From an uncultured Candidatus Saccharibacteria bacterium (lineage in GTDB: Bacteria; Patescibacteriota; Minisyncoccia; Phycocordibacterales; UBA918): 64,000 nt of DNA. The position numbers and the translations under genes were made by a program. Below are positions 1 through 64,000 of this stretch, piece after piece. Below the pieces are notes generated by a model. It worked only from the letters and a program-made list of their open reading frames with translations. It was not told the origin of the DNA and did no database searches. Location: the NCBI GenBank assembly GCA_964643955.1, contig CAZXUO010000002.1, positions 44,691-108,690 on the forward strand, written 5' to 3'. Positions within the stretch are counted from its first letter, which is position 1, and every line of letters begins with the position of its first letter.

Positions 1-816
1 ACATCGCCTTCAAACGTACTTGGTCTTGAAGCACAGGTTGAGACGGTCGATGATGTGCGCCTCTCGTGGCAGAACCCACGCGAAGCAGACTTCTCGCATG
101 TACGCATTCTTCGTTCGCCACTCTTCTATCCGAGCGATCCGTACGACGGCGCTCTTATATATGAAGGGAATGGAACAGAATTCTTCGACGAAGATGCGCT
201 CCGTAAAAATGATCGAGCCTATTACACAGTATTTGCCGTCGATGATAAGGGAAATATTTCTTCGGGTGCGATCGCGCTTGCGCGCCGTACTGGTGTACCA
301 CTTGAAGAGAATCGTGAGACAGCATCAACAACAATCGAGCTTTCGCTCGCAGACATCCAATTCATCCAAGATGGTCGAGTCATTTCTCCTGCAACTGTGG
401 AGGAAGATGCGTACTTTACGCTCGACAGTACACGTCCATTCACTATCCTCATTCCGTATGATGCGCTTCTTGAAAACCTCAAGACGGTCATGGTGACGCT
501 TGCACACCCGCAAGATAAGACGCAGTTGTTCTCATTCCTTTTGCGCATCAATAAAGAAAAGACCGCGTATGAAGCGCAGATTGCCCCGCTCGTGGATGAA
601 GGGTACTACCCAACAGGTATTACCGTAATCGACTATGCACTCAAAGAAATGGCAGATGTCCGCGCAACCATCGTCGTGTCGCGACCATCTGAAGATAGTG
701 TGCCTCAAGGAGTAGGAGGCTGGAGCCGCGGGAATTTCTTCTTTGTCATTGTGCTTATCTTGCTCCTCATACTCGGCTATTGGTTGATACGAAGAGATCA
801 GTATCGATATGCATAA
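1..816 (+). CDS. 5'-truncated gene continuing from upstream; fibronectin-III/Ig-like extracellular domain with C-terminal transmembrane anchor (FFFVIVLILLLILGYWLIRR)
   Basis: Frame 1 is open from base 1 to the stop at 816. Beta-rich sequence ends in a hydrophobic helix plus basic stop-transfer residues. Confidence 0.5.
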   Translation, partial: TSPSNVLGLEAQVETVDDVRLSWQNPREADFSHVRILRSPLFYPSDPYDGALIYEGNGTEFFDEDALRKNDRAYYTVFAVDDKGNISSGAIALARRTGVPLEENRETASTTIELSLADIQFIQDGRVISPATVEEDAYFTLDSTRPFTILIPYDALLENLKTVMVTLAHPQDKTQLFSFLLRINKEKTAYEAQIAPLVDEGYYPTGITVIDYALKEMADVRATIVVSRPSEDSVPQGVGGWSRGNFFFVIVLILLLILGYWLIRRDQYRYA

Positions 817-3800
817 CGCTCGCTTTACAACCACATACATATATATGAGTGCGCTCACACGCGTATTCATCGTTTGTGCGCTTCTTATGGCGCTGTGTGG
901 TGGAGCGATTTTCAATACAACAAAAGCAGAGGCCGCATTTAATGCTGAGATTAACTACCAAGGAAAGCTCACGAACAGCAGCAATGCAGCGGTCGCGGAT
1001 GGTGAGTATGATATTGAGTTTAATTTGTATACCGTTGCTTCTGGTGGCGTCGCCATCTGGACAGAAACGCAGACAGTGCATGCGACGAGCGGCCTCTTTA
1101 GTGTCATGCTCGGAGACATCTCTTCGCTTTCAGGCGTTGATTTCAATCAGACGCTCTACCTCGGCGTAACCATCGAGGCTGATAGTGAGATGGCACCGCG
1201 CAAAGTACTCGGCGCAGTGCCAGCTGCGTTTCAAGCACAAGAGCTCGATGGCTTTACCGCATCACAATTTTTGCGTAGCGATGAGCCAGATACTATGGCG
1301 TCAACATCAGTGATGACGCTCCTTACCGTGACGCAGTCAGGTACCGGAAATATTCTTGATCTTAAAGACGGTGCGACGACGATCTTCACCGCAAAAGACG
1401 GGGGACATATCGGTATCGGCACGACGACAACGAGTGGTGCACGCCTCACGGTGCAAACATCAGGTACAACTGACATTTTGAATCTTCTTGAAACTGGCGG
1501 CACCGAAGTATTTACGGTACTCGAAAGTGGCAACGTTGGTATCGGCGACACATCGCCGTCGGCGCTCCTCACCGTCGGTACTGGCGATGCATTTCAAGTG
1601 AATTCTTCAGGAGCAATTGCCGCCGCAACCGGCATCACCTCAAGTGGCACGATTACGTTTAGCGGACTCACGAGCGGCCTCCTCTACGCAAATGGTTCAG
1701 GTGTACTTTCAGCGACCTCGACTCTCGCGTTGTCACTCATTCCCGATAAATTCCTCCGCAATGACGCGGACGATACGACGACGGGCCAGCTCACCGCAGC
1801 AAACTTCGTTGGTTCATCTTCGTCTGCGACCTCAACACTTGCAGGAAGTTTTGCAGTTGAGACCAATGGTCTTGTATACGACCGCACTACAAACTTCGTC
1901 GGTATCGGTACGGCAGCACCCGCGACTGTATTGCATCTTTCAAAGGCAACAGCTGGAACACAGGAGTTACTTCGTTTGCATAATAGCAGTACCAACGCCG
2001 CTGCGACCGCAGACATTCGCTTCAGACTTGGATCTTCAGGGAACGATACTGGCTTCATCAATCAAGGATGGAATGGTTCTGCAATGTACCTCTCGCTTGG
2101 CGCAGGTTCTCCTGCTGCTGAGGGCATCCGTATCGTCGGTGGCCGCGTCGGTATTGGCACCTCAACGCCTGCTGCAGAACTCCAGGTGCTTTCGACCACC
2201 GAGCAATTGCGGGTTGCGTACAATGCGTCAAATTATTACACCACAACCGTCGGCTCAACAGGCGGCGTCACACTCGACGCTGTAGGATCGGGAGCAGGAT
2301 TCACACTCTCAGACTCATTGACGATGAGCGGCACTTCGGCAAATATCCTCCTCGGCTCAAATTGGATTTCGGGTGACGGCGATGATGAGGGATTGTATGT
2401 TGCAAGTGACGGCGATGTAGGTGTCGGCACTTCAAGTCCACTCTGGGAGCTTCATGTCGACAAGACGCAGAACAAGGGTACCTATTTGAACCTCACAAAC
2501 TATTCTTCGGGCGCTTCTGCGCAAGCGGGCGTTTACGGCCAGACAGATTCGGCAAGTTATCTTGCGATTGCTCATGGGTCAGGTAGAACTACGCAGCGTT
2601 ATGGCTTCGCAGTTGGCGGTTGGGCGGAGATGCTCTCACTTACTGGTAGTGGACTCTTGGTCGGTACAGGCGCAAATGCAACACCAATTGTCTTCGGTAC
2701 AAATAGTACTGAGCGAATGAGAATCTTGAGCGATGGTAACGTCGGCATCGGCACCACTTCACCACTCACCAAACTTTCGGTACAAGGTAGCTCCCGCATC
2801 ACCGGCGATCTCTCGGTTGCAGGAATTACGGCAACATCGACAGTGACGGGTCTCAGGTTTATCGCGTCTTCAGCAACAGCAACTTCTACGCTTCCAGTGC
2901 TCTCAGTTACTGGTCGTCTCTACGATGCCTCCGGAAAGGGTGGTACGAGCGGCATGGTATTGCAGTCGACCGGCACGGGTATCAACTGGGTTGCAACCTC
3001 AACACTTGGTATCACTGCAGGTGGCGCAGGTGATGTTACTGCGGTCGGCGATTGTACAACGGGCGCATGTTTTGATGGTACGTCAGGCACAACGCTTACC
3101 TTCAACAACGCTGGTGGTGACAAGACACTTGTATTTGATGGCTCAAACTTCACCTTCAACGACGGTCTCATCGTGGATACACTCGACACGGGCCAAGGTG
3201 CAAATGAGCTCTATGACATGGATCAAAATGTTCTCACGACATCGGATGTGACCTTTAATTCGTTGACTCTCACCACTGATCTGTCTGTTGCAAACGGCGG
3301 TACCGGCGCATCGACACTCACTGGTCTTTTGCTCGGAAATGGCACCTCGCCATTTACAGCAACAACGTCACTTTCATCGTCATATATTGAAGACGCATAC
3401 GTTCGCAATACCGGCGACTCAATCTCAGGCAACCTCACCTTCAGTGGCTCTGCAGCAAATATTGCACTCGGCTCAAATTACCTTTCAGGTGATGGCGATG
3501 ACGAGGGCATCTTTGTATCGTCGGCGGGCAATGTCGGTATTGGTACGTCGTCGCCGCTCACGAAACTTTCTGTTCAAGGCGATTCGCGTATTACGGGAAA
3601 TCTTCAGGTTGCGGGCCTTACCGCAACATCAACCGTTACATTTGGCACACTCACTGATGCGCTCATTGTGACGAATTCGAGTGGCGTTCTTGCAGAATAC
3701 GCGGGCACCTCATGTCCGGGACAATTTGTGCAGTCGCTTTCAGCCCTTGGTGTTGCAAGTTGTGCATCAGGAGGTGGGTCGATTGCAACATCGACCGCGC

Positions 3801-4948
3801 TTGCGAATACGCAGATGATCTATGCAACTGGTGTCGGAACGATTGGTTCGGAAGCTGCATTTACGTACGACGCATCGACAAATACGCTCACGGTCGACGT
3901 GCTTGCACTCTCTGGCACCGGCACCCTCAATGGTGTTGATGTAATTGATGCGACGACCGAGAGTACGATTGAGGCTGCGATCGATACACTCGCAAACCTT
4001 ACTGCAGCGTCGTCGCTCGCGACGGTCGGTACCATCACGAGTGGTGTCTGGAACGGAACGGACATCGCCGTTTCAGACGGCGGTACGGGCGCGTCGACAC
4101 TCACCGGTCTTCTCCAAGGAAACGGTACGGGTGCCATTACGGGCATTACGGGTACTGCAGGACAAGTGCCGTACTACAACGGTACGAATACACTCCTCGC
4201 GACCTCATCAATCTTTATTGCAAGTGATGGAAAGATTGGTATCGGTACGACCTCGCCAGAGTACAGATTAGAGGTAGCAGACAGTACGTCTGCCCGCATA
4301 GCGGTGACTCAGAAAAGCAATAACGCAGTAGCCCCAGGATTTGAGTATCGAAAGATACGCGGAACCGGTGCGGTCACAAACGGAGATTTCCTCGGTCTGT
4401 TTAGTTATCAAGGATATGACGGGGATCAATATCTCAGGACTGCACATATTGCGGCGCGAATAAATGGAACAGTCGCAAATAACAGCATTCCAACAGATTT
4501 GATATTTGCAGCAGGGTCTACTGATGATCCAACCGTTTCCAATGAAGTGATGCGCGTTACGAGCGGCGGTACCGTTGCAATAGGTACGACGACATCAGTC
4601 GCAAAGCTCTCGATTCTCAACGCATCAAATCCGCAGCTTCAGCTTGGACAGAGTGGTAGTCTCTACACACGCATGCAGGTCGCAGCGTCGACTGGAGACA
4701 TGACACTCAGTCTCTCGACTGGTCAGGATATCTACATGACGCAGCCGGGTGGCTCAACTGGTGCCAATCTCTGGGTCTGCGAAGGTGATACGTGTCCATC
4801 AGTCACACTCACTGACGGAGGTAACATTGTAGCAGAAGGCGCATACTACTTTAGCAACGGCTACTACATGAAGGAGGCATCTTCAACCGCGGTTGGTCTC
4901 TACGACGACGTGGGCGATGCAATCATTCTCTTTGACGATGGAACCTAA
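809..4948 (+). CDS. Giant (1379 aa) secreted repeat protein with recurrent GNVGIGT(T/S)SP..KLSVQG modules and SGDGDDEG motifs; tail-fibre/adhesin-like
   Basis: N-terminal Sec signal peptide (MSALTRVFIVCALLMALCGG..AEA). At least 8 copies of the VGIGT-SP repeat. No catalytic motif. Overlaps the upstream gene by 8 nt. Confidence 0.6.
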   Translation: MHNARFTTTYIYMSALTRVFIVCALLMALCGGAIFNTTKAEAAFNAEINYQGKLTNSSNAAVADGEYDIEFNLYTVASGGVAIWTETQTVHATSGLFSVMLGDISSLSGVDFNQTLYLGVTIEADSEMAPRKVLGAVPAAFQAQELDGFTASQFLRSDEPDTMASTSVMTLLTVTQSGTGNILDLKDGATTIFTAKDGGHIGIGTTTTSGARLTVQTSGTTDILNLLETGGTEVFTVLESGNVGIGDTSPSALLTVGTGDAFQVNSSGAIAAATGITSSGTITFSGLTSGLLYANGSGVLSATSTLALSLIPDKFLRNDADDTTTGQLTAANFVGSSSSATSTLAGSFAVETNGLVYDRTTNFVGIGTAAPATVLHLSKATAGTQELLRLHNSSTNAAATADIRFRLGSSGNDTGFINQGWNGSAMYLSLGAGSPAAEGIRIVGGRVGIGTSTPAAELQVLSTTEQLRVAYNASNYYTTTVGSTGGVTLDAVGSGAGFTLSDSLTMSGTSANILLGSNWISGDGDDEGLYVASDGDVGVGTSSPLWELHVDKTQNKGTYLNLTNYSSGASAQAGVYGQTDSASYLAIAHGSGRTTQRYGFAVGGWAEMLSLTGSGLLVGTGANATPIVFGTNSTERMRILSDGNVGIGTTSPLTKLSVQGSSRITGDLSVAGITATSTVTGLRFIASSATATSTLPVLSVTGRLYDASGKGGTSGMVLQSTGTGINWVATSTLGITAGGAGDVTAVGDCTTGACFDGTSGTTLTFNNAGGDKTLVFDGSNFTFNDGLIVDTLDTGQGANELYDMDQNVLTTSDVTFNSLTLTTDLSVANGGTGASTLTGLLLGNGTSPFTATTSLSSSYIEDAYVRNTGDSISGNLTFSGSAANIALGSNYLSGDGDDEGIFVSSAGNVGIGTSSPLTKLSVQGDSRITGNLQVAGLTATSTVTFGTLTDALIVTNSSGVLAEYAGTSCPGQFVQSLSALGVASCASGGGSIATSTALANTQMIYATGVGTIGSEAAFTYDASTNTLTVDVLALSGTGTLNGVDVIDATTESTIEAAIDTLANLTAASSLATVGTITSGVWNGTDIAVSDGGTGASTLTGLLQGNGTGAITGITGTAGQVPYYNGTNTLLATSSIFIASDGKIGIGTTSPEYRLEVADSTSARIAVTQKSNNAVAPGFEYRKIRGTGAVTNGDFLGLFSYQGYDGDQYLRTAHIAARINGTVANNSIPTDLIFAAGSTDDPTVSNEVMRVTSGGTVAIGTTTSVAKLSILNASNPQLQLGQSGSLYTRMQVAASTGDMTLSLSTGQDIYMTQPGGSTGANLWVCEGDTCPSVTLTDGGNIVAEGAYYFSNGYYMKEASSTAVGLYDDVGDAIILFDDGT

Positions 4949-5771
4949 CACACACGAAGACGAGAATACAATTTCGTACATGGCGCTGCAGGTGATCGCA
5001 GAGCTTCGCGAATTTTTGCGTGTTATTCGCTCGTGGGTCTATCTGTGGTTTCTCTCGGCGTTCGTCATATTCTCACTCGGATTCAAGTGGCTTCTCTGGC
5101 GCGAGTACTCTATACCGGTACCGTCGTTTGAGGAAGTTTCGTTTGCAGCGCGCATCCTGATACATATGACGGAATTTCTTGTGCCGAGTGGTGTAACGCT
5201 CGTGGCGACCAATCCTTTTTCTGCGTTTGCAGCGCAAGTGCTCGTCTCAGCGCTCGCAGCACTCGTCGTGACATTTCCATTTCTTCTTTTGCGGGTGGTC
5301 GCGTATCTCTCTCCGGCACTCTATGCAAGCGAGCGTCGAGGACTCATGCTCGTACTCGGATTCGCATCAGTGCTTTTCGCAGGAGGGTGCACCTTCGGAT
5401 ATTTTATTGTGCTTCCAACCACGCTCCATTTCCTCTACGGATACGTGGGCGCACTCGGCGCGGTGCCGTTCTTTTCAGTGACCGAATTCATCGCGCTCGT
5501 GGTCTCATTTACCTTGGTCGCAGGTGTGTGTTTTCTCTTGCCGATCGTTATGGTCTCTGTGACCGCGCTCGGCATTATCCCGCATACGTTTTGGTGGCGA
5601 TCGTGGCGCAGTGCGCTTTTGCTTTTCCTTATTGCCTCTGCGATAATTACTCCAGACGGTAGTGGTGTAAGCATGCTCTTGCTCGCGTCACCGCTCTCGA
5701 TTTTATATGGCGTGGGCGCAGGCGTGAGTTCGTGGACGCGCGCGCGTGCAGACGTGCCGTTATCAGTCTAA
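4938..5771 (+). CDS. tatC: Sec-independent protein translocase TatC
   Basis: LQVIAELREFLRVI matches the TatC N-terminal HLxELRxRL signature and is followed by six predicted TM helices. The track start at 4893 is non-ATG; ATGs at 4938 or 4980 are possible. Confidence 0.8.
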   Translation: MEPNTHEDENTISYMALQVIAELREFLRVIRSWVYLWFLSAFVIFSLGFKWLLWREYSIPVPSFEEVSFAARILIHMTEFLVPSGVTLVATNPFSAFAAQVLVSALAALVVTFPFLLLRVVAYLSPALYASERRGLMLVLGFASVLFAGGCTFGYFIVLPTTLHFLYGYVGALGAVPFFSVTEFIALVVSFTLVAGVCFLLPIVMVSVTALGIIPHTFWWRSWRSALLLFLIASAIITPDGSGVSMLLLASPLSILYGVGAGVSSWTRARADVPLSV

Positions 5772-5783
5772 TGTTTCTATCAT

Positions 5784-6002
5784 ATGTTTGGTCTTGGACT
5801 TCCTGAAGTAATCATCATTGCACTTGCGGTCGCAATATTCTTTTTTGGCGGAAAGAAAATTGTCGAACTCTCACGTTCAATGGGACGGGTAAGTGGAGAA
5901 TTTAAGAAGGGGAAGATGGATATTGAACGGGAGCTCCGTGAGTCAGAGGGTGCGGTGATGCACGATGCGACGGTTGAAAAGACAACGACGGAATCAAAAT
6001 AG
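5784..6002 (+). CDS. tatA: Tat translocase subunit TatA/E
   Basis: MFGLGLPEVIIIALAVAIFFFGGKKIVELSRSMGRVSGEFKKG is the canonical TatA TM helix plus amphipathic helix. Confidence 0.8.
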   Translation: MFGLGLPEVIIIALAVAIFFFGGKKIVELSRSMGRVSGEFKKGKMDIERELRESEGAVMHDATVEKTTTESK

Positions 6003-6007
6003 CAGCT

Positions 6008-6295
6008 ATGTTCTTGAAGGCGTGGTTTAAAAAAGGTGGGCATACAAAAGATGAGCGCGAGACATCGCCTCGGGTTTTGAATATGCGCCGCCGCCGCCTC
6101 CTTCAATTTGGTGCGGTCGGCGGCGGCGCATTCCTCGTCGCGTGGTTCCTCCGCCCGCTGCTTTCGTTACTCAAAGAAGGTATCCCGTTTGAGAAAGAGA
6201 CTTTGTTCGAAAACTTTCGTGTGGTCGAAACGAATAAAGAACTCCAGTTTTACGACCGAAAATCGAACGAAGCGATTTTTATACTTGAGAAATAG
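6008..6295 (+). CDS. Small protein with twin-arginine signal-like motif (RRRRLLQFGAVGGGAFLVA); unknown function
   Basis: RR followed by a hydrophobic stretch sits immediately after tatA. The true start may be the internal Met at 6083. Confidence 0.4.
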   Translation: MFLKAWFKKGGHTKDERETSPRVLNMRRRRLLQFGAVGGGAFLVAWFLRPLLSLLKEGIPFEKETLFENFRVVETNKELQFYDRKSNEAIFILEK

Positions 6296-6298
6296 CGT

Positions 6299-7756
6299 AT
6301 GGCCATTCGCCTTTCCTCATCACGCATGGATGTGGGGGATAAGACGTTCCTCAAACCTGTCTTCAAAGATTATGGAGAAGTCCTCAATGATATGGGGCCT
6401 GGTGGCGGTACGCGTGATATCGATCTGACGCTTGGTAATGTCGTGACGGCAACCGTCTCTGGATCTACGACAACATTTACCTTTTCAAATCCATCTGCGT
6501 CTGGTACTGCGTGCAGCTTCACACTTGTGCTCACCAACGGCGGCTCACAGACGGTCAATTGGCCTGCTGCTGTTGAGTGGGTTGCAGGAGAAGCGCCGAC
6601 ATTGACGACCTCCGGTGTTGATATTTTGACGTTTGCGACGACCGACGCAGGTGCAACATGGATTGGGTTTTCTGGCGGCGGCGGTATCGCACACGATAGT
6701 ACGCTCTATGCATGGGGATTGGGTGGAAGCGGACAGCTCGGACAAGGCACCTCGGCGGTAGATCGTTCTTCTCCGGTTCAAGTTGGCTCGCTTGCAACAT
6801 GGGCTGAAGTTTCAGGAGGTATGTACCATGCGCTCGCATGTCGTGTTGATGGCACACTATGGGCATGGGGATCAAATGCAAACGGACGACTCGGCGATGG
6901 CACCACTACGAGTCGCTCTTCTCCGGTGCAGATCGGCTCACTTGCCACATGGAAAAAAGTTTCCGGCGGTGGCAATCATTCGATCGCTTTGAAATCAGAC
7001 GGCACACTGTGGGCATGGGGCCTCAATTATTCAGGTCAGCTTGCACAAGGCGATCTCACACTCCGTTCTTCACCGGTGCAGATCGGCTCACTTACGACGT
7101 GGATCGATATTGCTACAAGTGCGTATCATACGATGGCACTAAAGTCTGATAGTACGCTTTGGGTATGGGGATGGGGTGGTGCGGATGGTCGTCTTGGTGA
7201 TGGTACAACTGATGCGCGTTCTTCACCGGTGCAGATCGGCTCACTCGCAAATTGGAAATCGATCGCAACATCGTGGGATCATTCACTTGCTGTAAAAACT
7301 GACGGCACGCTCTGGGCGTGGGGCGATAATGCGCATGGACGCATTGGTGACGGTACGACGACGAACCGCTCTTCACCGGTGCAAATCGGATCATCAAATA
7401 CGTGGTCCGCGGCTTCTGGTGGGTACCATCATACGGTCGCATTGAAATCAGACGGCACACTGTGGGCGTGGGGGCGAGGTTCGTACGGACGTGTGGGCGA
7501 TGGCGCCTATACAAGTCGCTCTTCACCAGTGCAGATAGGCTCACTCACGAGTTGGGTTGCGATAAGCGCGGGCATGTACAGCTCACATGCGCTCCGTGCA
7601 GACGGCACTTTTTGGTCATGGGGAGGAGGCTATGGCGGTGCACTCGGCAACAATTCAATTACTGCAGTTGGATCTCCGGTACAAATCGGATCACTCACGA
7701 GTTGGAAGAAACTTTCTACGGGTCGAAGATCTACGTTTGGAATCCGACGGGTATAG
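6299..7756 (+). CDS. RCC1-repeat (beta-propeller) protein with conserved ~130-aa N-terminal beta-rich domain
   Basis: About seven repeats of GxLGxG..(N/D)RSSPVQ(V/I)GSL..W. The N-terminal domain (GNVVTATV..FTFSNP..TL.LTNGG..VNWP) is shared with the 7829 paralogue. Confidence 0.8.
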   Translation: MAIRLSSSRMDVGDKTFLKPVFKDYGEVLNDMGPGGGTRDIDLTLGNVVTATVSGSTTTFTFSNPSASGTACSFTLVLTNGGSQTVNWPAAVEWVAGEAPTLTTSGVDILTFATTDAGATWIGFSGGGGIAHDSTLYAWGLGGSGQLGQGTSAVDRSSPVQVGSLATWAEVSGGMYHALACRVDGTLWAWGSNANGRLGDGTTTSRSSPVQIGSLATWKKVSGGGNHSIALKSDGTLWAWGLNYSGQLAQGDLTLRSSPVQIGSLTTWIDIATSAYHTMALKSDSTLWVWGWGGADGRLGDGTTDARSSPVQIGSLANWKSIATSWDHSLAVKTDGTLWAWGDNAHGRIGDGTTTNRSSPVQIGSSNTWSAASGGYHHTVALKSDGTLWAWGRGSYGRVGDGAYTSRSSPVQIGSLTSWVAISAGMYSSHALRADGTFWSWGGGYGGALGNNSITAVGSPVQIGSLTSWKKLSTGRRSTFGIRRV

Positions 7757-7828
7757 TCCACGCTCCAAATTTTTTGTCCGTGGTATCATACAATTTACAT
7801 AGAGATTTTTCTCTTGGTGTACTAGTGT

Positions 7829-9283
7829 ATGGCCATTCGTCTTTCGTCATCGCGCATGGATATGAACGACAAGCCGCTCGAGCGGCCGGTCATTCGAGAT
7901 TATGGAGAAGCAGTGAATGCACTCGGTGGAGGGAGCGGTACGCGCGACATCAATCTCTCACTCGGCAATGTTGTCACGGCGACCGTCACCGGTACTACCA
8001 CCTTTACTTTTTCAAATCCGACGCCCGCGGGCACTGCGTGTACGTTTACCCTGATGCTCACCAACGGTGGTGCTCATACCGTCAATTGGCCTACGGCAGT
8101 GAAGTGGGCAAATACAGAAAATAATGTTGCGCCGACACTTAATAGTGCGGGGGTGGATGTACTCACTTTTTTAACAACGGATGTGGGGCTGACATGGTAT
8201 GGATTTTCAGGCACTGCGGTTGAAGATAATGACACCCTCTGGGCATGGGGTTTAAATAATGAGGGAAATCTAGGTGTGGGTGATACAGCTAATCGTTCTT
8301 CACCTGTACAAGTTGGTTCGCTGTTGACACGCTCAACAGCGAAAGCTGGCCTTGTGCACGCAACAACGCTTCGCTCAGACGGCACCCTCTGGACGTGGGG
8401 GAGAAATGATGAGGGTCAGCTCGGTCAAGGGGATGTGGCGGATAGATCCTCGCCTGTACAAATCGGTTCGCTTACGACATGGTCGCAAATTGCAACAGGA
8501 CAAACGCAGACACTTGCCATCCAGTCAGATGGCACGCTCTGGGCATGGGGGCGCAATGGACTTGGTCGTCTTGGTGACGGTACGACAACGAACCGCTCTT
8601 CACCGGTACAGATTGGCTCGCTTACGACGTGGTCAAAGGTAGCGACCGGATATGTTCATTCTGCTGCAATCCAGACAGATGGCACCTTGTGGGTCTGGGG
8701 TGAGGCAACCAGATTGGCAACGGATGTTGTGGGTAATCGCTCTTCACCGGTACAGATTGGCTCGCTTACGACGTGGTCAAAGGTAGCGACCGCCGTCAAT
8801 CATACATTGGCACTCAAAACAGACGGTACGCTCTGGGCGTGGGGAGTCGGTACGGTAGGTCAGCTTGGAGAAGGAACCAGTGCTGTTAATCGCTCTTCAC
8901 CTGTACAAGTCGGTTCGCTCACCACGTGGTCAACTATTGCCGGAGGAAATAATGTCTCTTTAGCATTAAAGTCCGATAATACCCTCTGGGCATGGGGAAG
9001 TAATTCAAGCGGGCAGTTAGGGCTTGGTGATACTGCAAATCGTTCTTCACCCGTACAAGTTGGTTCGCTTACAACATGGTCAGTAATAGCTCCTGGAGAT
9101 ACCCACGTGCTCGCTATCCAGTCAGACGGCACCCTCTGGGCGTGGGGAAATGGCGCAAGCGGTGGCCTTGGTCTTGGTGATACTGCAAATCGTTCTTCGC
9201 CTGTACAAGTTGGTTCACTCACGACGTGGCGTGCAGCTTCGGTCGGCACAACTTTCTCGGTTGCAAATAAGCGAGGTGCTTAG
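7829..9283 (+). CDS. RCC1-repeat protein paralogue (with N-terminal domain)
   Basis: About 70% identical to 6299..7756 in the N-domain, with the same RCC1 repeat periodicity. Confidence 0.8.
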   Translation: MAIRLSSSRMDMNDKPLERPVIRDYGEAVNALGGGSGTRDINLSLGNVVTATVTGTTTFTFSNPTPAGTACTFTLMLTNGGAHTVNWPTAVKWANTENNVAPTLNSAGVDVLTFLTTDVGLTWYGFSGTAVEDNDTLWAWGLNNEGNLGVGDTANRSSPVQVGSLLTRSTAKAGLVHATTLRSDGTLWTWGRNDEGQLGQGDVADRSSPVQIGSLTTWSQIATGQTQTLAIQSDGTLWAWGRNGLGRLGDGTTTNRSSPVQIGSLTTWSKVATGYVHSAAIQTDGTLWVWGEATRLATDVVGNRSSPVQIGSLTTWSKVATAVNHTLALKTDGTLWAWGVGTVGQLGEGTSAVNRSSPVQVGSLTTWSTIAGGNNVSLALKSDNTLWAWGSNSSGQLGLGDTANRSSPVQVGSLTTWSVIAPGDTHVLAIQSDGTLWAWGNGASGGLGLGDTANRSSPVQVGSLTTWRAASVGTTFSVANKRGA

Positions 9284-9326
9284 TTTTCAGATTTCTGTTT
9301 TCAAAAATAGTTTATAATTCTTTTGT

Positions 9327-10418
9327 ATGCCGCGTTTTCCAAAACCACGTGTAAACGGTACCCTCTGGATGTGGGGCAATGGTGCAAATGGTCGCCTTGG
9401 TATGGGTGATACGGTAAGTCACTCATCACCGGTACAAGTTGGTTCACTCAATACGTGGACGTTTGTTGCGCTAGGCGCTGAAAGCACATTTGGAATTCAA
9501 TCCAACGGTACCCTCTGGGCATGGGGGAATAATGTAAACGGACGACTCGGTGATGGTACTACGACGAGTCGCTCGTCGCCGGTACAAGTTGGTTCACTCA
9601 ATACGTGGAAGATGGTCGCTCCGGCAGAATTTCACACACTTGGAATAAGGACCGACGGTACGCTCTGGGCATGGGGCCGGGGCACATATGGAGTGCTTGG
9701 GCAAGCTACAAATAATAATAGCCAATCATCTCCGGTACAAGTCGGCTCACTCACGACCTGGGTGAATGCTTCGGTTGGAGAACAACATTCGCACGGGATA
9801 CGTTCGAACAGTGTGCTGTTTAGTTGGGGAGAAGGGGCGAATGGACGACTTGGCGGCGGTAATCAAACAGATCGTTCATCTCCCGTTCAAGTTGGTACAG
9901 GAACAATTTGGTCTCTTGTTTCAGGTACCAATCGACATTCACATGGCCTAACACATGATGGTCGATTGTTTTTCTGGGGATACAATGCAAACGGTTACGC
10001 GACTTCTGGAAATGGTGCTTACAACCAACGCTCATCTCCGGTGCAGGTTGGCTCACTTGTGGAGTGGATGCATGTCTCAAACGGAAATGGTCATTCACAT
10101 GCGATTCGTTCAAACGGCACACTGTGGTCATGGGGTCGTTATTACAATGGTTCACAAGGAACGAGTGATAACACAACGCGCAACTCTCCCGTACAAGTCG
10201 GCTCGCTCTCAACATGGAGTGATGTTTCTGCAGGAAAAGATCATAGTATCGGGTTGCGTGTAGATGGCGCGCTGTTTGGCTGGGGGGCAGCCGGAAGCGG
10301 TCAACTTGGACAAGGAAATACCACAGAATTTAACTCTCCTGTTCAAGTCGGCTCACTCACAACGTGGGTTCAGCCAGCAGCAGGTGGATCTCATTCTGCG
10401 GCACTTCGAAGAGGCTAG
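9327..10418 (+). CDS. RCC1-repeat protein paralogue lacking the N-terminal domain
   Basis: Only RCC1 repeats (RSSPVQVGSL..W). No obvious RBS, and a TATAAT 7 nt upstream suggests a leaderless start. Confidence 0.65.
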   Translation: MPRFPKPRVNGTLWMWGNGANGRLGMGDTVSHSSPVQVGSLNTWTFVALGAESTFGIQSNGTLWAWGNNVNGRLGDGTTTSRSSPVQVGSLNTWKMVAPAEFHTLGIRTDGTLWAWGRGTYGVLGQATNNNSQSSPVQVGSLTTWVNASVGEQHSHGIRSNSVLFSWGEGANGRLGGGNQTDRSSPVQVGTGTIWSLVSGTNRHSHGLTHDGRLFFWGYNANGYATSGNGAYNQRSSPVQVGSLVEWMHVSNGNGHSHAIRSNGTLWSWGRYYNGSQGTSDNTTRNSPVQVGSLSTWSDVSAGKDHSIGLRVDGALFGWGAAGSGQLGQGNTTEFNSPVQVGSLTTWVQPAAGGSHSAALRRG

Positions 10419-10420
10419 AT

Positions 10421-11170
10421 ATGCGTTTAGATATCGTTTTACGTACGCATGATGGAGGCGATGTGCATCCTGACACAGGAAGATTTTTATCAGTGCCAAA
10501 AAAAGAAATTGTAAAGAGAAGTGTGCGATCGCTCCATGAGTCATCAAAATTAGCGGCAGGAACAGATATCACTTTTCATATCATTGATGATCATTCGTCG
10601 AGCGAGACGGTTGATTTTCTAAATACCATTATTGAAGTAGAGCCGCTTTCCGGGACGGGCAACAATGCTTCATGGCTTCGTGCATTTGAACGTGCGCGGG
10701 ATAGCGAAGCTGATGCCGTGTATCTTGTTGAAGACGATTATCTTCATGCTCCTGAAGCACTCCGCGAAATGGTCTTTTTCTATCAGGATGCGCGCGAGAA
10801 AAGCAGAGGAAGGGAGATGGTGCTCTGTCCGTATGATGATTTTTTCAACTATGTACACGGACCTGATAAAACGGGATACGTCGTACCGGGACGTGAGCGG
10901 CACTGGCGCACAAATACATATACCGCTGGGACGTTTTTTATTTCTCCGAAGATTGTGCGTGAACATTGGGAAAAATTTGAGCGGCTTGCAACGCTCTATG
11001 AGACGCCGCAGGGTAAAGCTGAAAAAGTACATGAAGAGACGACGCTTGCGCGTATCTGGATGGAAGGATATGCAACACTCTTCACACCGTTACCATCGCT
11101 TGCGGTCCATCTCAATCAAAATATCCCGCCGCTTTTTGATTGGAAGACGTTGTGGGAGAAGTATGCTTGA
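10421..11170 (+). CDS. Glycosyltransferase, GT-A fold (GT2-like), DxD motif VEDDY
   Basis: The core (HWRTNTYTAGTFF..) is homologous to the N-terminal domain of the 23727..25145 gene. The track start at 10364 is non-ATG and overlaps the upstream gene, so it is trimmed to the ATG at 10421. Confidence 0.6.
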   Translation: MRLDIVLRTHDGGDVHPDTGRFLSVPKKEIVKRSVRSLHESSKLAAGTDITFHIIDDHSSSETVDFLNTIIEVEPLSGTGNNASWLRAFERARDSEADAVYLVEDDYLHAPEALREMVFFYQDAREKSRGREMVLCPYDDFFNYVHGPDKTGYVVPGRERHWRTNTYTAGTFFISPKIVREHWEKFERLATLYETPQGKAEKVHEETTLARIWMEGYATLFTPLPSLAVHLNQNIPPLFDWKTLWEKYA

Positions 11171-11179
11171 ATAGGGCGC

Positions 11180-11860
11180 ATGAAGACGCTCGTCCTCGCG
11201 ATCGCGATCGGAGACTACTACCAGAAGATGGGAGAAATAACGCACCCACTTATGCGCGCATATGCAGAGCGCGTCAGCGCTGATTTTATGGTGATTACGG
11301 AGAAGAAAATCTCACAGACATCGGCGCATTGGGAGAAGTTTCAGATACATGACTTGCTTGATACGTATGATCGAATTCTTTTTCTCGATACGGATATTAT
11401 TGTGCGCGGCGATTGTCCAAACCTTTTTGAGGCCGTACCGGATGATGCATTTGGTGCATTTGATGAATCACGCTATTACACCGATGCGTGCGAGCGTATG
11501 GAGCTCACGGCGCGGGAGTATGAGATGGAGGTGATGGAAGCATGGGATGGTCGATATTTTAATACGGGCGTGATGGTGATCTCGCGCGCGCATCAAAAAG
11601 TATTCCAAAAGCCGCCGCGAGAATTTGATAATTTTTATGAGCAGACCTACCTCAATCTTGTGTTTGTGCGAGAAGGTGTACGTATGTTCCCGCTCGATTT
11701 TCGTTTCAATAGAATGCATCCAATGAACGCACACACCGGTGAACCGCGTCTTTCTTCATATATTGTGCATTACGCGGGATATACTGCCGAGGAGCCTGAG
11801 ATGGTGTTTGATTATATTCGGGAGGATATAGAGCGCTGGATGAAGCGGGGCGTGCTCTAG
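11180..11860 (+). CDS. Nucleotide-sugar glycosyltransferase, GT-A fold (GT8/GT32-like), DTD motif
   Basis: LFLDTDIIV DxD motif with a Rossmann-like N-terminus. Confidence 0.5.
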   Translation: MKTLVLAIAIGDYYQKMGEITHPLMRAYAERVSADFMVITEKKISQTSAHWEKFQIHDLLDTYDRILFLDTDIIVRGDCPNLFEAVPDDAFGAFDESRYYTDACERMELTAREYEMEVMEAWDGRYFNTGVMVISRAHQKVFQKPPREFDNFYEQTYLNLVFVREGVRMFPLDFRFNRMHPMNAHTGEPRLSSYIVHYAGYTAEEPEMVFDYIREDIERWMKRGVL

Positions 11861-11907
11861 GCGGGCTGGTGGTCGGGTAGAATAGAAACCGGTATAATGC
11901 TCCCGCT

Positions 11908-13836
11908 ATGCAGAAAGACCTTCTTGACCAGCAGCTCGACGCGAATCTTCATGGAAATTTTGAAGAGGGATGGCGCATTGCACAAATTCTTGAGCATGAA
12001 CGGCCCAATGATAACCGAGCGGCATTTAATCGCGGCTGGCATTATCTTTCGCGTGGTGATTTGCAAAAAGGAATGGATCTCATGGATCGGGGGCGATATG
12101 AGGGTGTCTTTGGATCGCCGCCACTTAAGACGGAGAAGCCTATTTGGGATGGAAAAGTATCACTTGTTGGGAAGACGTTGCTGCTCCGTGGAGAGGGAGG
12201 ATTTGGTGACGAGATCATTCATGCGCGTTTTGCGAAGGGTTTTGCGGAGCGCGGAGCGCGGGTGATACTTGCGTGTTCTCCTGAACTTGCGTCGCTCTTA
12301 TCGCGCGTCGAGGGTGTGTCTGAGGTGGTATCGCGCGCGGTGCCGGAACATCTTCTTTTTGATTATTGGGTTCCGGCGATGAGTGCAGCACGTATTCTTG
12401 GTTATACTTTCGAGACGCTCCCGAATGCCCCCTATATTTTTGCGAAAGAAGAAAAGGTGCGTGAACATGCGCTTGCGGGTATTCATAAAGTAGGTATCCG
12501 CTGGTCAGGGAATCCGCGCTTTGAACACGAACAGCACCGACGTTTTCCTGCGGAGCCTTTGTTTGAACTACGACACGGGAAAGATGTGACGCTCTACTCG
12601 CTTCAGCGTGATCACGATCTTCGCGATGTGCCCGAAGGTATCATTGATCTCGAAAAAAAGATGGCGACGTGGGAGGACACGGCGGGTGTGATTGCGAATC
12701 TCGATCTCGTCATCACGTCGTGCACCTCGATCGCGCATCTTGCTGCTGCGATGGGAAAAGAAACGTGGGTCATTACGCCGGTGCTCCCGTACTATATTTG
12801 GGCACAGCCGGGTGAGCGGAGTGCGTGGTATAAGACTGTGCATCTCTTCAGGCAAGAAAGGTTTGGCGATTGGGAAGCGCCGCTTGTTGCAGTTGCGCGT
12901 GCATTTGAAGCACGCTTCGGAGTTGTGTTGCCAACTGAGCGTGAACACGTCCATACTGTTTCTCCTGCTGAATCGTCGCATGGACTCGTCGGCTCATCGG
13001 AAGAAAACGTCGTGCGTCCGCGTGCGCGTGTATCGGAACAGAAAAAGACGATTCATTTTGTATCAGGACTCCCGCGCTCTGGTTCGACGATGTTGATCTC
13101 TCTTCTTTCTCAAAATCCGCGCATACATGGTGCACCGATTTCAGGACTTGCAGGTATTTTTACCGGCATTTACGCAAATTGGGATAAAAATGAATTTCAT
13201 GTTGAGAGCCCCAATGAGACAGCAAAGCGTGCGGTGCTCGCTTCAGTACTCGACGCATATTATGCGCATATTGATAAGCTGATCATCCTTGATAAGGATC
13301 GGTCGTGGGTGTCGCGGATTGCGCTTCTTGAGGATATTTTAGAGCGCGAGGTGAAGATTATTTTACCGGTGCGACCGATCATCGAGATCCTTGCATCATT
13401 TGAGACATTGCGACTCAAGAACCCAACTGATCTTACGGGTGCAGATGAGGCGCTCGGACCGACTTCGACGATTCCGGGACGCGCTGAATATTTTATGAGT
13501 CCGAGCGGAACAATTGGTTTACCTTTCCATTCGATGAAAGATGCGGTGACGACGGGATACCTCGATCGACTTTTGTTTGTTGATTACAACAAACTCATGT
13601 CTGCGCCAAAAGCACAGCTCAAACGCATCTACGAGTTTCTTGAAGAGCCGTCATTTGAACACGATTTTCAAAATATCACTCGGCCTGGTGAGAGTAATCC
13701 AAAAATACATAAATTTCCTGGGCTTCATGACGTACGGCCGAAGTTTGAACGTATCTCCCGCAATCCGCGCTCGCTGCTTGGTGATGATGTGATCGATCGC
13801 TATGGGCAGCCGGATCCGTGGGCGCAGTGGACGTAA
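11908..13836 (+). CDS. Fusion protein: N-terminal GT9 (heptosyltransferase-family) glycosyltransferase domain plus C-terminal sulfotransferase (Sulfotransfer_3-like) domain
   Basis: GT9 signatures LLLRGEGGFGDEIIH and ITSCTSIAHLAAAMGKETWVITPV. Sulfotransferase 5'-PSB-like GLPRSGSTML plus a downstream VRPIIEILAS motif. Confidence 0.6.
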   Translation: MQKDLLDQQLDANLHGNFEEGWRIAQILEHERPNDNRAAFNRGWHYLSRGDLQKGMDLMDRGRYEGVFGSPPLKTEKPIWDGKVSLVGKTLLLRGEGGFGDEIIHARFAKGFAERGARVILACSPELASLLSRVEGVSEVVSRAVPEHLLFDYWVPAMSAARILGYTFETLPNAPYIFAKEEKVREHALAGIHKVGIRWSGNPRFEHEQHRRFPAEPLFELRHGKDVTLYSLQRDHDLRDVPEGIIDLEKKMATWEDTAGVIANLDLVITSCTSIAHLAAAMGKETWVITPVLPYYIWAQPGERSAWYKTVHLFRQERFGDWEAPLVAVARAFEARFGVVLPTEREHVHTVSPAESSHGLVGSSEENVVRPRARVSEQKKTIHFVSGLPRSGSTMLISLLSQNPRIHGAPISGLAGIFTGIYANWDKNEFHVESPNETAKRAVLASVLDAYYAHIDKLIILDKDRSWVSRIALLEDILEREVKIILPVRPIIEILASFETLRLKNPTDLTGADEALGPTSTIPGRAEYFMSPSGTIGLPFHSMKDAVTTGYLDRLLFVDYNKLMSAPKAQLKRIYEFLEEPSFEHDFQNITRPGESNPKIHKFPGLHDVRPKFERISRNPRSLLGDDVIDRYGQPDPWAQWT

Positions 13837-13845
13837 GTTCGTCCC

Positions 13846-13880
13846 CACGCCGCGACGCCAAAGGTGTTGCGGCGTTTTGC
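13846..13880 (+). terminator. Possible intrinsic terminator after the GT9-sulfotransferase gene
   Basis: cgccgc..gcggcg stem followed by TTTT. Confidence 0.35.
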
Positions 13881-13901
13881 TACCTGCTATAATTCCTCCA
13901 T

Positions 13902-15029
13902 ATGACGCTTGCGCGGCGAGTAATGATGGTGCTGAGAGAGGCGGCTGCGGTGCTCGATCCTGCACTTTGGTCGTGGGGGATGGGTAGCGTAGGTTCTTTG
14001 GGCGATGGTTCTACCACCAATCGTTCCTCTCCCGTCCAGGTTGGGACGTTGTCTGATTGGGTTATTCTTTCTTCAGGTGGAAGGAATTCATCAGAGGGAT
14101 GGAATCAGGCAATAAAATCAAACGGCACCCTCTGGGCATGGGGTGCCGGCCCTTTGGGTAATCTTGGGTTGGGTGACACGAATAATCGTTCCTCTCCCGT
14201 CCAGGTTGGTTCACTCACAACATGGAAGAGCGTTTCTGCGGGGGCTGCCCACTCATTTGGTATTCAAAGTAACGGCACCCTCTGGGCATGGGGCCTAAAT
14301 TCTACCGGCCAATTAGGTCAAATAAGTAACAATACTAATAGATCCTCTCCTGTTCAGATTGGTTCTTTAACAACATGGACTGCAGTTGCTGCAGGTGCGG
14401 CACACGGAGTTGCACTCCAATCAAATGGCACTCTTTGGACGTGGGGTCGTAATAATGAAGGTGAGCTTGGGCAAATTAGTAATACGACCAATCGTTCCTC
14501 TCCTGTCCAAGTTGGTTCACTTACTACATGGACTGCAGTTGCGGCTGCGTACACTCATTGCTTAGCTCTCCAATCAAATGGCACTCTTTGGACGTGGGGT
14601 GACAATAGGAACGGTCGTCTTGCGGACGGCTCTACCACCAATCGTTCCTCTCCCGTCCAAGTTGGTTCACTAACAACATGGTCAGGACTTGGACTAGGGA
14701 GCTCTCTCTATCATTCCGTTGCTCTCCAATCAAATGGCACTCTTTGGACGTGGGGGACGGGGTCTTCTGGTCGTCTCGGTGACGGCGCAGCCTCCAACCG
14801 CTCCTCTCCCGTCCAAGTTGGTAGTCTAACAAGTTGGGTTATGGCTTCGGGAGGTGTGCAAATGAGTGCTGTCAGGGCAGATGGGACTATTTGGACGTGG
14901 GGTCCAAACGGAACGGGGGCTTTAGGCGATGGCTCAACCATCGACCGCTCCTCTCCCGTCCAAGTTGGTAGTCTGACTAGCTGGACAAATACTTCCACGA
15001 GCGGTACCCACACACTCGGACTACGGTAG
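13902..15029 (+). CDS. RCC1-repeat protein paralogue (no N-terminal domain)
   Basis: Eight RSSPVQVGSLT.W repeats. Upstream TGCTATAAT extended -10. Confidence 0.75.
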   Translation: MTLARRVMMVLREAAAVLDPALWSWGMGSVGSLGDGSTTNRSSPVQVGTLSDWVILSSGGRNSSEGWNQAIKSNGTLWAWGAGPLGNLGLGDTNNRSSPVQVGSLTTWKSVSAGAAHSFGIQSNGTLWAWGLNSTGQLGQISNNTNRSSPVQIGSLTTWTAVAAGAAHGVALQSNGTLWTWGRNNEGELGQISNTTNRSSPVQVGSLTTWTAVAAAYTHCLALQSNGTLWTWGDNRNGRLADGSTTNRSSPVQVGSLTTWSGLGLGSSLYHSVALQSNGTLWTWGTGSSGRLGDGAASNRSSPVQVGSLTSWVMASGGVQMSAVRADGTIWTWGPNGTGALGDGSTIDRSSPVQVGSLTSWTNTSTSGTHTLGLR

Positions 15030-15082
15030 TTTGTGGATTCTCATCAACGTCTCTAGACCGGAGAAAGGTATACTATATATAC

Positions 15083-16126
15083 ATGCAGCCAGAGCAGAAA
15101 AAAGGTTTTTTGAATTTTCTCTTCTATAACAACGCAGTTCCGATCGTATTTACGATTTTCTTTTTGAGTGTGGGTGCCGCTGCTGCGTCAACCGACGTGG
15201 TGCAAGAGGCGGTGATACAAGAAACAGAGACGGTGCAGTCGATTGATAATGAATACATCAGATTTATTGATCTTGACACATTTAAGATTTACCTCGTCAT
15301 CGGTTCGATTGTTGAAGACGAGTATACGTATCTGGTGAAGTATTCGTATAATTCCATCGGCATTGAGGATTACGTATGGAAGCCGATCACCGCGGTGAAG
15401 ACGCTCTCAGTTTCAAAAGAAGCACTCGGGGATCGCGACCTTGGCCTCTATGTCGCCGAACAACTTGGTCAGGTGGTTGATTTTGAAATGCAGTATCTTC
15501 GCGATGCACAAAAGGTAGAGCGCGAGCTCGGCGCATCTAAAAAGGTGGTCGTAAAAGAATACGCAGGACTTATCGGAAAGATGTTTGATGCAGAGGCGCA
15601 AGTATTTACGGGATACGAACCGGTGATTGAAGAAAAAGTTGAGGCTGTTCTTGATCCACAAGTGACTGCCGGTGGTATTGGCTCAACGTCGCTCGGCGAA
15701 GCTGATCGTATTGCACTCGCGGAAGAACAGCGTCGCATAGACGCAGAGCGTCACGAAGCATGGCTCAAAGAACAAGAAAAGATTCGTGAAGAGGCAGAGC
15801 AGCGTCCTCCGGTAGAAGAACAGGTGCGCGATATTCTCGAGGGTCAAGAAGAAGATCCGACTGAAGGAGAGACTGGTACTTCAACAAGCACGACAACTCC
15901 ACCAGAAGATGATGAGCCTGATACCTCAACGACAACTCCTGATGGTGGAGGCGGGGGAACTCCCGAACCGGAACCAGAGCCAACACCTGAGCCAGAGCCG
16001 ACACCCGAACCTCCTGTAGAAGAACCGGAACCGGAACCAACTCCCGAGCCTGAACCAGAGCCGGAAGAAACTTCTGAAGAGCCAGTCGAGGAACCAGCAC
16101 CAGAAACTGAAACTCCTGCTGTGTAA
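15083..16126 (+). CDS. Membrane-anchored protein with acidic coiled region and C-terminal (TPEPEP)n low-complexity tail
   Basis: N-terminal TM helix and a Pro/Glu/Thr-rich repeat. Not a reverse-strand artefact, because an RBS (GGAGAAAGG) precedes it. Confidence 0.5.
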   Translation: MQPEQKKGFLNFLFYNNAVPIVFTIFFLSVGAAAASTDVVQEAVIQETETVQSIDNEYIRFIDLDTFKIYLVIGSIVEDEYTYLVKYSYNSIGIEDYVWKPITAVKTLSVSKEALGDRDLGLYVAEQLGQVVDFEMQYLRDAQKVERELGASKKVVVKEYAGLIGKMFDAEAQVFTGYEPVIEEKVEAVLDPQVTAGGIGSTSLGEADRIALAEEQRRIDAERHEAWLKEQEKIREEAEQRPPVEEQVRDILEGQEEDPTEGETGTSTSTTTPPEDDEPDTSTTTPDGGGGGTPEPEPEPTPEPEPTPEPPVEEPEPEPTPEPEPEPEETSEEPVEEPAPETETPAV

Positions 16127-16145
16127 ATTGGGATAAGTGAACGGT

Positions 16146-16180
16146 ATAACGCACCTCGGTGCGTTATACTTTTTGTATGA
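16146..16180 (+). terminator. Intrinsic terminator overlapping the gap start
   Basis: ggtataacgcacc-tcg-ggtgcgttatac hairpin followed by TTTTTG. Confidence 0.5.
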
Positions 16181-17202
16181 GAAAAACGCGTGTTGCTATT
16201 AATGGTTTTGGACGTATTGGCCGAACGTTCTTTCGTATGGTCGAAGGTCGTGACGACATGGAGATTGTTGCGATCAATGATTTAGGAAATCTTGAGAACC
16301 TTGCATATCTTTTGAAATACGATACGTCCTATGGCCGAAGTCAGTTTCCGGTCGAGGTCGCTGATGGTCATTTGATGGTTTCTGGCCGCGAGATCAAGTT
16401 TATGAGCGAGAAGGATCCGCTGGTGCTGCCATGGAAGGATCTTGATATTGATATCGTCGTTGAATCGACGGGAGTATTCACAAGCTACGAGAAAGCAAAA
16501 GTGCACCGCGATGCAGGCGCGAAGCGCGTCGTCATCACCGCGCCGGTAAAAGATGAAGCAGGCGAAGGCTGTAAGACAGTGCTCATGGGTGTAAATGATA
16601 GTGAGCTTGCGTCATGCCAGATCACCTCAAACGCTTCGTGTACGACCAACGCCGCAAGTCCACTTGTTGCTATTCTCGACGAGGCGGTTGGTATTGAGCG
16701 AGCGCTCCTCAATACCGTACATGCGTACACTGCGTCTCAGGCGATCGTTGACTCTCCGAGCAAAAAAGATTTTCGAGAGGGACGCGCTGCGGCAGCAAAT
16801 ATCATTCCGAGCTCGACAGGTGCTGCGATTGCCGTCACGAAAGCGTATCCATCACTTCAAGATAAATTTGATGGTATCTCTATTCGTGTACCGGTTGCAG
16901 TCGGCTCGATTGTCGACGTGACCTTTGTGTCAAAGCGACCGACGACTGCCGAAGAAATAAATACAGCACTTAAAAATGCTGCAGCATCAGAACGATGGCG
17001 CGGGATTTTTGCCGTGACCGAAGAACAGCTCGTTTCTTCCGACATCATCGGTGCACGTGTTGCGTCGATTGCTGATCTCTCATACACGCGCGTCGCCGAT
17101 GGTACGCTCATCAAGGTGCTCGCATGGTACGACAACGAGACGGGCTACACCGCAACACTCGTTGCGCACGTTGCTGCGCTCGCAAAGACCATAACTCCAT
17201 AG
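16177..17202 (+). CDS. gap: Glyceraldehyde-3-phosphate dehydrogenase
   Basis: RVAINGFGRIGR NAD-binding motif and the catalytic SNASCTTN motif. Confidence 0.9.
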   Translation: MRKTRVAINGFGRIGRTFFRMVEGRDDMEIVAINDLGNLENLAYLLKYDTSYGRSQFPVEVADGHLMVSGREIKFMSEKDPLVLPWKDLDIDIVVESTGVFTSYEKAKVHRDAGAKRVVITAPVKDEAGEGCKTVLMGVNDSELASCQITSNASCTTNAASPLVAILDEAVGIERALLNTVHAYTASQAIVDSPSKKDFREGRAAAANIIPSSTGAAIAVTKAYPSLQDKFDGISIRVPVAVGSIVDVTFVSKRPTTAEEINTALKNAAASERWRGIFAVTEEQLVSSDIIGARVASIADLSYTRVADGTLIKVLAWYDNETGYTATLVAHVAALAKTITP

Positions 17203-17205
17203 TCT

Positions 17206-17655
17206 ATGCGCATTGTTTTTGCATCAGATCATGCAGGATTTCCGCTCAAGGAAATTCTCGTGCCGTTTGTGAGAGACGAACTCGGTCATTCGGTGACTGA
17301 TGTCGGTGCATTTACACTTGATCCAGTCGATGATTACCCTGATTTTGTGATTGAGGCGGCACGTATGGTTGCTGAAGAACCGGACGATGTCCGCGGCATC
17401 ATTCTCGGTGGCTCAGGGCAAGGGGAGGCAATAGTTGCAAATCGTTACCCGGGAGTTCGCGCGGCAGTCTACTATGGTGGCGGCCCTGAGATACTCATGC
17501 TCTCGCGTGAACACAACAATGCGAATGTCCTCTCGCTTGGTGCGCGCTTTATTACTGAAGAAGAAGCAAAAGATGCAGTCCGGCTCTGGCTTGAGGCGCC
17601 TTTTTCATATGACGATCGACATGTGCGTCGTATTGAAAAAATTGATACTGAATAA
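17206..17655 (+). CDS. rpiB: Ribose-5-phosphate isomerase B (RpiB/LacAB family)
   Basis: MRIVFASDHAGF..ILGGSGQGEAI family signature. Confidence 0.85.
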   Translation: MRIVFASDHAGFPLKEILVPFVRDELGHSVTDVGAFTLDPVDDYPDFVIEAARMVAEEPDDVRGIILGGSGQGEAIVANRYPGVRAAVYYGGGPEILMLSREHNNANVLSLGARFITEEEAKDAVRLWLEAPFSYDDRHVRRIEKIDTE

Positions 17656-17660
17656 GTTTT

Positions 17661-18191
17661 ATGCAACCCACTGGTCGTCGCGCGTGGAGTAAACGAGTCC
17701 TTGAATATTTCGTCGTCGCTGCGCTTATCGTGTTGGCGACTGCGGTGTCACTCATGTTTTTTGGAGGCTCATTCGCTGATGCGCGCGATACGCGGCGTAT
17801 TGCTGATGTTGATGCATTACGAAAAGCCTTGCAACAGTACTACGCCGAACACGGCGATTATCCAAAAATGGATTGGGTCAATAGCAAAGATGATTCATGG
17901 GATGCGCTTGGCGCGAAGCTTGCACCGTACATAGAAGAGATGCCGCTCGATCCCAAGAATGAAACTGACGGCTCGGTAGAGCGTACCGGAGCGTTTAATT
18001 ACTCGTACTATAGTACAAGTAAGGCGAGCGCTATTGGTGGAAAAAAAGACTATGTCCTCGTCCTTCGCTTGGAGCATCCGGAGAGGGCGACGCTTGAAAG
18101 TGATGATTCGATCGACATAGAATCGTTCCAAAAGGCGCTCGGCGTGGTGATTCCCGATACTCGCGGTATACTTTTCTTACGAGCGCCCTAA
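17661..18191 (+). CDS. Type IV pilin/pseudopilin-like membrane protein with non-canonical N-terminus
   Basis: N-terminal hydrophobic helix followed by ARDTRRIADVDALRKALQQYY, typical of the pilin-like fold. It lacks the G/FTLIE prepilin cleavage motif. Confidence 0.4.
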   Translation: MQPTGRRAWSKRVLEYFVVAALIVLATAVSLMFFGGSFADARDTRRIADVDALRKALQQYYAEHGDYPKMDWVNSKDDSWDALGAKLAPYIEEMPLDPKNETDGSVERTGAFNYSYYSTSKASAIGGKKDYVLVLRLEHPERATLESDDSIDIESFQKALGVVIPDTRGILFLRAP

Positions 18192-18192
18192 T

Positions 18193-18870
18193 ATGCACCA
18201 CCAACGAATTATTCCCGCGATTATCCCGCAATCGCTCGAGCACATCACTAAAAGTGCATATACACTCAAAGATGTCGTATCTGAGGTTCAGATTGATATT
18301 GTCGATGGCGTATTTGTTTCAGAAAAAAGTTGGCCGTATCGTGAGGAGAATTCACATATTGAATCGCTCACGAATACGCTCCCAGAAGGTATGCGTCATG
18401 AGCTTGATCTCATGATCAGCGAGCCGCGTGACCGTATGTCACTGTGGCTCTCTACGGCGCCTACGCGAATCATCATTCATATTGAAAGTCTTCCGGATGA
18501 TGCTGCGGTGCTCGAAGCGGTATTGATGATACAGGAGGCAAAAGTTTCGGCAGTTCTCTCGGCACAAAACGACACTCCACTTGAGCGCATCCTTGCGCTT
18601 GGCGATCGCATCGACGGCGTGCAGTGTATGGGTATCAGTGAAATTGGGGTGCAGGGGAATCCATTTGATGAGCGCGTACTTGCGCGCATAAGAGAAATAC
18701 ATGCCGCACATCCTGAGCTTCCAATTAGTGTTGACGGAAGCGTGAGTGTGCATACACTCGATCGTCTCATTGAAGCGGGGGCAACACGATTTGCAGTAGG
18801 TTCTGCAATTTTTAATGCACCAGATCCTGTCGCTGCGTACTTGGATCTTGAATCGCGTGCACACGCGTAG
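18193..18870 (+). CDS. rpe: Ribulose-phosphate 3-epimerase-like TIM-barrel protein
   Basis: IIPAIIPQS..QIDIVDGVFV..LDLMI..MGISEIGVQGNPF..SVDGSV..FAVGSAIF aligns with the Rpe catalytic motifs. It sits in a pentose-phosphate gene context. Confidence 0.65.
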   Translation: MHHQRIIPAIIPQSLEHITKSAYTLKDVVSEVQIDIVDGVFVSEKSWPYREENSHIESLTNTLPEGMRHELDLMISEPRDRMSLWLSTAPTRIIIHIESLPDDAAVLEAVLMIQEAKVSAVLSAQNDTPLERILALGDRIDGVQCMGISEIGVQGNPFDERVLARIREIHAAHPELPISVDGSVSVHTLDRLIEAGATRFAVGSAIFNAPDPVAAYLDLESRAHA

Positions 18871-18927
18871 TGTTTCAACATCTCGTCGGTATCATGCGCG
18901 CGTACTCCGCGCTACAATGAGAACGTA

Positions 18928-19824
18928 ATGCGGTATCTTTCTGATGACGAAGTTTTGACGTTGGAGAAAAAGGCGAATGATATTCGTCAGAGCATTGTTG
19001 AGATGCTGATTGCTGCAGGAAGTGGCCATACTGCAGGCCCGCTCGATATGGCGGATGTGTTTACCCTCCTCTATTTTCACGTACTCAACCACAAGCCAGA
19101 AGATCCCTTCTGGCCGGAGCGTGATCGGCTCGTACTTTCAAATGGTCACATTGCGCCCGTTCTCTATGCGACGATGGCGCACGCCGGCTATTTTCCTGTC
19201 GAAGAACTCGTGACGTTGCGTAAGTTTGAATCGCGTCTCCAAGGGCATCCACACCGAGAAATGCTTCCGGGACTTGAGACAAGCTCAGGACCACTCGGAT
19301 CGGGACTCTCTCAATCGGTAGGTATGGCACTTGCGGAGCGTATGGATAATCCCTACTCGAATAAATATTTTTATTGTCTTACGGGCGATGGTGAGCTCAA
19401 TGAAGGACAGATGTGGGAAGCATTTATGCATGCAGGCAAAGAACAGCTCCACAATCTTATCGTGCTTGTTGATCGCAATGGTATTCAGATTGATGGATAT
19501 ACAAAAGATGTGATGCCGCTTGAGCCACTCGCAGAAAAATTTGCATCATTCAATTGGGATGTACAGGAAGTAGACGGTCACAATTTTCGTGCACTGAATG
19601 ATGCTATCGGGAAAGCGCAGGCAGTGTACAGCCAGCCGTCCATCATCATTGCGCATACGATTCCGTCAAAAGGCGTCGATGTCTTTGAGCGCGATTTCCG
19701 TTGGCATGGCAATCCTCCAGGGAAAGGCCCTGAAGATCGTGTCAAAAAAGACAAGCAGGGTGCGGAAGCACTACGTAAGCTCCGTACGCTCGCGGGTCAC
19801 ATAAAAGCAACTGACTGCTCATAA
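18928..19824 (+). CDS. tkt: Transketolase, N-terminal (TPP-binding) subunit of a split transketolase
   Basis: GSGHTAGPLDMADVF..SNGHIAPVLYA..GDGELNEGQMWEA motifs. Confidence 0.9.
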   Translation: MRYLSDDEVLTLEKKANDIRQSIVEMLIAAGSGHTAGPLDMADVFTLLYFHVLNHKPEDPFWPERDRLVLSNGHIAPVLYATMAHAGYFPVEELVTLRKFESRLQGHPHREMLPGLETSSGPLGSGLSQSVGMALAERMDNPYSNKYFYCLTGDGELNEGQMWEAFMHAGKEQLHNLIVLVDRNGIQIDGYTKDVMPLEPLAEKFASFNWDVQEVDGHNFRALNDAIGKAQAVYSQPSIIIAHTIPSKGVDVFERDFRWHGNPPGKGPEDRVKKDKQGAEALRKLRTLAGHIKATDCS

Positions 19825-19826
19825 GT

Positions 19827-20810
19827 ATGCTCGCTTCACACCTCAATCAAAACGTACTGAAGCCGGACGTCGAACAAGTGCCTAACCGCAATGGTTTTGG
19901 CGATGGCTTAAAGGAGGCGGCTGATGCAAATCCGCACGTGGTCGCGCTCTGTGCCGACCTCACGGAGTCAACGCGCATGAGCGTGTTTGCAGAAGCGTAT
20001 CCTGAGCGATTTGTGCAGGTGGGCGTTGCAGAACAATCAATGGCGTCGGTTGCGAGCGGTATGGCGGCGATGGGTAAGGTGCCGTTTATTGCGTCGTACG
20101 CGATGTTTTCTCCGGGACGTAATTGGGAGCAAATTCGCACCACCATTGCATACAATGGAACCAATGTGAAAATCGTCGGATCACACGCAGGTGTCTCGGT
20201 AGGTCCCGATGGAGCAACGCATCAAGCGATTGAAGACATTGCGCTCATGCGAGTCGTCCCGCGCATGACGGTGCTCGTACCGTGTGACGTGATCGAAGCA
20301 AAAAAGGCGACGCTTGCTGCAGCGCAACACGACGGACCGGTGTACATTCGTCTCGCGCGTGAGAAGACGCCGGTGGTGACGAGTGAAGAGACACCATTTG
20401 AAATTGGAAAAGCAGAGGTGTACTACACGAGAGACGCGTCGTATGAGAAAAAACTCGGCATCATTGCCTCAGGTACTATTTTGCAGAGTGCACTTAAGGC
20501 AGCAGAGGCACTTAGTGCAGTGGGCATTGGTGCGTCGGTCATGAATCTTGCGACGATAAAACCATTTGACGAAAAGGGAGTGCTGGCCTTTGCAAAAGAT
20601 CACGACGTCATACTTACCGTAGAAGAACATCAAGTCGCCGGCGGTATGGGATCTGCAGTTGCTGAATTTCTCTCAAGCGTACATCCGATGAAAGTCGTGC
20701 GTATCGGAGTACATGATCAGTTCGGACAATCAGGCGAACAAGAAGAAATCTTGGCGCACTATGGGATAGATACTGATGCAATTGTAAAAGCGGGGACTGA
20801 AGCGTTTTAA
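19827..20810 (+). CDS. tkt: Transketolase, C-terminal (pyrimidine-binding) subunit
   Basis: FGDGLKEAA..VGVAEQSMASVASGMAA pattern. Follows the N-terminal subunit with a 2-nt gap. Confidence 0.9.
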   Translation: MLASHLNQNVLKPDVEQVPNRNGFGDGLKEAADANPHVVALCADLTESTRMSVFAEAYPERFVQVGVAEQSMASVASGMAAMGKVPFIASYAMFSPGRNWEQIRTTIAYNGTNVKIVGSHAGVSVGPDGATHQAIEDIALMRVVPRMTVLVPCDVIEAKKATLAAAQHDGPVYIRLAREKTPVVTSEETPFEIGKAEVYYTRDASYEKKLGIIASGTILQSALKAAEALSAVGIGASVMNLATIKPFDEKGVLAFAKDHDVILTVEEHQVAGGMGSAVAEFLSSVHPMKVVRIGVHDQFGQSGEQEEILAHYGIDTDAIVKAGTEAF

Positions 20811-20814
20811 AAAG

Positions 20815-20856
20815 AAAAAGCCGCTTTCAAAAAATACTTTTTGAAAGCGGCTTTTT
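20815..20856. terminator. Bidirectional intrinsic terminator between tkt (+) and the PfkB kinase (-)
   Basis: aaaaagccgctttcaaaaaatactttttgaaagcggcttttt. Confidence 0.7.
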
Positions 20857-21855
20857 CTAGATCTTCTTTGATACGTATTCTGTGGGAGCGTTTTTGAGGT
20901 GTTCAAGAAGTGATGCACGAGAGAGGAGGCCTTTTTGCGCACCGATTTCTTGCACCACTGACATGGAATTGATTGGTCCCCACGAGAGTGCGGTTGCAAC
21001 GGATTCACCGAGTGCGATTGCAGAGGTAAATGTTGAGGCGAATGAGTCTCCGGCGCCCGTGCGATCGACTGGCGGCGCAGGATCAGGGTACATCGGCATG
21101 TACCACGCGTCGTCGCCATCGAGTGCAAACGATCCGTTAGGGCCGTCGGTAACGACGGGCATCTTTGGGCCAAGTGCTTTTAATCCACGCAACAAGGTCG
21201 GTACATCTTCTTCTTCAGTTTCGAGTATTTGTTGCGCTTCCTCTTTGTTGCAGAAGAAAATCTCAGTGACGGCATAGAGATCTTTCAGCACCTCGCGACC
21301 GAGACGAATCTGAAATGTACCGGGCTGGAAGACGAGTTTTGTCTCAGGATGTTCCTTCACATACGTCGCAATCTCGTGATGGAAATCCATTGAGTCTTCA
21401 CCGACCGATGAGAAGTAGATGTAGCGTGGCGGCATTTCAAATGCGGGCAATCGATAGGGATACGTCTCATGCTTGATGAGAATAGTGCGCTCAGCGCCGA
21501 GTCGGAGCACGTAGTGGTAGTTCGTCTTTTTTCCTTCGTGCACTTTCACGTACTCAGTCGAAACGCCTTCAGTACGAAGTGCATCGAGACAGTCTTTGCC
21601 ATAGCGGTCGTGTCCAATATTGGTAATGATGGCACTTTTAAGTCCCAAGCGGTGCGCAGAGACTGATGCGTTTGGCGCATTACCAACCGCGTTTACGATC
21701 GTCACATCTTTGTATGGAAGCTTCTCACCGAAACTCATTTGGAGTTTCTTGCGACCTTTCGCGTCGGTTACGACCGACGCATCTTTTTCTGAGAGCTGAA
21801 TAAATGCATCGATGGTAATGTCGCCAATTGCGACGAAATCATATTGTTGCGCCAT
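20857..21855 (-). CDS. PfkB-family carbohydrate kinase (ribokinase-like)
   Basis: N-terminal FVAIGDITID and C-terminal TGAGDSFASTF anion-hole motif. Confidence 0.8.
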   Translation of the reverse strand: MAQQYDFVAIGDITIDAFIQLSEKDASVVTDAKGRKKLQMSFGEKLPYKDVTIVNAVGNAPNASVSAHRLGLKSAIITNIGHDRYGKDCLDALRTEGVSTEYVKVHEGKKTNYHYVLRLGAERTILIKHETYPYRLPAFEMPPRYIYFSSVGEDSMDFHHEIATYVKEHPETKLVFQPGTFQIRLGREVLKDLYAVTEIFFCNKEEAQQILETEEEDVPTLLRGLKALGPKMPVVTDGPNGSFALDGDDAWYMPMYPDPAPPVDRTGAGDSFASTFTSAIALGESVATALSWGPINSMSVVQEIGAQKGLLSRASLLEHLKNAPTEYVSKKI

Positions 21856-21911
21856 ATATGCACGAGTATAGCACTCGTACTCTGCGTGATATGATTATTC
21901 TTGTACATTTC

Positions 21912-21988
21912 GCAATTGAATGACACATTGCTTGTGCGCTCCGGGCCGCTAGGCCAAGTCTTACACAAGCTCTATCTCATTCAATTGC
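21912..21988. promoter_or_regulatory. Extended imperfect palindrome in a divergent promoter region (candidate operator)
   Basis: gcaattgaatga-cac-attgcttgtg ... cacaagc-tctatc-tcattcaattgc. The outer 12-bp and inner 7-bp arms are both mirrored. Confidence 0.4.
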
Positions 21989-22017
21989 TTTAGTTTTACT
22001 GACTTAGCTTTCTGCAC

Positions 22018-22986
22018 ATGAGCACGATTTTTGTAACCAGAAACATACCAGAAGAAGGCATTGCGCTGTTGCGTGACGCAGGACACGACGTCGATGTAAG
22101 TGAAAAAGATGGCGTACTCACCAAAGAAGAATTGCGTGCCGCACTTTCTCAAAAACCATATGACGCGGTCTTATGCTTGTTGACTGATGCGATTGATGCA
22201 GAGACATTTGATGCTGCACCGAATGCAAAAATCTTTGCAAATTATGCAGTTGGTTTTAATAACATCGATACGGAAGAAGCAAAAAAGCGCGGACTCGTCG
22301 TCACCAATACCCCTGATGTACTTACCGATACTGTTGCAGAGCACACGGTCGCACTCATGATGTCGGTCACGTCGCGCATTACTGAAGGCGACCGCTTCAT
22401 GCGCGCGGGCAAGTACGATGGGTGGGCGCCGATGATGTTGCTCGGTACCGATCTCAAAGGCAAGACGCTCGGCCTTCTCGGTGCGGGTCGCATCGGTCAG
22501 CGTGTTGCAGCGATTGCACAGCGGGGTCTTGGTATGAACGTTATCTACTACGACATCAAGCAAAATGAGATGATCGAAAAGGATGTGTCGGCAACGTTCC
22601 GTGCGAGTGTCGACGAGGTCATGAAGGAGGCTGATGTGGTCACGGTGCATGTGCCGCTCCTTGATACGACACACCATCTCATCAATGCAGAGCGGCTCTC
22701 GATGATGAAAAAGAGTGCGTACCTCATCAACACCTCGCGAGGGCCTATCGTCGATGAGAAAGCGCTCGTCGCGGCACTCAAAGAAAACACGATTCGTGGC
22801 GCAGGTCTCGATGTATTTGAGGAGGAGCCGAAGATGGCTCCTGGCCTTTCAGAGCTCGAAAATGTTGTCATTACGCCACATATTGCGTCGGCATCGATCG
22901 AGACGCGCGCGGCTATGGCGACGGTCGCCGCGACGAGTATTGTCGATTTCTTGGCCGGAAAAGAACCAAAGAACCGCGTGGTGTAG
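22018..22986 (+). CDS. D-isomer-specific 2-hydroxyacid dehydrogenase (glyoxylate/hydroxypyruvate reductase-like)
   Basis: NAD-binding GLLGAGRIGQRVA and the catalytic R/E/H-containing C-terminal half. Confidence 0.8.
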   Translation: MSTIFVTRNIPEEGIALLRDAGHDVDVSEKDGVLTKEELRAALSQKPYDAVLCLLTDAIDAETFDAAPNAKIFANYAVGFNNIDTEEAKKRGLVVTNTPDVLTDTVAEHTVALMMSVTSRITEGDRFMRAGKYDGWAPMMLLGTDLKGKTLGLLGAGRIGQRVAAIAQRGLGMNVIYYDIKQNEMIEKDVSATFRASVDEVMKEADVVTVHVPLLDTTHHLINAERLSMMKKSAYLINTSRGPIVDEKALVAALKENTIRGAGLDVFEEEPKMAPGLSELENVVITPHIASASIETRAAMATVAATSIVDFLAGKEPKNRVV

Positions 22987-23032
22987 CGCTTTTTGTTGCA
23001 ATTACACCTATATATGATAGGCTAGCTCCCGT

Positions 23033-23683
23033 ATGGTTAACACACTACAAGTGACGACACGAAGTGAGCGCGGTAAGCAGCTCGCTCGTTTGCGTGCCAA
23101 TGGAAAGGTGCCTGCTGTCATGTATGGCCCTAAGGAAGAGGCGACTCCAATCACGCTTTCTCGTATTGAATTCGATAAGGTATTCCGCGAAGCGGGTGAA
23201 TCAACCGTAATCACGCTTTCTGGTCTTGGCGAAGAAAAAGATGTACTCGTACAGGATATTGCGCATGATCCAGTGACCGGAGCTCCACTCCATGTCGACT
23301 TTTATGCGATTGAAAAGGGTAAGAAGGTGACGGTACACGTGCCGATTGAATTTACCGGTGAAGCTCCGGTCGTGAAGGCAGGTGGCGTACTCACGAAGGT
23401 GATCCATGAGCTTGAGATCGAGGCGATGCCGAAGGATCTTCCGCACGAGATCATCGTCGATGTTTCAGCGATTGTTGATTTTGATAGTCACATCACCGTT
23501 GCACAGGTGCAGGCTCCTGTAGGTGTAACAATCCTCAATGACCCAGAAGAGATGGTCGTCGTAGCTGCAGAGGCGAAAGAGGAAGTTGAAGAGCCTGTTG
23601 CACAGATTGATATGGATTCTATTGAGGTAGAGGCAAAGGGCAAGAAGGAAGAAGAAGGAGAAGCTGCACCAGAAGCAGCGTAA
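23033..23683 (+). CDS. rplY: Ribosomal protein L25/general stress protein Ctc
   Basis: RSERGKQLARLRANGKVPAVMYG N-terminus with an acidic C-terminal tail. Confidence 0.85.
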   Translation: MVNTLQVTTRSERGKQLARLRANGKVPAVMYGPKEEATPITLSRIEFDKVFREAGESTVITLSGLGEEKDVLVQDIAHDPVTGAPLHVDFYAIEKGKKVTVHVPIEFTGEAPVVKAGGVLTKVIHELEIEAMPKDLPHEIIVDVSAIVDFDSHITVAQVQAPVGVTILNDPEEMVVVAAEAKEEVEEPVAQIDMDSIEVEAKGKKEEEGEAAPEAA

Positions 23684-23690
23684 AGAATAC

Positions 23691-23723
23691 AAAAAGGCCC
23701 GCGCTTCGCGCGGGCCTTTTTGT
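23691..23723. terminator. Bidirectional intrinsic terminator
   Basis: aaaaaggcccgcgcttcgcgcgggcctttttg. Confidence 0.8.
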
Positions 23724-23726
23724 ATT

Positions 23727-25145
23727 CTATCCATACGCTAACTCGGGAGTGTTTCCGTAGAGCTCGCCAAATATTTTTTCAAGCTCGGGATGCTCGCCGA
23801 CGACGGCAATGATTTCAAATGGAGTTTTGTAGATGCGATTATTGGTGAGGCCGAAGGTATTGAGTACGGTATGGAGAAGTCGCGCGTTGAAGCCGATTTT
23901 GTGCATCATGCCCGTCATGCCGCGCGACGTAAATCCGCGATAGCCGTAGAGCATATCAAGCGGAGCGATTGGTCCTGCCGAAGTGGTATAGACGGTTTCG
24001 TCGATGCGATTTTCCATGTACGGTCCGAGCGAGCCAAGGTTCGGAGTAATGAGGATAGCGCAGCCGTCTTTTTTTAGGATGCGTTTTATTTCACCGAATA
24101 CTCCGGGAAGCTCGCCCCAAAATACATGTTCGATGATGTGACTTGCCCAGAGCATGTCTACTGATTGCGCAGGAATCATGTTCATCGAAGCGATATCGCC
24201 GAGTATGTCGGGGTTCGATGCCTCATCGTTGTCGTATCGAAGTTCTTTATAGTTGGCGAGCGCAGCGACATTGAGCGGCTCGTTGCCAGCGCCGATATTG
24301 AGAAGTATGGGTGTATCTCCTGAGAAAAGTGGAGCGATGTCGCGTCGCGTATCCGTATCAGCAAATTTATTCCAGAGCGGTCGGTAGTCGATGAATGGAT
24401 CGCGCTCGGTTTCGTACTGCATATGGAGGGCGAGCGATGGTATCGGCGTAAAGAGAAAATATCCGCGCTCTTGAAAAAGCTTGTTGATCGTATCGTCTTC
24501 CATCTTTGAATCAGTCTGATGCTTGGCTAACGCGCTAAAAAGATCATACTCTTTGACGAGCGTGTGGTGGTGGAGCATAAAGCACGACGCCGTCTGGAAA
24601 CTCGTGCGCCAATGCCGCTTGCCTGACTGCACGACACGCACGGGCACGATGTTTTCAGGTCGGTATCGGTACGGGTCGTTAAATGGATAGATAGCGACGT
24701 AGTTGCCAATTTTTTTGCTCGCGTCCCAAAACATCGCAATCATTTCAATGATCGCGGTTTCCTCGTAGAGATAATCATCCTGTGCAAAGTAGACGAGATC
24801 ACGCCCGTACGCTTTTCCGTATTCGTAGCATGCACTGATGCTTGCGAGTATTCCGGTTTCTTCAAGTGATGTGAGCTCAACACGAAAGAGCGCTTTCTCA
24901 AGATCTTTTTGGAGTGCTGTGAGATATGTCTCGTCGGAGTGATCATCAAAGATCTTGAGTGTTATTTCGACGTCCGGTGCATTGCGGAAGCAGTGGTTTA
25001 AGGTGTGGATGAGTGAACGTACGCAGCGCTTCGCGGTCTCGCATTTATCAGCGCCCGTGTAGCGACGTTCTGACATTCCGCGTACGCCCTGATACTGCTG
25101 GCTGTCTGCGCGTGAGTGTGTTTGGAGGACGACAAGTAGATGCAT
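23727..25145 (-). CDS. Bifunctional glycosyltransferase (GT-A, QDDY) and class I SAM-dependent methyltransferase fusion
   Basis: The N-terminal half is homologous to 10421..11170. The C-terminal half carries the LNIGAGNEP..DMLWASHIIEH..ELPGVFGEIKRILKKDG methyltransferase motifs I to III. Confidence 0.65.
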   Translation of the reverse strand: MHLLVVLQTHSRADSQQYQGVRGMSERRYTGADKCETAKRCVRSLIHTLNHCFRNAPDVEITLKIFDDHSDETYLTALQKDLEKALFRVELTSLEETGILASISACYEYGKAYGRDLVYFAQDDYLYEETAIIEMIAMFWDASKKIGNYVAIYPFNDPYRYRPENIVPVRVVQSGKRHWRTSFQTASCFMLHHHTLVKEYDLFSALAKHQTDSKMEDDTINKLFQERGYFLFTPIPSLALHMQYETERDPFIDYRPLWNKFADTDTRRDIAPLFSGDTPILLNIGAGNEPLNVAALANYKELRYDNDEASNPDILGDIASMNMIPAQSVDMLWASHIIEHVFWGELPGVFGEIKRILKKDGCAILITPNLGSLGPYMENRIDETVYTTSAGPIAPLDMLYGYRGFTSRGMTGMMHKIGFNARLLHTVLNTFGLTNNRIYKTPFEIIAVVGEHPELEKIFGELYGNTPELAYG

Positions 25146-25262
25146 GAAGGGGAGGAAAGCCTCCTAAGACGTGGCCACTATAGCGTATTTTCTGAGGGAG
25201 CGCATGTGTTTTGAGGGTGGTCGGTAAGCTCTGGTATACTGTATTCGTCATAGCTTTTGTAT

Positions 25263-26600
25263 ATGCGGTTTCTTTTGGTTTTAGTTTTTGTATGTGCAGC
25301 GTGGATGCTCCCTGTTTCAGGAGTTTTTGCGCAGAACCCTGATCTCTCTCCGGAGGAGCGTGCAGAGCTCGAGAAGCAGCTTGCAGAGCTTGAGCGCCAG
25401 ATGGTGCAAACACAAAACTCCATCAATGTTCTCTCTTCTGAAGGAGAGTCCTTGAAGCGCGATATCGCCATTCTCGATGGAGAGATCAAGAAGGCGAAGC
25501 TCCGCGTACAGTCAACTGAGCTTCAAATAAAGAAACTTTCAAACGGCATCGTACTCCACGGCGAGACGATTGAGTCACTTTCTGAAAAGATAGAAAAAGA
25601 ACAGGCGTCGCTCGCACAAATCCTTCGCAAGACACAGGAGATCGACGACTACTCGCTCGTCGAGGCAGTCTTTTCAGCTGAGGACATGTCCAATTTCTTT
25701 AGTGATCTTGATTCGTTTGCATCGATCAAGGAGGCGCTTCAGATTTCGTTTGAACAGCTTCGGTCTGCACGTTCACAAACTTCAGAAGAAAAGACTGCGC
25801 TCGAAGGAGAGCGTACTGATCAGCAGATCCTCCGTGAAGCACTCATTGCTGAGCAAAAAGAAGTAGAGGTGAAGGAGGCTGAGAAGCAAGAATTGCTCGC
25901 AGAGACAAAAGGACAAGAAGAATTGTATCGAAAGCTCAAGTCGGTGCAGGAGCAGACTGCGGCGCAAATCCGCGCACGCCTCTTCCCACTCCGTGATACT
26001 GAGGGTATCCAGTTCGGAACCGCGGTGACCTATGCGAAGGCAGCAGCTCAGAAGACCGGCGTGCGCGCCGCACTCATCCTTGCGATTCTTTCGCAGGAGT
26101 CTGATCTCGGCAAAAATGTCGGCCAGTGTCTCATCACGGACATCACAACCGGCGATGGTAAAGGAAAGAACACTGGTACGCCGTTCCCCGGCACGATGAA
26201 GGCGCCGCGCGATACGGTGCCGTTTGAACGCATCCTCGCAGCATCAGGCCGCAGCTGGGCAAATACGCCAGTCTCATGTCCGCAGCCCGGAGGCTACGGC
26301 GGCGCGATGGGTCCAACCCAGTTCATCCCATCAACGTGGGAAATGTACGAGGCCCGTATCAAGAGCGCGCTCGGCGTATCGGCGGCAGACCCATGGAATG
26401 CTCAGCATGCCATTACCGCAACAGGTCTTTACCTCTCTGATGTCGGTGCAAATGGTGGAAGCTATCTCGCAGAACATACAGCAGCAGCGCGCTACTATGC
26501 CGGTGGCAACTGGGCGACTTCAGGTCAAAATTACGCCAATCAGGTAATGCAGAAGGCGACCCAGTTCCAGAAAGACATCGACTTCTTGAGTGCCAACTAA
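25263..26600 (+). CDS. Secreted coiled-coil protein with C-terminal lytic-transglycosylase-like (SLT/GH23-like) domain
   Basis: Signal peptide, about 250 aa of heptad-rich sequence, then LSQESDLGKN and GAMGPTQFIPSTW motifs. The track start at 25257 is TTG; the ATG at 25263 is preferred. Confidence 0.5.
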   Translation: MRFLLVLVFVCAAWMLPVSGVFAQNPDLSPEERAELEKQLAELERQMVQTQNSINVLSSEGESLKRDIAILDGEIKKAKLRVQSTELQIKKLSNGIVLHGETIESLSEKIEKEQASLAQILRKTQEIDDYSLVEAVFSAEDMSNFFSDLDSFASIKEALQISFEQLRSARSQTSEEKTALEGERTDQQILREALIAEQKEVEVKEAEKQELLAETKGQEELYRKLKSVQEQTAAQIRARLFPLRDTEGIQFGTAVTYAKAAAQKTGVRAALILAILSQESDLGKNVGQCLITDITTGDGKGKNTGTPFPGTMKAPRDTVPFERILAASGRSWANTPVSCPQPGGYGGAMGPTQFIPSTWEMYEARIKSALGVSAADPWNAQHAITATGLYLSDVGANGGSYLAEHTAAARYYAGGNWATSGQNYANQVMQKATQFQKDIDFLSAN

Positions 26601-26653
26601 GGGGCGGGCTGCCCGTTGCGGAAAAATACTTTTCTGGTATAGTGCTCTGACAT

Positions 26654-26923
26654 ATGAAGGCAGACATTCACCCAAACAACTACCGACCGGTCATTTTTCA
26701 TGACAACTCAAGCGGGAAGCGATTCCTTATCGGCTCTACTGTTGCCACAACTGAGACGGCAAAGTGGGAAGATGGCGAAGAGTACCCAGTGACGTACGTG
26801 GAAGTCTCAAGCGCGTCACATCCGTTCTATACCGGAAACGAGAAGGTGATGGACACAGCAGGTCGCGTGGAGAAATTCAAAATGCGCGCCGAAGCTGCAG
26901 CTGCAAAGCGCAAGAAGAAATAG
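26654..26923 (+). CDS. rpmE: Ribosomal protein L31
   Basis: MKADIHP start with a basic lysine-rich C-terminal tail. No CxxC pair is evident, suggesting a non-zinc-ribbon form. Confidence 0.8.
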
Positions 26924-26930
26924 TTCGCTC

Positions 26931-27088
26931 GGTCTCCCCAATCACGAGACGAGTGCTCCAACCTCAAGAAAACATCGTCGTCTCCACGACGAAAAAACGA
27001 AACTCGACTGCGTCTCAAACAGTCGTTTTTTCTGTTTTGACTCCCTGTTTTCTAAAATGTTTCCGCAAGTCTCGTGATTGGGGAGACC
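26931..27088. mobile_element. MITE-like element: 158 bp with perfect 20-bp terminal inverted repeats flanked by a 6-bp direct repeat (TCGCTC)
   Basis: ggtctccccaatcacgagac (26931-26950) pairs with gtctcgtgattggggagacc (27069-27088). TCGCTC lies immediately outside both ends. The interior contains two further hairpins. No ORF is present. Confidence 0.5.
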
Positions 27089-27127
27089 TCGCTCAGCGTG
27101 GGGGCTTATGGCATACTGGCGTGGTAT

Positions 27128-28123
27128 ATGGCAATGGATCAGAAAACTGACTACGATATCGACACGTTCCGCAAAGATCAGCGGACGCAGTTTTTGGCGA
27201 GCCACTATGATTCCCTCGAGGCTCGCTCGGCGGAGCTCACGGAGCTGCTTGCCGATCCTGCGATGAAAGAAATGGCCGAGGAGGAGGCGGCTGAACTCAC
27301 GCGCCAGAAGGAAGAGCTCTTTGCGGAGATGGCGCGCATCCTCGAGGCAGGGCGTGAAGAGGAGGAGCGACCGTATGGCGTGGTGCTTGAGGTGCGCGCG
27401 GGAGCGGGAGGTGAGGAGGCTGCGCTTTTTGCAGAGGAGCTCGCACAGATGTATTGCACCTATGCGCTTGCGCAGCGATGGAGCGTGAGTACTGCGTCTG
27501 AGTCGCGCGCGAGCCAAGGCGGCTACAAAGAAGCGACCTTTGAAATCATCGGTCCGGGCGCGTACGACGCGCTTCGCTATGAGACAGGAGTGCATCGTGT
27601 ACAGCGTATTCCGGTGACCGAAAAGGCGGGGCGTATTCATACGTCGACTGCATCGGTTGCGATCCTGCCGATGCGCAAGCGACCGACGATTGATATCAAT
27701 CCATCAGACATTGAAATGGAGTTTACGCGCTCAGGTGGCGCTGGTGGACAAAACGTCAACAAAGTAGAGACCGCGGTGCGGCTCGTCCACAAGCCGACTG
27801 GAGTTGAGGCTCGCTCGCAGTCCGAGCGCTCTCAGCAGAAGAATCGCGAGAAAGCCATGAGTATCTTGATCGCAAAGCTTGAGTCGGCACATGAGGAAGA
27901 AGAGCGTGCAAAGCATGCCGAGACGCGTCGCAACCAGATCGGTACCGGCGACCGCTCGGAGAAGATTCGTACCTACAATTTCCCCCAGAGCCGCATCACT
28001 GACCACCGTATTAAGGAGTCATGGCATAACCTCGAGGAGGTGCTCGCGGGCGGCCTCGATGGGGTAGTGGAGTCCCTTACGGCGGCCGCCCGCGGTGAGG
28101 TTGCGGAAACCGACCCTGTGTGA
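27128..28123 (+). CDS. prfA: Peptide chain release factor 1
   Basis: GGQ motif ([11 protein letters not shown]) and an RF1-type PVT tripeptide at the PxT position. The start is uncertain (ATG 27128 or 27134); the track GTG at 27074 lies inside the MITE terminal repeat. Confidence 0.85.
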
Positions 28124-28202
28124 TACCGTGAGTGCACCGCGTAACGACGCGTTTTTTCTTGCCATTTTTGGCATATCCGCGTCGACGAAGGACTAATATT
28201 AT

Positions 28203-28976
28203 ATGGTAACTGACACACAAAAATCAGCAGAAACGAGCTCGCTCATCAAGCGGCTCTTTGACGTAGGTGCGCACTTTGGCTTTTCAAAGTCACGCCGACA
28301 TCCGACCGCAATGCCGTACCTCTTCGGCAGCAAGCAGGGAACTGATATTTTTGATCTTGAGAAGACAAGCGTTCTCCTTACGGACGCTGCTGAATACGTA
28401 CGAACACTCGGTACACTCGGCAAGCAGGTTCTTTTTGTGGGAACAAAAGAAGAAGTAAAGGAGCTTGTTAAAGAGAGCGCCCTCGCTGTTGATATGCCGT
28501 ACGTAACCAATCGTTGGATTGGCGGCATCCTCACCAACGCTTCAGAGATCCACAAGCGCATCGGACGCCTTGCGTCACATCGCTCACAGCAGGATTCTGG
28601 TGAACTCGAGCGCAAGTACACAAAGAAGGAGCGCGTGATGATCGGTCGTGAGACAGACAAGCTCAACTTCAACTTTGGTGGTATTACTGCAATGGAGCGC
28701 GCTCCCGCAGCACTTATTGTGGTTGACCCACGTCATGATGCGATCGCCGTCAAAGAGGCAAACGATATGAACATTCCAGTCGTTGCCATCATGAGTTCTG
28801 ACTGCAATGCTGATATGGTAACGAAGCCAATCTTCGTGAACGACGCGCACCGCGCAAGCGTGACGCTCGCTCTCGGTGAGCTCGTTGCCGCATATCGCGC
28901 AGGACGCACTGCGTACGTTCCACCTCCAGCACCGGAACGTCCGCGCATGCGCATGCAGTCTACGCCGCGCGCGTAA
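28203..28976 (+). CDS. rpsB: Ribosomal protein S2
   Basis: LFDVGAHFGFSKSRRHP..NRWIGGILTN. Confidence 0.9.
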   Translation: MVTDTQKSAETSSLIKRLFDVGAHFGFSKSRRHPTAMPYLFGSKQGTDIFDLEKTSVLLTDAAEYVRTLGTLGKQVLFVGTKEEVKELVKESALAVDMPYVTNRWIGGILTNASEIHKRIGRLASHRSQQDSGELERKYTKKERVMIGRETDKLNFNFGGITAMERAPAALIVVDPRHDAIAVKEANDMNIPVVAIMSSDCNADMVTKPIFVNDAHRASVTLALGELVAAYRAGRTAYVPPPAPERPRMRMQSTPRA

Positions 28977-29010
28977 TCGCGTTTTTTAGTCGCTCTTAAT
29001 TTTTTGTCTG

Positions 29011-29595
29011 ATGGCAATTACCTCAGCAGATATCAAAGCATTGCGTGATGAGACCGGTATTTCGGTTATGCAATGTAAAGTCGCGCTTGAAGAAGCAGGT
29101 GGCGACATGGAAAAAGCTCGCATCATTCTCCGCAAGCGCGGAGCTGAGGCAGCATCAAAGAAGTCTGATCGTACACTCGGCGCCGGTGCTATTGGTGCGT
29201 ATGTTCATACGACCAATGAAGTAGCTGCGCTCGTACACCTCTCATGTGAGACTGACTTCGTGGCAAAAAATGAAGAGTTTGTTGCGCTCGCACGCGAGAT
29301 CGCGATGCACGTGACCGCGCTCGCACCACAGTATCTTACGCGCGATGAGATCGACGCTGCAGCCTTTGAAAAGGCAAAGGAGGTATTTAAGGGTGAGATC
29401 GAGGGTAAGCCCGCAGATCTTCAGGAGAAGATTCTCGCCGGAAAGCTTGATTCGTACTTTAAGGATCAAGTATTGCTCGAGCAGTCGTTCATCAAGGATC
29501 CGACGCGCACGATCAACGATCTCGTCGAAGGTGCGACGCAGAAATTTGGTGAACGCGTAGTAATCTCGGCGATGAGCCGTCTGTCGGTTAAGTAA
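29011..29595 (+). CDS. tsf: Elongation factor Ts (short form)
   Basis: ALRDETGISVMQCKVALEEAGGDMEKA UBA-like N-terminus. In the canonical rpsB-tsf arrangement. Confidence 0.9.
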   Translation: MAITSADIKALRDETGISVMQCKVALEEAGGDMEKARIILRKRGAEAASKKSDRTLGAGAIGAYVHTTNEVAALVHLSCETDFVAKNEEFVALAREIAMHVTALAPQYLTRDEIDAAAFEKAKEVFKGEIEGKPADLQEKILAGKLDSYFKDQVLLEQSFIKDPTRTINDLVEGATQKFGERVVISAMSRLSVK

Positions 29596-29600
29596 GGGGT

Positions 29601-30020
29601 ATGGGTGCGCCACTTACACTCGTACTTGCAAGTGGTCTCTTCGCTCTCGCGCTCGTTGGATTATTCCGACACGAACGCGCGCGCGGTACGCGATACGGAG
29701 TGCGTATGCGTACGGTACTCGATCGCGTCGTGACGCACATTCATACGCGCTTCGTCCAAAGTTCGATCAGAGTGAGTGGTCGCACGATGCGACAATCAGT
29801 TCATTTTATTTTCCACCAGATTCTTGCAGCACTCTTACGTATCGTGAGTAGCGTCGAGGATCGTATTCGCACGGTAATGCACCTCAACAAGAAGCGTGCA
29901 AATCGGCCCGAAAATGCCGCGAGCTCGCATCTTGCAATGATCAATGAGCACAAGCGCGCATCAAAGCTTTCGGAAGATGAGCAGCGCATGAAAAAAGATG
30001 CTGCCCTCCATGGGCGCTAG
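29601..30020 (+). CDS. Hypothetical small membrane protein
   Basis: ORF with an N-terminal TM helix. No recognisable motif. Confidence 0.3.
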   Translation: MGAPLTLVLASGLFALALVGLFRHERARGTRYGVRMRTVLDRVVTHIHTRFVQSSIRVSGRTMRQSVHFIFHQILAALLRIVSSVEDRIRTVMHLNKKRANRPENAASSHLAMINEHKRASKLSEDEQRMKKDAALHGR

Positions 30021-30056
30021 TGTGCTAAAGTAGAAAAGTTTGTTGTAGTAGAGGTC

Positions 30057-30237
30057 GTTGAAGTGTAGCGTGCCATCTTAGCTCAGTTGGTGGAGACAGA
30101 TGCGAAGCATTTGTCACATGTGATGCTATAAGGTAAGAATGTAGTTGAAGTGTAGCGTGCCATCTTAGCTCAGTTGGTGGAGGTGAATGAGTAGCATTCT
30201 CCGCTTATAATGCTCTGAGGTCAGTTGTTGAAAGTGT
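30057..30237 (+). repeat. Two tandem ~88-nt repeats, each carrying the leader plus the 5' half (acceptor and D arm) of tRNA-Thr but no anticodon or T arm (tRNA pseudo-copies)
   Basis: gttgaagtgtagcgtgccatcttagctcagttggtggag occurs at 30057 and 30145. The intact tRNA follows at 30238. No T-loop or 3' acceptor is present in copies 1 and 2. Confidence 0.6.
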
Positions 30238-30310
30238 GCCATCTTAGCTCAGTTGGTAGAGCAACGCACTTGTAATGCGTAGGTCGTCGGTTCGAATCCG
30301 ACAGATGGCT
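30238..30310 (+). tRNA. tRNA-Thr (anticodon TGT)
   Basis: Hand-folded cloverleaf: acceptor GCCATCT/AGATGGC, D arm GCTC-AGTTGGTA-GAGC, anticodon arm ACGCA-CTTGTAA-TGCGT, T arm GTCGG-TTCGAAT-CCGAC. Confidence 0.85.
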
Positions 30311-30315
30311 CCCGT

Positions 30316-31887
30316 ATGGATTCATCGAATAACCATACTCCAAGCCGATTGCCGTATTCATTACGGCCTGATTTTAAAGTAGGGCGCGCTGCCGAGCTCT
30401 CGGGACGTGACCGTGTTCTCTACCGCCTTCTCGAGATTGTTCCGGGAGCTTTTTCGTGGATCACACTCATTGGTGTGGTCATTATTTCTGTGTACTTTCC
30501 GGTATTTGCTGCGTACTTCATTATCGCGTTTTCGCTCTATTGGTTGCTCAAGACCATCTTTCTTTCAGTACACCTTCGTCACAATTGGCGACGACTTCGT
30601 CACAATCTTTCGGTTGATTGGGAGGGGCTTTTGAAACCGCTTCCATACGAGCATCTCTACCACATCGTGGTGCTTCCGTTTTATAAAGAGCCTGAGGAAG
30701 TAATCGAGGCGAGCATCAAGTCATTGCGTGATTGTGCATATCGAAACGATCGCATCATCGTGTTGCTCGCATCAGAAGCGCGCGCAGGAAAAGAAGCGCA
30801 AGAAATTGCAGAGCGCATGAAAAGTCGCTGGGGTTCGACGTTTGCGCACTTCCTCATCACCACACATCCTGCTGATACGGTCGGTGAGATGCCCGGTAAA
30901 GGTTCAAATGCAACGTGGGCTATTGAGCGCGCACGTATTGAAGTACTTGATGCGCACAAGATTTCATATGACGATGTCCTCGTCTCGATCTTCGATATCG
31001 ACACGGTCGTGTACCCGCAGTATTTTAATTGCCTCACGTACCATTTCCTCACCGCTGAGCATCCGTACAAGACTTCATTCCAACCCATTCCAATTTTCAA
31101 TAATAATGTGTGGAATGCGTCAGCAATCTCGCGCGTTGTCGCGATGTCGAGTACCTTCTGGGAAATGGTGCAACAGGAGCGTCCTGAGCGCATGGCAACA
31201 TTCTCGTCGCACTCAGTGAGCTTCCGCGCACTCTATGAGATCGGCTACTGGCAGACCAACATGGTGAGTGAAGACTCACGCATCTATTGGAATCTTTTTG
31301 TTGCCAACAACGGAAACTATCAAGTCGTTCCACTCTCGTACCCAGTGTCGATGGATGCAAACGCTGCACCAACGATCTGGCAGACCGTCCGCAACATCTA
31401 TCGTCAACACCGCCGTTGGACGTACGGCGTCGAGAACTTTGTCTACTTCACGTATCACTTCATTAAGAACAAACAGATTCCACTCGGCAAGCGTTTGCGT
31501 CTTGGCTTTGTGCAGGCAGAGGGGTATTGGTCGCTCGTGACAAACCCCATTATGCTTTTTGTACTCGGCTGGCTCCCGCTCTTTCTCGGTGGCCGCGCAT
31601 TCCATGAGACGATGCTCTCGTACAATCTTCCGATCATCGTGCGCAACCTTCTCATTCTTGCGATGTTCGGTCTCGTGGTCTCATCGATGATCTCGCTCAC
31701 GCTGTTGCCACCTCGCCCTGAGGGTCGCGGCCGCTTCATGTATGTCGTCCTCGCGCTTCAGTGGATTCTCGTGCCGGTCACCATGATTTTCTTTAGTGCG
31801 CTTCCGGGACTTGATGCACAGACGCGCCTCATGTTTGGTCGATACCTTGGCTTTTGGGTCACCCCGAAGACGCGCGCTGGGAAATAA
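30316..31887 (+). CDS. Membrane-embedded processive GT2 glycosyltransferase (cellulose/chitin/hyaluronan-synthase-like)
   Basis: DID motif and QHRRW (the QxxRW signature of processive beta-glycosyl synthases), with multiple TM helices on both flanks. Confidence 0.7.
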   Translation: MDSSNNHTPSRLPYSLRPDFKVGRAAELSGRDRVLYRLLEIVPGAFSWITLIGVVIISVYFPVFAAYFIIAFSLYWLLKTIFLSVHLRHNWRRLRHNLSVDWEGLLKPLPYEHLYHIVVLPFYKEPEEVIEASIKSLRDCAYRNDRIIVLLASEARAGKEAQEIAERMKSRWGSTFAHFLITTHPADTVGEMPGKGSNATWAIERARIEVLDAHKISYDDVLVSIFDIDTVVYPQYFNCLTYHFLTAEHPYKTSFQPIPIFNNNVWNASAISRVVAMSSTFWEMVQQERPERMATFSSHSVSFRALYEIGYWQTNMVSEDSRIYWNLFVANNGNYQVVPLSYPVSMDANAAPTIWQTVRNIYRQHRRWTYGVENFVYFTYHFIKNKQIPLGKRLRLGFVQAEGYWSLVTNPIMLFVLGWLPLFLGGRAFHETMLSYNLPIIVRNLLILAMFGLVVSSMISLTLLPPRPEGRGRFMYVVLALQWILVPVTMIFFSALPGLDAQTRLMFGRYLGFWVTPKTRAGK

Positions 31888-31914
31888 TCTGCGTGATAGT
31901 ATAGTTTTAATTCC

Positions 31915-32835
31915 ATGGCTCCCCAGACGACCATTCAACCGCTCTCACGAGGACGTCGCCGCTTTTATTCGACGGCGCTCATCACCGTGTTTGTCATTGC
32001 GGTTCCGCTTCTATTTCTCTACGCAACTGGCTATCGTTTTGAGGGACTTACGAATCTCGTAAAGACGGGTGGCATTTACGTGGGCGCCGAGCGCTCGGGG
32101 GCTGAGATATTTGTAAACGGAGAACTCGTGCATGAGACCGGTACGTTTCGCCGCGCGTTTTTCGTACAAGACCTTGAGCCGGGTATTTATACGATCCTCG
32201 TAAAAAAAGATGGATATCATCCGTGGGGCAAGACACTTCCGGTGTACGCTCACATTGTGACTGAAGCGCAAGCATTCAATATGCCGCTTGAGCCGCTCCT
32301 CTCACCGATTCCACAGTCGATGGTCAATACCTCTTCGACGAGCACGCGTCCGGTCGTAAACCCGCTCTACACCGATATCATGACGGCGTTTGCAACGACT
32401 ACGGTGATGGTTGCACTTGAAGAAGTGGTCGCTGCAGACACCACTGAAGAAGCGACGAGCACGGTTGCTGCGGTCGCAACAACGACGAAAGAATCTCAAG
32501 GCATGATTCTTCGCGAACACGGAGATGAGATTGTGGCGGAGTGGACGCGCGGTACCGCAAACATTCCTTTCTATTTCTGTGTGCCGGAGCGTGCGTGTGG
32601 CCGCGAGGTGACATTGAATACGCGCGGAGAGATGCCACTTTATTTTGATTTCTTTCCCGGTTCGACTGATCTTGCGATCGTTTCGCTTTCAGACGGCGTC
32701 TATGTGACTGAACTCGACAATCGCTCAGGACAAAATATCCAACCGCTCTTTGAGGGTGCAGGCGCTGATTTCCGCGTCGTCGGTGGCGCAGTGTACGTGA
32801 AGCTCGGTCGGTCACTCTACGAAGTAGCGCTTTAA
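31915..32835 (+). CDS. Membrane-anchored PEGA-domain protein
   Basis: N-terminal TM helix, then VNGELV..GIYTILVKKDGYHPW (PEGA-like). Confidence 0.45.
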   Translation: MAPQTTIQPLSRGRRRFYSTALITVFVIAVPLLFLYATGYRFEGLTNLVKTGGIYVGAERSGAEIFVNGELVHETGTFRRAFFVQDLEPGIYTILVKKDGYHPWGKTLPVYAHIVTEAQAFNMPLEPLLSPIPQSMVNTSSTSTRPVVNPLYTDIMTAFATTTVMVALEEVVAADTTEEATSTVAAVATTTKESQGMILREHGDEIVAEWTRGTANIPFYFCVPERACGREVTLNTRGEMPLYFDFFPGSTDLAIVSLSDGVYVTELDNRSGQNIQPLFEGAGADFRVVGGAVYVKLGRSLYEVAL

Positions 32836-32838
32836 TAT

Positions 32839-33549
32839 ATGAATCCAAAAGGTCACATTCATCCGATTTCACAAATGATCCGCGAGATCAATGCGATTTT
32901 TGCAGAGCTCGGTTTTTCTTTTTCTGAGGGTCCTGAAATGGAGCTCATCAAATACAACTTCGACATGCTGAATGTGCCGAAGGATCATCCGTCGCGCGAT
33001 ATGCAGGATACATTCTATGTATCAGGTAAGCCCGACGTCGTACTTCGTACCCACACGTCGCCGGTGCAGGTGCGCTACATGGAGTCGCATACGCCACCGA
33101 TCCGCATCATCGTCCCGGGAAAAGTATTTCGAAATGAAGCAACCGACGCGACACACGAAGCGCAATTTTTCCAGCTCGAAGGTCTTATGATTGATCGCGA
33201 AGTATCACTCGCACACCTCAAGGGCACCCTTGAATATTTCTTCTCTCGATTTTTCGGTGGGGAGGTTGAGGTGCGTTTTCGTCCAAGTTTCTTCCCGTTT
33301 GTTGAGCCGGGTGTTGAGGTCGATATGCGTATCGAGATGCCGGGCAACAAGCTCTCAGGTCGATGGATCGAGATTATGGGCGCCGGCATGGTGCATCCCA
33401 ATGTACTCCGCGATGCCGGTATCGATCCCGATGTGTACCAAGGTTTTGCATTCGGCATGGGGATCGATCGTCTCGCGGTCCTCAAATACGGTATCGATGA
33501 TATCCGCTCGATGTACAACGGCGACCTCCGTTTCGTAAATCAATTTTAG
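32839..33549 (+). CDS. pheS: Phenylalanine--tRNA ligase alpha subunit (short catalytic form)
   Basis: HPSRDMQDTFY..LRTHTSPVQ..FRPSFFPFVEPG class II aaRS motifs. Confidence 0.9.
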   Translation: MNPKGHIHPISQMIREINAIFAELGFSFSEGPEMELIKYNFDMLNVPKDHPSRDMQDTFYVSGKPDVVLRTHTSPVQVRYMESHTPPIRIIVPGKVFRNEATDATHEAQFFQLEGLMIDREVSLAHLKGTLEYFFSRFFGGEVEVRFRPSFFPFVEPGVEVDMRIEMPGNKLSGRWIEIMGAGMVHPNVLRDAGIDPDVYQGFAFGMGIDRLAVLKYGIDDIRSMYNGDLRFVNQF

Positions 33550-33550
33550 T

Positions 33551-35479
33551 ATGAAAGTATCACGCGATTGGCTTCAGACATTTTTCGATACACCGCTGCC
33601 GGATGCAGAGGTGCTTTCAGAGAAACTCACCTTTCATTCTTCTGAGATAGAAGAAGTACTTGATGCGGGTGATGACAAAGTGCTCGACGTAAAAGTACTA
33701 CCAGATAAATCTGCATGGATGCTCTCGCACCGCGGCGTCGCGCGTGAGCTTGCGACGATTCTTGATATTCCACTTGCTCATGATCCATTGCGTATCAGCG
33801 CAGATACGTTCTCCGCGAGAGATGAACAAAGACTCTCTCCAACCGTATCTGCGCTTCGTATCACGCTCGATACTGAAAAGTGCGTGCGTTATTCTGCTGC
33901 GGTTATCCGTGGCGTAAAAATTGGCCCGTCACCTGAGTGGCTCGCGAAGCGTCTCTCAGCAATCGGTCAGCGTTCGATCAACAACGTCGTTGATGCAACG
34001 AACTATGTGATGTTCCATCTCGGGCAACCACTTCACGCATTCGATGCAGGGAAGATTGCTGGTCGCGATGGCGTACACGAGATTGGTGTACGTATGGCAA
34101 CGGCGGGTGAAAAGATAACGACGCTCACGGGTGACGAGCGCGCACTCACTCCAGAGGATATGGTGATTATTGATCGGACGACCGATACGCCGATTGGTAT
34201 TGCGGGCGTAAAGGGCGGGAAGCATGCAGAAGTGGATGCACATACGACCGATCTCATCATCGAATCTGCAAATTTCGACCGAGTCTTTGTGCGCAAGACA
34301 GCGCAGCGCCACAAGCTCCGCACCGATGCATCGGCGCGCTATGAAAATGGCGTGGTACCCGAGCTCACAAGCTACGGCCTTGTCGAAGTCGCGCGTCTCA
34401 TCACTGAGATTGCGGGAGGGACGATCGAGGGATATGTCGATGTCTATCCGCAACCACAAACACCTACTCCCGTGTCGGTATCACTCGAGAAGATAAACAG
34501 CGTGCTTGGCCTCACACTTACTGAAGATGATGTGAAAGACGTCTTCCGTCGCTTTGGATACGATACCGTCTTTACTGACGGTGTCATCACGGTGACGCCA
34601 CCGTTTGAACGTGATGATCTCGTTATCCCTGAAGATTTGATCGAAGAAGTCGGCCGTATCTACGGGCTCTCGCACGTGCCGTCGGTTGCGCCAGAAGTAG
34701 CGCCGCTTGCTGAATACAACAAACAGTTCATCTATGCAGAGCAGGTACGTGCGACGCTCGTTGATCTCGGATTTTCAGAAGTATTCACGAGTTCATTTCG
34801 TGAGCATGATGCGGTAAAGCTTGAAAATGCACTTGCGTCCGATAAGGGATATTTGCGCAGCAATCTTCGTGACAACCTCGCGGATGCACTCGCACGCAAT
34901 GTGCAGCACAAAGATTTGCTTGGACTCTCGCGTATCACAATTTTTGAAATTGGAACGGTGTTTGATACTGATGGCGAGCACATGTCGCTTGCGTTCGGCG
35001 TGCGCACCGATGCGGCGTATAGCGCGAAAAAAGACGATGCGCATATACAATCGGCGATTGCGGCCGTTGCTTCGATCGTCGGTGCAGAGCGATTTGATAG
35101 TAAGGACGGTATTGCAGAGGTTGATTTCACCGCCGCAATCGCCGATCTTCCGGTGCCGACGTCGTACATGTCATTTGAGCGGGGAAGTGACATAACCTAC
35201 AAACCATTTTCGACCTACCCATCGATTGCGCGCGATATCGCGCTCTGGGTGCCCGAAAGTACGACAGTACAAGATGTTGAAAATGTATTAAAAGAGAAAG
35301 CAGGAGAGCTCTGCGTACGTATTACGTTGTTTGATGAATACAAAAAGGACGGACGCATTTCGTATGCATTCCGTCTTGTCTTCCAGTCGTACGAAAAAAC
35401 GCTCACTGACCGGGAGACGAATGAAGTCATGGACCTCATTGTCTCCGCAGTCAGTAAGCGTGGTTGGGAGGTGCGCTAG
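33551..35479 (+). CDS. pheT: Phenylalanine--tRNA ligase beta subunit (short form)
   Basis: Immediately follows pheS, with B3/B4 and FDX-ACB-like segments. Confidence 0.85.
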   Translation: MKVSRDWLQTFFDTPLPDAEVLSEKLTFHSSEIEEVLDAGDDKVLDVKVLPDKSAWMLSHRGVARELATILDIPLAHDPLRISADTFSARDEQRLSPTVSALRITLDTEKCVRYSAAVIRGVKIGPSPEWLAKRLSAIGQRSINNVVDATNYVMFHLGQPLHAFDAGKIAGRDGVHEIGVRMATAGEKITTLTGDERALTPEDMVIIDRTTDTPIGIAGVKGGKHAEVDAHTTDLIIESANFDRVFVRKTAQRHKLRTDASARYENGVVPELTSYGLVEVARLITEIAGGTIEGYVDVYPQPQTPTPVSVSLEKINSVLGLTLTEDDVKDVFRRFGYDTVFTDGVITVTPPFERDDLVIPEDLIEEVGRIYGLSHVPSVAPEVAPLAEYNKQFIYAEQVRATLVDLGFSEVFTSSFREHDAVKLENALASDKGYLRSNLRDNLADALARNVQHKDLLGLSRITIFEIGTVFDTDGEHMSLAFGVRTDAAYSAKKDDAHIQSAIAAVASIVGAERFDSKDGIAEVDFTAAIADLPVPTSYMSFERGSDITYKPFSTYPSIARDIALWVPESTTVQDVENVLKEKAGELCVRITLFDEYKKDGRISYAFRLVFQSYEKTLTDRETNEVMDLIVSAVSKRGWEVR

Positions 35480-35515
35480 GAGCGCACCTCCCGATGCGGA
35501 AGCGTCGGAAGCTTG

Positions 35516-35659
35516 CTAGCTCCGGCGCTTCGAGCTCGAGGCGGCCGGCTTGCCGGTGCCGCGCACGGGCTTGCCGCGGGCGGGCGCGTCACAGCCGGGC
35601 GTGAAGCTCCGGCGCTCGGCCTGCTGGGCGCGCTTGTACATGCGGCGGTTCTGCTTCTT
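35516..35659 (-). CDS. Small, very basic 48-aa protein in a ~70% GC patch; unknown function
   Basis: GGGAGG RBS 6 nt upstream. A consensus promoter lies upstream on the minus strand. MKKQNRRMYKRAQQAERR..GKPAASSSKRRS. Confidence 0.3.
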   Translation of the reverse strand, partial: KKQNRRMYKRAQQAERRSFTPGCDAPARGKPVRGTGKPAASSSKRRS

Positions 35660-35711
35660 CATCCTCAGCCTCCCTGAAGAGCTGGTGTCCCCTCCGGACA
35701 CCTACCCTAGT

Positions 35712-35739
35712 ATTATAGCATATCCATAAATAAAGTCAA
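35712..35739 (-). promoter_or_regulatory. Near-consensus sigma70 promoter (TTGACT-N16-TGcTATAAT) on the minus strand, driving the small basic ORF
   Basis: The reverse complement reads cttgactttatttatggatatgctataat. Confidence 0.5.
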
Positions 35740-35824
35740 GTAATCGACGTGCCAATAAAGGCGCTTTTTTCTCTACAAAACCTTTCGGTTTCGCCTCAAA
35801 ATCTGCTATACTACACAGGTATTT

Positions 35825-37906
35825 ATGGCGGGAAAATCAGATTCAAAGGAGCCTAAAAAGAGCTCATACAGCGCCTCAGCCATCACCGTCCTCGAAGGAC
35901 TCGATCCTGTACGCAAGCGTCCGGGTATGTACATCGGTACCACTGGTCCCGATGGTCTCCATCACCTTATTTGGGAAGTCTTCGACAACTCACGCGACGA
36001 AGCGATGGGTGGTTTTGCAAATCGTGTTGAAGTAGTACTGCTTCCGGGCAATCGTATTCGTGTTGCGGACAACGGCCGTGGTATTCCGGTCGACATGCAC
36101 AAGCAGACGAAAGTTTCTGCGCTCGAGACCATCATGACGACGCTCCATGCCGGAGGAAAGTTTGGTGGCGAAGGATATAAAGTGTCGGGCGGTCTCCACG
36201 GAGTGGGTGTGTCGGTAGTAAACGCACTTTCTACGTATGTACGTGCAGACGTGTATCGCGATGGCGGCCACTTTGTGCAGGAGTACAACATCGGCAAGCC
36301 AAAAGCAAAAGTGAAGCAGGTAGGAAAGTCTGATGCAAACGGCACCATCATCACCTTTGAGCCGGACATCACCATTTTTAAAGAGATTTCTTTTGAATGG
36401 AACCGTATCGTTTCACACCTTCGTCAGCAGGCGTATCTCGTAAAGGGTATGCACCTCTCGGTGATCGATGCGCGGGAGTATCAGGGCTCGCTCGATCTTG
36501 ATGATGTCTTTTATTTTGCAGACGAGGGTATTGAAGCACCGTCACAGACCTTTTATTTCCAAGGCGGTCTCCGTTCATTGGTTGCATTTCATAATCAGTA
36601 CCAAGATCCGATCCATCGTCACATTTTTTACGTTGAAAAGAATGACTACGATGCGTCCGTCCTCTCGGTTGAGGTCGCGCTCCAGTACGTCGACGATATT
36701 TCTTCGCGCATCACTGCGTTTGCAAACAACATCTATAACCCCGAGCACGGTACGCACGTGACTGGCTTTAAGACTGCACTCACGCGTACACTCAACTCAT
36801 ACGCGCGCAAGAACAATCTGATCAAAGAGAAAGAAGAATCATTCACCGGTGAAGACGTGCTCGAAGGCATCACGGCGGTGATTTCAGTAAAGATGCCGGA
36901 GATTCAGTTTGAAGGACAGACCAAAGCGAAGCTCGGATCAGTGGAAGCGCGCGGCGCAACAGAAACCGTATTCGGCGATGCATTCTCAATGTTCCTGGAG
37001 GAAAATCCTGATGATGCAAAATCCATCATCAATAAAGTGGCGCTTGCCGTGAAAGCGCGCAAAGCTGCGAAAGCCGCAAAAGACAGCGTGCTCCGCAAAG
37101 GTGCGCTCGACGGCATGACGCTTCCAGGAAAGCTTGCTGACTGTCAGACAAAGAGCGCGGAAGAATCAGAAATCTTTATTGTAGAGGGAGACTCTGCGGG
37201 TGGTTCTGCAAAGATGGGGCGTGATCGTCGCACACAGGCGATTCTTCCGCTTCGCGGCAAGATTCTCAATGTTGAGCGTGCGCGCATCGACAAGATGCTT
37301 GAGTCTGAGCAGATTAAAAATCTTGTGGTTGCAATGGGTGCCGGTATTGGCGACATGTTTGATTTGGGGAAGACGCGTTATCACAAGATCATCATTGCAA
37401 CCGATGCTGACGTCGACGGTGCGCACATCCGCACGCTCTTGCTCACGCTCTTCTATCGATATTTCCGTCCGGTGATCGAAGCTGGCTATCTTTATATCGC
37501 GCAGCCACCGCTCTACAAGATCCAGAAAGGGAAGGAGGTATTTTATGCATACAACGACGCTGAGAAAGTAAAGATTGTGGGTGTGACTGAGGATGTAGAG
37601 CTTCCTGCTGCGGGCGAAGAGCTTCCTCCTGAAGAAGAGCCCGTTGAAGGTGAGGAAGTAGATGAAGAAGTCGCGACAAAACGAAGCTCAAAAGCGCGCA
37701 TCCAGCGATACAAGGGTCTTGGTGAGATGAACGCAGAAGAGCTCTGGGAGACAACGATGAATCCCGCAAACCGTGTCTTGAAGCGCGTGGGTGTGGAGGA
37801 TGCGCAAGATGCTGATAAGGTCTTCGATATTCTCATGGGTACCGACGTGGGTAGTCGTAAGTCATTCATCCAGTCAAACGCCCACATGGCGAATTTGGAT
37901 ATTTAG
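35825..37906 (+). CDS. gyrB: DNA gyrase subunit B (type IIA topoisomerase ATPase subunit)
   Basis: GHKL ATPase motifs, TOPRIM EGDSAGGSAK, and a C-terminal YKGLGEM tail. gyrA is not adjacent. Confidence 0.8.
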   Translation: MAGKSDSKEPKKSSYSASAITVLEGLDPVRKRPGMYIGTTGPDGLHHLIWEVFDNSRDEAMGGFANRVEVVLLPGNRIRVADNGRGIPVDMHKQTKVSALETIMTTLHAGGKFGGEGYKVSGGLHGVGVSVVNALSTYVRADVYRDGGHFVQEYNIGKPKAKVKQVGKSDANGTIITFEPDITIFKEISFEWNRIVSHLRQQAYLVKGMHLSVIDAREYQGSLDLDDVFYFADEGIEAPSQTFYFQGGLRSLVAFHNQYQDPIHRHIFYVEKNDYDASVLSVEVALQYVDDISSRITAFANNIYNPEHGTHVTGFKTALTRTLNSYARKNNLIKEKEESFTGEDVLEGITAVISVKMPEIQFEGQTKAKLGSVEARGATETVFGDAFSMFLEENPDDAKSIINKVALAVKARKAAKAAKDSVLRKGALDGMTLPGKLADCQTKSAEESEIFIVEGDSAGGSAKMGRDRRTQAILPLRGKILNVERARIDKMLESEQIKNLVVAMGAGIGDMFDLGKTRYHKIIIATDADVDGAHIRTLLLTLFYRYFRPVIEAGYLYIAQPPLYKIQKGKEVFYAYNDAEKVKIVGVTEDVELPAAGEELPPEEEPVEGEEVDEEVATKRSSKARIQRYKGLGEMNAEELWETTMNPANRVLKRVGVEDAQDADKVFDILMGTDVGSRKSFIQSNAHMANLDI

Positions 37907-38010
37907 TTTGCCTCATAAAAATCACATGAGACAAGAGTATATTTTTTATTATAGATAATTTGAATTATCGTAGTTACGCGTTACTATGTAGTTTATAAAG
38001 GATATTTGTT

Positions 38011-38283
38011 ATGTCTATTAAGAAAATTTCAGAGTCCCCAAGCGAAGGTAAGGTCACTATTGAGATTGATAATGGTCACCTTGAAGCTCTAAAAAAGATC
38101 ACTGAAGACTATCGCATAAAAGATATAGAACGAACCCTCGGTTTTATTCTAGCCGTTGCTTCAAAAGGCGAGGGTGAACCTATTAAAATTGGTTCGGATA
38201 CGTATGTTCCAGGTAAAGCTATCCGAAGAGAGGCTGAGACTGATGAGGATGTGGAGACCTCAGCGGAAGTTGATATTCAATAA
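38011..38283 (+). CDS. Hypothetical acidic 90-aa protein in an AT-rich islet
   Basis: RBS AAAGGAT. Local GC is about 35%. Confidence 0.4.
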   Translation: MSIKKISESPSEGKVTIEIDNGHLEALKKITEDYRIKDIERTLGFILAVASKGEGEPIKIGSDTYVPGKAIRREAETDEDVETSAEVDIQ

Positions 38284-38289
38284 GCGGTT

Positions 38290-38604
38290 ATGGTTACAAA
38301 AAAGAATGACTTTGATCAGGAGCAGTATGTGCAGAAAGTAGACTCTGCTCATACAAAGCTTCAATCAATCGAAGGGCGATTGAAGAGGATAGAATTACTA
38401 AGCGATGGATCAATAATTTACAGAGCATTCAAGAAAGACAGTGAACTTCGAGATGAGATGGAAAAATTAATCTGGAGGACTATTGTAGGCAAGGCGTTTG
38501 TCGGTTTTTTGTGGATTCTTGGCGGCGTGATTGTTATTCCCTTGGCTGCAAAGATTGTTTCAGTCATCGCTCTCCGTATGTTTGGGGTCGATCTATTTTG
38601 GTAA
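38290..38604 (+). CDS. Hypothetical 104-aa protein with C-terminal double TM segment (holin/immunity-like topology)
   Basis: A coiled N-terminal half, then IVGKAFVGFLWILGGVIVIPLAAKIVSVIAL. Confidence 0.4.
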   Translation: MVTKKNDFDQEQYVQKVDSAHTKLQSIEGRLKRIELLSDGSIIYRAFKKDSELRDEMEKLIWRTIVGKAFVGFLWILGGVIVIPLAAKIVSVIALRMFGVDLFW

Positions 38605-38625
38605 CATTCGGGTAGTAGTGGAAAT

Positions 38626-38658
38626 TAAAAACAGCCGCCCGAAGGGCGGCTGTTTTTA
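38626..38658. terminator. Strong bidirectional intrinsic terminator
   Basis: aaaaacagccgcccgaagggcggctgttttt. Confidence 0.85.
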
Positions 38659-38673
38659 TTTGTGTCAGTGAGA

Positions 38674-39699
38674 TTAATTGTCGATGCGGACAGTCTGTGA
38701 GAATGAGTTGTTTGCGAGCTTTGAGTCATCTGATGCGTAGACTGTTGCAGTTGCACGTTCGCTCGAAGAGTCACTTACGTTATCAAACTGAAGCGTGATG
38801 GTCTGGCGTTCGTTTGGCTTGAGGCCCGACTGCATCGCTGAGACATAGTTGTCTTCTGCTTCGGTCGGAAGCTCTGCGCGGAAGTTCCATGCGCCAGAAG
38901 TCTTCGTGCCGATGTTGCGTACTTCAAACTGAAGTGCGCCACGCTCACCCTCTTCAAGCTCAGACTGCTTTACGAAGCGGCCGTTGCGATACTCGCCAAC
39001 ACCAATGAAGGTAACTGCGAGATCAACATATCCGTTTGGATTTGAAACAGGGTATGAGGTCGTCACTACGGGTACCGTGATCACTGTTGTTGGTGTCGTT
39101 GGTTTTGGAGTAGTCGGCTTTGGCGTACTTGGAGTCTCGTCATCGCCACCAGTGTTTGTGTTGGTGGTCACGGTACCGTTGTTCACCGCAGGGTTTGAAA
39201 CGGTGATGATGCCGGTGCGCTCGTATGATTCGTCCTGTGAGTCATCGGCGATAAATGCGATCGTGTAGAGGACGTCAGTAAAGCGATTCTTTTCTGAAGT
39301 AAATGAAACTTTGACCGTGTTGGTCGTTGTTTCGATAATCGCTTCGGTCTCACATGAGAGTGCGCTCATGCCACCAACGTTATCCTCGATGCGTGCAGAA
39401 ATACCGTCTGCACATTGGTATGAGAATGTGTATGTACCGCGCGTCGCAAGGGGAGTCCATGAGAACGTGGTCTCTTTTCCGCTTTCAAGCGTACCTTCGC
39501 TTGATGCAATCGTGAAATCACCACGACGTGTGTGGTCGAGGCTGTCAGCGATCGATGCGAGCGTACGAAATGCTGCAGGAATAAGGCGGACTGCCTGTAC
39601 TGCGAGCCATGCAACGAGAATAATGCCGACGATAAAGCCGATAATAGCGAGCGTCTTGATGACCGCTGTCTTTTGCGGTTCGTTGGTGGTATTGTTCAT
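38674..39699 (-). CDS. Membrane-anchored extracellular protein with Thr/Pro-rich linker (TPKPTTPKPTTPTT) and beta-rich domains
   Basis: N-terminal TM anchor, a low-complexity linker and Ig-like beta segments. Confidence 0.5.
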   Translation of the reverse strand: MNNTTNEPQKTAVIKTLAIIGFIVGIILVAWLAVQAVRLIPAAFRTLASIADSLDHTRRGDFTIASSEGTLESGKETTFSWTPLATRGTYTFSYQCADGISARIEDNVGGMSALSCETEAIIETTTNTVKVSFTSEKNRFTDVLYTIAFIADDSQDESYERTGIITVSNPAVNNGTVTTNTNTGGDDETPSTPKPTTPKPTTPTTVITVPVVTTSYPVSNPNGYVDLAVTFIGVGEYRNGRFVKQSELEEGERGALQFEVRNIGTKTSGAWNFRAELPTEAEDNYVSAMQSGLKPNERQTITLQFDNVSDSSSERATATVYASDDSKLANNSFSQTVRIDN

Positions 39700-39817
39700 A
39701 ACGAAGTGATGCTACCATATTTAGTATAACTTGTCAATAGAGCCATAAAATGGCGTAATGATGGGCGGGAGATTGACAAAAATGCTATAATGATGTATTA
39801 TTTAAGCCATTATTTTC

Positions 39818-40474
39818 ATGCAGTTTCCGCATAACGACAACGCAATGAACGCACTCGCTCACATTCTCGCAAACAAGGCCCGCTTTTTTGCGGCGTTCTT
39901 CGTCGTGTTTGCGGTGACGTATGGTTTTCTTTACGCAATAGATTTTATTCCAGAAGCACCGGCGGAAGAGGAAATTGTGCACAGGGAAGAAATTCCGCGT
40001 GAGCAGATTGTGAATGCCCCCCGCGCGAATGTTGATCCGCATCCAGAACGCATCATCATCGATGCGCTTGGTAAGGATATTGCCGTCCTCAATCCTGAGA
40101 GCCGTGAAATTGCTGATCTCGATGCGGCGCTCCTTGATGGCGTCGTGCGCCACCCTGACTCCGCTGACTTCTCAAAGGATGGCAACATGTTTCTCTTTGG
40201 CCACTCAAGCTATCTTCCCGTTGTATACAATCGAAACTATCAGGCATTCAATGGTCTTCAGGATCTCGTGAAGGGAGACATCGTGCGCGTGCAGTCTTCT
40301 GACACCGAGTATGTGTATCGTGTGACGAAATCATACAAGGTGAAAGCGAGCGAGTCGCAGATCGCACTCGATCATAGCGCCGCAAAGCTCACGCTCGTGA
40401 CGTGTAACTCATTTGGATCAAAGGATGATCGCTTCGTAGTCGAAGCTGAGCTCGTCGATACAAAATCGCTTTAG
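39818..40474 (+). CDS. Sortase-family transpeptidase
   Basis: N-terminal anchor, catalytic LFGHS and LTLVTCN (TLxTC) motifs. Confidence 0.75.
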   Translation: MQFPHNDNAMNALAHILANKARFFAAFFVVFAVTYGFLYAIDFIPEAPAEEEIVHREEIPREQIVNAPRANVDPHPERIIIDALGKDIAVLNPESREIADLDAALLDGVVRHPDSADFSKDGNMFLFGHSSYLPVVYNRNYQAFNGLQDLVKGDIVRVQSSDTEYVYRVTKSYKVKASESQIALDHSAAKLTLVTCNSFGSKDDRFVVEAELVDTKSL

Positions 40475-40494
40475 AACGCAATTTGCTGAGGGAA

Positions 40495-40524
40495 AAACAC
40501 GGCCGCGCTTCGCGCGGCCGTGTT
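40495..40524 (+). terminator. Intrinsic terminator after the sortase gene
   Basis: aaaaacacggccgcgcttcgcgcggccgtgtt. Confidence 0.6.
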
Positions 40525-40527
40525 AGT

Positions 40528-41787
40528 ATGTGCGAAATGGCGAAGTCAAACGTTGCGCCGCGACAAAATAGAAAGAAATATTTTCTCATCGGCCTCACAC
40601 TTGCGTGCGTGGTAGCGGGTGCGTATTGGTATGCGCTCGCTGCGTGGAAAGCAGGCGATCTATGTCTTGCGCCAGAAGGCGTACAGCCTGAAGACGTGCT
40701 CTTTACCGATGCGGATGCATTTCGTGCATTTGCGGGTGATCTTCGTAGTGGCGCGCGAGCGCAGCTCGCGCGCCAGTTTGACCCGCAGACCGGCTTCTTC
40801 CGCTACTCCGACACGCCAGGCGGCGAGACCTCCTCGGGCAACAACGACATCCGCCAATTGCTCGCATCGCGCGTCGTCGCACTCGAAAGCCATGCGGATG
40901 AAGCGATGCTTGCGATCCATGATGCAAATCTCGCTGCCATTATGCGCAACTGGTACCAAGAAGATGCGAGTGCAGGCTTTGTGTTTGCTGATGAGAAATC
41001 AAAGCTCGGTGCAAACGCGATGCTTCTACGTACGCTCGTTGCGAGTCCGCACTTTGAATCATATCGAGATGAAGCAGAGAAACTCGTGCGCAGTATCGAG
41101 CTTCTGCAAGCGCCTGATGGATCATTCTCATCACCGTGGTATCGCGAGCCGGACTACGAGTATGATGCTGACTACTTGTTGACCTTCTACTCGGGCGAAG
41201 CGATTCTTGCGCTCATGGAGTATGTCGAGAAAACTGAAGATGCTCGTGCGTATGCCACCGCAGTCCGCGCTCAGGATTTTTACATCACGCACTACGTCAC
41301 TGATCTCGAAGAGAATTATTATCCTGCGTATGTGCCGTGGCATACCGCATCGCTCGCACTGCTCTACGAACGTACAAAAAATAAAAAGTATGCGGATGCA
41401 GTCTTTGTACTCAACGACAAGCTCTTAGAGATACAAGATACCGAACGTTTTGTTGGTCGTTTCTATAATCCTGCGACGCCGCAGTACGGCACACCGCATG
41501 CATCGTCTGATGCGGTCTATACTGAAGGACTCGCGTATGCGTACGGTGTTGCAAAGGCGGTGGGCGATGCAGCGCGTATCGCGCGCTATCACGACGCAAT
41601 CGTGCTCGGTGTACACAATCTGGAGAGTCTCCGGTATGAGCCACGCTTTTGGTATTTTGATGATGGGGAGGCGAGCGAGCGCTTGCGCGGCGGCATTATG
41701 ACCAATGCGTGCAGCAGGTGGATTCGTATTGATACGACCGCACATGCGATCGACGGACTGACCAAAATCCTCGAGGTGTGGGAATAA
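40528..41787 (+). CDS. Hypothetical membrane-anchored extracytoplasmic protein (~420 aa)
   Basis: The track start at 40483 is TTG inside the terminator hairpin; ATG 40528 is preferred. N-terminal TM helix. No recognisable motif. Confidence 0.45.
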   Translation: MCEMAKSNVAPRQNRKKYFLIGLTLACVVAGAYWYALAAWKAGDLCLAPEGVQPEDVLFTDADAFRAFAGDLRSGARAQLARQFDPQTGFFRYSDTPGGETSSGNNDIRQLLASRVVALESHADEAMLAIHDANLAAIMRNWYQEDASAGFVFADEKSKLGANAMLLRTLVASPHFESYRDEAEKLVRSIELLQAPDGSFSSPWYREPDYEYDADYLLTFYSGEAILALMEYVEKTEDARAYATAVRAQDFYITHYVTDLEENYYPAYVPWHTASLALLYERTKNKKYADAVFVLNDKLLEIQDTERFVGRFYNPATPQYGTPHASSDAVYTEGLAYAYGVAKAVGDAARIARYHDAIVLGVHNLESLRYEPRFWYFDDGEASERLRGGIMTNACSRWIRIDTTAHAIDGLTKILEVWE

Positions 41788-41807
41788 TTCCACCACATTT
41801 TTCTATA

Positions 41808-41835
41808 TTGACAAATCCCCATTTTCGTGTATAAT
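41808..41835 (+). promoter_or_regulatory. Consensus sigma70 promoter TTGACA-N16-TATAAT at the left edge of the GC-rich island
   Basis: ctatattgacaaatccccattttcgtgtataat. Confidence 0.55.
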
Positions 41836-41892
41836 CTCGCCCAGACCGATCGTTGACACGATCAGGTAAATCAACAGAAAGAGAGGCTTCAA

Positions 41893-42792
41893 ATGGTCCG
41901 TTTCTTCTTGTCGCTCATCGCGCTCTGTGCGATGGCGACCGCGTCGCTGGCCCAGAAGCCGGTGACGTACTCGTTCGGACAGGAGCCGGTCTTCGAGACC
42001 GGTCCGGTCTCGGCGTATCGTCCTCCGACCACTGGCGAGCTTCCCGTTCGCGAGTGGGATCCGCGGACGGACGCGACGCGTGAGGTGATGCGTCACCTCA
42101 ACGCGACCGTCTGTCCGACTGCGCGCACGTTCGTCGACTGCTGGGCCGAGGCTCCGCCTCGCGCCGGCAACAAGAACGTTAAGCAGGGCTTTATGGTGTT
42201 CACGGTGATCGCCTACGAAGGTGGTCGCGGCAGCATCATGAACCGTATGCTCGCCGGCAAGCTGCCGGCCGAGTACGGTGGTGCGCTCTGGCAGGCGAGC
42301 GCGGACGCCGCATCCGGCATTTTCCGTGCCGATTGCGACGCAGCGTTCGTACGCTTCACCAACATGCGGGTTGCGGTTCCGAAAGGGCCGTACCCGGTGA
42401 TCGGCTGGCATGGCCAGGTGCGCGAGAGTGTCTTCATCGACACGGTCGCGCGCGAGGACAGCAAGCTGGGGTACGGCGTGCCGTCGACCATGGTGCGTAT
42501 GCACCGCGGTCAGGCGCTCCTCGCTGTGCCGGAGATCATCTTCGCGAATCGGGCCGACAACCCGATCGGGCAGGTGAACATCTTCCACGGCGGAAAGGAT
42601 AACTCGCTTCTGCATCTTCCGCAGGGCGCGGCTGGCCTCTTCACTATTCCGGCAAGTGGATCGCGCGAGAATGACTTTCTTCGTGCGATCCGCGAGACAG
42701 GAATGCTGCGGATCGCGGCGATCGTCGAGAAGGGCGTATGCCCGCGTTTCGACTTCGCCAACTTCCGCGTCAACCAACCCCAGAGGAGGTGA
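41893..42792 (+). CDS. Secreted protein (Sec signal peptide) of unknown function, GC-rich island gene 1
   Basis: MVRFFLSLIALCAMATASLA signal peptide with RBS AGAGAGG. GC3-rich codon usage is distinct from flanking genes. Confidence 0.55.
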   Translation: MVRFFLSLIALCAMATASLAQKPVTYSFGQEPVFETGPVSAYRPPTTGELPVREWDPRTDATREVMRHLNATVCPTARTFVDCWAEAPPRAGNKNVKQGFMVFTVIAYEGGRGSIMNRMLAGKLPAEYGGALWQASADAASGIFRADCDAAFVRFTNMRVAVPKGPYPVIGWHGQVRESVFIDTVAREDSKLGYGVPSTMVRMHRGQALLAVPEIIFANRADNPIGQVNIFHGGKDNSLLHLPQGAAGLFTIPASGSRENDFLRAIRETGMLRIAAIVEKGVCPRFDFANFRVNQPQRR

Positions 42793-42793
42793 C

Positions 42794-43471
42794 ATGACGG
42801 AGATGGGACGGCGGAGTTTCATCCGCCTCTCGGGCGCAGCACTCATTGGAGTTGCTGTGTCCACGAGCTTCGGCTCCGGCGCGGTCGCGCAGGAACCGAA
42901 GCTCGGGTCGCTTCCGAAAGGAGCAACCCCTCACGTATGGCGCGCCTCCGAATGGGGGGCCGCGCCATACATCGAGCGGCAGGACTTGCTCCGAAAGGAG
43001 ATGAGTTCAGGCCGCATCCACGCGGCGCTCTCGCAGTTCGCTGCCGAGGCCGATCGGCTCTATCGGGAGAATCCCGAGGAGTACGACGCGGTGCGGCAGC
43101 AACTTTCTCTCGACCGTGAGCAGTTCGCGGATGAGGTGGCAGATGGTTTTTGGGGGGAGGCTCCGCTTCTCTTCGAAATCTTTGACCTGCCACAGCATTC
43201 GCAGGTTGAACTTATCGGCCATGGCGAGCACTTCGACCGGCAGATGTTTCGTGGCGGCAAGGTCGTCCAGAACGTCGTCGCAGATCGAGGTGGCCTTCGG
43301 TACGGTACGTCCGATCGGGCGTTCGTACTGACTGGCGGTGCGATGCGTATCGCCATTCCAGGGGTGTGCGGAAACGTGTCGCTCCAGAAGGTGAGACGTG
43401 GACAGGCCGTCTGTGTGCCGTTGCCCAAGGGCAAGCCACAGACGGTCGCTGACGCCCTTCGTCGAGCCTGA
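42794..43471 (+). CDS. Tat-exported protein (twin-arginine signal RRSFIRLSGAALIGVAV) of unknown function, GC-rich island gene 2
   Basis: Strong RBS GAGGAGGT. Canonical S/T-RR-x-F-L-K-like Tat motif. Confidence 0.55.
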   Translation: MTEMGRRSFIRLSGAALIGVAVSTSFGSGAVAQEPKLGSLPKGATPHVWRASEWGAAPYIERQDLLRKEMSSGRIHAALSQFAAEADRLYRENPEEYDAVRQQLSLDREQFADEVADGFWGEAPLLFEIFDLPQHSQVELIGHGEHFDRQMFRGGKVVQNVVADRGGLRYGTSDRAFVLTGGAMRIAIPGVCGNVSLQKVRRGQAVCVPLPKGKPQTVADALRRA

Positions 43472-43510
43472 TCGTGAAGAAAAGAAGGGTGCCTACGGGT
43501 GCCGAAACTT

Positions 43511-43544
43511 GCGCGGGGACCCCTAGGGGAACCCGCGCTTTTAT
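43511..43544 (+). terminator. Intrinsic terminator between island genes 2 and 3
   Basis: gcgcggggacccctaggggaacccgcgctttt. Confidence 0.6.
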
Positions 43545-43545
43545 A

Positions 43546-43574
43546 TTGACAATTTTATACTGATATGCTATAAT
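43546..43574 (+). promoter_or_regulatory. Consensus sigma70 promoter TTGACA-N17-TGcTATAAT, followed by a ~105-nt leader
   Basis: tatattgacaattttatactgatatgctataat. Confidence 0.55.
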
Positions 43575-43682
43575 ACAAATGTTAGGAGGTGTCTGTACAA
43601 AACGCTCTCGGGCGTAATTTTGTGTAGATATCTCCTCGCAGGTGCGTGGAGAGTTCATCGAAAATTCTAGAAGGAGAGAGAC

Positions 43683-44411
43683 ATGCGCTTTTTCAATCTG
43701 GTTGCGACGTTCGTCGCGGCCCTTGTGCTCGCCGCCTGCGTCAGCAGCGGTTCGGGCAACAAGTCGTCGACGAGCTTTTTCGGAAGCTCGCCGACGCGCG
43801 TCGCCGACTTCAAGGTCGGCGAGCGTGTCGAGTACGACAAGGGGAGGTGGTTCCACCTCGAGCTGATGGCGCTCGACGACGCGCCGATCGGCCAGGCGAT
43901 CCTCGAGAACCGGCCGAACCCGGTGATGGTGGCGAAGAAGGAAGATCGCGCGGCGCGCGGCGCCCGGGAGTCCTACAAGCAGGACTACCCCGAGAGCCGG
44001 CACATGGACTTGCTCGACGGTGTGTCGAGCAAGTTCGGTCTTCTGCGGTTCGCGCCGCAGGGCTGCGTCGTCGATGTCGTCGTCCGTGGCATCGACGCGT
44101 CGAGCGTCGGCGAGACGGCCGTCCTCATGACGGGTCAGCGTTTCGTCGGGACGATCCGTCCCGACCGCGATGGTTCGCATATGGTGACCTTCAAGGACGT
44201 TCGCGTCCGCGAGATCACCACGCTGCGGCTGCCGCACGAATGGGGCGACCGCCCCACGGTGACGCTGGTCGCCAAGACCTGTCGGGTGATGAATCCTGGC
44301 AGCGACGGCAAGCATGTCACCGCGTCGTTGCGCCACCGGCGTGACAACGTCGGTATGCCGCTCGGCCTGCTCATCCGCTCCGCGGGTGCGCAGGCCGCCG
44401 ACCGCAACTAG
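43683..44411 (+). CDS. Lipoprotein (lipobox LAAC) of unknown function, GC-rich island gene 3
   Basis: MRFFNLVATFVAALVLAAC signal and lipobox. RBS AGGAGAGAGA. Confidence 0.55.
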   Translation: MRFFNLVATFVAALVLAACVSSGSGNKSSTSFFGSSPTRVADFKVGERVEYDKGRWFHLELMALDDAPIGQAILENRPNPVMVAKKEDRAARGARESYKQDYPESRHMDLLDGVSSKFGLLRFAPQGCVVDVVVRGIDASSVGETAVLMTGQRFVGTIRPDRDGSHMVTFKDVRVREITTLRLPHEWGDRPTVTLVAKTCRVMNPGSDGKHVTASLRHRRDNVGMPLGLLIRSAGAQAADRN

Positions 44412-44611
44412 TCGCGGCCGTTGACGGACGCTGGGGAGGCGGGTATGGTGTACTCGTCTCCCCAGAGCTCCTTCTGTTCTTCATCTCTCCCTCATGCGAG
44501 GAAGAGCTTATTTGTTAGAAAGCAGAATCATGACAATCACTTCGATTGTCATCACTTGCTTCTTTGCAAAACAAAGGAGGTGTTACAAAAATTATAAATA
44601 GTATTTACGTT

Positions 44612-47143
44612 ATGAACGTTATTCAGAATGCTGTTGCGTACGTACAGTCACACAAGAAGCTGATTATTATCGGCGCTTTTCTCGTGTCTGTGTATGCAGT
44701 AGGTGCGGTGACGATCCCGTACTCAAACATCCACGTCTCATTTAATGACGATGGTTCTATCGCGCTCGCCGAAGGTGGCGACGGAGACGGAGATGGTGAC
44801 GGTGATGGAGACGGAGATGGTGACGGTGATGGAGACGGAGATGGCGGAACAGGAACTGGTACCGACGGCGGCGGAGGCTGCTGTGGTGGTGCTGATAGTC
44901 CTGGTGATACTGGCGGAGATGAAGGTCCTGATGCTTCACCAACACCAGATCCAGAACCAACACCAGAACCTACACCAGAACCAACACCTGAAGACCCTGG
45001 TCCTACACCAGACAATGGTCAGTATGGTGGATATGAGGAACCATACGTTCCGTATGTTCCTCCATATGAGCCCGGATGTACCTATGACTGTGATCCAGGT
45101 GATGGAGACGGCGACGGAGATGGTGATGGAGACGGCGATTGTACATACAACTGTAATCCTCCAACCTGTACCCATAACTGTAATCCTCCACACTACGAGA
45201 AGCCATTCTGTACACTTTCTGCTTCTCCAAAGAATATTGAGAAAGGAGATTACTCAACACTCTACTGGACGACACACAACGCAACGCACGGTTCTATCAA
45301 CAACGGCGTTGGTTCAATGACACCTATTAAGAATGGTTCACGCGAGGTTTCTCCGTACCAGACGACTACCTACACCGCAACGGTGTATGGAAAGGGTGGT
45401 AGCGCAAACTGTTCGGTAACCATCAAGGTGTACACACCTCCAGTTAAAAAGACTCCAAGCTGTGAGCTTGCGATCTCAGTTCACTCAATCAAGAAGGGTG
45501 AGAGCGCACGCGTAGATTGGGATGCTCAGAACATCGAGCGCGTTGTTATCAAGGCAATCTCTGCTGACGGAACGTCAACAGTAAAGGATACAAATGCACT
45601 CTCTGGTTCATTTGTTGTAACACCTCAAAAAGATACAACGTACAAGGGTATTTTCTCAGGAAAGCACGGAACCGTTGAATGTGAAGATGATATTACGGTA
45701 ACTAAGAAGCCAGACGACAAGCCGCTTCGCTGTGATCTCTTCCGCGCAAATCCTTCATCAATCGATGAGGGCGATGAGACAACTCTCACATGGGAGACGA
45801 CCGGCGCAACGTCAGTATCGATCAACAACGGTGTTGGCTCAGTCTCACAGGATGGTGATACCGATGTCCGCGTCTACGACGATACGACCTACACACTCAC
45901 GGCTCGCCGTGGAAATGACGAGGTGACCTGTACGACATACGTAGAGGTCGATGAAGATGAGGATCGTGATCCAAAGAACCCACGCTGTGAACTCTTCCGC
46001 GCTGACGATACGAACATTCGTGCCGGTGAGCGTGTTGAGCTCCGTTGGGAGACAAAGAACGGCAAGCGTCTTATTATCGAAGACAGCCGTGGAAACGAGA
46101 TTGTTGATACTCGTGATGACGATGAAGTCGACGAAGGCGAAGTAAACGTACGCCCAACCCGCGATACCCGCTACACCCTTACGGTGGAAAATGGTAACGA
46201 TGAGGATGAGTGTACGGTCCGCGTGAATGTGGAGGATCAGAAAATCACGGTCATCACAGATCGCGATCAGCAGCCACTTACGTACATCTCACTTACTGAG
46301 GTGCCGTACACTGGCTTTGACGCTGGTCCATTCCTCACGAGCGTCTTCTACACGATTCTCGCACTCTGGAGCGCCGCAGTCGCATACATGCTCGTGATCA
46401 AGAAGGGCGCAATCTTCGGATACGCACTTCCTGCAGGTCTCGCACGCATCCGCGATGAGGTAATGGCTCCACGCGCAGCTGCACCAGTTGCCGCTTCAAC
46501 CGCAGCTCCGGCGCACGCATACGGCGCAACGATCATCGACGAGGTGATTGGCGAGAAGGAAGGTGTACATCTCGAAGAGATGGCACATCAGCACAATGTA
46601 CTCCTCTCATCAGACGCAATCCGCCTCATCATTGATCAGGCAGATTCTGACGAGGAAGAGGTAGAGCTTCTCGATGCAGTCATCGCACGCGCAAAGGAAG
46701 CATATCCACGCGAAGACGGCTGGATCGTTATCAACCGCGCACGCATCGCTGAACTCTTTGCAGATGAACCTGCGACAGAGGAGGTAGTGCCCGCAGCTGA
46801 AGAGATTCCCGTTGTTGCACCAGTAGAGGAAGTGATTGTTCCAACAAACACCCTCGCTGAAGCAATCCTCGCAGGCAACATTGTAGGTGCATACGCAGCG
46901 CTCGGTGAGAACGCAATGTTTGCACTTGCAGACGCCGCAGCTGATCTCGATGCTGTCTACCGCGCACGTCGTGGTGAGGCACAGGAAGTATCAGCAGCAC
47001 TTACACGTTCTGCAGCACGACTTTCAGATGCACAGCTCGAAGGTGTAGTCGCTGCGCTCACGAGCGCAATTGACGGCACCTACGCAGACGAAGCATCTGC
47101 CGTAAAGCTTGCAGTCCTCAAAGCGATTAAGACGGTTGCGTAA
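44612..47143 (+). CDS. Large Cys-rich surface protein with N-terminal anchor, (GD)n and PEPT low-complexity tracts, repeated ~100-aa beta domains and a C-terminal TM/Ala-rich region
   Basis: (GD)17 is encoded by an imperfect GGNGAY hexanucleotide tract (44757-44850), with a second (GD)n at 45100-45140. Repeated C..L.W.T....V.IN.GVG domains. The start is ambiguous (TTG 44546 or ATG 44612; the RBS at 44575 is poorly spaced). Confidence 0.55.
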   Translation: MNVIQNAVAYVQSHKKLIIIGAFLVSVYAVGAVTIPYSNIHVSFNDDGSIALAEGGDGDGDGDGDGDGDGDGDGDGDGGTGTGTDGGGGCCGGADSPGDTGGDEGPDASPTPDPEPTPEPTPEPTPEDPGPTPDNGQYGGYEEPYVPYVPPYEPGCTYDCDPGDGDGDGDGDGDGDCTYNCNPPTCTHNCNPPHYEKPFCTLSASPKNIEKGDYSTLYWTTHNATHGSINNGVGSMTPIKNGSREVSPYQTTTYTATVYGKGGSANCSVTIKVYTPPVKKTPSCELAISVHSIKKGESARVDWDAQNIERVVIKAISADGTSTVKDTNALSGSFVVTPQKDTTYKGIFSGKHGTVECEDDITVTKKPDDKPLRCDLFRANPSSIDEGDETTLTWETTGATSVSINNGVGSVSQDGDTDVRVYDDTTYTLTARRGNDEVTCTTYVEVDEDEDRDPKNPRCELFRADDTNIRAGERVELRWETKNGKRLIIEDSRGNEIVDTRDDDEVDEGEVNVRPTRDTRYTLTVENGNDEDECTVRVNVEDQKITVITDRDQQPLTYISLTEVPYTGFDAGPFLTSVFYTILALWSAAVAYMLVIKKGAIFGYALPAGLARIRDEVMAPRAAAPVAASTAAPAHAYGATIIDEVIGEKEGVHLEEMAHQHNVLLSSDAIRLIIDQADSDEEEVELLDAVIARAKEAYPREDGWIVINRARIAELFADEPATEEVVPAAEEIPVVAPVEEVIVPTNTLAEAILAGNIVGAYAALGENAMFALADAAADLDAVYRARRGEAQEVSAALTRSAARLSDAQLEGVVAALTSAIDGTYADEASAVKLAVLKAIKTVA

Positions 47144-47198
47144 TACGCACGTCTTCTGACACTGGCTGAGACTCGCTCAGATTGAGCGGGAATCACCA

Positions 47199-47230
47199 CA
47201 AAAAACCGCCCCTCACGGGGCGGTTTTTTG
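47199..47230 (+). terminator. Intrinsic terminator
   Basis: aaaaaaccgcccctcacggggcggttttttg. Confidence 0.85.
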
Positions 47231-47310
47231 TTCATCTGGACTTTATGTGAATTTCGATATACTCTCTATGTCTTATTGAGGTTATACTGTGGATAGTTAT
47301 ACATGCGTGT

Positions 47311-47439
47311 ATGTTCGGTATTTTCAAGAATAAAAAAACAAATGTTGTAGTACCTGCACGGCAGGAAAAGATTGAGCGTGGCGCTAAAGATTTTGCTGCG
47401 CGTTTTGAGGATGTAATGAAGGAGTTGGCAAATGGTTAA
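47311..47439 (+). CDS. Small 42-aa ORF translationally coupled (ATGGTTAA overlap) to the downstream 141-aa gene; AT-rich cassette
   Basis: MFGIFKNKKTNVVVPARQEKIERGAKDFAARFEDVMKELANG. Its stop overlaps the start of 47432. It is absent from the track only because it is under 60 aa. Confidence 0.3.
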   Translation: MFGIFKNKKTNVVVPARQEKIERGAKDFAARFEDVMKELANG

Positions 47440-47857
47440 CTATATTTATCCGACCGAAGACGATTTCAGATTATTTGTAAAGATACTTCAGGAAGGGGAA
47501 TATACGATTAACAAGTATCTTCCTGCGATTAGTGAAGATTGGTTTAAGTCAGTTAGTGAATGTACTGAATACGTACGTCAGACTTCATCGTACACTCAGC
47601 ATACATTCCACGAAGAGTGTGCGCGAATCTTGTATAAAGTAACTAAAAAGCACGAGCTCGCAGACTCAAATAAACGTTCTGCACTTATGTCAGTAATTCT
47701 CTTTTGTCTAGTAAATGACTATAGAGTCGAAAATCCGGACGAACTAAAACGACAGGCACAGCGTATTGCGCGTACAAAGGGCAGAAATAATGAAGATGTG
47801 GTTCGCGCGCGGGTCGCTGAATGCCTAGCTGATTTTATTCTCCCTTCGCAAAAATAA
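47432..47857 (+). CDS. Hypothetical 141-aa protein in an AT-rich cassette
   Basis: RBS AAGGAG. No recognisable motif. Confidence 0.45.
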   Translation: MVNYIYPTEDDFRLFVKILQEGEYTINKYLPAISEDWFKSVSECTEYVRQTSSYTQHTFHEECARILYKVTKKHELADSNKRSALMSVILFCLVNDYRVENPDELKRQAQRIARTKGRNNEDVVRARVAECLADFILPSQK

Positions 47858-47862
47858 GAAAC

Positions 47863-49632
47863 CTATCCGAGTTTTTTTGTTTTGATTTCGGTGGTGAGGC
47901 GGGTGAGGAGGTCGGTGGTTCCGAGGACGACTGATTCATCTGCTCGTGATTCGAGGGTGACGGTCTTTGCTTCAACTTCCTTGTCACCAATGACGATGAA
48001 GTACGGGAGCTTGTCTTTCTTTGCGTTGCGGATTTTCTTTCCCATTGATTCGTTTGCGTCGTCGAGCGTCGCACGGATGCCTGCTTCTTTTAATTGCGTA
48101 AGCACTGCGTGTGCGTACTCGGTGTGCGCTTCTGCAACAGGAATGACGCGTACTTGTTCGGGAGAAAGCCAGAGTGGGAATGCGCCTGCGAAGTGTTCGA
48201 TGATCACGCCCATGAAGCGTTCAAGTGAGCCCGAGATCGCGCGGTGAATGACGACCGGACGCTCTTTTTCTCCCTTCTCATTGATGAAGGAAAGGTCAAA
48301 GCGCTCGGGAAGATTGAAGTCACACTGGATCGTGGAGAGCTGCCACTCGCGACCGATTGCATCCTTAAACATGAAGTCGAGTTTTGGTCCGTAGAACGAG
48401 GCTTCGCCTTCAACGCGTTTGTACGGGAGGTTATTTTCTTTTGCAGCTTCTTCAAGCGCTGTTTCTGCAGCATTCCAGACCTCATCATTTCCAAGGTATT
48501 GCGAACGATCATTGCCGCGCACAGAAAGGCTCACCCAGTACTCTTCAGCCATGTTAAAGACTGTATAAAATTCTTTGATGATGCCGACGATTGTCGCAAC
48601 TTCTTCTTTGATTTGTGATGAGCGGCAGAAAAGGTGGCCGTCATCTTGGGTAATCGAGCGGACGCGCGTGAGACCACCGAGTTGTCCAGATTTTTCATCA
48701 CGATAAACGGTTGCGGGTTCGAAGTAGCGGACGGGCATATCGCGGTATGAAAACTGATTGTCTGCGAAAATCTGCATGTGGTGCGGACAGTTCATGGGCT
48801 TCATGATGAACTTCTCTTCTTTTCCTTGAACACGGAAGAGCTCGTCACCAAATTTCTCTGCATGTCCTGAGGTCACATAGAGGGCTTCTTTTGCAATGTG
48901 AGGTGTCCAGACACGGCTGTAGCCCTTGCTCTTGTGGAGGTTCCAGAGATACTCCTCAATCTCACGACGCACGAGCGCGCCCTTTGGCTGGAGGAGTGGG
49001 AGGCCAGCGCCCACGAGCTCTGAATTGGTGAAGAGGCCGAGCTCTTTGCCGAGCTTCTTGTGGTCGCGCTTTTTGGCTTCTTCGAGCTGAGTCTGGTATG
49101 TATCGAGCTCTTCTTTTGTTGCAAAGGCGAGGCCATAGATGCGGGTGAGCATCGCATTCTTCTCATCGCCGCGCCAGTATGCGCCTGCGATTGTAGTGAG
49201 CGTGAATGCGTCCGCGCTTATTTCTTCGCTCGGGTGCTCTGAATGACCACCGCGGCAGAGGTCGGTAAATTCACCGACGGTGTAGAGGGTGATTGGTTCA
49301 TTGCGGGATTCTATTTCGGCGATGAGTTCGAGTTTGTACTGATTATCTTTGAAAAACTCTCGTGCTTCAGCGGCCGATACTTCTTTGTGGGTGAACTCGG
49401 TCCATTTGCCGATGGTCTTTCGCATCGTCTTTTGGATTTCTTTGAGATCGGCATCGCCGGGAGTTTCTCCGCCAGAGAAATCGAAGTCGTAGTAGAAGCC
49501 GGTGTCGGTTGCCGGTCCGATGGTGCGCTTTGCGTGCGGATAGAGCTTCAAGACCGCGTCGGCGAGTAAGTGGGCGAGTGTGTGGCGGATGTGTTCGAGG
49601 TTGTGTTCCATATATGTAAAGTGTTTGCTCAT
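47863..49632 (-). CDS. thrS: Threonine--tRNA ligase (lacking N-terminal TGS domain)
   Basis: Class II aaRS motifs, the HAVLTQLKEAGIRA anticodon-binding domain and the second-site editing domain region. Confidence 0.9.
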   Translation of the reverse strand: MSKHFTYMEHNLEHIRHTLAHLLADAVLKLYPHAKRTIGPATDTGFYYDFDFSGGETPGDADLKEIQKTMRKTIGKWTEFTHKEVSAAEAREFFKDNQYKLELIAEIESRNEPITLYTVGEFTDLCRGGHSEHPSEEISADAFTLTTIAGAYWRGDEKNAMLTRIYGLAFATKEELDTYQTQLEEAKKRDHKKLGKELGLFTNSELVGAGLPLLQPKGALVRREIEEYLWNLHKSKGYSRVWTPHIAKEALYVTSGHAEKFGDELFRVQGKEEKFIMKPMNCPHHMQIFADNQFSYRDMPVRYFEPATVYRDEKSGQLGGLTRVRSITQDDGHLFCRSSQIKEEVATIVGIIKEFYTVFNMAEEYWVSLSVRGNDRSQYLGNDEVWNAAETALEEAAKENNLPYKRVEGEASFYGPKLDFMFKDAIGREWQLSTIQCDFNLPERFDLSFINEKGEKERPVVIHRAISGSLERFMGVIIEHFAGAFPLWLSPEQVRVIPVAEAHTEYAHAVLTQLKEAGIRATLDDANESMGKKIRNAKKDKLPYFIVIGDKEVEAKTVTLESRADESVVLGTTDLLTRLTTEIKTKKLG

Positions 49633-49675
49633 AACGGTATCACAGGCCGCCGAAAACAGGAATGGAATCCCCTCA

Positions 49676-49870
49676 AAGAACCTTTCATGCTTTTAGCGAC
49701 CAGTCGTCGCCCCTGCGGGCTCCGCCTTGCGGTTTCGGCATGGACTTTGCTTTGCAAAGGCCATGCTCCATGCCTGCAAATGCTCTCTAAAAGCATGAAA
49801 GGTTCTTTGGTTCTTAATAATGTTGCTCTGCGTGGCTGTAGATGCTCGCAGAAGCTACATGCCGGTTTTC
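49676..49870. repeat. Structured palindromic element copy A (full, 49676-49808, with a perfect 22-bp outer inverted repeat) plus an adjacent truncated 3' fragment of a second copy (49821-49870)
   Basis: The outer arms aaagaacctttcatgcttttag and ctaaaagcatgaaaggttcttt enclose a core shared with copies B and C: a GCCCC-ygc-GGGC hairpin, cttGcggTTtCGg, a bulged hairpin and TGCAaATGCTC. Confidence 0.6.
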
Positions 49871-49871
49871 T

Positions 49872-52800
49872 CTATATCGCGGCGGGTTCTGCGTCGAGGC
49901 GGCGGACTTTTTCGACGACGATAGATGCTTGGCCGTTGCGATAGGAGAGGCGGCCTTTCACGGCGACGCACGTCTGCGGCGCGAGAATCTCGTGCTTGTC
50001 GCGGTAGAGATCAGAGAAGACGACCGTCTCGATACTGTGTTCCCAGTCAGCGAGCCGAATGAATGCCATGCGGTCGCCTTTCTTTGTCATGATCTCTTTC
50101 ACTTCTTCGATGAGACCGGCTGCGGTGACGGGAATACCTTCGCGTTCGTCGGTGATTATGTCACGGATGCTCAGGTATTTCTTCATCACTTCTTTGTGAC
50201 TATCGAGTGGATGACCGGAAATAAAGATGCCGAGGAGTTCTTTTTCCCAGAGCAGTTTCTGTGTGGAGGTGGCTTCGGGGACTGGTGCGAGTATAAGCTC
50301 TTCTTCGGGAGACGCCGCGAGCATGGAGAAGAGAGAGTCATGACCCGAGGCGAGCGTCGCGCCATGCTCGCGGCTGAATTCGAGGAGGCGTTCGAGATTG
50401 CCGATCAATGCGCCGCGCTCAGCGAAGCGATCAAAGGCACCTGCCATGATGAGGGACTCGAGCGATTTCTTGTTGAGGTTTTTGTTTTGGATGCGCTTCA
50501 AGAAATCAGCGAGCGAGGTGAAGGAGCCGTTTGCTTTTCGTTCTTCGATGATTGCGTGCGCGATACCTGCGCCGAAGTTTTTTATTGTCGTGAGGCCAAA
50601 GCGGATTTCTTTTTTGATACCGGCAGGATCAGGGACAACGGAGAAGTCCTCAAAGCTCTCGTTGATGTCGGGTGGCAACACCTCAATACCCATGCGGTTG
50701 CACTCATGGATGATCTCAGAAATTTTTTCAACGTCGCCTGAGTCTGCAGTGAGGACCGCTGACATGTATTCGACGGGATAGTTGGCTTTCATGTACGCCG
50801 TTTGGTACGCGACTTTTCCGTAGCTTGCGGCGTGCGCTTTGTTGAAACCGTACGCGGCAAATGGCTCGATGAGTTTCCAGAGCTTTTCCGCAACCGACGG
50901 CGTGAGTTTGCCGTATTCGACAAATCCTTTGAGCAGCTTCTCCTTTTCGGCGGCCATAACTTCAGGAATTTTCTTTCCCATCGCTTTGCGCAGCTTGTCG
51001 GCCTCGAGCCATGAGTAGCCGGCGAGCTCGCGCGCGATCATGAGCACGTCGTCCTGATAAGTGACGACGCCGTACGAGCGATCGAGGATTGTTTTGAGGC
51101 GTGGGTCGAGATAGGTGATGAGACTCGCATTGTGTTTGCGCTCGATGTATTGCGGAATAGATTCCATCGGGCCGGGGCGGTAGAGGGCGACCATCGCGTT
51201 GATGTCGTGGATTGAAGACGGGCGGAGGTCTTTGAGGAAGCGCGTCATGCCGGAGCCATTGAGCTGGAAGAGGCCGAGTGTTTCGCCGCGAGCGAGCATC
51301 TCGAAGGTCTTCTCGTCGTCGATCGGCACCTTTTCTATTTCTACGTCGATACCGCGGATTTTTTGTACGCGCACCACAGCATCAGCAAGAATCGAGAGGT
51401 TGGTGATGCCGAGGAAGTCGAACTTCAGCAAGCCGACGCCGTCTTCGCCGACGGCGTGCATGTCGTACTGCGTAATCATCTTTCCGCCGCCTTCTTCTTT
51501 GTCTGCTTTTGGATCGGGTTGGAGGGGGACGAAGTCGGTGAGTGGGGCGGGTGCGATCACGACGCCCGCAGCATGCACACCCACGTGCCGCACCCGCCCC
51601 TCTATTTTCTTTGCAAGATTAATAACCTCTTTCGTCTCGGCATCTTTTTTATAGAGCGTTGCAAGGTCGGGCTCGATCTCAAGCGCACGTGCGATGGTCA
51701 TCGGGAAGCCTTGTGAGCCCATCGGAATGAGCTTGGCGATGCGATCGCCGGTCGCGTACGGATAGCCGAGTGCGCGCGCGACGTCGCGCACGACGGCGCG
51801 CGCGAGCATTTTTCCGAAGGTGCCGATCTGCGCTACTTTGTCCGCGCCGTACTTTTCTTTTGCATATTCGATGATCTCATCACGGCGGTTGTCAGCGTAG
51901 TCCATGTCGACGTCAGGCGCGGACGGACGTTCAGGATTGAGAAAGCGCTCAAACGGAAGTTTGTATTCAATGGGGTTTACATTTGTAATACCAAGCACGT
52001 ACGTGACGAGTGAGCCCGCGACCGAGCCTCGAATGGTTGTGAGGATTTTGCGCTCGCGTGCTTCTCGCAGAAGGTCTCCCACGACGAGGAAGTATTTTGC
52101 ATAGCCTTTCATCTTGATGACCGAGAGCTCGTACGCAACGCGCTCTTTGATGATCGGATCTTCAGGATCGAGTCCACGCCATGCAATACCTTTATATGCG
52201 AGATCTGAGAGCTCATCGTCGGGTGTCTTGCCGCTCTCAATGATGTAGTTGGGGAAATACCACGTACCGATTTCGATTTCGACGTTGCATGCATCGGCAA
52301 TCTTTACGGAATTCTCGAGCGCTTCAGGAATATCTTTAAAATACTCGGCGGCGTGCGCTTGAGTGATGAATGAGAAATTTTCATCACGTTCGTCAAATTC
52401 GTTGGTCGTTTCGACGGTACCACCAGTCTGAATCTTCACCATCGTCTCGCGCGCGAGACGATCCTCCGGCTTTATGTAATAGACATCATGTGCAGCAACG
52501 AGTGGTACGTCGGTGTGCGAAGCAAGGTCACGGATTTTCTGCTGCAGCTCCATGTGGCCCGGGATCTCGGGGTGGTGTGTGATCTCAAGATAGAGATCAT
52601 TTCCAAAAATAGATTTGTACCATGCGAGGTGCGCATGGGCGCGCTCTTGATCGTCTGCCTTCAGTGATTGTACCGGTTCGCCGGCAAACGAAGGGATGAT
52701 GCAGATGAGATCGTCTTTGTATCGCTCGATGAGCTCGCGGTCGAGGCGAGGTCGGTAGTAAAAGCCGTTGACGTACGACTCCGTCACGAGCTTGATGAGG

Positions 52801-53102
52801 TTTTTGTAGCCCGCGGTTGTCTTTGCCAGGAGGACGATGCGGCTGCGCGGCTTGTCGATCGAGGCTTCGCGATCAAAACGCGTACGTGGTGCGAGGTATG
52901 CGTCGATGCCGATGATTGGTTTGATATCTTCGTCAACGCAGGTCTGGTAGAAGTCGACGGCGCCGTAGAGATTGCCGTTGTCGGTGAGTGCGAGCGCGGT
53001 CATACCATCTGCTTTTGCTGCAGCGACGAGCTCGTCGACGGTCGGGAGAGCATTGAGGAGGGAGTAGTGGCTGTGGGTGTGGAGGTGGATGAAATTACTC
53101 AT
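49872..53102 (-). CDS. dnaE: DNA polymerase III alpha subunit
   Basis: PHP domain at the N-terminus, polymerase core, and OB fold; 1076 aa. Confidence 0.95.
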   Translation of the reverse strand: MSNFIHLHTHSHYSLLNALPTVDELVAAAKADGMTALALTDNGNLYGAVDFYQTCVDEDIKPIIGIDAYLAPRTRFDREASIDKPRSRIVLLAKTTAGYKNLIKLVTESYVNGFYYRPRLDRELIERYKDDLICIIPSFAGEPVQSLKADDQERAHAHLAWYKSIFGNDLYLEITHHPEIPGHMELQQKIRDLASHTDVPLVAAHDVYYIKPEDRLARETMVKIQTGGTVETTNEFDERDENFSFITQAHAAEYFKDIPEALENSVKIADACNVEIEIGTWYFPNYIIESGKTPDDELSDLAYKGIAWRGLDPEDPIIKERVAYELSVIKMKGYAKYFLVVGDLLREARERKILTTIRGSVAGSLVTYVLGITNVNPIEYKLPFERFLNPERPSAPDVDMDYADNRRDEIIEYAKEKYGADKVAQIGTFGKMLARAVVRDVARALGYPYATGDRIAKLIPMGSQGFPMTIARALEIEPDLATLYKKDAETKEVINLAKKIEGRVRHVGVHAAGVVIAPAPLTDFVPLQPDPKADKEEGGGKMITQYDMHAVGEDGVGLLKFDFLGITNLSILADAVVRVQKIRGIDVEIEKVPIDDEKTFEMLARGETLGLFQLNGSGMTRFLKDLRPSSIHDINAMVALYRPGPMESIPQYIERKHNASLITYLDPRLKTILDRSYGVVTYQDDVLMIARELAGYSWLEADKLRKAMGKKIPEVMAAEKEKLLKGFVEYGKLTPSVAEKLWKLIEPFAAYGFNKAHAASYGKVAYQTAYMKANYPVEYMSAVLTADSGDVEKISEIIHECNRMGIEVLPPDINESFEDFSVVPDPAGIKKEIRFGLTTIKNFGAGIAHAIIEERKANGSFTSLADFLKRIQNKNLNKKSLESLIMAGAFDRFAERGALIGNLERLLEFSREHGATLASGHDSLFSMLAASPEEELILAPVPEATSTQKLLWEKELLGIFISGHPLDSHKEVMKKYLSIRDIITDEREGIPVTAAGLIEEVKEIMTKKGDRMAFIRLADWEHSIETVVFSDLYRDKHEILAPQTCVAVKGRLSYRNGQASIVVEKVRRLDAEPAAI

Positions 53103-53153
53103 GTGGAGACATTATAGCGCGATTAAAAAGAATCGCAGATAATCATCGCTTTA

Positions 53154-53292
53154 GAAAAACCACCACATGTTTGGGGACCGTATCATGTTCCAGCGAACAT
53201 GATACTTCGGCTTCGGCTCGCACTTTTGTTCAAGAAACAAAAGACCGTGCTGCGAGCCTGCAGATGCTCCCCAAACATGCAGTGGTTTTTCC
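53154..53292. repeat. Structured palindromic element copy B, occupying almost the whole dnaE/rnhB divergent intergenic region
   Basis: Outer arms aaaaaccaccacatgtttgggga and tccccaaacatgcagtggttttt. The core has a gtatcatgttcc-agc-gaacatgatac hairpin, CTTCGGCTTCG, a bulged hairpin and CTGCAGATGCTC. Confidence 0.6.
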
Positions 53293-53314
53293 GTCCTTCA
53301 GATACAATACTTTG

Positions 53315-53899
53315 ATGTTTATTATTGGTGTGGATGAGGCGGGGCGGGGGGCGCTTGCGGGGCCGGTGTCCGTTGGGGTTGCGCTCGTGCCGCGAGATTT
53401 TGATTGGGCGCTCATCCCGGGTGTGCGTGACTCGAAACAGCTTTCAGAAAAGAAACGAGAAGAGATATTTCTCCGCGCACGCACGCTTCAAAAAGAAGGA
53501 GTGCTCGAGTATGCTGTCGCACTCGTCTCTGCAGCTATCATCGATCAGCGAGGAATAACGACGGCGGTCCGCATCGGGATAGCGCGTGCACTTAAAAAAC
53601 TTTCGCACAATATTGATGACGTTGAGGTGCGCCTCGACGGGTTACTCCATGCGCCAAAAGAATATATCCGCCAGCAGACAATCATCCGCGGCGATCAGAC
53701 TGAACCTGCTATCTCGCTCGCGTCGATCATGGCTAAAGTCACGCGCGATCGACACATGGTCGCGCTCGCGAAGAAGTATCCAGCGTATGCCCTCGAGGTT
53801 CATAAAGGATATGGGACGCTTGTACACCGCGAGAGCATCCAGAGAGATGGTATTTCAGATATCCACCGCCGATACTTTTGCCGGTTTGCCAACAATTGA
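53315..53899 (+). CDS. rnhB: Ribonuclease HII
   Basis: MFIIGVDEAGRGALAGPV catalytic DEAGRG motif. The track start at 53171 lies inside element B and is rejected. Confidence 0.9.
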   Translation: MFIIGVDEAGRGALAGPVSVGVALVPRDFDWALIPGVRDSKQLSEKKREEIFLRARTLQKEGVLEYAVALVSAAIIDQRGITTAVRIGIARALKKLSHNIDDVEVRLDGLLHAPKEYIRQQTIIRGDQTEPAISLASIMAKVTRDRHMVALAKKYPAYALEVHKGYGTLVHRESIQRDGISDIHRRYFCRFANN

Positions 53900-53978
53900 C
53901 GACGGGTGTAGAGTCTTGTCTAGTACCTTCTCGCGCGGGGAAGCGAGGGAAGGATGTATAGCATCGGGGGAGTAGAGT

Positions 53979-54224
53979 ATGTCTTTTCTTTCGAAGAAAC
54001 CCTCTCCAAAGGAGATGGACTGGAGGGAGGAACTTCGCGCGGCCAGCCTTCATGGCTGCGCACAGTGTCCCTACGCGGGACGCATCACAGGCACGGGCAT
54101 AAACGCCTCCTGCTATTGCGGTAATCCGCCGCAAGAGGTCTCGGAGACGCGTATTCCGGGCCTTATCTGGATCACTCAGGCACTCCGGTGCCCGGAGAAC
54201 CAGGGGGTCGCTGTTGCGGCCTGA
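53979..54224 (+). CDS. Small Cys-rich (putative zinc-binding) protein
   Basis: CAQCPYAG..CYCG..C pattern. RBS GGGGAG. Confidence 0.35.
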   Translation: MSFLSKKPSPKEMDWREELRAASLHGCAQCPYAGRITGTGINASCYCGNPPQEVSETRIPGLIWITQALRCPENQGVAVAA

Positions 54225-54328
54225 AGGATGATGGGCGACGCGGGGGTTTTCATACCCCTGCGCCAGCCTTTTTTGTTTATAGGGGTTCTATTGCCAATTA
54301 ATGCTTATTTTGTTATAGTCTTGCCACT

Positions 54329-54691
54329 ATGGTAGTACGAATGCGTCACAACCGGTCTCAGACCGCAAATCGCCGATCTCACCACGCGCTTAAGGCGGCA
54401 ACTATGGCGACGTGTGCAAACTGCAGCGCACTCCACCGCCCACATCACATGTGTCTTTCATGCGGCTTTTACAAGGGTCGTCAGGTGATGGATCTTGCGG
54501 GTGAGAAGGCAAAGCGTTTGGCTCGTATCAAAGCAAACAAAGAGCGTGCACGCGCTGACCTCTCGTCAGCTGCAGCTCCCGCAGTAAACGCTGCTGCACC
54601 TGCTCATGATCACGATCATGCACACGATGAGCACGCAGGACACGATCACGATCATCCGCACACACACGGAAGTGAGAAAGGAGAGAAATAA
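54329..54691 (+). CDS. rpmF: Ribosomal protein L32 with ~60-aa C-terminal Ala/His/Asp-rich extension
   Basis: RRSHHALK..CANC..HHMCLSCGFYKGRQV zinc-ribbon L32 core, then ...HDHDHAHDEHAGHDHDHPHTHG. Confidence 0.7.
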   Translation: MVVRMRHNRSQTANRRSHHALKAATMATCANCSALHRPHHMCLSCGFYKGRQVMDLAGEKAKRLARIKANKERARADLSSAAAPAVNAAAPAHDHDHAHDEHAGHDHDHPHTHGSEKGEK

Positions 54692-54710
54692 TTTTTCGAT
54701 AATCCACACC

Positions 54711-54732
54711 AAAGCCCGCATCTGCGGGCTTT
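54711..54732 (+). terminator. Intrinsic terminator after rpmF
   Basis: aaagcccgcatctgcgggctttgtgcttt. Confidence 0.6.
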
Positions 54733-54778
54733 GTGCTTTCTATACGTGCTAGGATGAGACCAGCGAAACGCATTCTGT

Positions 54779-55684
54779 ATGGCAAACCGGCACCTTTCGA
54801 GAAGTATTGTTCTCCAATCACTCTTTGAATGGGATCTTAATAATGTAGGTAAGAGCGACGTACGCGACGTCCTCGACCGAAACGTCTCCGAGTTTGCACC
54901 CAATAAATCTGACATGCCGTTTATGGAACGGCTCCTTGATGGTGTATTGCAGAAGCAGAAGGAGCTCGATCTTGTGATCGAAAAAGCAGCACCGGAGTGG
55001 CCCATCGATCGCATCTCGCCAGTTGATCGTAATATCCTCCGCCTCGGTCTTTTTGAGCTTCTGTTTTCAGATCGCAAAGAGGTACCGGCAAAGGTGGCGA
55101 TCAACGAAGCGATTGAACTCGCGAAGCAGTTTGGCGGCGATAATTCTGGGCGCTTCGTCAACGGAGTACTCGGTGCGGTATATAAAGAAATCGGTGAGCC
55201 GGGCAAGGAAGAAAATTCAAAGCGTAAGCAACGCAATGTGCCGTATGAAGAAATGCCGGTCGAGCACCTCGTCGGTGCCGTAGTGTACGCAGAAGAGGGT
55301 GACGACATGCATCTTGCACTCGTGCACGATATTTTTGGACATTGGACTCTCGCAAAGGGTGGCGTAGAGGATGGTGATGATCTCGAGGCGGGCGTCGTGC
55401 GAGAAATAAAGGCAGAGCTCGGACTCGACATTGTTGTCGAACAAAAGCTTGGGGAAAATGAGTACGTCGCATCTGACCCAGAAAAGGGAAAGAAGCGAAA
55501 ACACGTGACCTATTTCCTCGCGAAAGCGAAATTTGAAGAGATTCGTCTTGAGAAAAAGGGTGGTCTCGATGACGCACAGTGGTTTAAAATCGCGAAGATC
55601 CTTGAACTCAACTTTTATGAGGATATTCTGCCGATTGTGACCAAGGCGGTGACCATGCTTGTCGGAAGAGGCAGAACATCGTAG
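54779..55684 (+). CDS. nusB: NusB antitermination factor fused to a C-terminal NUDIX hydrolase domain
   Basis: NusB-like N-terminus (SIVLQSLFEWDL..RNILRLGLFELLF..AINEAIELAKQFGG). C-terminal Nudix box GGVEDGDDLEAGVVREIKAELGL. Confidence 0.7.
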   Translation: MANRHLSRSIVLQSLFEWDLNNVGKSDVRDVLDRNVSEFAPNKSDMPFMERLLDGVLQKQKELDLVIEKAAPEWPIDRISPVDRNILRLGLFELLFSDRKEVPAKVAINEAIELAKQFGGDNSGRFVNGVLGAVYKEIGEPGKEENSKRKQRNVPYEEMPVEHLVGAVVYAEEGDDMHLALVHDIFGHWTLAKGGVEDGDDLEAGVVREIKAELGLDIVVEQKLGENEYVASDPEKGKKRKHVTYFLAKAKFEEIRLEKKGGLDDAQWFKIAKILELNFYEDILPIVTKAVTMLVGRGRTS

Positions 55685-55695
55685 ACTCCATTCGT

Positions 55696-56397
55696 ATGAC
55701 AGATACTGCAACCTTTAAGAGACTCGAGCAATTGCTCGGAGTCTCGTTTTCAGATACGACCTACCTGCTCTCGGCTATTACGCACCGTTCATTTCTTAAT
55801 GAAAATAGGGATGCCGTGCAGGAGCACAATGAGCGCCTCGAGTTCCTCGGAGACGCGGTACTTGAGCTTGTGGTGACGGACTATCTTTTTAAGGAGTTTC
55901 CAAAGAAAGCAGAAGGCGAGCTCACGGCTATTCGTGCGGCGCTCGTAAACACCAACACACTCGCTGAGACGGCGACGACGCTCGGCATCAACGAGTATCT
56001 CTTGCTTTCAAAAGGCGAGTCGAAGGATGTGGGGCGCGCGCGGCAGTATATTCTTGCAAATGCGTTTGAGGCTATCGTCGGTGCTATTTATCTCGATCAG
56101 GGGTACGATGCCGCGCGCGATTTCATCGCATCGCAGCTTTTCAACAAGACCGAGCGCATCGTCGAGAAGCGCCTCTGGCAAGATGCAAAGAGTCGTTTTC
56201 AGGAGCGCGCGCAGGAGATGGTTGGCATTACGCCCGCATATCAGACTTTGAAGGAAGTGGGTCCTGACCATGATCGTATGTTTACGGTTGGTGTATTTCT
56301 CGGAGAGGAATGCGTTGCGCAAGGCGATGGTCGTGCGAAGCAGGAAGCTGAACAAAAAGCAGCGGAGAATGGGTTGGCGGCGAAGGGGTGGGGGTAG
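55696..56397 (+). CDS. rnc: Ribonuclease III
   Basis: HRSFLNE..NERLEFLGDAVLELVVTDYLF RNase III signature with a C-terminal dsRBD. Confidence 0.9.
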   Translation: MTDTATFKRLEQLLGVSFSDTTYLLSAITHRSFLNENRDAVQEHNERLEFLGDAVLELVVTDYLFKEFPKKAEGELTAIRAALVNTNTLAETATTLGINEYLLLSKGESKDVGRARQYILANAFEAIVGAIYLDQGYDAARDFIASQLFNKTERIVEKRLWQDAKSRFQERAQEMVGITPAYQTLKEVGPDHDRMFTVGVFLGEECVAQGDGRAKQEAEQKAAENGLAAKGWG

Positions 56398-56402
56398 GGG
56401 AC

Positions 56403-56534
56403 GGAAAGTCAGTGCACTATGCGACCGCGTGCGCCCCAGCGGGCGCTCGCTTCGGCTTCGCCGCACACTTTTTTATTACATAAAAAAGACCATGCTGTGC
56501 GGCTGCAGATGCTCGCATAGTGCACAAACTTTCC
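56403..56534. repeat. Structured palindromic element copy C, between rnc and smc
   Basis: Outer arms ggaaagtcagtgcactatgcga and tcgcatagtgcacaaactttcc. The core has a gcgcccc-agc-ggggcgc hairpin, CTTCGGCTTCG, a bulged hairpin and CTGCAGATGCTC. Confidence 0.6.
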
Positions 56535-56619
56535 TATTTTGAATGCATAAGTTTACAGCGAAGAGCTTTCTCTTCATGCGTCTATAAAAGTTTTTTAGAG
56601 CGATGCTAGAATATACACT

Positions 56620-58908
56620 ATGTATTTAAAGGGGCTTGAGATAAGTGGGTTTAAGTCTTTTGCGAAAAAGGCGGATCTTGAGTTCCTGACGCCGATCACG
56701 GCGATTGTCGGTCCCAATGGTTCGGGCAAATCAAATGTAGCTGAGGCGTTTCGTTTTGTGCTCGGTGAGCAGTCGGTGAAGTCGATGCGTGGGAAGAAAG
56801 GTGAAGATCTCATCTGGGGTGGCTCTCCAGCGCTTGCACGTTCAAACCGCGGCTCGGTGAAGATTGTGCTCGACAATGAGAAGCGCGTATTTCCGGTCGA
56901 TTTTGACGAAGTGACAGTGGAACGTGTCGTACATCGCGATGGTGTGAATGAGTATTCGATCAATAATTCGCGTGTACGTCTCAAGGATGTGCAGGAGCTT
57001 CTTGCAGCAGCAAACATCGGTCCGACGGGGCACCATATCATTTCGCAAGGCGAAGCCGATCGTATCCTTTCGTCGAGCCCCAAGGAACGTCGCGAGATGA
57101 TTGAAGATGCGCTCGGACTGAAGATCTATCAATACAAAAAATCAGAGAGCGAGAAGAAGCTCGAGAGGACGAAAGAGAATATTGCGCATGTTGAGTCGCT
57201 TCGAAAAGAAGTGCAGCCACACCTTCGTTTTCTCGAGAAGCAGGTAAAGAAAATAGAGAAGTCGATTGAGCTTCGCGACGCGCTCGCTGAGCAGTACGTC
57301 GTATATCTCAAGCGCGAGGAGCTTTATCTCGAACACAATGCTGCGCGACTCGCCGATGCACGCAAGGCACCTGAGGCAGAGCGCGCGCAGCTTGAGCGTG
57401 AGCTTGCGCACGCAAAATCGGTACTGACAAAGGCCGAAAAAGATGAGAAGCGCGATGCACTCGTTTCGCTTGAGGAAAAACTTGCAACGCTCCGCATAAA
57501 GCGGCAAGAGGTACTACGAGAAAGTGGGCGCGTCGAAGGACAGCTCGGATACCTCGAGCGTTCAGTTGCAGAACATGCGCGCAAGCGCGAGCGAGAAGAG
57601 CGCGGCCCTATTGCGTATGCTGACGTGAAGCGCGCGATTGATTCGGTTGAAGAGGCGGCTCAAAAAGCAGAGACGATTGCTGACGTCATGAGCTTGCGTA
57701 AGGTGATCGAGGGTATCATGCGCACACTTCGCTCATTCCTCAACGAGACCGCGCGCACTGAACATTTTGATGCGGAGCGCGAGCGTATCGAGACGGAGCT
57801 TTTAGAATTAAAGAAAGAGAAGACTAAAAATGATGAGGTGCTCGCAGCTGTCGAAAAAGAGGAACGTGTGCTCGGTGAGGAATATAGTGCGCTCAAGGCT
57901 TCAATTGAGGCGGAGACGCATGAAAGTCGCGCTGCAGAACACGAAGTTTTTCGCATCATGGGCCGCCAGCGAGAGCTCGCAGAGATTTTAAATACGATCG
58001 ATCGCGAGACTGAGATTCTTGCGCGCGACAAGGAAGAATTTTTGCGCGAAGTGCAGGAAGCAATTGTGCTCATTGGTCGTGAGACGGCAGGGTATAAAGA
58101 TCGGACGACCGACAGTGACGGGCACGCACTCCAAGTGAGCGAGATTGCAAAGGAAGACCGTTCGGTCCAGCATGGCCGCCGTCGTGAACTTGAGAAAATG
58201 AAGATACGCCTCGAAGAGCTCGGTGGGAGCGGCAGCGAAGAGGTGATGAAAGAATATAAAGAAGTGAGTGAACGTGATGCATTTCTTACACGCGAAATCG
58301 CCGACATGGAGCAGTCGGTCGTGACGCTCGAGGCGCTCATTGCAGACCTCACGGCACAGCTCAACGAACATTTTGTCGCAGGTATTGAGAAAATTGGTAC
58401 GGAATTCAATCGATTTTTCATGCTCATGTTTGGTGGTGGTTCAGCTGCGCTCGAACGCGTGAAGCCGGTGGTGCGAAAAAAGAAAAGCGATCTTTCCGCG
58501 CTCTTTGAATCAGGAGACGAGGTTGAAATGGAGGAGTCGCAAGAGGAAGTTGAGGAGGGAATCGAGATCGATGTAAAGCTTCCAAACAAGCGCGTGCGCG
58601 GTCTTGAGATGCTTTCGGGAGGTGAGCGTGCGCTCACGTCGATTGCGCTTATCTTCGCAATGAGTCAGGTCAATCCGCCGCTCTTTGTGATTCTTGATGA
58701 GACTGACGCAGCACTCGACGAGGCAAATAGCCGTCGCTATGGTGACATGATCGAATCGCTTGCAAAAAAATCACAGCTTATTCTCATCACGCACAACCGT
58801 GAGACGATGAGTCGTGCAGGTGTACTCTACGGTGTAACGATGGGAAGCGATGGTGTATCGAAATTGCTTTCAGTGAAACTTGAGGAGGCGGTCGCGGTCG
58901 CGAAGTAA
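56620..58908 (+). CDS. smc: SMC-family chromosome segregation ATPase (short, 762 aa)
   Basis: Walker A GPNGSGKSN, long coiled coil, signature LSGGERALTSIAL and Walker B LFVILDETDAALD. Confidence 0.7.
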   Translation: MYLKGLEISGFKSFAKKADLEFLTPITAIVGPNGSGKSNVAEAFRFVLGEQSVKSMRGKKGEDLIWGGSPALARSNRGSVKIVLDNEKRVFPVDFDEVTVERVVHRDGVNEYSINNSRVRLKDVQELLAAANIGPTGHHIISQGEADRILSSSPKERREMIEDALGLKIYQYKKSESEKKLERTKENIAHVESLRKEVQPHLRFLEKQVKKIEKSIELRDALAEQYVVYLKREELYLEHNAARLADARKAPEAERAQLERELAHAKSVLTKAEKDEKRDALVSLEEKLATLRIKRQEVLRESGRVEGQLGYLERSVAEHARKREREERGPIAYADVKRAIDSVEEAAQKAETIADVMSLRKVIEGIMRTLRSFLNETARTEHFDAERERIETELLELKKEKTKNDEVLAAVEKEERVLGEEYSALKASIEAETHESRAAEHEVFRIMGRQRELAEILNTIDRETEILARDKEEFLREVQEAIVLIGRETAGYKDRTTDSDGHALQVSEIAKEDRSVQHGRRRELEKMKIRLEELGGSGSEEVMKEYKEVSERDAFLTREIADMEQSVVTLEALIADLTAQLNEHFVAGIEKIGTEFNRFFMLMFGGGSAALERVKPVVRKKKSDLSALFESGDEVEMEESQEEVEEGIEIDVKLPNKRVRGLEMLSGGERALTSIALIFAMSQVNPPLFVILDETDAALDEANSRRYGDMIESLAKKSQLILITHNRETMSRAGVLYGVTMGSDGVSKLLSVKLEEAVAVAK

Positions 58909-58923
58909 TTTTTGAAAATAGTT

Positions 58924-58968
58924 GAGCCGGCAGTCCGTGTGCGATAGATGCACGTGACTGCCGGCTCG
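58924..58968. terminator. Bidirectional terminator hairpin between smc (+) and the ACT gene (-)
   Basis: gagccggcagtc-N21-gactgccggctc. Confidence 0.5.
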
Positions 58969-58983
58969 TTGTGGTAGTGGTCG

Positions 58984-59244
58984 TTACTCGACGGTGTCGG
59001 CCGCATGGTGCGCTCCCTCCGCTACGTCGGAGACCTCAAAGATGGAGATGACGTGACGGCTCTTCTTGAGCGCCACTTCAATCGTATCGAGAGGTCCAAC
59101 TACCTCGATGAATGCTTGGCTGAAGCCAGTAGCCCTCCGCGCCTCGACTGTGAGGTAGATGCCTCCGTGTCGGTTGATGAGGGCGAGCACTCGTCCGAGC
59201 GCTTCGGGAGTGTTGGCCAGAGTTAGCATGATTTGCTTTGCCAT
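58984..59244 (-). CDS. ACT-domain protein (87 aa)
   Basis: RBS AGGAGAAAGGAG. MAKQIMLTLANTPEALGRVLALINRHGGIYLTVEARR has an ACT-like beta-alpha-beta pattern. The track start at 59376 is further upstream, inside rnr. Confidence 0.45.
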   Translation of the reverse strand: MAKQIMLTLANTPEALGRVLALINRHGGIYLTVEARRATGFSQAFIEVVGPLDTIEVALKKSRHVISIFEVSDVAEGAHHAADTVE

Positions 59245-59286
59245 CGGCGACTCCTTTCTCCTAATTTCGATTATATCGCGTTTAAA

Positions 59287-59322
59287 GAAAAACACCCGCG
59301 GCCTCCGGCCGCGGGTGTTTTG
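59287..59322. terminator. Intrinsic terminator between rnr and the ACT gene
   Basis: aaaaacacccgcggcctccggccgcgggtgtttt. Confidence 0.7.
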
Positions 59323-59332
59323 ATTGTAGTGG

Positions 59333-61273
59333 TTAGAGTAGTGCGAAATCGAGTTGGCGGTCTTGGGGGTTGGCACTCATGAGTTTGACGCGGACTTCGT
59401 CACCGAGCTGGTAGGACTTTCCGGTACGATCTCCCTTTACGCGGTAATTTTTTGGATCATGACTGAAGAAATCACCCTTGATGCTTGCAAGCTTCACCAT
59501 ACCTTCTGATTTACTTTCTTTCTCTTCAACATAGATGCCCCACTCAGCAACGCCGGTGACGACTGCATCAAATTCCATACCGACTTTGTCCATCATAAAC
59601 TCAACCTGCTTAAACTTGATCGAGTCGCGCTCTGCAGATACTGCTTCCATTTCTCGCTCCGAGCATTGCACCGCGAGGCGCTCGTAGTGCGCGCGGTCGG
59701 TCGCGCTCACATTGATACCATCAAGATGCTTGCGGAGAAGTCGATGCACCATGAGGTCGGGATAGCGGCGGATCGGTGAGGTAAAGTGCGTATAAAACTT
59801 AAACGCGAGACCGAAGTGCCCGATGTTTTTTGTCGAGTAAATCGCTTTTGCCATTGAGCGGATCGTTGCGGTGCGGATGAGGTTTGCTTCGGGCTTGCCG
59901 TCAATTTCTTTCAGAAGAGAATTGATCTCAACTGCTTCGACGATGCCGTTGTGTGAACGGAATTCATAGCCAAGCGCATGTAGGAAAATCGAAAGATCTT
60001 CGATTTTTTCAGCCTTCGGTGCATCATGGATGCGGTAGATAAACGCCATCTCCTTTCCAATTTTTTTGCTGATGGCGTCGATGTGCTCAGCGACTTTTTG
60101 GTTGGCGAGGAGCATGAAGTCTTCAATCATGAGCATGCTCTCAATGCGCTCTTTGATGACGACGCTGATCGGCTTGCCTTTTTCGTCGAGGATAAACTTC
60201 ACCTCAGGCTGCTCAAATGCAATCGCGCCTTTCTTGTATCGCTCAGTGCGGAGGATACGCGAGAGCTTCATGAGTGTTGCGAGCTCGTCTTTCAGCGGTC
60301 CTTCATTTTTTTCGATGACTTCCTGTGCTTCTTGGTATGAAAAGCGCTTGTCAGAGTGAATGACGGTCTGGCCGTACCACTCACCAACCACGCGCGCATC
60401 CGGCGTCATTTCAAAGACAGCAGCAAATGCGAGACGGTCTTCGTCCGGTCGAAGCGAACAGAGGTCGTTTGAGAGTACTTCGGGAAGCATGGGGATCACG
60501 CGGTCGACGAGATAGATAGACGTACCGCGCTTCTGCGCTTCTTTATCGATCGCATCTTCTTCGCGCACATAGTGGGAGACATCGGCGATGTGAATGCCGA
60601 TTTCGTAGTTGCCGTTTGGAAGCACTTGAAAGGAAAGTGCGTCGTCAAAGTCTTTTGCATCAACGGGGTCGATGGTGCAGGTGGCGACACCGCGGAAATC
60701 ACGACGCTTTGGATCGGCAATCGCATCTTTAAATATCTGCGCCTGACTCTCGTGGAGAGCTTTCGCAGCTTCGTCGACTGCGTGCGGGAAGCCAGTCGCA
60801 AATCCGCCGCTGCGGATGATCGCGCGCATTTCGGTCTCATGGTCACCGGCTTTTCCGAGTACGTCGACTATGTCTGCTGCGGGCGCGATCGTTGGGTCGG
60901 TCCACTCACGAAGCGTGACCGCGACCTTCATACCGAGCATGTCGGGTCCAGCGTCAGGGAGGAGGAATTGGTGGTGAATACGGCGATTATCAGGGCGGAG
61001 GCGGTAGGTAATGCCGCGCATCTCGACCATGCCGATGTATTCGCTGTGCGCTCGCTCGATGACCCGGACAACCTTGCCGGTGCGTCGTTCATCCTTCTTT
61101 TCTGCATCAAGCACGATCTCCACAACGTCGCTGTCGAGCGCAAATCCAATCGCCTCGGGCGGGATCATGATGTCTTCTTCAAAATCGGGTATATTTACAA
61201 ATCCGATGCCGCGGCCGCGGACCGCAATAACGCCCTGAAGGGCGGTGGGGCTTTCGCCAGTAATTTCAGTCAT
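59333..61273 (-). CDS. rnr: Ribonuclease R / RNB-family 3'-5' exoribonuclease with C-terminal S1 domain
   Basis: Cold-shock-like N-terminus, RNB catalytic region and C-terminal S1 (GMVKLASIKGDFF..). The start is ATG 61273 or GTG 61327. Confidence 0.8.
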   Translation of the reverse strand: MTEITGESPTALQGVIAVRGRGIGFVNIPDFEEDIMIPPEAIGFALDSDVVEIVLDAEKKDERRTGKVVRVIERAHSEYIGMVEMRGITYRLRPDNRRIHHQFLLPDAGPDMLGMKVAVTLREWTDPTIAPAADIVDVLGKAGDHETEMRAIIRSGGFATGFPHAVDEAAKALHESQAQIFKDAIADPKRRDFRGVATCTIDPVDAKDFDDALSFQVLPNGNYEIGIHIADVSHYVREEDAIDKEAQKRGTSIYLVDRVIPMLPEVLSNDLCSLRPDEDRLAFAAVFEMTPDARVVGEWYGQTVIHSDKRFSYQEAQEVIEKNEGPLKDELATLMKLSRILRTERYKKGAIAFEQPEVKFILDEKGKPISVVIKERIESMLMIEDFMLLANQKVAEHIDAISKKIGKEMAFIYRIHDAPKAEKIEDLSIFLHALGYEFRSHNGIVEAVEINSLLKEIDGKPEANLIRTATIRSMAKAIYSTKNIGHFGLAFKFYTHFTSPIRRYPDLMVHRLLRKHLDGINVSATDRAHYERLAVQCSEREMEAVSAERDSIKFKQVEFMMDKVGMEFDAVVTGVAEWGIYVEEKESKSEGMVKLASIKGDFFSHDPKNYRVKGDRTGKSYQLGDEVRVKLMSANPQDRQLDFALL

Positions 61274-61358
61274 ATATCGGCCCCAGTATAGCAGAATATG
61301 GCTTTTTAGGCCCTCGGCATTGACCACGGATATCTTTTCTGGTACTCTCTGACCACAT

Positions 61359-61739
61359 ATGTTGAAGATGCGATTACAACGAATTGGCCGAAAAAATAGC
61401 CCGACATACCGGGTGCTCGTCGTCGATTCTCGTCAGGGTCCAAAGAGTGGCAAGTATGTTGATGTTATCGGCTCACATGATCCAAAGGTAGACAACACGG
61501 TGCTCGATGGTGAGAAGGCACGTGTCTGGATCGCAAAGGGTGTTCAGGTTTCTCCAACTGTTCACAACCTCCTCGTGACGCACAAGATCATCGAAGGAAA
61601 GAAGATCAACGTGCTCCCACGCAAGACGCCGATTGTTTCTGAGAAGCCTGCAGAGGAAGCGGCTGCTCCAGAAGCAGCTCCTGCTGAAGTTGCAGAAGCT
61701 CCCGCAGCTGAGGAAACTCCTGCAGAAGCGACCGCGTAG
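61359..61739 (+). CDS. rpsP: Ribosomal protein S16 with Ala/Glu/Pro-rich C-terminal extension
   Basis: MLKMRLQRIGRKNSPTYRVLVVD S16 signature. Confidence 0.85.
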   Translation: MLKMRLQRIGRKNSPTYRVLVVDSRQGPKSGKYVDVIGSHDPKVDNTVLDGEKARVWIAKGVQVSPTVHNLLVTHKIIEGKKINVLPRKTPIVSEKPAEEAAAPEAAPAEVAEAPAAEETPAEATA

Positions 61740-61756
61740 TTTTCAAATACTGAAAG

Positions 61757-61790
61757 TGAGAAAATCCGCACTTATGCGGATTTTTCTGTT
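61757..61790 (+). terminator. Intrinsic terminator after rpsP
   Basis: gaaaatccgcacttatgcggatttttctgtt. Confidence 0.8.
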
Positions 61791-61898
61791 GACGCACCTA
61801 CCGAGCTCTCGTACCATGAGTGAGTACCACAGGCAGATATGACTGGTATTTCTGAATGTACTGCCGCTTAACAGATTAGTTCTTGAGATTACATAGCT

Positions 61899-62225
61899 AT
61901 GGAACAGGATCATCAATTTCTGGAATACGTCGTGAAGACGCTGGTTGACCACCCTGACGATGTCAAAATCAACCGCACCGTCGACGAAATGGGCGTACTT
62001 TTGACGATGGATGTGCACGCCGAGGACATGGGTAAGATCATCGGACGATCAGGAAATACAGCAAAGGCGATCCGAACTCTCCTCCGTGTCGTAGGCATGA
62101 AGAATAATGCGCGCGTCAACCTTAAGATCAATGAACCTGAAGGAGGTCGTGGTATCTCAGCGGGTGCTGACGAACCGCAGACGATGAAGAGTCTCGACGA
62201 GGCGATTGACGATTTGAAGATCTAG
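61899..62225 (+). CDS. khpA: KH-domain RNA-binding protein KhpA (UPF0109)
   Basis: GKIIGRSGNTAKAIRTLL KH motif, in the conserved rpsP-khpA-trmD neighbourhood. Confidence 0.8.
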   Translation: MEQDHQFLEYVVKTLVDHPDDVKINRTVDEMGVLLTMDVHAEDMGKIIGRSGNTAKAIRTLLRVVGMKNNARVNLKINEPEGGRGISAGADEPQTMKSLDEAIDDLKI

Positions 62226-62227
62226 AC

Positions 62228-62257
62228 AAAAACCCCGCACCGATGCGGGGTTTTTGC
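62228..62257 (+). terminator. Intrinsic terminator
   Basis: aaaaaccccgcaccgatgcggggtttttg. Confidence 0.8.
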
Positions 62258-62277
62258 TTTTGTGGCATACTCATTTT

Positions 62278-62712
62278 ATGAAAAAAGGCGTGGACTATAC
62301 GGGGATTGGGGTGGTGTTTGCGTGTCATGACGGGAACGGGAAATTTCTGTTTGCAAAAAGAAGTGCTAACTGTCGTGATGGACAAGGTACGTGGGAAATA
62401 CCGGCAGGTGGTGTCGAGTACGGCGAGCGGATTATCGATGCGCTCGCGCGCGAGCTCAAGGAGGAATTAAACGTGGTATCGCAGAAGACAGAATTTATTG
62501 GTTATAAAGATGTGGTGCAGAAGGAGGAAGATCGCGTGCTCAAACACTGGGTGGTGCTTCAATTCCTTATCGAGGTTGATCCTGCTGAGGTGTCGATAGG
62601 AGAGCCTGATATGTGTGATGGCATCGAATGGCATGTGCTTGATAATGCGCCCGAGCCGCTTCATTTCGGTGTGCGAGAAACAATCGAGGACATAATTGCG
62701 TACAAAAAATGA
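62278..62712 (+). CDS. NUDIX hydrolase
   Basis: Nudix box GGVEYGERIIDALARELKEELNV. 4-nt ATGA overlap with trmD. Confidence 0.75.
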   Translation: MKKGVDYTGIGVVFACHDGNGKFLFAKRSANCRDGQGTWEIPAGGVEYGERIIDALARELKEELNVVSQKTEFIGYKDVVQKEEDRVLKHWVVLQFLIEVDPAEVSIGEPDMCDGIEWHVLDNAPEPLHFGVRETIEDIIAYKK

Positions 62713-63350
62713 AATTTCATGTCGTAACACTTTTTCCTGAGGTCTGTAAGGCGTACACCGACGCGTCTATCTTAGGACGCGCGCAGGATGCGAAGAAAAT
62801 CAACGTCGCGTATTTCAACCCGCGTGATTTCTCTAAAGATAAGCATAAGAAAGTGGATGAGCGTCCGTATGGCGGCGGCCCGGGAATGGTGATGCAGGTG
62901 GAGCCTATTGTTGCGGCCGTCGAAAAGGCGCTCGGGAAAGGGGTGAAGAAAAAGAAAATTTTAATTATGTCGCCACGCGGAAAAGTATTTGATCAGGCAT
63001 ATGCAAAGAAGCTCGCGAAAAACTATAGCGACATCGTGCTGATTGCCGGACGCTATGAAGGTATCGACGCGCGCGTAAAAAAGATTTTGAAGGCAGAAGA
63101 GGTGTCGGTCGGGCCGTATGTACTCACGGGCGGGGAGCTACCTGCGCTCACCGTCATAGACGCTGTCGCACGCAATATCGAGGGCGTGCTCGGTACCGGT
63201 GAATCGCTCGAAGATACGCGTGTCGCAAGTGGCGAGATGTACACGCGGCCAGAGATATTCCTCCATGCTGGAAAAAAATATGTCGTGCCGAAAGTGCTCC
63301 GTGGTGGCAATCATAAAGAGATAGAGGAGTGGCGAAAAAAGAAAGGGTAG
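62709..63350 (+). CDS. trmD: tRNA (guanine37-N1)-methyltransferase
   Basis: MKFHVVTLFPE..RPYGGGPGMVM..GRYEGIDAR SPOUT knot motifs. Confidence 0.9.
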   Translation: MKFHVVTLFPEVCKAYTDASILGRAQDAKKINVAYFNPRDFSKDKHKKVDERPYGGGPGMVMQVEPIVAAVEKALGKGVKKKKILIMSPRGKVFDQAYAKKLAKNYSDIVLIAGRYEGIDARVKKILKAEEVSVGPYVLTGGELPALTVIDAVARNIEGVLGTGESLEDTRVASGEMYTRPEIFLHAGKKYVVPKVLRGGNHKEIEEWRKKKG

Positions 63351-63390
63351 CGTACTCTAGCGGCAGGTAACAAGAGTCGGGAGGGAAGTC

Positions 63391-63528
63391 ATGACCCTTG
63401 CAGGCTTTGTGATGTACCTTACAATCGCCAACGGCGTTTGTTTGTACATAGTACCTGCGCCAGTGCCGTTTTTTGGATGCATAGCTACTGCATTCATGGC
63501 AGGGGTTGCGGGTGTAAAGGTACTCTGA
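63391..63528 (+). CDS. Possible 45-aa hydrophobic micro-protein
   Basis: RBS GGGAGG 6 nt upstream, then MTLAGFVMYLTIANGVCLYIVPAPVPFFGCIATAFMAGVAGVKVL, followed by a terminator. Confidence 0.3.
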   Translation: MTLAGFVMYLTIANGVCLYIVPAPVPFFGCIATAFMAGVAGVKVL

Positions 63529-63536
63529 CGGAAGGA

Positions 63537-63563
63537 AGGCCGCGGCGACGCCGCGGCCTTTTC
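63537..63563 (+). terminator. Intrinsic terminator
   Basis: aaggccgcggcgacgccgcggcctttt. Confidence 0.75.
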
Positions 63564-63579
63564 TTGTGAATGATGATAT

Positions 63580-63608
63580 TTGACTTTATGTTTTAAATAT
63601 GCTATAAT
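63580..63608 (+). promoter_or_regulatory. Near-consensus sigma70 promoter TTGACT-N17-TGcTATAAT
   Basis: tttgactttatgttttaaatatgctataat. Almost identical to the minus-strand promoter at 35712-35739. Confidence 0.5.
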
Positions 63609-63636
63609 AGTAAATAGGTTGAAATGGAGTCCAAAA

Positions 63637-64000
63637 ATGAACAGCACTGCGTTCCGCGCTGCGCTGGCCAGGTTTTGGACGGCGCACAAGCGCATCGTGA
63701 TCGCAATCATCGCCTTGGCGGTGGTTGCGATCGGCAGTTGGCCCGCCTACGTGTGGTGGACCAACCCTTACCGCGACATGGGCGGGCACCCGCGCTATGT
63801 CGTGATTCGCATGGAGATGGAGTGCCTCGTGCACAACGTCTACCGCGAAGCACGCAGCGAGGAGTACGAGGGCCAGCTCATGGTCGCGTACGTCCACTCT
63901 AAACGGCGCGAGGCCAATCGGCCGGATTGGGGTGGCAATACGTACTGCGGTACGATGTCGCACCCCCTCCAGTTCTCTTGGTACAACGACAAGCGCCTCC
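63637..64000 (+). CDS. 3'-truncated gene: membrane-anchored SleB/CwlJ-like cell-wall hydrolase (Hydrolase_2-like), GC-rich
   Basis: N-terminal TM helix, then HNVYREARSEEYEGQLMVAYVHSKRR, resembling the SleB-family VxxEARGE..GQxAVAxVxxNR motif. The ORF runs off the window end. Confidence 0.45.
   Translation, partial: MNSTAFRAALARFWTAHKRIVIAIIALAVVAIGSWPAYVWWTNPYRDMGGHPRYVVIRMEMECLVHNVYREARSEEYEGQLMVAYVHSKRREANRPDWGGNTYCGTMSHPLQFSWYNDKRL

Follow-up and report, generated by a model that had tools for sequence, protein, structure and literature searches.

In a very small genome, 160 bp of noncoding DNA calls for explanation, and the spacer between the housekeeping genes rpmE and prfA of an uncultured Kaiserbacteria-like bacterium holds a noncoding element of 158 bp with perfectly matching inverted ends. 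A preliminary description of the locus read it as a MITE-like insertion, which raises the question of whether the element is an active transposon, a decaying one, or a sequence that its lineage has retained. The best reading of the sequence comparisons given below is that the element is MITE-like in anatomy and would be neither an active nor a decaying transposon; it appears to be inherited, single-copy in the data searched, and kept by selection. The element is not regarded as decaying because its center is nearly invariant and its arms co-evolve. Its origin was probably MITE-like.

Anatomy of the element and its flanking genes

The element spans positions 26931-27088 of the window, i.e., the whole 64-kb stretch of DNA that was analyzed (Table 1). 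Its ends are the 20-mer GGTCTCCCCAATCACGAGAC and the exact reverse complement of this sequence, with 118 nt between them, and the hexamer TCGCTC abuts both arms on the outside; perfect terminal repeats and flanking hexamers had been reported before and are confirmed. With up to three mismatches allowed, the arm 20-mer occurs at only two places in the window (none in 100 shuffles), and inverted 16-mer seeds at 20-600 nt spacing number 13, compared to a mean of 0.1 in dinucleotide shuffles. By simple arithmetic, the a priori chance of a flanking direct hexamer is 1/4096. The whole element folds with −72.4 kcal/mol (z = −9). Each arm is in itself an internal palindrome, GTCTC-N9-GAGAC, with a fast-changing core, and the pattern GTCTC-N7-11-GAGAC is found in the window just twice, at the two arms. 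The motif GTCTC is the core of the BsmAI/BsaI sites; the window shows no avoidance of it (66 and 88 occurrences vs. about 61 expected), and the idea of a role as a restriction site was dropped.

Table 1 Features of the rpmE-prfA spacer and related features elsewhere in the window
Feature	Positions	Strand	Basis or remark
rpmE (ribosomal protein L31, 89 aa)	26654..26923	+	ORF; Pfam Ribosomal_L31 on identical product
Left direct repeat, TCGCTC	26925..26930	.	sequence
Left arm, GGTCTC-CCCAATCAC-GAGAC	26931..26950	+	rpmE 3' UTR; 5-bp palindrome, variable 9-nt core
Central 91-nt block of the interior, nearly invariant	26964..27054	+	comparison across lineages
Interior hairpin 1, CGTCGT-CTCC-ACGACG, then A-run	26976..26991	+	sequence, folding
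Interior hairpin 2, CGACTG-9 nt-CAGTCG (27005-27025), plus TTTTTTCTGTTTT	27005..27038	+	
Right arm, GTCTC-GTGATTGGG-GAGACC	27069..27088	+	exact reverse complement of left arm
Right direct repeat, TCGCTC	27089..27094	.	sequence
prfA promoter-like block (TGGCATACT, extended -10 type) and probable start ATG 27128	27109..27130	+	outside the element
prfA (peptide chain release factor 1)	27128..28123	+	Pfam PCRF and RF-1; homologues
A/B/C family element	49674-49809		
A/B/C family element	53154-53291		
rnc (RNase III)	55696-56397		
A/B/C family element	56403-56534		

The interior contains the two further hairpins that had been noted and has no conserved coding capacity. The only ORFs crossing it encode 63 aa on the − strand and 128 aa on the + strand; neither is conserved, and the related lineage L004 carries a 1-nt deletion that shifts the frame inside both, so that a coding interior was rejected. 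The search for known RNA families was equally empty: at the Rfam gathering threshold nothing but one tRNA was found in the window, E-value thresholds returned nothing for the element, and the sole local hit, a terminator-like match to NrrF, scored 15 bits against a cut-off of 60.

The element begins 8 nt beyond the rpmE stop codon (26921-26923). Hairpin 2 and the following TTTTTTCTGTTTT lie 82 nt after this stop and show the hairpin-plus-U-run features of an intrinsic terminator; judged by these features, they are likely the rpmE terminator, and a rather weak one. A consensus terminator scan missed hairpin 2 on the + strand because its loop exceeds 8 nt, and called − strand versions in the interior; hairpin 2 is terminator-like on the − strand as well because of an A-tract upstream. 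Two other structures were considered and discarded. The arms are unlikely to form a split terminator hairpin, given that they lack A/T tracts, that no U-run follows and that no “empty frame” palindrome occurs in any relative; a local hairpin of the left direct repeat and left arm in the terminated 3' UTR receives no support from the nucleotide changes in L072.

The right arm is situated between the rpmE terminator and the promoter-like block TGGCATACT. This block, which may well function as the prfA promoter, is invariant in all haplotypes and is present in relatives of 75% identity that lack the element. Its position downstream speaks against the earlier suggestion that the element supplies the prfA promoter. 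A promoter inside the element was also rejected: TTGACT and TAAAAT are just 10 nt apart, TAAAAT is lost in L072, and a consensus scan was empty. The preliminary description was right to place the prfA start downstream of the GTG at 27074. Gene calls in five related contigs begin at the ATG equivalent to 27134, and in L085 and L088 this codon is ACG and prfA starts at the ATG equivalent to 27128. From this comparison, ATG 27128 is most likely the start, and the prfA mRNA would then be leaderless or nearly so.

Conservation of the interior and co-variation of the arms

The element was found at the same site in four lineages, namely that of the window, L004, an L072-type lineage (at least eight samples) and L085, among which the divergence at 4-fold sites is 0.26-0.53. 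Between these lineages the central 91 nt show 1-3 changes (P = 1×10−9 to 6×10−27 against the 4-fold divergence); toward its edges, the interior has diverged within the clade at a nearly neutral pace, whereas the center is invariant. The contrast with 4-fold sites indicates that about 90 nt of the interior is under strong purifying selection. The interior has the same orientation in all 13 distinct contigs that carry it (11 samples, four lineages). In more distant relatives the rpmE-prfA spacers are unalignable, consisting of 7 nt, a plain terminator, or other inverted-repeat elements.

The arms differ among lineages and nevertheless remain paired. Their complementarity is 20/20 in the window and L004, 18/20 in L072 and 16/20 in L085, and 97.5% of the pairs across lineages are standard pairs on the + strand. 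The left-arm core takes the forms CCCAATCAC, CCTTATCAC (in the L078 type) and TCAATCCGT across contigs, and between two lineages six of the nine core positions have changed on both arms together. In 500 shuffles neither the observed pairing nor the observed covariation was ever attained, and only 33-45% pairing was left when the arm registers were slid by 1-3 columns. The rate of core change is uneven: between the window and L004, 6/9 positions differ, which is faster than 4-fold sites (P = 0.012), and between L004 and L072 the count is 0/9 (P = 0.0012). Because the six double changes all fall on one branch, they perhaps represent one replacement event and not six compensations. The cores of the two arms are identical in the window and L004, and are mismatched at 2-3 positions in L072 and L085; L085 has moreover lost one half-site (GAGGT). 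Of five independent substitutions in the right arm of L072/L085, four produce G.U pairs on the + strand. A strand test made no call (98.1% of cells pair on the + strand vs. 97.5% on the −), and hairpin 1 in L072 favors the − strand.

The flanking hexamers were compared in the same way. The left copy reads TCGCTC in L004, L078 and the distant L091, and CCGCCC in L072/L085; the right copy reads TCGCTC in L002 and L091, and TCGCTT in L004, L072 and L085. The two copies, identical in the window, consequently match at 5/6 positions in L004 and 3/6 in L072. The interpretation of TCGCTC as a target-site duplication is compatible with the window sequence, but is weakened by this decay. Retention of TCGCTC in the distant L091, yet decay in the nearer L072, is odd for a target duplication.

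An alternative allele (L002, L003) retains an unchanged right arm together with TCGCTC, and has a canonical GC-rich terminator in the place of the left arm and interior. This exchange suggests that termination is the function that needed replacement.

Mobility, origin and possible function

The preliminary description had made mobility depend on other copies of the terminal repeats and on an empty site in relatives. No further copy was found in the 64 kb (up to three mismatches; BLAST), and among GTDB species genomes the searches returned the orthologous locus. The exact arm 20-mer had no match in GTDB genomes; a generic end pattern, run against 185,579 GTDB species genomes, matched within CPR just the orthologous locus L006 of a related MAG, and its 65 other matches are unrelated (an Acidobacteriaceae repeat, Spirulina direct repeats and one Clostridia MAG). 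The same pattern gave no match in viral contigs, and an interior 21-mer gave none in metagenome contigs, a collection evidently without this lineage. No relative has a precise empty site, the L002/L003 allele still keeping the right arm and TCGCTC. Neither a cognate transposase nor a recombinase is encoded among 40 large ORFs of the window (Pfam). The claim of a mobile MITE fails because neither another copy nor an empty site was found in the sequences searched, whereas the transposon-like anatomy and origin survive.

A more distant relative bears on the origin. In L091, whose PrfA is 74% identical, TCGCTC flanks an inverted-repeat element of 158 nt at either end, the same length as that in the window. 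The ends of this element, CCCA(A)TCA(C)GAGAC and GTCTC...TTGG, are similar to those in the window, the outer arm parts next to TCGCTC differ (GTACC vs. GGTCTC in the window), and the interiors share no homology (z = 0.07). L090 and L077, of about 75% identity, lack such an element. An insertion origin is plausible because a TCGCTC-flanked element of equal length with similar ends and an unrelated interior occurs in L091.

Spacers in this uncultured group repeatedly carry elements bounded by inverted repeats, with locus-specific arms and conserved interiors. The window contains three intergenic members, each about 135 nt long, of what we call the A/B/C family (Table 1), for which a covariance model (R1) has the inner motifs GACC..., TTCGGCTTCG and GACCRTGCTG...CTGCAGATGCTC. 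This multi-copy family, with strong internal covariation and absent from Rfam, is undescribed. The rpmE-prfA spacer of L077 holds a member, and that of L091 a distant one. The element studied here shares with the family a plan, a locus-specific outer stem of 20-29 nt around two inner hairpins, and a location in spacers that separate the end of one gene from the promoter of the next, but no likeness in sequence or inner structure; it was not accepted as a member, scoring 8.4-10.1 bits with R1, from outer-stem pairs alone, against 121-148 for members. In a related rpmE-prfA spacer, L110 and L099 carry the segment between the inverted repeats in opposite orientations: a stretch of 43 nt aligns with 95% identity to the other strand, the flanks align at 85-93% identity without a change of strand, and the two contigs differ in their arms, which nevertheless remain complementary.

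We tentatively favor, as a possibility suggested by these patterns, that the element is a foldback module, now domesticated, with the rpmE terminator inside it and with a long-range stem that serves as a target of the RNase III type in read-through RNA. The two 20-nt arms would bracket the terminator, with their complementarity itself maintained. The left arm, as part of the rpmE 3' UTR, would always be transcribed, and polymerases passing the weak terminator would transcribe the right arm as well, upon which the arms could pair as a perfect duplex of 20 bp or fold into two GUCUC/GAGAC hairpins with kissing 9-nt loops. A duplex of 20 bp is about the minimum RNase III substrate, and an rnc gene is present in the window. 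Cleavage by RNase III, or sequestration, would dispose of the read-through RNA and thereby keep the putatively leaderless prfA unit independent of rpmE, after the manner of Correia elements in Neisseria. Transcription, read-through and RNase III action are all predictions of this scheme. If it is true, a transposon-shaped element would now be fixed and under selection where two essential translation genes adjoin. Several observations weigh against it. The right arm would be transcribed by read-through alone, and therefore only weak selection on pairing is to be expected; it also stays intact in the allele without a left arm. A plain RNA duplex leaves the internal palindrome of each arm unexplained and gives no account of the uneven rate of the 9-nt core (6/9 vs. 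0/9), nor does the foldback scheme account for the TCGCTC repeats shared with L091.

The palindromes and matched variable cores are what is expected under the main rival explanation, by which the arms would be site-specific recombination sites at which a recombinase encoded elsewhere flips the 118-bp interior. Under this lox/FRT-like plan, 5-bp inverted half-sites (GTCTC/GAGAC) flank an asymmetric 9-bp core, and recombination between inverted sites would hold the paired cores identical while leaving lineages free to differ provided that both match. The cores do fall into discrete classes and are not clock-like, a related spacer segment is flipped between L110 and L099, and contig L078 breaks off just where the left arm passes into the interior. 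Nonetheless, we consider an invertible segment rather unlikely: a single orientation is seen in all 13 contigs, no recombinase occurs among the 40 large ORFs of the window, half-sites of 5 bp are far below known tyrosine recombinase site lengths, and the direct repeats are left unexplained. The 2-3 core mismatches in L072/L085 would block strand exchange, yet the interior is conserved there. No switch phenotype is evident either, because the interior is terminator-like in both orientations. A wider version of this explanation, which we hold to be doubtful, would make the arms minimal recombination sites with specificity in the 9-bp core, and the rpmE-prfA element one of an undescribed class of small, invertible, intergenic elements bounded by inverted repeats in Kaiserbacteria-like CPR bacteria. 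Locus-specific arms would keep the copies from recombining, and the A/B/C family, the L110/L099 inversion and the L091 cargo swap would be facets of one phenomenon.

The shared TCGCTC and unrelated interior in L091, of equal length and with similar ends, together with the absence of such an element from L090 and L077, could also indicate a small integrative or strictly site-specific cassette, with TCGCTC as the crossover (overlap) or obligatory target and the arms as end sites. A circular junction would read arm-TCGCTC-arm, a symmetric core site, and distinct cargoes would have gone into this one site behind rpmE in different lineages. Overlap regions of tyrosine recombinases measure 6-8 bp, and the 6-bp repeat is within this range. 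This scenario seems improbable, since the arm parts adjoining TCGCTC differ between L091 and the window, the chromosomal flanks have no arm-like half-sites, no recombinase was found among 40 large ORFs of the window, and there is no precise empty site; moreover, a near-neutral periphery with an invariant center fits old vertical descent, not recent entry. An ordinary MITE, a functionless relic or rarely active element mobilized once by a DDE transposase encoded elsewhere with a 6-bp target-site duplication, would account for the terminal inverted repeats, direct repeat, small size and intergenic position, and the solitary right arm of L002/L003 resembles the deletion fragments of Correia repeats. 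It is quite improbable given an element that is single-copy wherever searched and the lack of a transposase among the 40 large ORFs, and a neutral relic would not hold 91 nt nearly unchanged, with arms at 16-20/20, over a neutral divergence of 0.26-0.53. Lastly, the arms could be two operators of a dimeric DNA-binding protein that recognizes GTCTC-N9-GAGAC, their centers 138 bp or about 13 helical turns apart, a spacing at which the DNA upstream of the prfA promoter could loop. In favor of this, palindromic half-sites are conserved around a varying spacer, and the right arm, some 50 bp before the inferred prfA start, is kept even without the left. We judge this very improbable: it leaves unexplained why the spacers are exact reverse complements in each lineage, the window offers no further site of this pattern, and L085 lacks one half-site.

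The co-evolving arms are a clean natural test case of selection on nucleic-acid pairing versus homogenization by recombination. The locus provides a lead on how transcript ends are organized in CPR bacteria, most of which are uncultured, and changes nothing fundamental.

Relation to known systems

In the literature on MITEs, invertons and structured RNAs of CPR bacteria, nothing bearing on the element was found, and comparison was made with systems from other bacteria. The Correia elements of Neisseria (CREE or NEMIS) have 26-bp inverted repeats and lengths of about 105 or 155 bp, exceed 100 copies with a TA duplication, and leave solitary repeats behind after deletions; RNase III cuts those with symmetric repeats (PMC2649163). 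The element studied here resembles them as an intergenic sequence of about 155 bp with inverted repeats of 20-26 bp and a flanking, here putative, target duplication. CREE are co-transcribed with their neighbors and their symmetric-repeat hairpin is an RNase III substrate, properties that for the element in the window are only predicted. They differ in that a genome has more than 100 of them, and in their TA duplication, conserved repeats, promoter-forming ends and IHF site, whereas the present element is single-copy, has a 6-bp repeat and lineage-variable, co-evolving arms, and shares no sequence with them. Membership was rejected on the grounds of sequence, repeat length and copy number.

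REPINs likewise consist of two inverted short palindromic units with a spacer between them that form a long hairpin, and compensatory changes keep this hairpin. Their copies number from tens to hundreds, alongside a cognate RAYT, unlike the situation here, where no matching gene was found among 40 large ORFs of the window and the palindrome is confined to the two arms. Invertons and lox/FRT sites are similar in layout, with two inverted sites and with half-sites around an asymmetric core that is identical in the two partners and may vary by lineage, although in the present element the paired cores match in the window and L004 and not in L072 and L085; the half-sites of 5 bp, the core of 9 bp, the one orientation seen and the lack of a recombinase among 40 large ORFs of the window set the present element apart, as do its flanking direct repeats, which are not part of their architecture. 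With bacterial MITEs, finally, the element has in common terminal inverted repeats, a direct repeat, a length below 300 bp, and a noncoding and intergenic nature, but here no copy family, empty site or parent IS was found. In contrast to MITEs, its interior exceeds the neighboring genes in conservation, and its terminal repeats are neither conserved nor decaying but co-vary.

Anatomy of the rpmE-prfA element and the start of prfA

The inverted repeat with flanking hexamers reported between rpmE and prfA in the preliminary description was confirmed. Downstream of the stop codon of rpmE (ribosomal protein L31, 89 aa) lie one T, the hexamer TCGCTC, the left arm, 118 nt of interior, a right arm that is the exact reverse complement of the left, and a second TCGCTC. 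Each arm is itself palindromic (GTCTC-N9-GAGAC), a feature absent from that description; the middle 9 nt are here called the core. The arm 20-mer with up to three mismatches has no further site in the window and none in shuffles, and long-range inverted 16-mers number 13 in the window vs. 0.1 expected from dinucleotide shuffles (>100-fold excess). The single-site 20-mer and the 16-mer excess exclude a chance origin, which is not a credible source of the inverted repeat. The interior holds two hairpins, the second with an A-tract upstream and TTTTTTCTGTTTT directly after it; ORFs spanning the interior are not conserved among relatives. The left hexamer and arm can also fold as a local hairpin in the terminated rpmE 3′ UTR (CGCUCG.GUCUC, the 9-nt core as loop, GAGAC.CGAGUG), which would turn the variable core into a loop; substitutions in the L072-type relatives break the outer part of this hairpin.

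PrfA and the neighboring genes place the window in a Kaiserbacteria-like member of the Candidate Phyla Radiation (CPR), the best named PrfA match being Candidatus Kaiserbacteria (75% identity). Around the element, the genes run L25, a methyltransferase-like gene (− strand), one for an SLT-domain protein and rpmE on one side, and prfA, rpsB and tsf on the other. A Pfam scan of 40 large window ORFs identified the housekeeping genes tatC, gap, transketolase, pheST, gyrB, thrS, dnaE, rnhB, rnc, smc, RNase R and trmD.

PrfA gene calls in related contigs begin at an ATG equivalent to 27134. In two relatives (L085 and L088) this codon is ACG and the call shifts to the ATG equivalent to 27128, which is therefore taken as the probable start of prfA; the GTG at 27074 is not the start, as had been argued. 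A block, TGGCATACT, contains CATACT 10 nt upstream of ATG 27128. It is invariant across all haplotypes and is also found 9-10 nt before the ATG in relatives of 75% identity without the element (L077, L090, L091). A motif common to rpmE and prfA, ATACT-N4-TGGTATA (family D2), lies just 5′ of both start codons, which suggests that transcription of both starts at promoters of the extended −10 type and yields mRNAs with little or no leader. The element would thus lie between the rpmE stop codon and the prfA promoter. The earlier proposal that it supplies this promoter is not borne out, since the promoter-like block is downstream and is conserved in relatives lacking the element.

Coordinates of the features discussed (window positions unless a relative's contig is named)
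Feature	Position	Remark
RCC1-repeat gene cluster	6299-15029	
Tandem repeat within RCC1 cluster	14343-14822	153-nt repeat
Inverted repeat	21912-21988	25-nt arms
Motif 5′ of rpmE start	26626-26656	
rpmE stop codon	26921-26923	TAG
Local hairpin	26924-26956	
Left hexamer	26925-26930	TCGCTC
Left arm	26931-26950	GGTCTCCCCAATCACGAGAC
Central block	26964-27054	
First interior hairpin	26976-26991	
Second interior hairpin	27005-27025	
Right arm	27069-27088	GTCTCGTGATTGGGGAGACC
Right hexamer	27089-27094	TCGCTC
Promoter-like block	27109-27117	TGGCATACT
Motif 5′ of prfA start	27109-27136	
Tandem repeat	30057-30261	87-nt units
tRNA gene	30238-30310	
Element A	49674-49809	~135 nt
Partial A/B/C motif	49837-49862	
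Element B	53154-53291	~135 nt
RNase III gene (rnc)	55696-56397	Pfam
Element C	56403-56534	~135 nt; directly 3′ of RNase III gene
Fourth A/B/C member	L077:151-286	fills rpmE-prfA spacer
Orthologues of element C	L173:2247-2381; L174:1189-1323	L072-type organism
Alternative spacer allele	L002:3271-3334	vs. window 26922-27064
L091 element with hexamers	L091:1285-1455	
Inverted segment	L110:977-1183; L099:1111-1153	
Tandem array	L177:6297-6581	79-nt units

Copy number and conservation of the element

The source-genome sequence covered by the copy search amounts to 64 kb plus 2.6 kb, and no second copy of the element is present in the 64-kb window. The exact arm 20-mer has no match among 185,579 species, each represented by a single genome. 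The core-free pattern GGTCTC-N9-GAGAC-N100-130-GTCTC-N9-GAGACC matches 66 loci in this genome set, 65 of them in unrelated families (an Acidobacteriaceae repeat, Spirulina direct repeats and one Clostridia MAG). The sole relevant match lies at the orthologous position of a related MAG, which therefore has no second copy bearing such ends. The pattern has no match in a viral collection, and an interior 21-mer has none in metagenome contigs because that collection lacks this lineage. The Acidobacteriaceae repeat (within loci L007-L071) is an abundant palindrome, GGGTGCCCCG GGTCTC GCGnTTTTC GAGAC ..., in inverted pairs 100-130 nt apart, and Spirulina sp. CCNP1310 carries direct-repeat arrays containing GGTCTCCACTCGCTGGAGACC; both are unrelated to the rpmE-prfA element. 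An active multi-copy MITE is excluded by the single copy in the data searched. Neither the further copies of the terminal repeats nor the cognate transposase anticipated in the preliminary description were found, no transposase, integrase or invertase being among the 40 large ORFs by Pfam. The MITE reading is thus partly supported: its anatomy stands, as does insertion as a possible origin, but neither mobility nor the supply of a promoter does.

Orthologous spacers were retrieved from many samples by exact-protein look-up of L31 and PrfA variants, and 4-fold degenerate sites of rpmE plus prfA served as the neutral yardstick (divergence from the window: L002, 0.15; L004, 0.26; L072 type, 0.51). 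The element occurs in four lineages at identical position and orientation.

Arm cores in the four lineages
Lineage	Left core	Right core	Complementary arm positions
Window type (L001, L005)	CCCAATCAC	GTGATTGGG	20/20
L004	TCAATCCGT	ACGGATTGA	20/20
L072 type (at least 8 samples, including GTDB MAG contig L006)	TCAATCCGT	ACGGACTGG	18/20
L085	TCAATCCGT	ACGGGCTGA, outer GAGGTC	16/20

A third left core, CCTTATCAC, precedes the contig end in L078. Between the window and L004, 6/9 core positions differ, each with a compensating change on the opposite arm. In the four-sequence alignment, standard pairs occupy 97.5% of arm cells and six arm pairs have changed on both sides; none of 500 shuffles equaled the observed pairing or covariation, and slid registers gave 33-45% pairing. 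The six double changes all fall on one branch and could represent one replacement event instead of six compensations. Core divergence between the window and L004 exceeds that of 4-fold sites (P = 0.012), and the left core did not change between L004 and L072 (0/9, P = 0.0012), the left arm being invariant across L004, L072 and L085. In the central block, the three pairwise comparisons count 2/91, 1/91 and 3/91 changes (binomial test with the 4-fold rate as expectation, P from 1e-9 to 6e-27), and divergence reaches near-neutral levels (maximum 6/14) in the outermost 13-14 nt at each interior edge. Judging from these rates, the center of the element is under purifying selection, and the arm cores form discrete matched classes. 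A neutral relic is ruled out by the near-invariant center and these core classes.

A second spacer allele is carried by L002 and L003, and a more diverged form by L079 and L080. It lacks the left hexamer, the left arm and the interior: between the stop codon and a point 4 nt short of the right arm, a 65-nt stretch has taken their place, which includes a canonical GC-rich terminator (GAAATGCGAGCCC-TTAC-GGGCTCGCATTTC plus a T-run), and the right arm and TCGCTC are kept, identical to the window. The comparison in which an empty site had been envisaged thus revealed no filled-vs.-empty polymorphism. The exchange indicates that the function needing replacement was that of a terminator. The L31 variant P0125 accompanies one allele or the other in sister samples, and contigs L078, L084 and L089 break inside the element, which suggests that the two alleles coexist.

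Inverted-repeat-bounded elements at other loci

Among deeper relatives (PrfA 54-75% identity), the rpmE-prfA spacer may be 7 nt without terminator (L093, L098), hold a plain terminator (L090, L097, L100), or hold a terminator followed by a ~100-150-nt inverted-repeat-bounded element (L104/L109, L110, L118, L138, L146, L167). The arms of these elements are 16-21 nt, locus-specific and without flanking duplication. In L104 and L109, the 21-nt left arm consists of the last rpmE codons and the stop codon (CCTCAAGGCGAAGAAATAGGC), with its inverted copy 89 nt downstream, past the terminator; the repeat lies about 260 to 130 nt upstream of prfA. Because it is the coding end of rpmE, this arm cannot be a transposon end. 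Between the close relatives L110 and L099, with flanks 85-93% identical in the same orientation, the repeat-bounded segment has been inverted: a 43-nt stretch aligns at 95% identity to the opposite strand, each end of the segment corresponds to the reverse complement of the other's, and the arm sequences differ with complementarity intact in each. DNA inversion between such arms has thus occurred at least once.

In L091 (PrfA 74%), a 158-nt inverted-repeat element is preceded by TCGCTC and followed by G and TCGCTC. Its arm end CCCATCAGAGAC resembles CCCAATCACGAGAC of the window, and both right arms begin GTCTC and contain TTGG; its interior is unrelated to that of the window (alignment z = 0.07) and weakly resembles the A/B/C family below (14.6 bits). 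The two identical hexamers at equivalent positions cannot be coincidental; the parallel would reflect either an old hexamer-and-arm frame with exchanged cargo or independent entry of related elements at one site. In L072, much closer than L091, the hexamers have decayed to CCGCCC and TCGCTT, which argues against simple constraint on them.

Three window elements (A, B, C) and one in L077 constitute an undescribed family of ~135-nt intergenic elements with no Rfam match; a partial motif lies near element A. Their outer arms (22-29 nt) are locus-specific, their interiors have GACC, TTCGGCTTCG, an A/T hairpin and GACCRTGCTG...CTGCAGATGCTC in common, and 33/53 predicted pairs persist although both partners have changed. 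The covariance model built from these four members (R1) scores them at 121-148 bits and found these copies alone. The rpmE-prfA element scores 8-10 bits, from the outer stem alone, which rules out membership, although the architecture is alike. Element C has an orthologue in the L072-type organism that retains TGCTGTGCGGCTGCAGATGCTCGCA alone and has new arms (CTGAAAAACA.../...TGTTTTTTCAG), again complementary; labile, matched arms are therefore a general property of such elements.

Other repeats were also observed. Between rnhB and rpmF of an 85%-rnc relative (L177) lies a tandem array of 3.6 units, without Rfam match, in which conserved blocks (ATTGCACCCTC, GGGGTACCTAAGATT) alternate with variable hairpins. 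In the window, a tandem repeat of 2.5 units, each containing tRNA-like 5′ sequence (GCCATCTTAGCTCAGTTGGTGGAGAC), runs into the sole tRNA gene. Another inverted repeat, its arms 84% complementary and 27 nt apart, separates two divergent genes, one for a pfkB-family kinase (− strand) and one for a 2-hydroxyacid dehydrogenase. A further cluster encodes four RCC1-repeat paralogues (485, 484, 363 and 375 aa), with glycosyltransferase and sulfotransferase genes interspersed.

Possible roles of the arms

The comparisons support a single-copy, vertically inherited element under selection, with an interior that supplies a predicted rpmE terminator plus further conserved sequence, and with arms kept complementary. 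Its inverted ends and direct repeat, and the similar arrangement in L091, would fit an origin by insertion. For the arms, we tentatively favor a role at the RNA level. The left arm would be part of the rpmE 3′ UTR, and the predicted interior terminator, with its 6-bp stem and 9-nt loop, is weak; transcripts reading through it would also contain the right arm, so that the two arms could pair as a perfect 20-bp helix or fold into two hairpins whose loops are complementary. The arm duplex could then be a substrate of the RNase III encoded in the window, as has precedent in Correia elements (PMC2649163). Of the five independent substitutions in the right arm of L072/L085, four allow G.U pairing on the + strand, and together with the invariant left arm they weakly support such a role. 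Against it, the pairing evidence leaves the strand undecided, a simple duplex does not account for the intra-arm palindrome and class-like cores, and the right arm is retained in the allele without its pairing partner.

The main rival, that the arms are lox/FRT-like sites for inversion, would account for the half-site/core layout and the matched cores and has a precedent in L110/L099. It is nevertheless unlikely, given a single orientation in all interior-bearing contigs of four lineages, no recombinase found in the window, very short half-sites, and core mismatches in L072 and L085. That the element is an integrative cassette, entering site-specifically by crossover at TCGCTC, is improbable, an ordinary relic MITE is very improbable, and paired protein operators in the arms are hardly to be expected.

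The points of interest here are that the arms co-evolve and that spacer elements bounded by inverted repeats, some of them invertible, recur in this CPR group. A known RNA family is excluded for the rpmE-prfA element, which lies outside every described family compared; the most fitting label is that of a domesticated intergenic element of foldback or MITE-like type.

Follow-up and report, generated by a model that had tools for sequence, protein, structure and literature searches.

Three genes for exported proteins, g1, g2 and g3 (hereafter the trio), lie one after the other on the plus strand within a GC-rich segment of the window, that is, the whole 64-kb stretch of DNA analysed here. The first, g1 (41893..42792), encodes a 299-aa Sec-type secreted protein of no known family, whose N-terminus reads MVRFFLSLIALCAMATASLA followed by QK and which is predicted to be cleaved after SLA (residue 21). 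The g2 gene (42794..43471) starts 1 nt past the g1 stop codon, is preceded by a GGAGG ribosome-binding site and encodes a 225-aa Tat-type exported protein. Its N-terminus is MTEMGRRSFIRLSGAALIGVAVSTSFGSGAVA followed by QE, with a twin-arginine motif (GRRSFIRL) and a cleavage site between AVA and QE; the RR pair is invariant in a 6-sequence alignment and also occurs in the L092 homologue, and a C192/C207 pair is invariant across homologues. Export of g2 via Tat is thus predicted from its signal, and the translocase that it would need is encoded in the window by tatC (4893..5771, plus strand; Pfam PF00902, E = 2.4e-40) and a tatA-like gene (5784..6002, plus strand) with the TatA-like N-terminus MFGLGLPEVIIIALAVAIFFFGGKK. 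The third gene, g3 (43683..44411), encodes a 242-aa lipoprotein with a conserved signal peptide and a variable mature part. The N-terminal region reads ...ALVLAAC, so that an LAAC lipobox of the form [LVI][ASTVI][GAS]C closes the signal peptide, and the lipobox cysteine (Cys19) is invariant among the closer homologues (alignment A11) and missing in the distant members P0032 and L092. No Lgt or LspA was found among the Pfam-scanned ORFs of the window, and none of the three proteins has an LPXTG-type sorting signal, the sole similar string, IPASG in g1, having no TM segment after it. In all three genes the codon positions follow the order GC3 > GC1 > GC2 expected of real genes in GC-rich DNA, an order that the long ORFs on the opposite strand (353 and 374 aa) do not show. 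No sequence match to g1, g2 or g3 was found in Pfam, NCBIfam, PHROG, PADLOC or the PDB; g1 and g3 may be paralogous.

The trio is divided between two transcription units, each headed by a perfect consensus promoter. P1 (41808..41835, plus strand) is TTGACA-N16-TATAAT and P2 (43546..43574, plus strand) is TTGACA-N17-TATAAT with a TG extension, both agreeing with the consensus at 12 of 12 positions. They are the only two matches to TTGACA-N16-18-TATAAT in the 64 kb, where 0.01 would be expected by chance and where none of 100 shuffles reached two. The hexamers and most of the spacer of P1 are unchanged in the relatives L005, L004 and L086, and g1 of L094 is preceded by a 12/12 promoter with the common spacer end TTTTCGTG. 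P2 is conserved in L005, L004, L086 and L090; at its position L094 and L089 carry TTGACA with TGcTATGCT, and in L095 a 12/12 promoter stands immediately ahead of the g3 homologue. The g1-g2 unit closes with an intrinsic terminator (43511..43545, plus strand; folding z = -3.4), in which a GCGCGGG...CCCGCGC hairpin (43511-43538) is followed by CUUUUAU, and L086 and L094 have terminators of other sequence with a functionally equivalent hairpin and U-run. The g3 leader is strongly folded (MFE -42.4 kcal/mol over 123 nt, z = -4.0), with a hairpin near its 5′ end (43584..43636, plus strand) whose 5′ arm starts AGGAGGU and whose 3′ arm ends AUCUCCU. This architecture is kept with changed sequence in L086 (z = -3.2), L094 (z = -3.8) and L089 (z = -1.7), though not in L095, and matches no Rfam family; the most likely role of the hairpin is to stabilise the mRNA or to adjust its translation. 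On the 3′ side of g3, a terminal hairpin of 16 bp with a weak U-tract (44431..44465, plus strand) is a probable terminator, and the DNA around it (44353-44652) is 98% identical to L005. An earlier sequence-only reading of this DNA had described the three ORFs with their Sec, Tat and lipoprotein signals, the lack of a catalytic motif in their products, both sigma-70 promoters, the terminator between g2 and g3, the terminal hairpin and the TatAC genes, and on all of these points our analysis agrees with it.

On the upstream side, the trio is accompanied by genes for a CARDB-domain protein (38674-39699, minus strand) and a sortase (39818-40474, plus strand), both assigned by Pfam, and by g0 (40483 or 40528 to 41787, plus strand), whose product has one N-terminal TM segment and belongs to no known family. 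The composition of these three genes is host-like (GC3 0.53-0.55), and the GC content of g0 follows that of its host, from 0.37 in L096 through 0.54 in the window to 0.55-0.57 in L094. Downstream lies g4 (44546..47143, plus strand), which encodes a large repeat-rich surface protein that matches the PHROG annotation 'virion structural protein'; homologues of g4 stand beside the trio in L005 and L094, and L096 has the first 60 aa of one. The order CARDB, sortase, g0, g1, g2, g3, g4 is shared by L005, L094 and L096.

The composition of the segment is not native to its host. Its GC content is 0.630 over 41893-44411 against 0.513 in the remaining window, and a 400-nt profile rises from 0.53 to 0.60-0.67 across 41.8-44.4 kb before dropping to 0.475, so that the GC-rich island of the sequence-only reading is real. 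GC3 reaches 0.797 in g1, 0.695 in g2 and 0.877 in g3, compared with a mean of 0.520 (sd 0.062, maximum 0.657) in the 45 other genes of the window, which corresponds to z values of 4.5, 2.8 and 5.8, respectively. Codon usage departs from that of the host as well (RSCU correlation r = 0.54), and the trio proteins are Arg-rich and Lys-poor, with R/(R+K) of 0.74 against 0.46-0.57 in the window. The intergenic stretches within the same segment are AT-rich, with a GC content of 0.41 at 41788-41892 and 0.46 at 43472-43682. A preference for optimal codons does not explain the high GC3, because GC3 is only 0.46-0.55 in the ribosomal-protein, tsf and gap genes and C3 as well as G3 is elevated in the trio.

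The abrupt GC change at both ends of the segment is what would be seen if a fragment of a high-GC organism had been joined into a Patescibacteria contig by the assembly. Nevertheless, an independent Logan contig (SRR12762304) is 100% identical to the window over 37180-44812 and spans both junctions, the same arrangement recurs in three other assemblies and two more distant lineages, and conserved promoters lie inside the junctions, which makes an assembly chimera so improbable that it can practically be set aside.

The compositional contrast, the unlike-host codon usage and the Arg-rich, Lys-poor proteins could likewise be read as the mark of a recent horizontal acquisition, in which a module of three genes for extracytoplasmic proteins, derived from a high-GC donor such as a host or partner organism, came under AT-rich local promoters, as the sequence-only reading had proposed. 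In addition, L013 and L016 have no trio at this site, their sortase gene abutting or nearly abutting g4 (directly in L016). These two are, however, about as distant from the window (sortase 45-53% aa identity) as L096, which has the trio in the same gene order as the window (g0 54%, sortase 51% aa identity), and close relatives do not show an empty site. In L005 and L004 (about 93% and 89% nucleotide identity to the window) the same genes and the same GC profile are found at the same site, and the trio occupies this site in L086, L096 and L094 too, the last of which is related to the window at 85% aa identity in gyrB and 82% in dnaE. Measured between the window and L005, the trio has the same dS (0.28-0.49) as its flanks (0.19-0.50), and the segment is therefore older than the split between the two. 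The promoters are moreover kept across genera along with the module.

Neither does the composition itself speak for a recent entry. The GC3 of the trio is 0.66-0.88 in every background that has it, while that of the neighbouring genes ranges from 0.31-0.47 in L096 through about 0.52 in the window to 0.62-0.76 in L094, and the trio is GC-rich even in L096, where the genes beside it have a GC content of 0.37-0.47 and where R/(R+K) is 0.62 in the trio against 0.31. Trios of different genomes resemble one another in codon usage (RSCU correlations of 0.70-0.96) more than they resemble their own hosts (0.54 in the window, -0.32 in L096). The module is thus persistently GC-rich in each genome that carries it, which is not a mark of recent entry. 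HMMER, run exhaustively over 1.84 billion representatives, gave 16 matches in three tiny families, with a Patescibacteria-type context for every match on a readable contig (all but two of the 16) and, in three cases, the gene order CARDB, sortase, g0, trio, g4. Among these representatives there was no high-GC donor and no donor lineage with closer homologues; two scans of the JGI metagenome collection gave no additional copies. The compositional half of the earlier claim therefore stands, since GC3 and codon usage do set the trio apart from its host, and the recent import from a high-GC donor does not, given the syntenic GC-rich versions in relatives, the equal dS of trio and flanks and the restricted set of homologues. 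We regard such an import as quite unlikely.

With even less probability, the segment could have been carried by, or be left over from, a mobile element (prophage, ICE or integron-like cassette), or it could be the target of a diversity-generating retroelement. It is a compositional island with sharp edges, it adjoins g4 with its virion-type PHROG match, and Patescibacteria are rich in diversity-generating retroelements. Against this, no integrase, recombinase, att-like or attC-like repeat, reverse transcriptase or template/variable repeat pair was found in the window or its scanned ORFs, the neighbouring genes contain no mobility domain, and no tRNA flanks the segment, the only one in the window being at 30238. 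There was also no PHROG match for g0-g3 and no relative of the trio in IMG/VR, BFVD or PLSDB, and the differences between alleles are spread over whole genes and not limited to one region as in a retroelement target.

A further comparison is with L086, which on the evidence of g0 is as close to the window (dS 0.48, dN 0.030) as L005 is (dS 0.64, dN 0.045). The trio proteins of L005 are 85-89% identical to those of the window; those of L086 are only 46, 39 and 38% identical for g1, g2 and g3, respectively (dN 0.5-0.74, dS 0.8-1.8). Similarity at the DNA level is distributed in blocks with sharp breakpoints at 41846, 43541 and 43772. A conserved left frame (41473..41846, plus strand), made up of the 3′ end of g0 and P1, matches L086 at 90.4% identity along 374 nt and is conserved in L005 and L004 too; it ends about 11 nt past the -10 element, close to where transcription should start. 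Variable body A (41847..43540, plus strand), which comprises the g1 leader, g1, g2 and the terminator, has been exchanged in L086, as a single block, for a deeply divergent allele, with no blastn similarity anywhere along it, the non-coding leader and terminator included, protein identities of 46% (g1) and 39% (g2), and a dS of 1.2-1.8 against 0.48 in the flank. Similarity resumes just upstream of the -35 element of P2, in a conserved middle frame (43541..43772, plus strand) that contains P2, the structured leader of about 100 nt and g3 up to codon 30 (the signal peptide with its lipobox plus a few residues), and ends after the g3 signal peptide. The middle frame is 89.3% identical to L086, 89.8% to L090 and about 98-99% to L005 and L004, where the adjoining coding sequence is 83-89% identical. 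Within g3, dN against L086 is 0.09 over the first 30 codons and 0.74 over the remainder, and the mature part is 34% identical. The new finding of this analysis is a pair of transcription units whose bodies look exchangeable behind conserved promoters. The second allele class with close flanks is a single one, known from metagenomic contigs of 1.0-3.0 kb (L086, L087, L088, L090 and L091) that do not reach the right-hand boundary, which weighs against the explanation preferred below.

Such a pattern could have arisen in place, if a static trio had evolved fast under positive selection with no exchange of alleles and the frames simply reflected constraint on the promoters and the signal peptide. 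The regulatory segments are indeed constrained (98% against 85% in the adjoining coding sequence), and the dN/dS of the trio against L005 is 5-20 times that of housekeeping genes. Its values, however, are 0.13 for g1, 0.18 for g2 and 0.27 for g3, and not above 1, so that the proteins are under ordinary purifying selection inside one allele class. Between the window and L086, dS is also raised, to 2-4 times that of the flank, and the leader and terminator are wholly different although the flanking DNA is 90% identical. The sharp breakpoints, and the exchange of the g1 leader and terminator together with the genes, speak for a replacement of the bodies rather than for their evolution where they stand. 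Nor do allele distances track flank distances: the identities of the trio to L094 (44, 36 and 37%) are similar to those to L086, within-species divergence being equal to that between genera, and the window g3 is nearer to L089 (45%) than to L086 (38%). Evolution in place is therefore unlikely, and alleles appear to move between lineages.

Taken together, the evidence leads us to favour, with a probability of roughly 0.6, a hypervariable locus for cell-envelope proteins that is specific to its lineage and fixed in position, in a Patescibacteria (Paceibacterota-like) bacterium, and that exchanges its alleles through homologous recombination. Unit A consists of P1, a short leader, g1 (Sec-secreted), g2 (Tat-exported) and the terminator, and unit B of P2, the leader of about 100 nt with its long 5′ hairpin, g3 (lipoprotein) and the terminal hairpin; the two are separable, because L095 has a promoter and g3 immediately after g0 and lacks both g1 and g2. 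Conserved frames are formed by both promoters together with the leader and signal peptide of g3, and the bodies between them fall into deeply divergent allele classes that are present in the population and would be older than the species that carry them. The breakpoint pattern suggests that homologous recombination in the frames and flanking genes may swap the bodies in the manner of serotype cassettes. The conserved frames, the would-be anchors of this recombination, are AT-rich, an observation that counts against this explanation.

Perfect consensus promoters kept across genera imply that the trio may be very highly expressed, and its products are probably abundant surface proteins of a single-membrane, sortase-bearing cell, for which a surface or adhesin role is suggested. 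The g3 lipoprotein could be anchored to the membrane on its outer side and g1 and g2 could be released next to it, the three possibly acting together, and the diversity could be held by frequency-dependent selection from whatever recognises the surface, be it a host cell, a phage or a predator. The same features might also fit a polymorphic antagonism module, in which g1 and perhaps g2 would be secreted toxin- or bacteriocin-like effectors, g3 the lipoprotein immunity factor, and strain competition the source of diversity. Toxin-immunity loci typically have deep allele classes, co-varying neighbour genes and a lipoprotein partner, as is the case here, and the strong promoters and three predicted extracytoplasmic products would suit them. 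On the other hand, neither a toxin domain nor a peptidase, nuclease or lipase domain was found in the proteins, PADLOC and Pfam gave no match, the folds that were predicted may resemble adhesin or pilin sandwiches, L095 has a g3 with no g1 or g2, and the possible paralogy of g1 and g3 would be odd for a toxin and its immunity factor. We hence give antagonism only a small chance and retain the exchanged envelope locus as the preferred explanation.

The CnaB and Ig-like beta-sandwich domains of MSCRAMM adhesins and of Gram-positive pilins assembled by sortase (PitA, SpaA, SpaD, GBS52 and CnaB2) may be counted among the closest known systems. As to the GC-richness, it could stem from a GC-rich allele pool that is common to related lineages and circulates among them, or from recombination-linked GC-biased gene conversion at a heavily recombining locus. 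Raised GC3 tends to mark recombining bacterial genes (PMC4450053), and as in those genes the enrichment here is strongest at third codon positions and the locus bears signs of recombination; unlike in them, the shift is far larger (+0.1 to +0.3 GC3) and reaches the amino-acid composition. It should be added that in bacteria the change in GC3 produced by GC-biased gene conversion is usually a few percent, below the 0.1-0.3 seen here, which counts against the preferred explanation.

In its anatomy, g3 is matched by the vsp (M. bovis), vpma (M. agalactiae) and vsa (M. pulmonis) systems of Mycoplasma, in which a conserved promoter, 5′ UTR and lipoprotein signal peptide are likewise joined to a highly variable mature part, in bacteria that are also wall-poor or minimal-genome and surface-dependent. 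In the vpma family, the 5′ UTRs and signal-peptide regions are conserved and expression occurs from one unique promoter (PMC2268961). The Mycoplasma systems differ in keeping several silent paralogues in one genome, which an adjacent Xer-like recombinase switches behind one promoter, whereas here the 64-kb window holds a single copy of the frames and of g1-g3, no recombinase is nearby among the scanned ORFs, and the variants are alleles of different strains; there is no sequence similarity, and g1 and g2 are two extra genes for non-lipoproteins. The other likeness is to the capsule, O-antigen and variable surface-antigen loci of pathogens, which undergo allelic replacement bounded by conserved flanks. 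They share with the present locus divergent allele classes at one position, conserved flanks as possible anchors, an atypical composition and purifying selection within a class. Serotype-type loci, however, usually have a GC content below that of the genome and encode biosynthetic enzymes, whereas the locus described here is richer in GC than every host, encodes three small exported proteins that belong to no known fold family and has its breakpoints at promoter and signal-peptide boundaries.

The genes g1 (41893-42792), g2 (42794-43471) and g3 (43683-44411), hereafter the trio, lie in a sharp-edged island (41.8-44.45 kb) whose GC content is 0.630 over 41893-44411, against 0.513 elsewhere in the window. 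The excess falls mostly at third codon positions, with GC3 values on the plus strand of 0.80, 0.70 and 0.88, respectively (z = 4.5, 2.8 and 5.8), compared to a mean of 0.52 (sd 0.062, maximum 0.66) in the 45 other window genes. All three are real genes. In the comparison with L005, a related contig with about 93% nucleotide identity across 13 kb, their dN/dS ratios are 0.13, 0.18 and 0.27, and their dS (0.28-0.49) is the same as that of the flanking genes (0.19-0.50); selection within one allele class is plainly purifying. The long antisense ORFs across the island (353 and 374 aa) lack the GC3 > GC1 > GC2 signature in codon-position GC and are by-products of high GC. In L005 the public gene call (10054-11061, minus strand) is a 335-aa antisense ORF and g3 was missed; the comparable ORFs in the window lie at 41803-42864 and 43212-44336 on the minus strand. 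Automated annotation is unreliable at this locus, given that an antisense ORF was taken for g3 in one assembly, and GC-based island callers would tag the locus as foreign DNA, which calls for caution in annotation.

The sequence-only reading had described a GC-rich island encoding three exported proteins under consensus promoters, and these features hold. The export signals are readable in the sequence (Sec-type in g1, GRRSFIRL followed by AVA/QE, the slash marking the cleavage point, in g2, and an LAAC lipobox in g3), and the two perfect TTGACA-N16/17-TATAAT promoters, P1 before g1 (41808) and P2 before g3 (43546), are the only two in 64 kb, where 0.01 would be expected by chance. Folding confirms a terminator made of a hairpin and U-run (43511-43545) and gives a further hairpin of 16 bp (44431-44465), and tatC with a tatA-like gene is present at 4893-6002. 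The further interpretation was that the island may recently have been acquired horizontally, possibly from a high-GC host or partner. Its view of the composition as non-native stands, but recent import from a high-GC outsider is contradicted: the trio is syntenic in relatives, its dS against L005 equals that of the flanks, and no donor turned up in the database searches. Nor is the contig chimeric, the other concern raised by the sequence-only reading, as both junctions are spanned by a Logan contig (SRR12762304) with 100% identity to 37180-44812, and the trio arrangement is repeated in three other assemblies.

The best relatives of the window's threonyl-tRNA synthetase (ThrRS) are Patescibacteria genomes (Paceibacterota, Parcubacteria and alike) at no more than 68% identity, and the gene content fits Patescibacteria, with a sortase, a CARDB protein, RCC1-repeat proteins and small central-metabolism and translation sets. 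Among 5.8 billion proteins, a word-indexed search gave each trio query its own near-identical clusters only (85-95% identical); the distant members were reached only when 1.84 billion representatives were scanned exhaustively with HMMER, which yielded 16 proteins for all three families together. All HMMER matches with a readable contig adjoin the same neighbours, in four forms. A g1-g2(-g3) set is found in contigs L086, L087, L090 and L091, that of L086 lying directly 3' of a fragment of g0 (the gene upstream of the trio) which is 94% identical to the window's. The order is pheST, gyrB, CARDB, sortase, g0, g1, g2, g3, g4, thrS, dnaE in the 24-kb contig L094, where g4 is the downstream repeat-rich surface protein gene, and CARDB, sortase, g0, g1, g2, g3, g4 in L096; L092 carries a compact trio, and in L095 g0 is directly followed by g3. 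L094 (GCA_964556805.1) has g0 in two pieces of 261 + 136 aa (7700-8920) and ThrRS in two of 291 + 111 aa (14438-15688), which are frameshifts, pseudogenes or assembly errors. Two further contigs, L013 and L016, about as distant as L096 (dnaE about 70%), retain the gene order dnaE, thrS, g4 ... sortase, CARDB, gyrB with no space for g0-g3, and the module therefore marks a subclade rather than all Paceibacteria, across which the gyrB-thrS interval varies.

There were zero matches for g0-g3 in Pfam, NCBIfam, PHROGs and PADLOC and nothing significant in the PDB by sequence, with single sequences or profiles; the three trio protein families are undescribed. No relatives were found in IMG/VR with the g3 and g1 alignments or in PLSDB by DNA search, and a BFVD fold search gave nothing at E <= 0.001. 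In JGI metagenomes the 27-nt conserved core of the g3 leader had 0 matches, and the g3 alignment gave pattern matches only, with no true relatives. The window contains no att-like repeats and no paralogous trio copies, and the latter result speaks against silent cassettes or an inversion system within it. A genomic island in the mobility sense, an integron cassette, phage cargo and a diversity-generating retroelement target were all rejected as readings of the locus.

How the locus varies is best seen by comparing the window with L005 and L086. Against L005, the trio coding parts show 83-89% nucleotide identity in a sliding comparison, with 98% in the non-coding stretches 43453-43752 and 44353-44652. 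Judged by g0, the two contigs are equally near to the window (dS 0.48 and dN 0.03 for the L086 fragment, dS 0.64 and dN 0.045 for L005), while the identities of g1, g2 and g3 between the window and L086 are 46, 39 and 38%, respectively. Conserved and dissimilar segments alternate along the L086 comparison: 41473-41846, comprising the 3' end of g0 and P1 and ending about 11 nt past the -10 element, is 90.4% identical; 41847-43540, with the g1 leader, g1, g2 and the terminator, has no detectable similarity; 43541-43772, covering P2, the ~100-nt leader and g3 codons 1-30, is 89.3% identical; and from 43773 onward, in mature g3, similarity is again undetectable. The g1 leader and terminator of L086 are unrelated in sequence to those of the window and have an equivalent role. 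The dissimilar bodies have a dS of 0.8-1.8, against 0.22 in the first 30 g3 codons and 0.48 in g0. Fast evolution of the proteins in place could neither raise dS nor wipe out non-coding similarity. The simplest account would be that deeply divergent alleles, predating the species split, were swapped by homologous recombination in the conserved frames of promoter, leader and signal peptide; a single alternative allele class is documented beside close flanks, and several of the contigs compared are short metagenomic fragments. The divergence within the group equals that between genera, as the 46, 39 and 38% between the window and L086 stand beside 44, 36 and 37% for L094 (gyrB 85% and pheT 66% amino acid identity to the window), and window g3 is nearer to that of contig L089 (45%) than to that of L086 (38%). 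The g1-g2 unit and the g3 unit are also separable, L095 having a promoter and g3 straight after g0, and both observations are consistent with allele exchange. The trio locus is probably a hypervariable surface-protein locus, a known kind of thing; what is unusual is that the allele boundaries coincide with promoter and signal-peptide frames and that GC-richness persists across hosts of differing GC. Elsewhere in the window, an AT-rich stretch beside the 3' end of thrS (47353-47952, GC 0.40-0.46) is 100% identical to L005, the neighbouring DNA being at 92-96%. It contains small ORFs (141 and 42 aa, Logan gene calls), and Rfam at the gathering threshold found nothing in it; a tract of recent recombination or a conserved RNA missed by annotation might explain it.

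The persistence of high GC can be followed across hosts. Trio GC3 is 0.66-0.71 beside neighbouring genes at 0.31-0.47 in L096, 0.70-0.88 beside about 0.52 in the window, and 0.78-0.86 beside 0.62-0.76 in L094; g3 of L095 has 0.74 between neighbours at 0.47 upstream and 0.63 downstream. The g0 gene, of equal synteny and conservation depth, follows the host, with a GC of 0.37 in L096, 0.54 in the window and 0.55-0.57 in L094. Codon usage correlates at 0.70-0.96 between trios, against 0.54 (window) and -0.32 (L096) between a trio and its own host, and it is nearest to L094-type host usage (r = 0.6-0.8). The trio has elevated C3 and an equally elevated G3. Its amino-acid composition is shifted too, R/(R+K) being 0.74 versus 0.46-0.57 in the window and 0.62 versus 0.31 in L096. 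Highly expressed housekeeping genes (ribosomal-protein genes, tsf, gap) have a GC3 of 0.46-0.55, so the GC-richness does not stem from ordinary codon adaptation to high expression. This leaves two explanations: lineages may draw repeatedly on a common pool of GC-rich alleles, perhaps with its centre in relatives of higher GC, or a locus under heavy recombination may be subject to GC-biased gene conversion. The shift in the trio far exceeds those typical of GC-biased gene conversion. That process has been tied to recombination in bacterial core genes (PMC4450053). The locus offers a clean case for asking why genes keep their own base composition across hosts of very different GC.

The promoters belong to the conserved frame well beyond the window's species: L094 has a 12/12 promoter before g1 sharing the spacer end with the window (TTTTCGTG) and TTGACA/TGcTATGCT before g3, and L095 has a 12/12 promoter before g3. 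The g3 leader (43578-43690) folds into a long hairpin of ~53 nt (43584-43636) near the predicted 5' end (z = -4.0), and hairpins of the same design and other sequence occur in its counterparts L086:2124-2240 (z = -3.2), L094:10758-10869 (z = -3.8) and L089:186-300 (z = -1.7); in the single-sequence fold of the L095 leader the hairpin is absent. The 5' arm opens with a Shine-Dalgarno-like AGGAGG or AGAGG paired with CUCCU or CCUCU, and in the window the arms mimic a Shine-Dalgarno and its complement (AGGAGGU...AUCUCCU). These folds are of single sequences, the automatic cross-genus alignment being out of register and its covariation counts left unused. No Rfam family matches in the island, leader hairpin included, and the hairpin is a candidate new cis-acting leader element. 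We infer from promoters and leader that trio expression may be very high and that the g3 leader may stabilise the mRNA or tune its translation. In the lower-GC relative L096 (3333-3616; contig GC 0.48, neighbours 0.37-0.47) the three genes seem to form one operon, in which a lone near-consensus promoter (TTGACA-N17-TATTAT) precedes a leader of >200 nt and g2 and g3 are separated by nothing more than a hairpin; the promoter arrangement of the module therefore differs between lineages. The conserved consensus promoters and leader hairpin could serve as expression parts in the hard-to-engineer Patescibacteria.

The AlphaFold2 models of g1 (pLDDT 72, pTM 0.74) and g3 (pLDDT 80, pTM 0.74), from shallow alignments, each predict a helical N-terminal part and a C-terminal beta-sandwich, and hhalign points to a marginal relationship between the two (probability 50%, E = 1.6e-4). 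The g2 proteins retain the RR motif and a C-terminal C...C.P.P motif, and none of the three carries an LPXTG signal. The neighbours are envelope genes as well (CARDB, sortase, g0 with one TM segment, repeat-rich g4). The most economical reading is that the trio would be abundant surface proteins, g3 membrane-tethered with g1 and g2 alongside, whose variability would be driven by outside recognition pressure; a toxin-immunity set has a low probability and no positive support. The g4 gene (44546/44612-47143) encodes a large protein with low-complexity runs of (DG)n and PTPEP, segments rich in Cys and repeats of Ig-like modules, and its PHROG matches are to 'virion structural protein' (E = 3.7e-43). 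Residues 564-600 hold an internal sortase-like signal, VPYTG, then a TM segment and KKG, followed by about 250 Ala/Glu-rich residues, an odd place for a sorting signal; the sortase gene is 4 kb upstream. A second cluster for the envelope or for glycosylation may lie at 4893-15029. Downstream of tatC and tatA it has a small ORF (6008-6295) bearing an RRRR Tat-like signal, and then four RCC1-repeat proteins interspersed with GT2, GT8 and sulfotransferase genes. The 301-aa product of 54779-55684 is a NusB-NUDIX fusion (Pfam PF01029 + PF00293, Logan gene table).

A life attached to other cells is assumed for Patescibacteria (PMC13622651). We would give a chance of roughly one in four to the trio being a serotype-like surface cassette by which partner (host-cell) or phage specificity is determined in a Patescibacteria clade, in which pre-species alleles cross lineages and a locus-specific force keeps the GC-richness. 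The alleles would cross by recombination in the promoter and signal-peptide frames, and the force would be either GC-biased gene conversion of unusual strength or mRNA-level selection in genes with very high expression. If true, this would be among the clearest bacterial cases of gene-specific base composition uncoupled from the genome. Apart from a few cultivated Saccharibacteria, little is known of the surface molecules by which Patescibacteria attach and select their partners. The trio provides three candidates, probably abundant and certainly fast-diverging, and its two allele classes in near-identical backgrounds are a natural experiment.

Among known systems, g3 resembles the Mycoplasma vsp/vpma genes, in which promoter, 5' UTR and signal peptide are conserved and the mature part is variable (PMC2268961), but the hallmarks of those systems, several silent copies and an adjacent recombinase, are absent from the trio locus in the window. 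Serotype-type loci with allelic replacement show a similar population pattern, although their compositional sign is opposite and their cargo differs from that of the trio.

Follow-up and report, generated by a model that had tools for sequence, protein, structure and literature searches.

Three elements (A, B and C) in a 64,000-nucleotide stretch of Saccharibacteria DNA (the window) are real, old, diverged paralogs belonging to an uncatalogued family of structured sequences, ~135 nt in length, of the CPR/Patescibacteria. The family has 60 or more relatives in Saccharibacteria and Parcubacteria assemblies and extends to Kaiserbacteria-like genomes, with several copies per genome. The explanation that we favor, and to which we give about an even chance of being correct, is that the element is a structured module, dispensable and probably either mobile or subject to gene conversion, that is held in the apex of an intergenic palindrome and acts as a single strand, RNA being the favored form. 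It does not regulate dnaE or rnc specifically, and has no special link to dnaE.

Three copies and a remnant

A covariance model of the family, searched against all 64 kb, returns exactly three copies, each on the minus strand. Copy A (49674-49809; 114.5 bits, E 8e-30) is located between the dnaE stop codon (49872) and the thrS start (49632) and has the same direction as both genes; its closing helix, P1, is a perfect 23-bp duplex of arms 49674-49696 and 49787-49809, enclosing a core at about 49697-49786 in which the family motifs appear as the variants CTTGCGGTTTCGG and CTGCAAATGCTC. Copy B (53154-53291; 118 bits, E 8e-31) separates dnaE (start 53102) from rnhB (likely ATG at 53315), two genes that diverge, and takes up 138 of the 212 nt between 53102 and 53315 instead of filling the gap almost completely, as had been claimed. 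Copy C (56403-56534; 123.4 bits, E 2e-32) starts 5 nt beyond the rnc stop codon (56397), in antisense orientation to both rnc and smc; its 22-bp P1 joins 56403-56424 to 56513-56534 around a core at about 56423-56514. Copies B and C both recur in a Logan assembly made independently from the same strain.

The remnant of a fourth copy (minus strand, 49820-49866) is recognized by sequence match and goes undetected by the covariance model at E<=1. In the minus-strand reading it runs from a P1 5' arm (CCGGCATGTAGCTTCTGC) through the junction GAGCATCTACAG and the 5' strand of P2a, CCACGCA, into the first bases of the P2 bulge, where it is cut, beside copy A; its other side adjoins the dnaE stop codon. 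What is left is the 3' part of an element as read on the + strand, that is, the 5' part on the working (minus) strand. The preliminary description of this DNA had listed three full copies and a fragment, and all are found where it placed them; the long outer inverted repeats that it noted are likewise present (29 nt and 93% complementary in A, 24 nt and 92% in B, 22 nt and 91% in C). The window has 19 matches to CTGCAGATGCTC at <=2 mismatches where 7.2 would be expected, and A, the remnant, B and C account for four of the five closest, which have <=1.

A three-way junction read from the minus strand

The element folds as a three-way junction of helices P1, P2 and P3. P1 is a long closing helix (17-28 bp) whose sequence depends on the locus; P2 holds an invariant 7-nt bulge, GCAYGGY on the minus strand; P3 is a variable hairpin with a GCWG loop. 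The junction strands of the family (minus strand) are GAGCAUYUGCAG (J1/2), CGAARCCGAAR (J2/3) and GGUC (J3/1), and about 35 junction and bulge bases are near-invariant and under strong constraint. Copy B will serve as the example, all of its parts being read from the minus strand: the P1 5' arm (53268-53291), which ends about 22 nt from the rnhB ATG, forms 24 bp with the 3' arm (53154-53177), two + strand mismatches becoming G·U pairs on the minus strand; J1/2 (53259-53269) is GAGCAUCUGCA, near-invariant in the family; P2 (53215-53258) is made up of an 8-bp P2a (53215-53222 with 53251-53258), the invariant bulge GCACGGU (53244-53250) and the P2b hairpin CUUUUG../..CAAAAG; J2/3 (53206-53215) is CGAAGCCGAA; and P3 (53180-53205) is an 11-bp hairpin, GUAUCAUGUUC-GCUG-GAACAUGAUAC, with the family loop and a C-G closing pair.

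That selection acts on secondary structure, as the preliminary description proposed, is borne out by strong covariation. RNAalifold assigns 38 pairs to 22 MAFFT-aligned copies, with compensatory double changes in 29. Extending the comparison to 36 distinct copies raises this to 30 of the 38; 96.8% of cells then pair, as against 75.7% in shuffles (none of 500 equals it) and only 38-50% in slid controls. An additional junction pair is formed by the R of J2/3 and the Y of J1/2, which covary in all 36 copies (UA in 18, CG in 18). A, B and C each fold far better than their own shuffles (z = -8 to -10.7; none of 200 as good), and the inner hairpin differs in sequence between copies yet pairs in each, also as described before. 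Identity among the window copies is 84-97% for junction and bulge bases, 23-47% for P1 and 27-54% for P3, and large insertions are accommodated in the P3 and P2b loops. An Rfam search gave no match to a known family, ribozyme and riboswitch models do not score even at E<=10, and searches of phage, plasmid and viral sequences were also without a match.

The functional single strand is the minus strand of the window, opposite to what was first assumed. Read in this sense, the wobbles number 38 G·U and 6 A·C; 25 of 26 copies fold better, with a mean gain of 8 kcal/mol; separate P1 stems of the Parcubacteria type have 7 G·U and no A·C (counted by reading); and purine-rich G·A internal loops are found on this strand only. 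The bulge had been given as GCA(Y)GG(Y)C on the + strand: its conservation stands, but this is the minus-strand reading, the + strand having GRCCRTGC. The structured strand is antisense to the upstream neighbor in 21 of 27 cases (p=0.006), and in the window it opposes 44 of the 53 ORFs and the G-rich strand. A search for promoters upstream of the minus-sense element turned up none that is convincing. In Saccharibacteria the element is located between a gene's stop codon and the downstream terminator, so that its transcription in the opposite sense, as 3' UTR, is certain; this clashes with selection of the minus-sense fold unless there is a separate antisense transcript.

Core, palindrome and the choice between explanations

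Two elements from another sample (L054 and L059) are 92% identical by BLAST over exactly the 104-nt core, their P1 arms and flanks being unrelated. Perfect plain palindromes with stems of 15-26 bp are frequent in all contigs compared, and in relatives of the window they occupy two of the three sites, A and C: after rnc, relative L031 has GGAAACGG.../...CCGTTTCC where copy C has GGAAAGT.../...ACTTTCC. The preliminary description had taken the outer arms to differ between copies while remaining complementary, and so they do; since P1 resembles plain intergenic palindromes and is unrelated between 92%-identical cores, slow compensatory drift alone may not explain it. The conserved core of ~90-100 nt would be the unit that is copied or homogenized between loci, and P1 would be provided by the locus, as one of the long perfect palindromes of bidirectional-terminator type that many intergenic regions of these genomes contain, which would place the core in a palindrome apex. 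Among the Saccharibacteria copies the P1 sequences are fairly well conserved (57-97%), and there P1 moves along with the core. Stem identity among A, B and C is close to random, so that none of these is a recent insertion. Neither a mobilizing enzyme nor a target-site duplication was detected, nor any exact pair of an empty and a filled site sharing an identical P1; movement is thus something that we infer.

The distribution of the element is patchy. Six syntenic relatives (L030-L033, L037 and L065) have no copy at sites A, B or C, while L064 has one at site B, its P1 and P3 differing from those of copy B; the dnaE proteins of the two genomes with an occupied site B are 82% identical. In a strain whose rnc is 95% identical, site C holds a rearranged, decayed remnant of copy C; a remnant is also seen in L054, and many copies are located at the contig ends of MAGs. 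Such an element would be dispensable to its host, selfish or semi-selfish, and gained, lost and decaying over short timescales. Its junction would be the recognition or active center for a trans-acting factor; the single strand would most likely be RNA, P1 then forming a duplex of RNase III substrate length that might clamp or process the core. That sense copies could disturb host mRNAs is a possible reason why surviving copies are mostly antisense to host transcription.

The principal competitor, doubtful but to be taken seriously, makes the element single-stranded DNA: it would move or recombine non-autonomously, its folded minus strand being recognized by an enzyme specific for structure (candidates are HUH/Y1 transposases, as for REPIN and IS200/IS605, IS110-type recombinases and attC-type integrases), and would insert into the loops of extruded intergenic palindromes. 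G·T wobbles and tandem G·A pairs are tolerated in DNA hairpins as well, so the strand asymmetry cannot separate RNA from single-stranded DNA. Copies and remnants are clustered on one strand. Elements that are oriented preferentially with respect to genes and replication more typically work as single-stranded DNA, and those of that kind that are coupled to replication show such a bias. In chromosomal integrons the recombinogenic attC strand is on the leading-strand template, the same polarity as here; conversely, the active strand of IS200/IS605 is the lagging-strand template, opposite to the structured strand here. Core-only identity with unrelated palindromic flanks and no terminal repeats or target duplications would also fit, and REP palindromes are known insertion sequence targets (PMC1525189). 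Against this, no transposase, recombinase or reverse transcriptase recurs beside the copies; cleavage of the IS200/IS605 type needs a target motif and none is conserved ahead of the core, the last P1 bases being GC, CC, GG, AG, CU, CA or UU; and a three-way junction that has some 35 invariant unpaired bases and tolerates big loop insertions is more like a folded RNA.

It is unlikely that the copies are instead small-RNA genes or RNA modules of ancient origin that serve the host and stay fixed in place, alike in their cores through gene conversion and patchy through repeated loss. Core-only identity could also be explained by gene conversion between fixed copies, with tracts stopping where homology ends, at P1. 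Conservation of the junction bases from Saccharibacteria to Parcubacteria, the near-random stem identity of old paralogs, and the double occupancy of site B all suit this explanation. The absence of all three copies in six syntenic relatives does not, nor do the rearrangement of copy C in so close a strain, the frequency of remnants and the many near-identical copies that break MAG assemblies; an own promoter or terminator is not evident.

A cis-regulatory or processing signal for dnaE, rnhB, thrS, rnc and smc is very improbable, even though the bracketing of dnaE suggested it, all three copies and the remnant share 7 kb around dnaE and rnc while the remaining 57 kb has no copy, site B of L064 is also filled and copy C follows so closely on rnc. 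The association with replication or RNA-processing genes that had been raised does not hold: elsewhere the neighbors of copies are unrelated genes without a recurrent flanking protein family, and most relatives with the same gene order have no element around dnaE and rnc. The structured strand of copy C is, moreover, antisense to rnc and smc, and dnaE, rnhB and smc each have, by reading, a TATAAT-like box of their own that lies 7-12 nt ahead of the ATG and is not part of the element.

An ordinary MITE folding by chance is less credible still, as the preliminary description held: small size, long terminal inverted repeats, several copies and the lack of an ORF would agree with one, but the terminal repeats are the least conserved part and the interior junction the most, target-site duplications are absent at A, B and C, and wobble pairing is strand-specific. 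(Elsewhere in the window, a genuine MITE at 26931-27088 has perfect terminal repeats of 20 bp and a 6-bp duplication, TCGCTC.)

Comparison with known systems

The Correia repeat enclosed elements of Neisseria (CREE/NEMIS) are similar in having many intergenic copies of about 100-150 bp, with an inverted repeat around a conserved core, and in differing in presence or absence between strains. In CREE the sequence of the terminal repeats is conserved and TA duplications flank them; the outer arms here vary by locus without duplication, and constraint is on the bases of a three-way junction whose inner helices covary. One report describes CREE/NEMIS as co-transcribed with neighboring genes, the hairpin being bound or cut by RNase III (PMC2649163).

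REP/BIME/REPIN sequences are also dispersed intergenic palindromes, often following genes, with strand-specific hairpins; REP palindromes are targets for the insertion of other elements (PMC1525189) and the evolution of REPINs within genomes is that of small mobile DNA (PMC3116915). A REP is a short palindrome of 20-40 nt, sequence-conserved and tied to RAYT transposases, whereas the P1 of the element is not conserved in sequence and encloses a conserved, branched core of ~90 nt. Integron attC sites share conservation of structure over sequence, a strand-specific folded single strand, key unpaired bases and central length variation; the R''/R' core sites (RYYYAAC/GTTRRRY) are absent from the element, no integrase was seen, and instead of a cassette array there are syntenic housekeeping genes between copies.

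The hammerhead ribozyme and other small three-way-junction RNAs, such as purine riboswitch aptamers, likewise have three variable, covarying helices around conserved junctions and tolerate loop insertions. J2/3 even contains GAA, and J3/1 places G-GUC directly before P1, reminiscent of the GUC cleavage triplet; but the CUGANGA box is absent, the element having GAGCAUYUGCAG, and the length and stability of P1 are far beyond what a switch would allow, nor is there a consistent downstream gene. P1 itself matches the long bidirectional intrinsic terminators of the same genomes, in length, in its A-rich 5' and T-rich 3' ends and in lying close behind stop codons. Plain terminators have loops of 1-5 nt and G+C-rich apices; the loop of the element is a structured core of ~90 nt.

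Copies of the element in the window

The window holds three complete copies of the element, A (49674-49809), B (53154-53291) and C (56403-56534), and a remnant (49820-49866), in agreement with their placement in the preliminary description; a covariance model run over the 64 kb recovers A, B and C only, with no further match at E ≤ 1. Each copy is bounded by an outer inverted repeat (29 nt at 93% complementarity in A, 24 nt at 92% in B, 22 nt at 91% in C) enclosing 78-90 nt, and each folds with a z-score of -8 to -10.7 relative to dinucleotide shuffles. The window contains 19 matches to the motif CTGCAGATGCTC, more than the 7.2 expected; of the five best (at most one mismatch), four fall in A, the remnant, B and C. 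Copy A carries variant motifs. B and C are also present in an independent Logan assembly of the same strain, and are therefore not assembly artefacts.

The genes flanking these copies are thrS, dnaE, rnhB, rpmF, nusB-NUDIX, rnc and smc: A lies between dnaE and thrS, B between dnaE and rnhB, C between rnc and smc. Copy B occupies 138 of the 212 nt of its spacer, rather than filling it almost completely, as had been stated. The automatic gene call for rnhB starts at an ATG inside copy B (53264 in the window; 569 in L029, a contig from another assembly, like the other L-numbered loci below), while homology to RNase HII starts at the ATG at 53315 (MFIIGVDEAGRG): copy B accounts for a 5' over-extension of the annotation. 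Clustering is local and on one strand: the three copies and the remnant lie within 7 kb, with none in the other 57 kb, and L054 has two copies 700 nt apart on the same strand (5437-5589 and 6299-6431). L047, with two copies on opposite strands, is the exception.

(Two notes on the genes themselves. TATAAT-like boxes stand 7-12 nt before the start codons of dnaE (TATAAT, 53103-53120), rnhB (TACAAT, 53297-53315) and smc (TAGAAT, 56595-56620), which suggests leaderless or very-short-leader mRNAs in this genome. NusB is fused to a NUDIX hydrolase domain in a 301-aa protein (54779-55684), and the fusion is kept in all relatives examined.)

Junction, helices and the structured strand

The element folds as a three-way junction. 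In 5'-to-3' order along the minus strand of the window, its first half comprises the 5' arm of the closing helix P1, the first junction strand GAGCAUYUGCAG, P2a (7-8 bp), GCAYGGY as a 7-nt bulge confined to the 5' strand of P2, and P2b (CUUU.../...AAAG). The second half follows with the 3' strand of P2a, the second junction strand CGAARCCGAAR, P3 (a variable hairpin whose GCWG loop is closed by a C-G pair), GGUC, and the 3' arm of P1. The bulge had previously been quoted as if on the + strand; the quoted sequence is its minus-strand reading. Some members tolerate insertions of 60-100 nt in the loops of P3 or P2b and retain the core, the part enclosed by the P1 arms. (Variant members with an insert of ~95 nt in P3, L014 2216-2445, L008 4687-4919, L055 8247-8479, L022 and L023, carry conserved hairpins of their own in that insert, e.g., CCACTCATTGGATATTTAT...ATAAATATCTCAATGAGT and GUUCAUGUAAUGAAAC, and may constitute a sub-family with an extra domain.)

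Selection on secondary structure, as originally proposed, is borne out by compensatory changes that exceed both shuffled and slid controls. In a MAFFT-only alignment of 22 copies, RNAalifold finds 38 pairs, with compensatory double changes in 29 of them. A larger alignment of 40 copies, 36 of its rows distinct, has standard pairing in 96.8% of cells, compared with 75.7% in shuffles (none of 500 reaches 96.8%), and both-sided changes at 30 of the 38 pairs; sliding the partners by 1-3 columns leaves pairing at only 38-50%. The Y of the first junction strand and the R of the second covary perfectly (18 U-A, 18 C-G; 36 of 36 rows), with independent switches between otherwise near-identical copies. 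A longer minus-strand helix between these two junction strands was considered and dropped: only the Y-R pair varies and is testable, the other proposed pairs being invariant or mismatched.

Among A, B and C, the junction and bulge are 84-97% identical, while identity in the stems is 23-47% for P1, 27-54% for P3 and 38-62% for P2a. The stems are effectively randomised, and the three copies are consequently old paralogs with strongly constrained unpaired bases rather than products of recent transposition. Every helix is free to vary, but some 35 junction bases hardly change at all. A repeat derived from a transposon would normally show the opposite; this pattern is what RNAs built around a catalytic or protein-binding centre typically show.

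Which strand is structured? The preliminary description took it to be the + strand; the evidence favors the minus strand. The minus sense folds better in 25 of 26 complete copies, by a mean of 8 kcal/mol. The model pairs include 38 G·U and 6 A·C, mostly in P1 (counted from the per-pair table), and the P1 stems of separate Parcubacteria-type copies (B, C, L054, L059 and L003), read by eye, contain seven G·U and no A·C. P3 and, in Saccharibacteria, the base of P1 also contain internal loops of tandem G·A, which form on the minus strand only. Strand-biased cytosine deamination predicts enrichment of G·T on the G-rich coding + strand; the opposite is observed, and the asymmetry is accordingly taken to reflect selection on a minus-sense single strand.

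Probable copied unit, plain palindromes and turnover

L054 and L059, two loci of one metagenome, share a 104-nt block that is 92% identical and has exactly the extent of the core. The P1 arms of the two (21-27 bp, perfect) are unrelated to each other, as is all flanking DNA, and their P2b helices are three double substitutions apart, all fully compensated. Identity confined to the core points to the core as the copied or homogenised unit, with P1 belonging to the locus. Among Saccharibacteria copies P1 is more conserved (57-97% identity), and there it appears to travel with the core. (In Saccharibacteria the repeat unit combines modules as a mosaic. Copies in L002, L005, L007, L009, L011, L013, L019 and L021 are followed, 40-130 nt away on the element's + side, by another recurrent hairpin module (GGGCTGTATTT...AAATACAGCC), after which comes a bidirectional terminator with a nested structure (GTGCCGAAAAAGCCTCTGCAGAGGCTTTTTCGGCAC). 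Where this second module has mismatches, they too are G·U on the strand on which those of the main element are.)

Perfect intergenic palindromes of unusual length, with 15-26-bp stems and 1-5-nt loops, are common: they are found in the window (20813-20858, 23684-23728, 38623-38661, 47198-47231 and 59289-59321) and in every related Parcubacteria contig examined (L031, L033, L051, L054, L064 and L065 among them). Their 5' ends are A-rich and their 3' ends T-rich, as in bidirectional terminators, and the P1 stems of A, B and C match them in length and polarity. At the rnc-smc site, L031 has a hairpin (ATGGAAACGG.../...CCGTTTCCAT) 12 nt past the rnc stop codon, where the window has GGAAAGT...core...ACTTTCC 5 nt past it; at the dnaE-thrS site, L031, L033, L064 and L065 each have a plain hairpin of 17-26 bp. 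The simplest description is that the structured core sits in the apex of such a palindrome. The core may insert into existing hairpins, or plain hairpins may be what its loss leaves behind. An inverted target duplication is not seen, and the relatives' empty sites have no recognisable single copy of the P1 arms. (Orthologous palindromes in L064 (6374-6429) and L065 (5419-5464) keep the outer stem and have a rewritten apex, with pairing perfect in both.)

Relatives with 79-85% identity in rnc or dnaE keep the gene order thrS-dnaE-rnhB-rpmF-nusB-rnc-smc. At the three corresponding sites of L030-L033, L037 and L065 the covariance model finds no copy, and the rnc-smc spacer of these contigs measures 0-102 nt, compared with 222 nt in the window. 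The rnhB-dnaE spacer of L064 does have a copy, in the same orientation, with an entirely different P1 and a reduced P3. In a strain with 95% identical RNase III, a rearranged remnant occupies the rnc-smc site: 26 nt are identical to copy C (TGCTGTGCGGCTGCAGATGCTCGCA), the outer stem is another one, and P3 and half of P2 are lost. Similar remnants are the fragment at 49820-49866 in the window and a second, decayed copy in L054. Missing copies and remnants together imply that the element is dispensable at a given site and turns over fast. An exact pair of empty and filled sites did not emerge: the dnaE search gave no full gene above 82% identity, and the contigs with 95%-identical rnc have the rearranged copy and no clean empty site. 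(In the relative L037 a 1134-aa ORF (1884-5288) with Peptidase_S74 and faint Kelch matches is inserted between dnaE and rnhB, in the spacer that holds copy B in the window; in L030 (1789-5751) smc has an intein with a LAGLIDADG endonuclease domain, and encodes 1320 aa vs. 762 aa in the window.)

Distribution, proposed mode of action and known systems

The element, a three-way junction with conserved junction bases inside locus-specific long helices, is widespread and strand-specific; it covaries strongly, is patchy in occurrence and is subject to decay. An exact-pattern scan of one genome per species yields 28 loci, in CPR assemblies only (Candidatus Saccharibacteria, Parcubacteria and unclassified 'bacterium' MAGs), and a metagenome scan adds ~21 confirmed copies. 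A single MAG gave several of the 28 loci, and many lie at contig ends, as is expected of multi-copy repeats. Judged by the source names of rnc and dnaE homologs at 79-80% identity, the window belongs to a Kaiserbacteria-like Parcubacterium. CPR/Patescibacteria genomes are tiny and have little non-coding DNA, yet in at least two of their major classes a genome carries several copies of the element. Its practical effect is to break MAG assemblies and, as at rnhB, to mislead gene callers.

Rfam 15 at gathering level has a sole match in the window, a tRNA (30238-30310); no match at E ≤ 10 over 49400-56800 on either strand overlaps A, B or C. BLAST against phage and plasmid collections gives no match to the element, the core pattern has one chance match in viral contigs that the covariance model does not confirm, and literature searches turned up no description of the motif. 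Viral contigs contain no exact match to the P1 arms of B or C, which rules out P1 as a spacer-like guide against known viruses.

Clustering of ORFs within 3 kb of the 28 copies returns only spurious, element-overlapping ORFs and no recurrent protein family, nor was a transposase, reverse transcriptase or other recurrent partner found within that distance; a role specific to dnaE or rnc, once suggested by the neighbors of the window copies, is accordingly not supported. Orientation is a different matter: of 27 scorable neighbors 5' of the structured strand, 21 lie opposite to it (p = 0.006), and of those 3' of it, 20 of 33. The four intergenic classes, with 11, 7, 2 and 2 members, are accounted for by a simple model, namely a structured strand antisense to the prevailing gene direction, and the stop codon of an other-strand gene is within 20 nt of the element in 11 cases. 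The + strand of the window has 44 of its 53 ORFs and the positive GC skew; the structured strand of A, B and C is the minus strand.

How is it transcribed? A scan for promoters and terminators finds no minus-strand promoter near any copy, with counts not above those of shuffles, and alignment of the regions upstream of 40 copies yields no universal motif and no convincing minus-sense promoter; TAAGTTTTGCATT-like stretches common to some Saccharibacteria subgroups are not readable as promoters. In L021 (Saccharibacteria) the order is map stop codon, 11 nt, element, second hairpin module, bidirectional terminator, promoter, next gene. As judged from this arrangement, the element is surely transcribed there within a 3' UTR, and in the sense that folds less well.

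We envisage that a single strand acts, its junction being recognised by, or itself constituting, an active centre; that spread or homogenisation takes the core from one intergenic palindrome to another; and that copies persist mainly antisense to host transcription. That the acting strand is RNA is close to an even call, and is favored on account of the large invariant unpaired core, the branched fold and the tolerance of loop expansions. The alternative, a mobile or recombination element of single-stranded DNA, we regard as rather unlikely: it accounts more naturally for the orientation bias, and the conflict between 3'-UTR transcription and a minus-sense fold is the main reason for keeping it alive, but it comes with neither an enzyme nor a target motif, and the polarity is wrong for IS200/IS605. 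Returning to RNA, a bolder and quite improbable version would make GAGCAUYUGCAG/CGAARCCGAAR/GGUC with GCAYGGY the active centre of a new, small RNA, either catalytic or self-mobilising, with hammerhead-like topology and GUC at the P3/P1 boundary; it would colonise the loops of CPR intergenic terminator palindromes, and since copies in sense would cut host mRNAs, those in antisense would be the main survivors. If the core truly moves or is homogenised among intergenic palindromes, this would be a new route of spread for a small structured module in bacteria, and would bear on why CPR genomes have unusually long perfect terminator hairpins.

The element fails the defining features of each known family tested. 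It is not a riboswitch, which would be a sense 5' leader of a consistent gene set with a switchable P1 (its neighbors are diverse and mostly on the other strand, and P1 is 17-28 bp), nor a retron msr-msd, which would have a1/a2 inverted repeats and a reverse transcriptase gene just downstream (no neighboring ORF family recurs; in the window the neighbors are thrS, dnaE, rnhB, rnc and smc). Integron attC is rejected because RYYYAAC...GTTRRRY core sites are absent from the ends of A, B and C and there is no cassette array, the genes between copies being syntenic housekeeping genes also found in element-free relatives. An IS200/IS605 (PATE-like) mini-element calls for a constant tetra- or pentanucleotide target next to its left end and an active strand on the lagging-strand template; here the bases before the core vary, and the structured strand is opposite the G-rich, gene-rich strand. 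An ordinary MITE is likewise excluded, as the preliminary description had it: the terminal repeats are unconserved (P1 being the least conserved of the helices among A, B and C, the junction bases the most conserved part), and no direct repeat is common to the flanks of the three copies, hence no target-site duplication. (The window does have a genuine MITE, at 26931-27088, with perfect terminal inverted repeats of 20 bp (GGTCTCCCCAATCACGAGAC), an interior of 118 nt that has no relation to the element family, a folding z-score of -8.5, and a 6-bp direct repeat, TCGCTC, at its flanks.) REP and REPIN elements have a short palindrome of conserved sequence and go with a RAYT gene in the genome; the palindrome arms of this element are not conserved.

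As in structured RNA motifs generally, compensatory pairs exceed controls. P1 is of a length that would suit cleavage by RNase III, which is encoded in the window; CREE-like processing may occur. Topology, GAA and GUC recall the hammerhead ribozyme and are the only resemblances to it: the CUGANGA...GAAA...UH core is absent (the first junction strand is GAGCAUYUGCAG) and no hammerhead model matches at E ≤ 10. In behavior the closest counterparts are the Correia, REP and REPIN-type intergenic repeats, (PMC2649163, PMC1525189, PMC3116915); the logic of its conservation is most like that of small RNAs centred on a junction, for instance the hammerhead.
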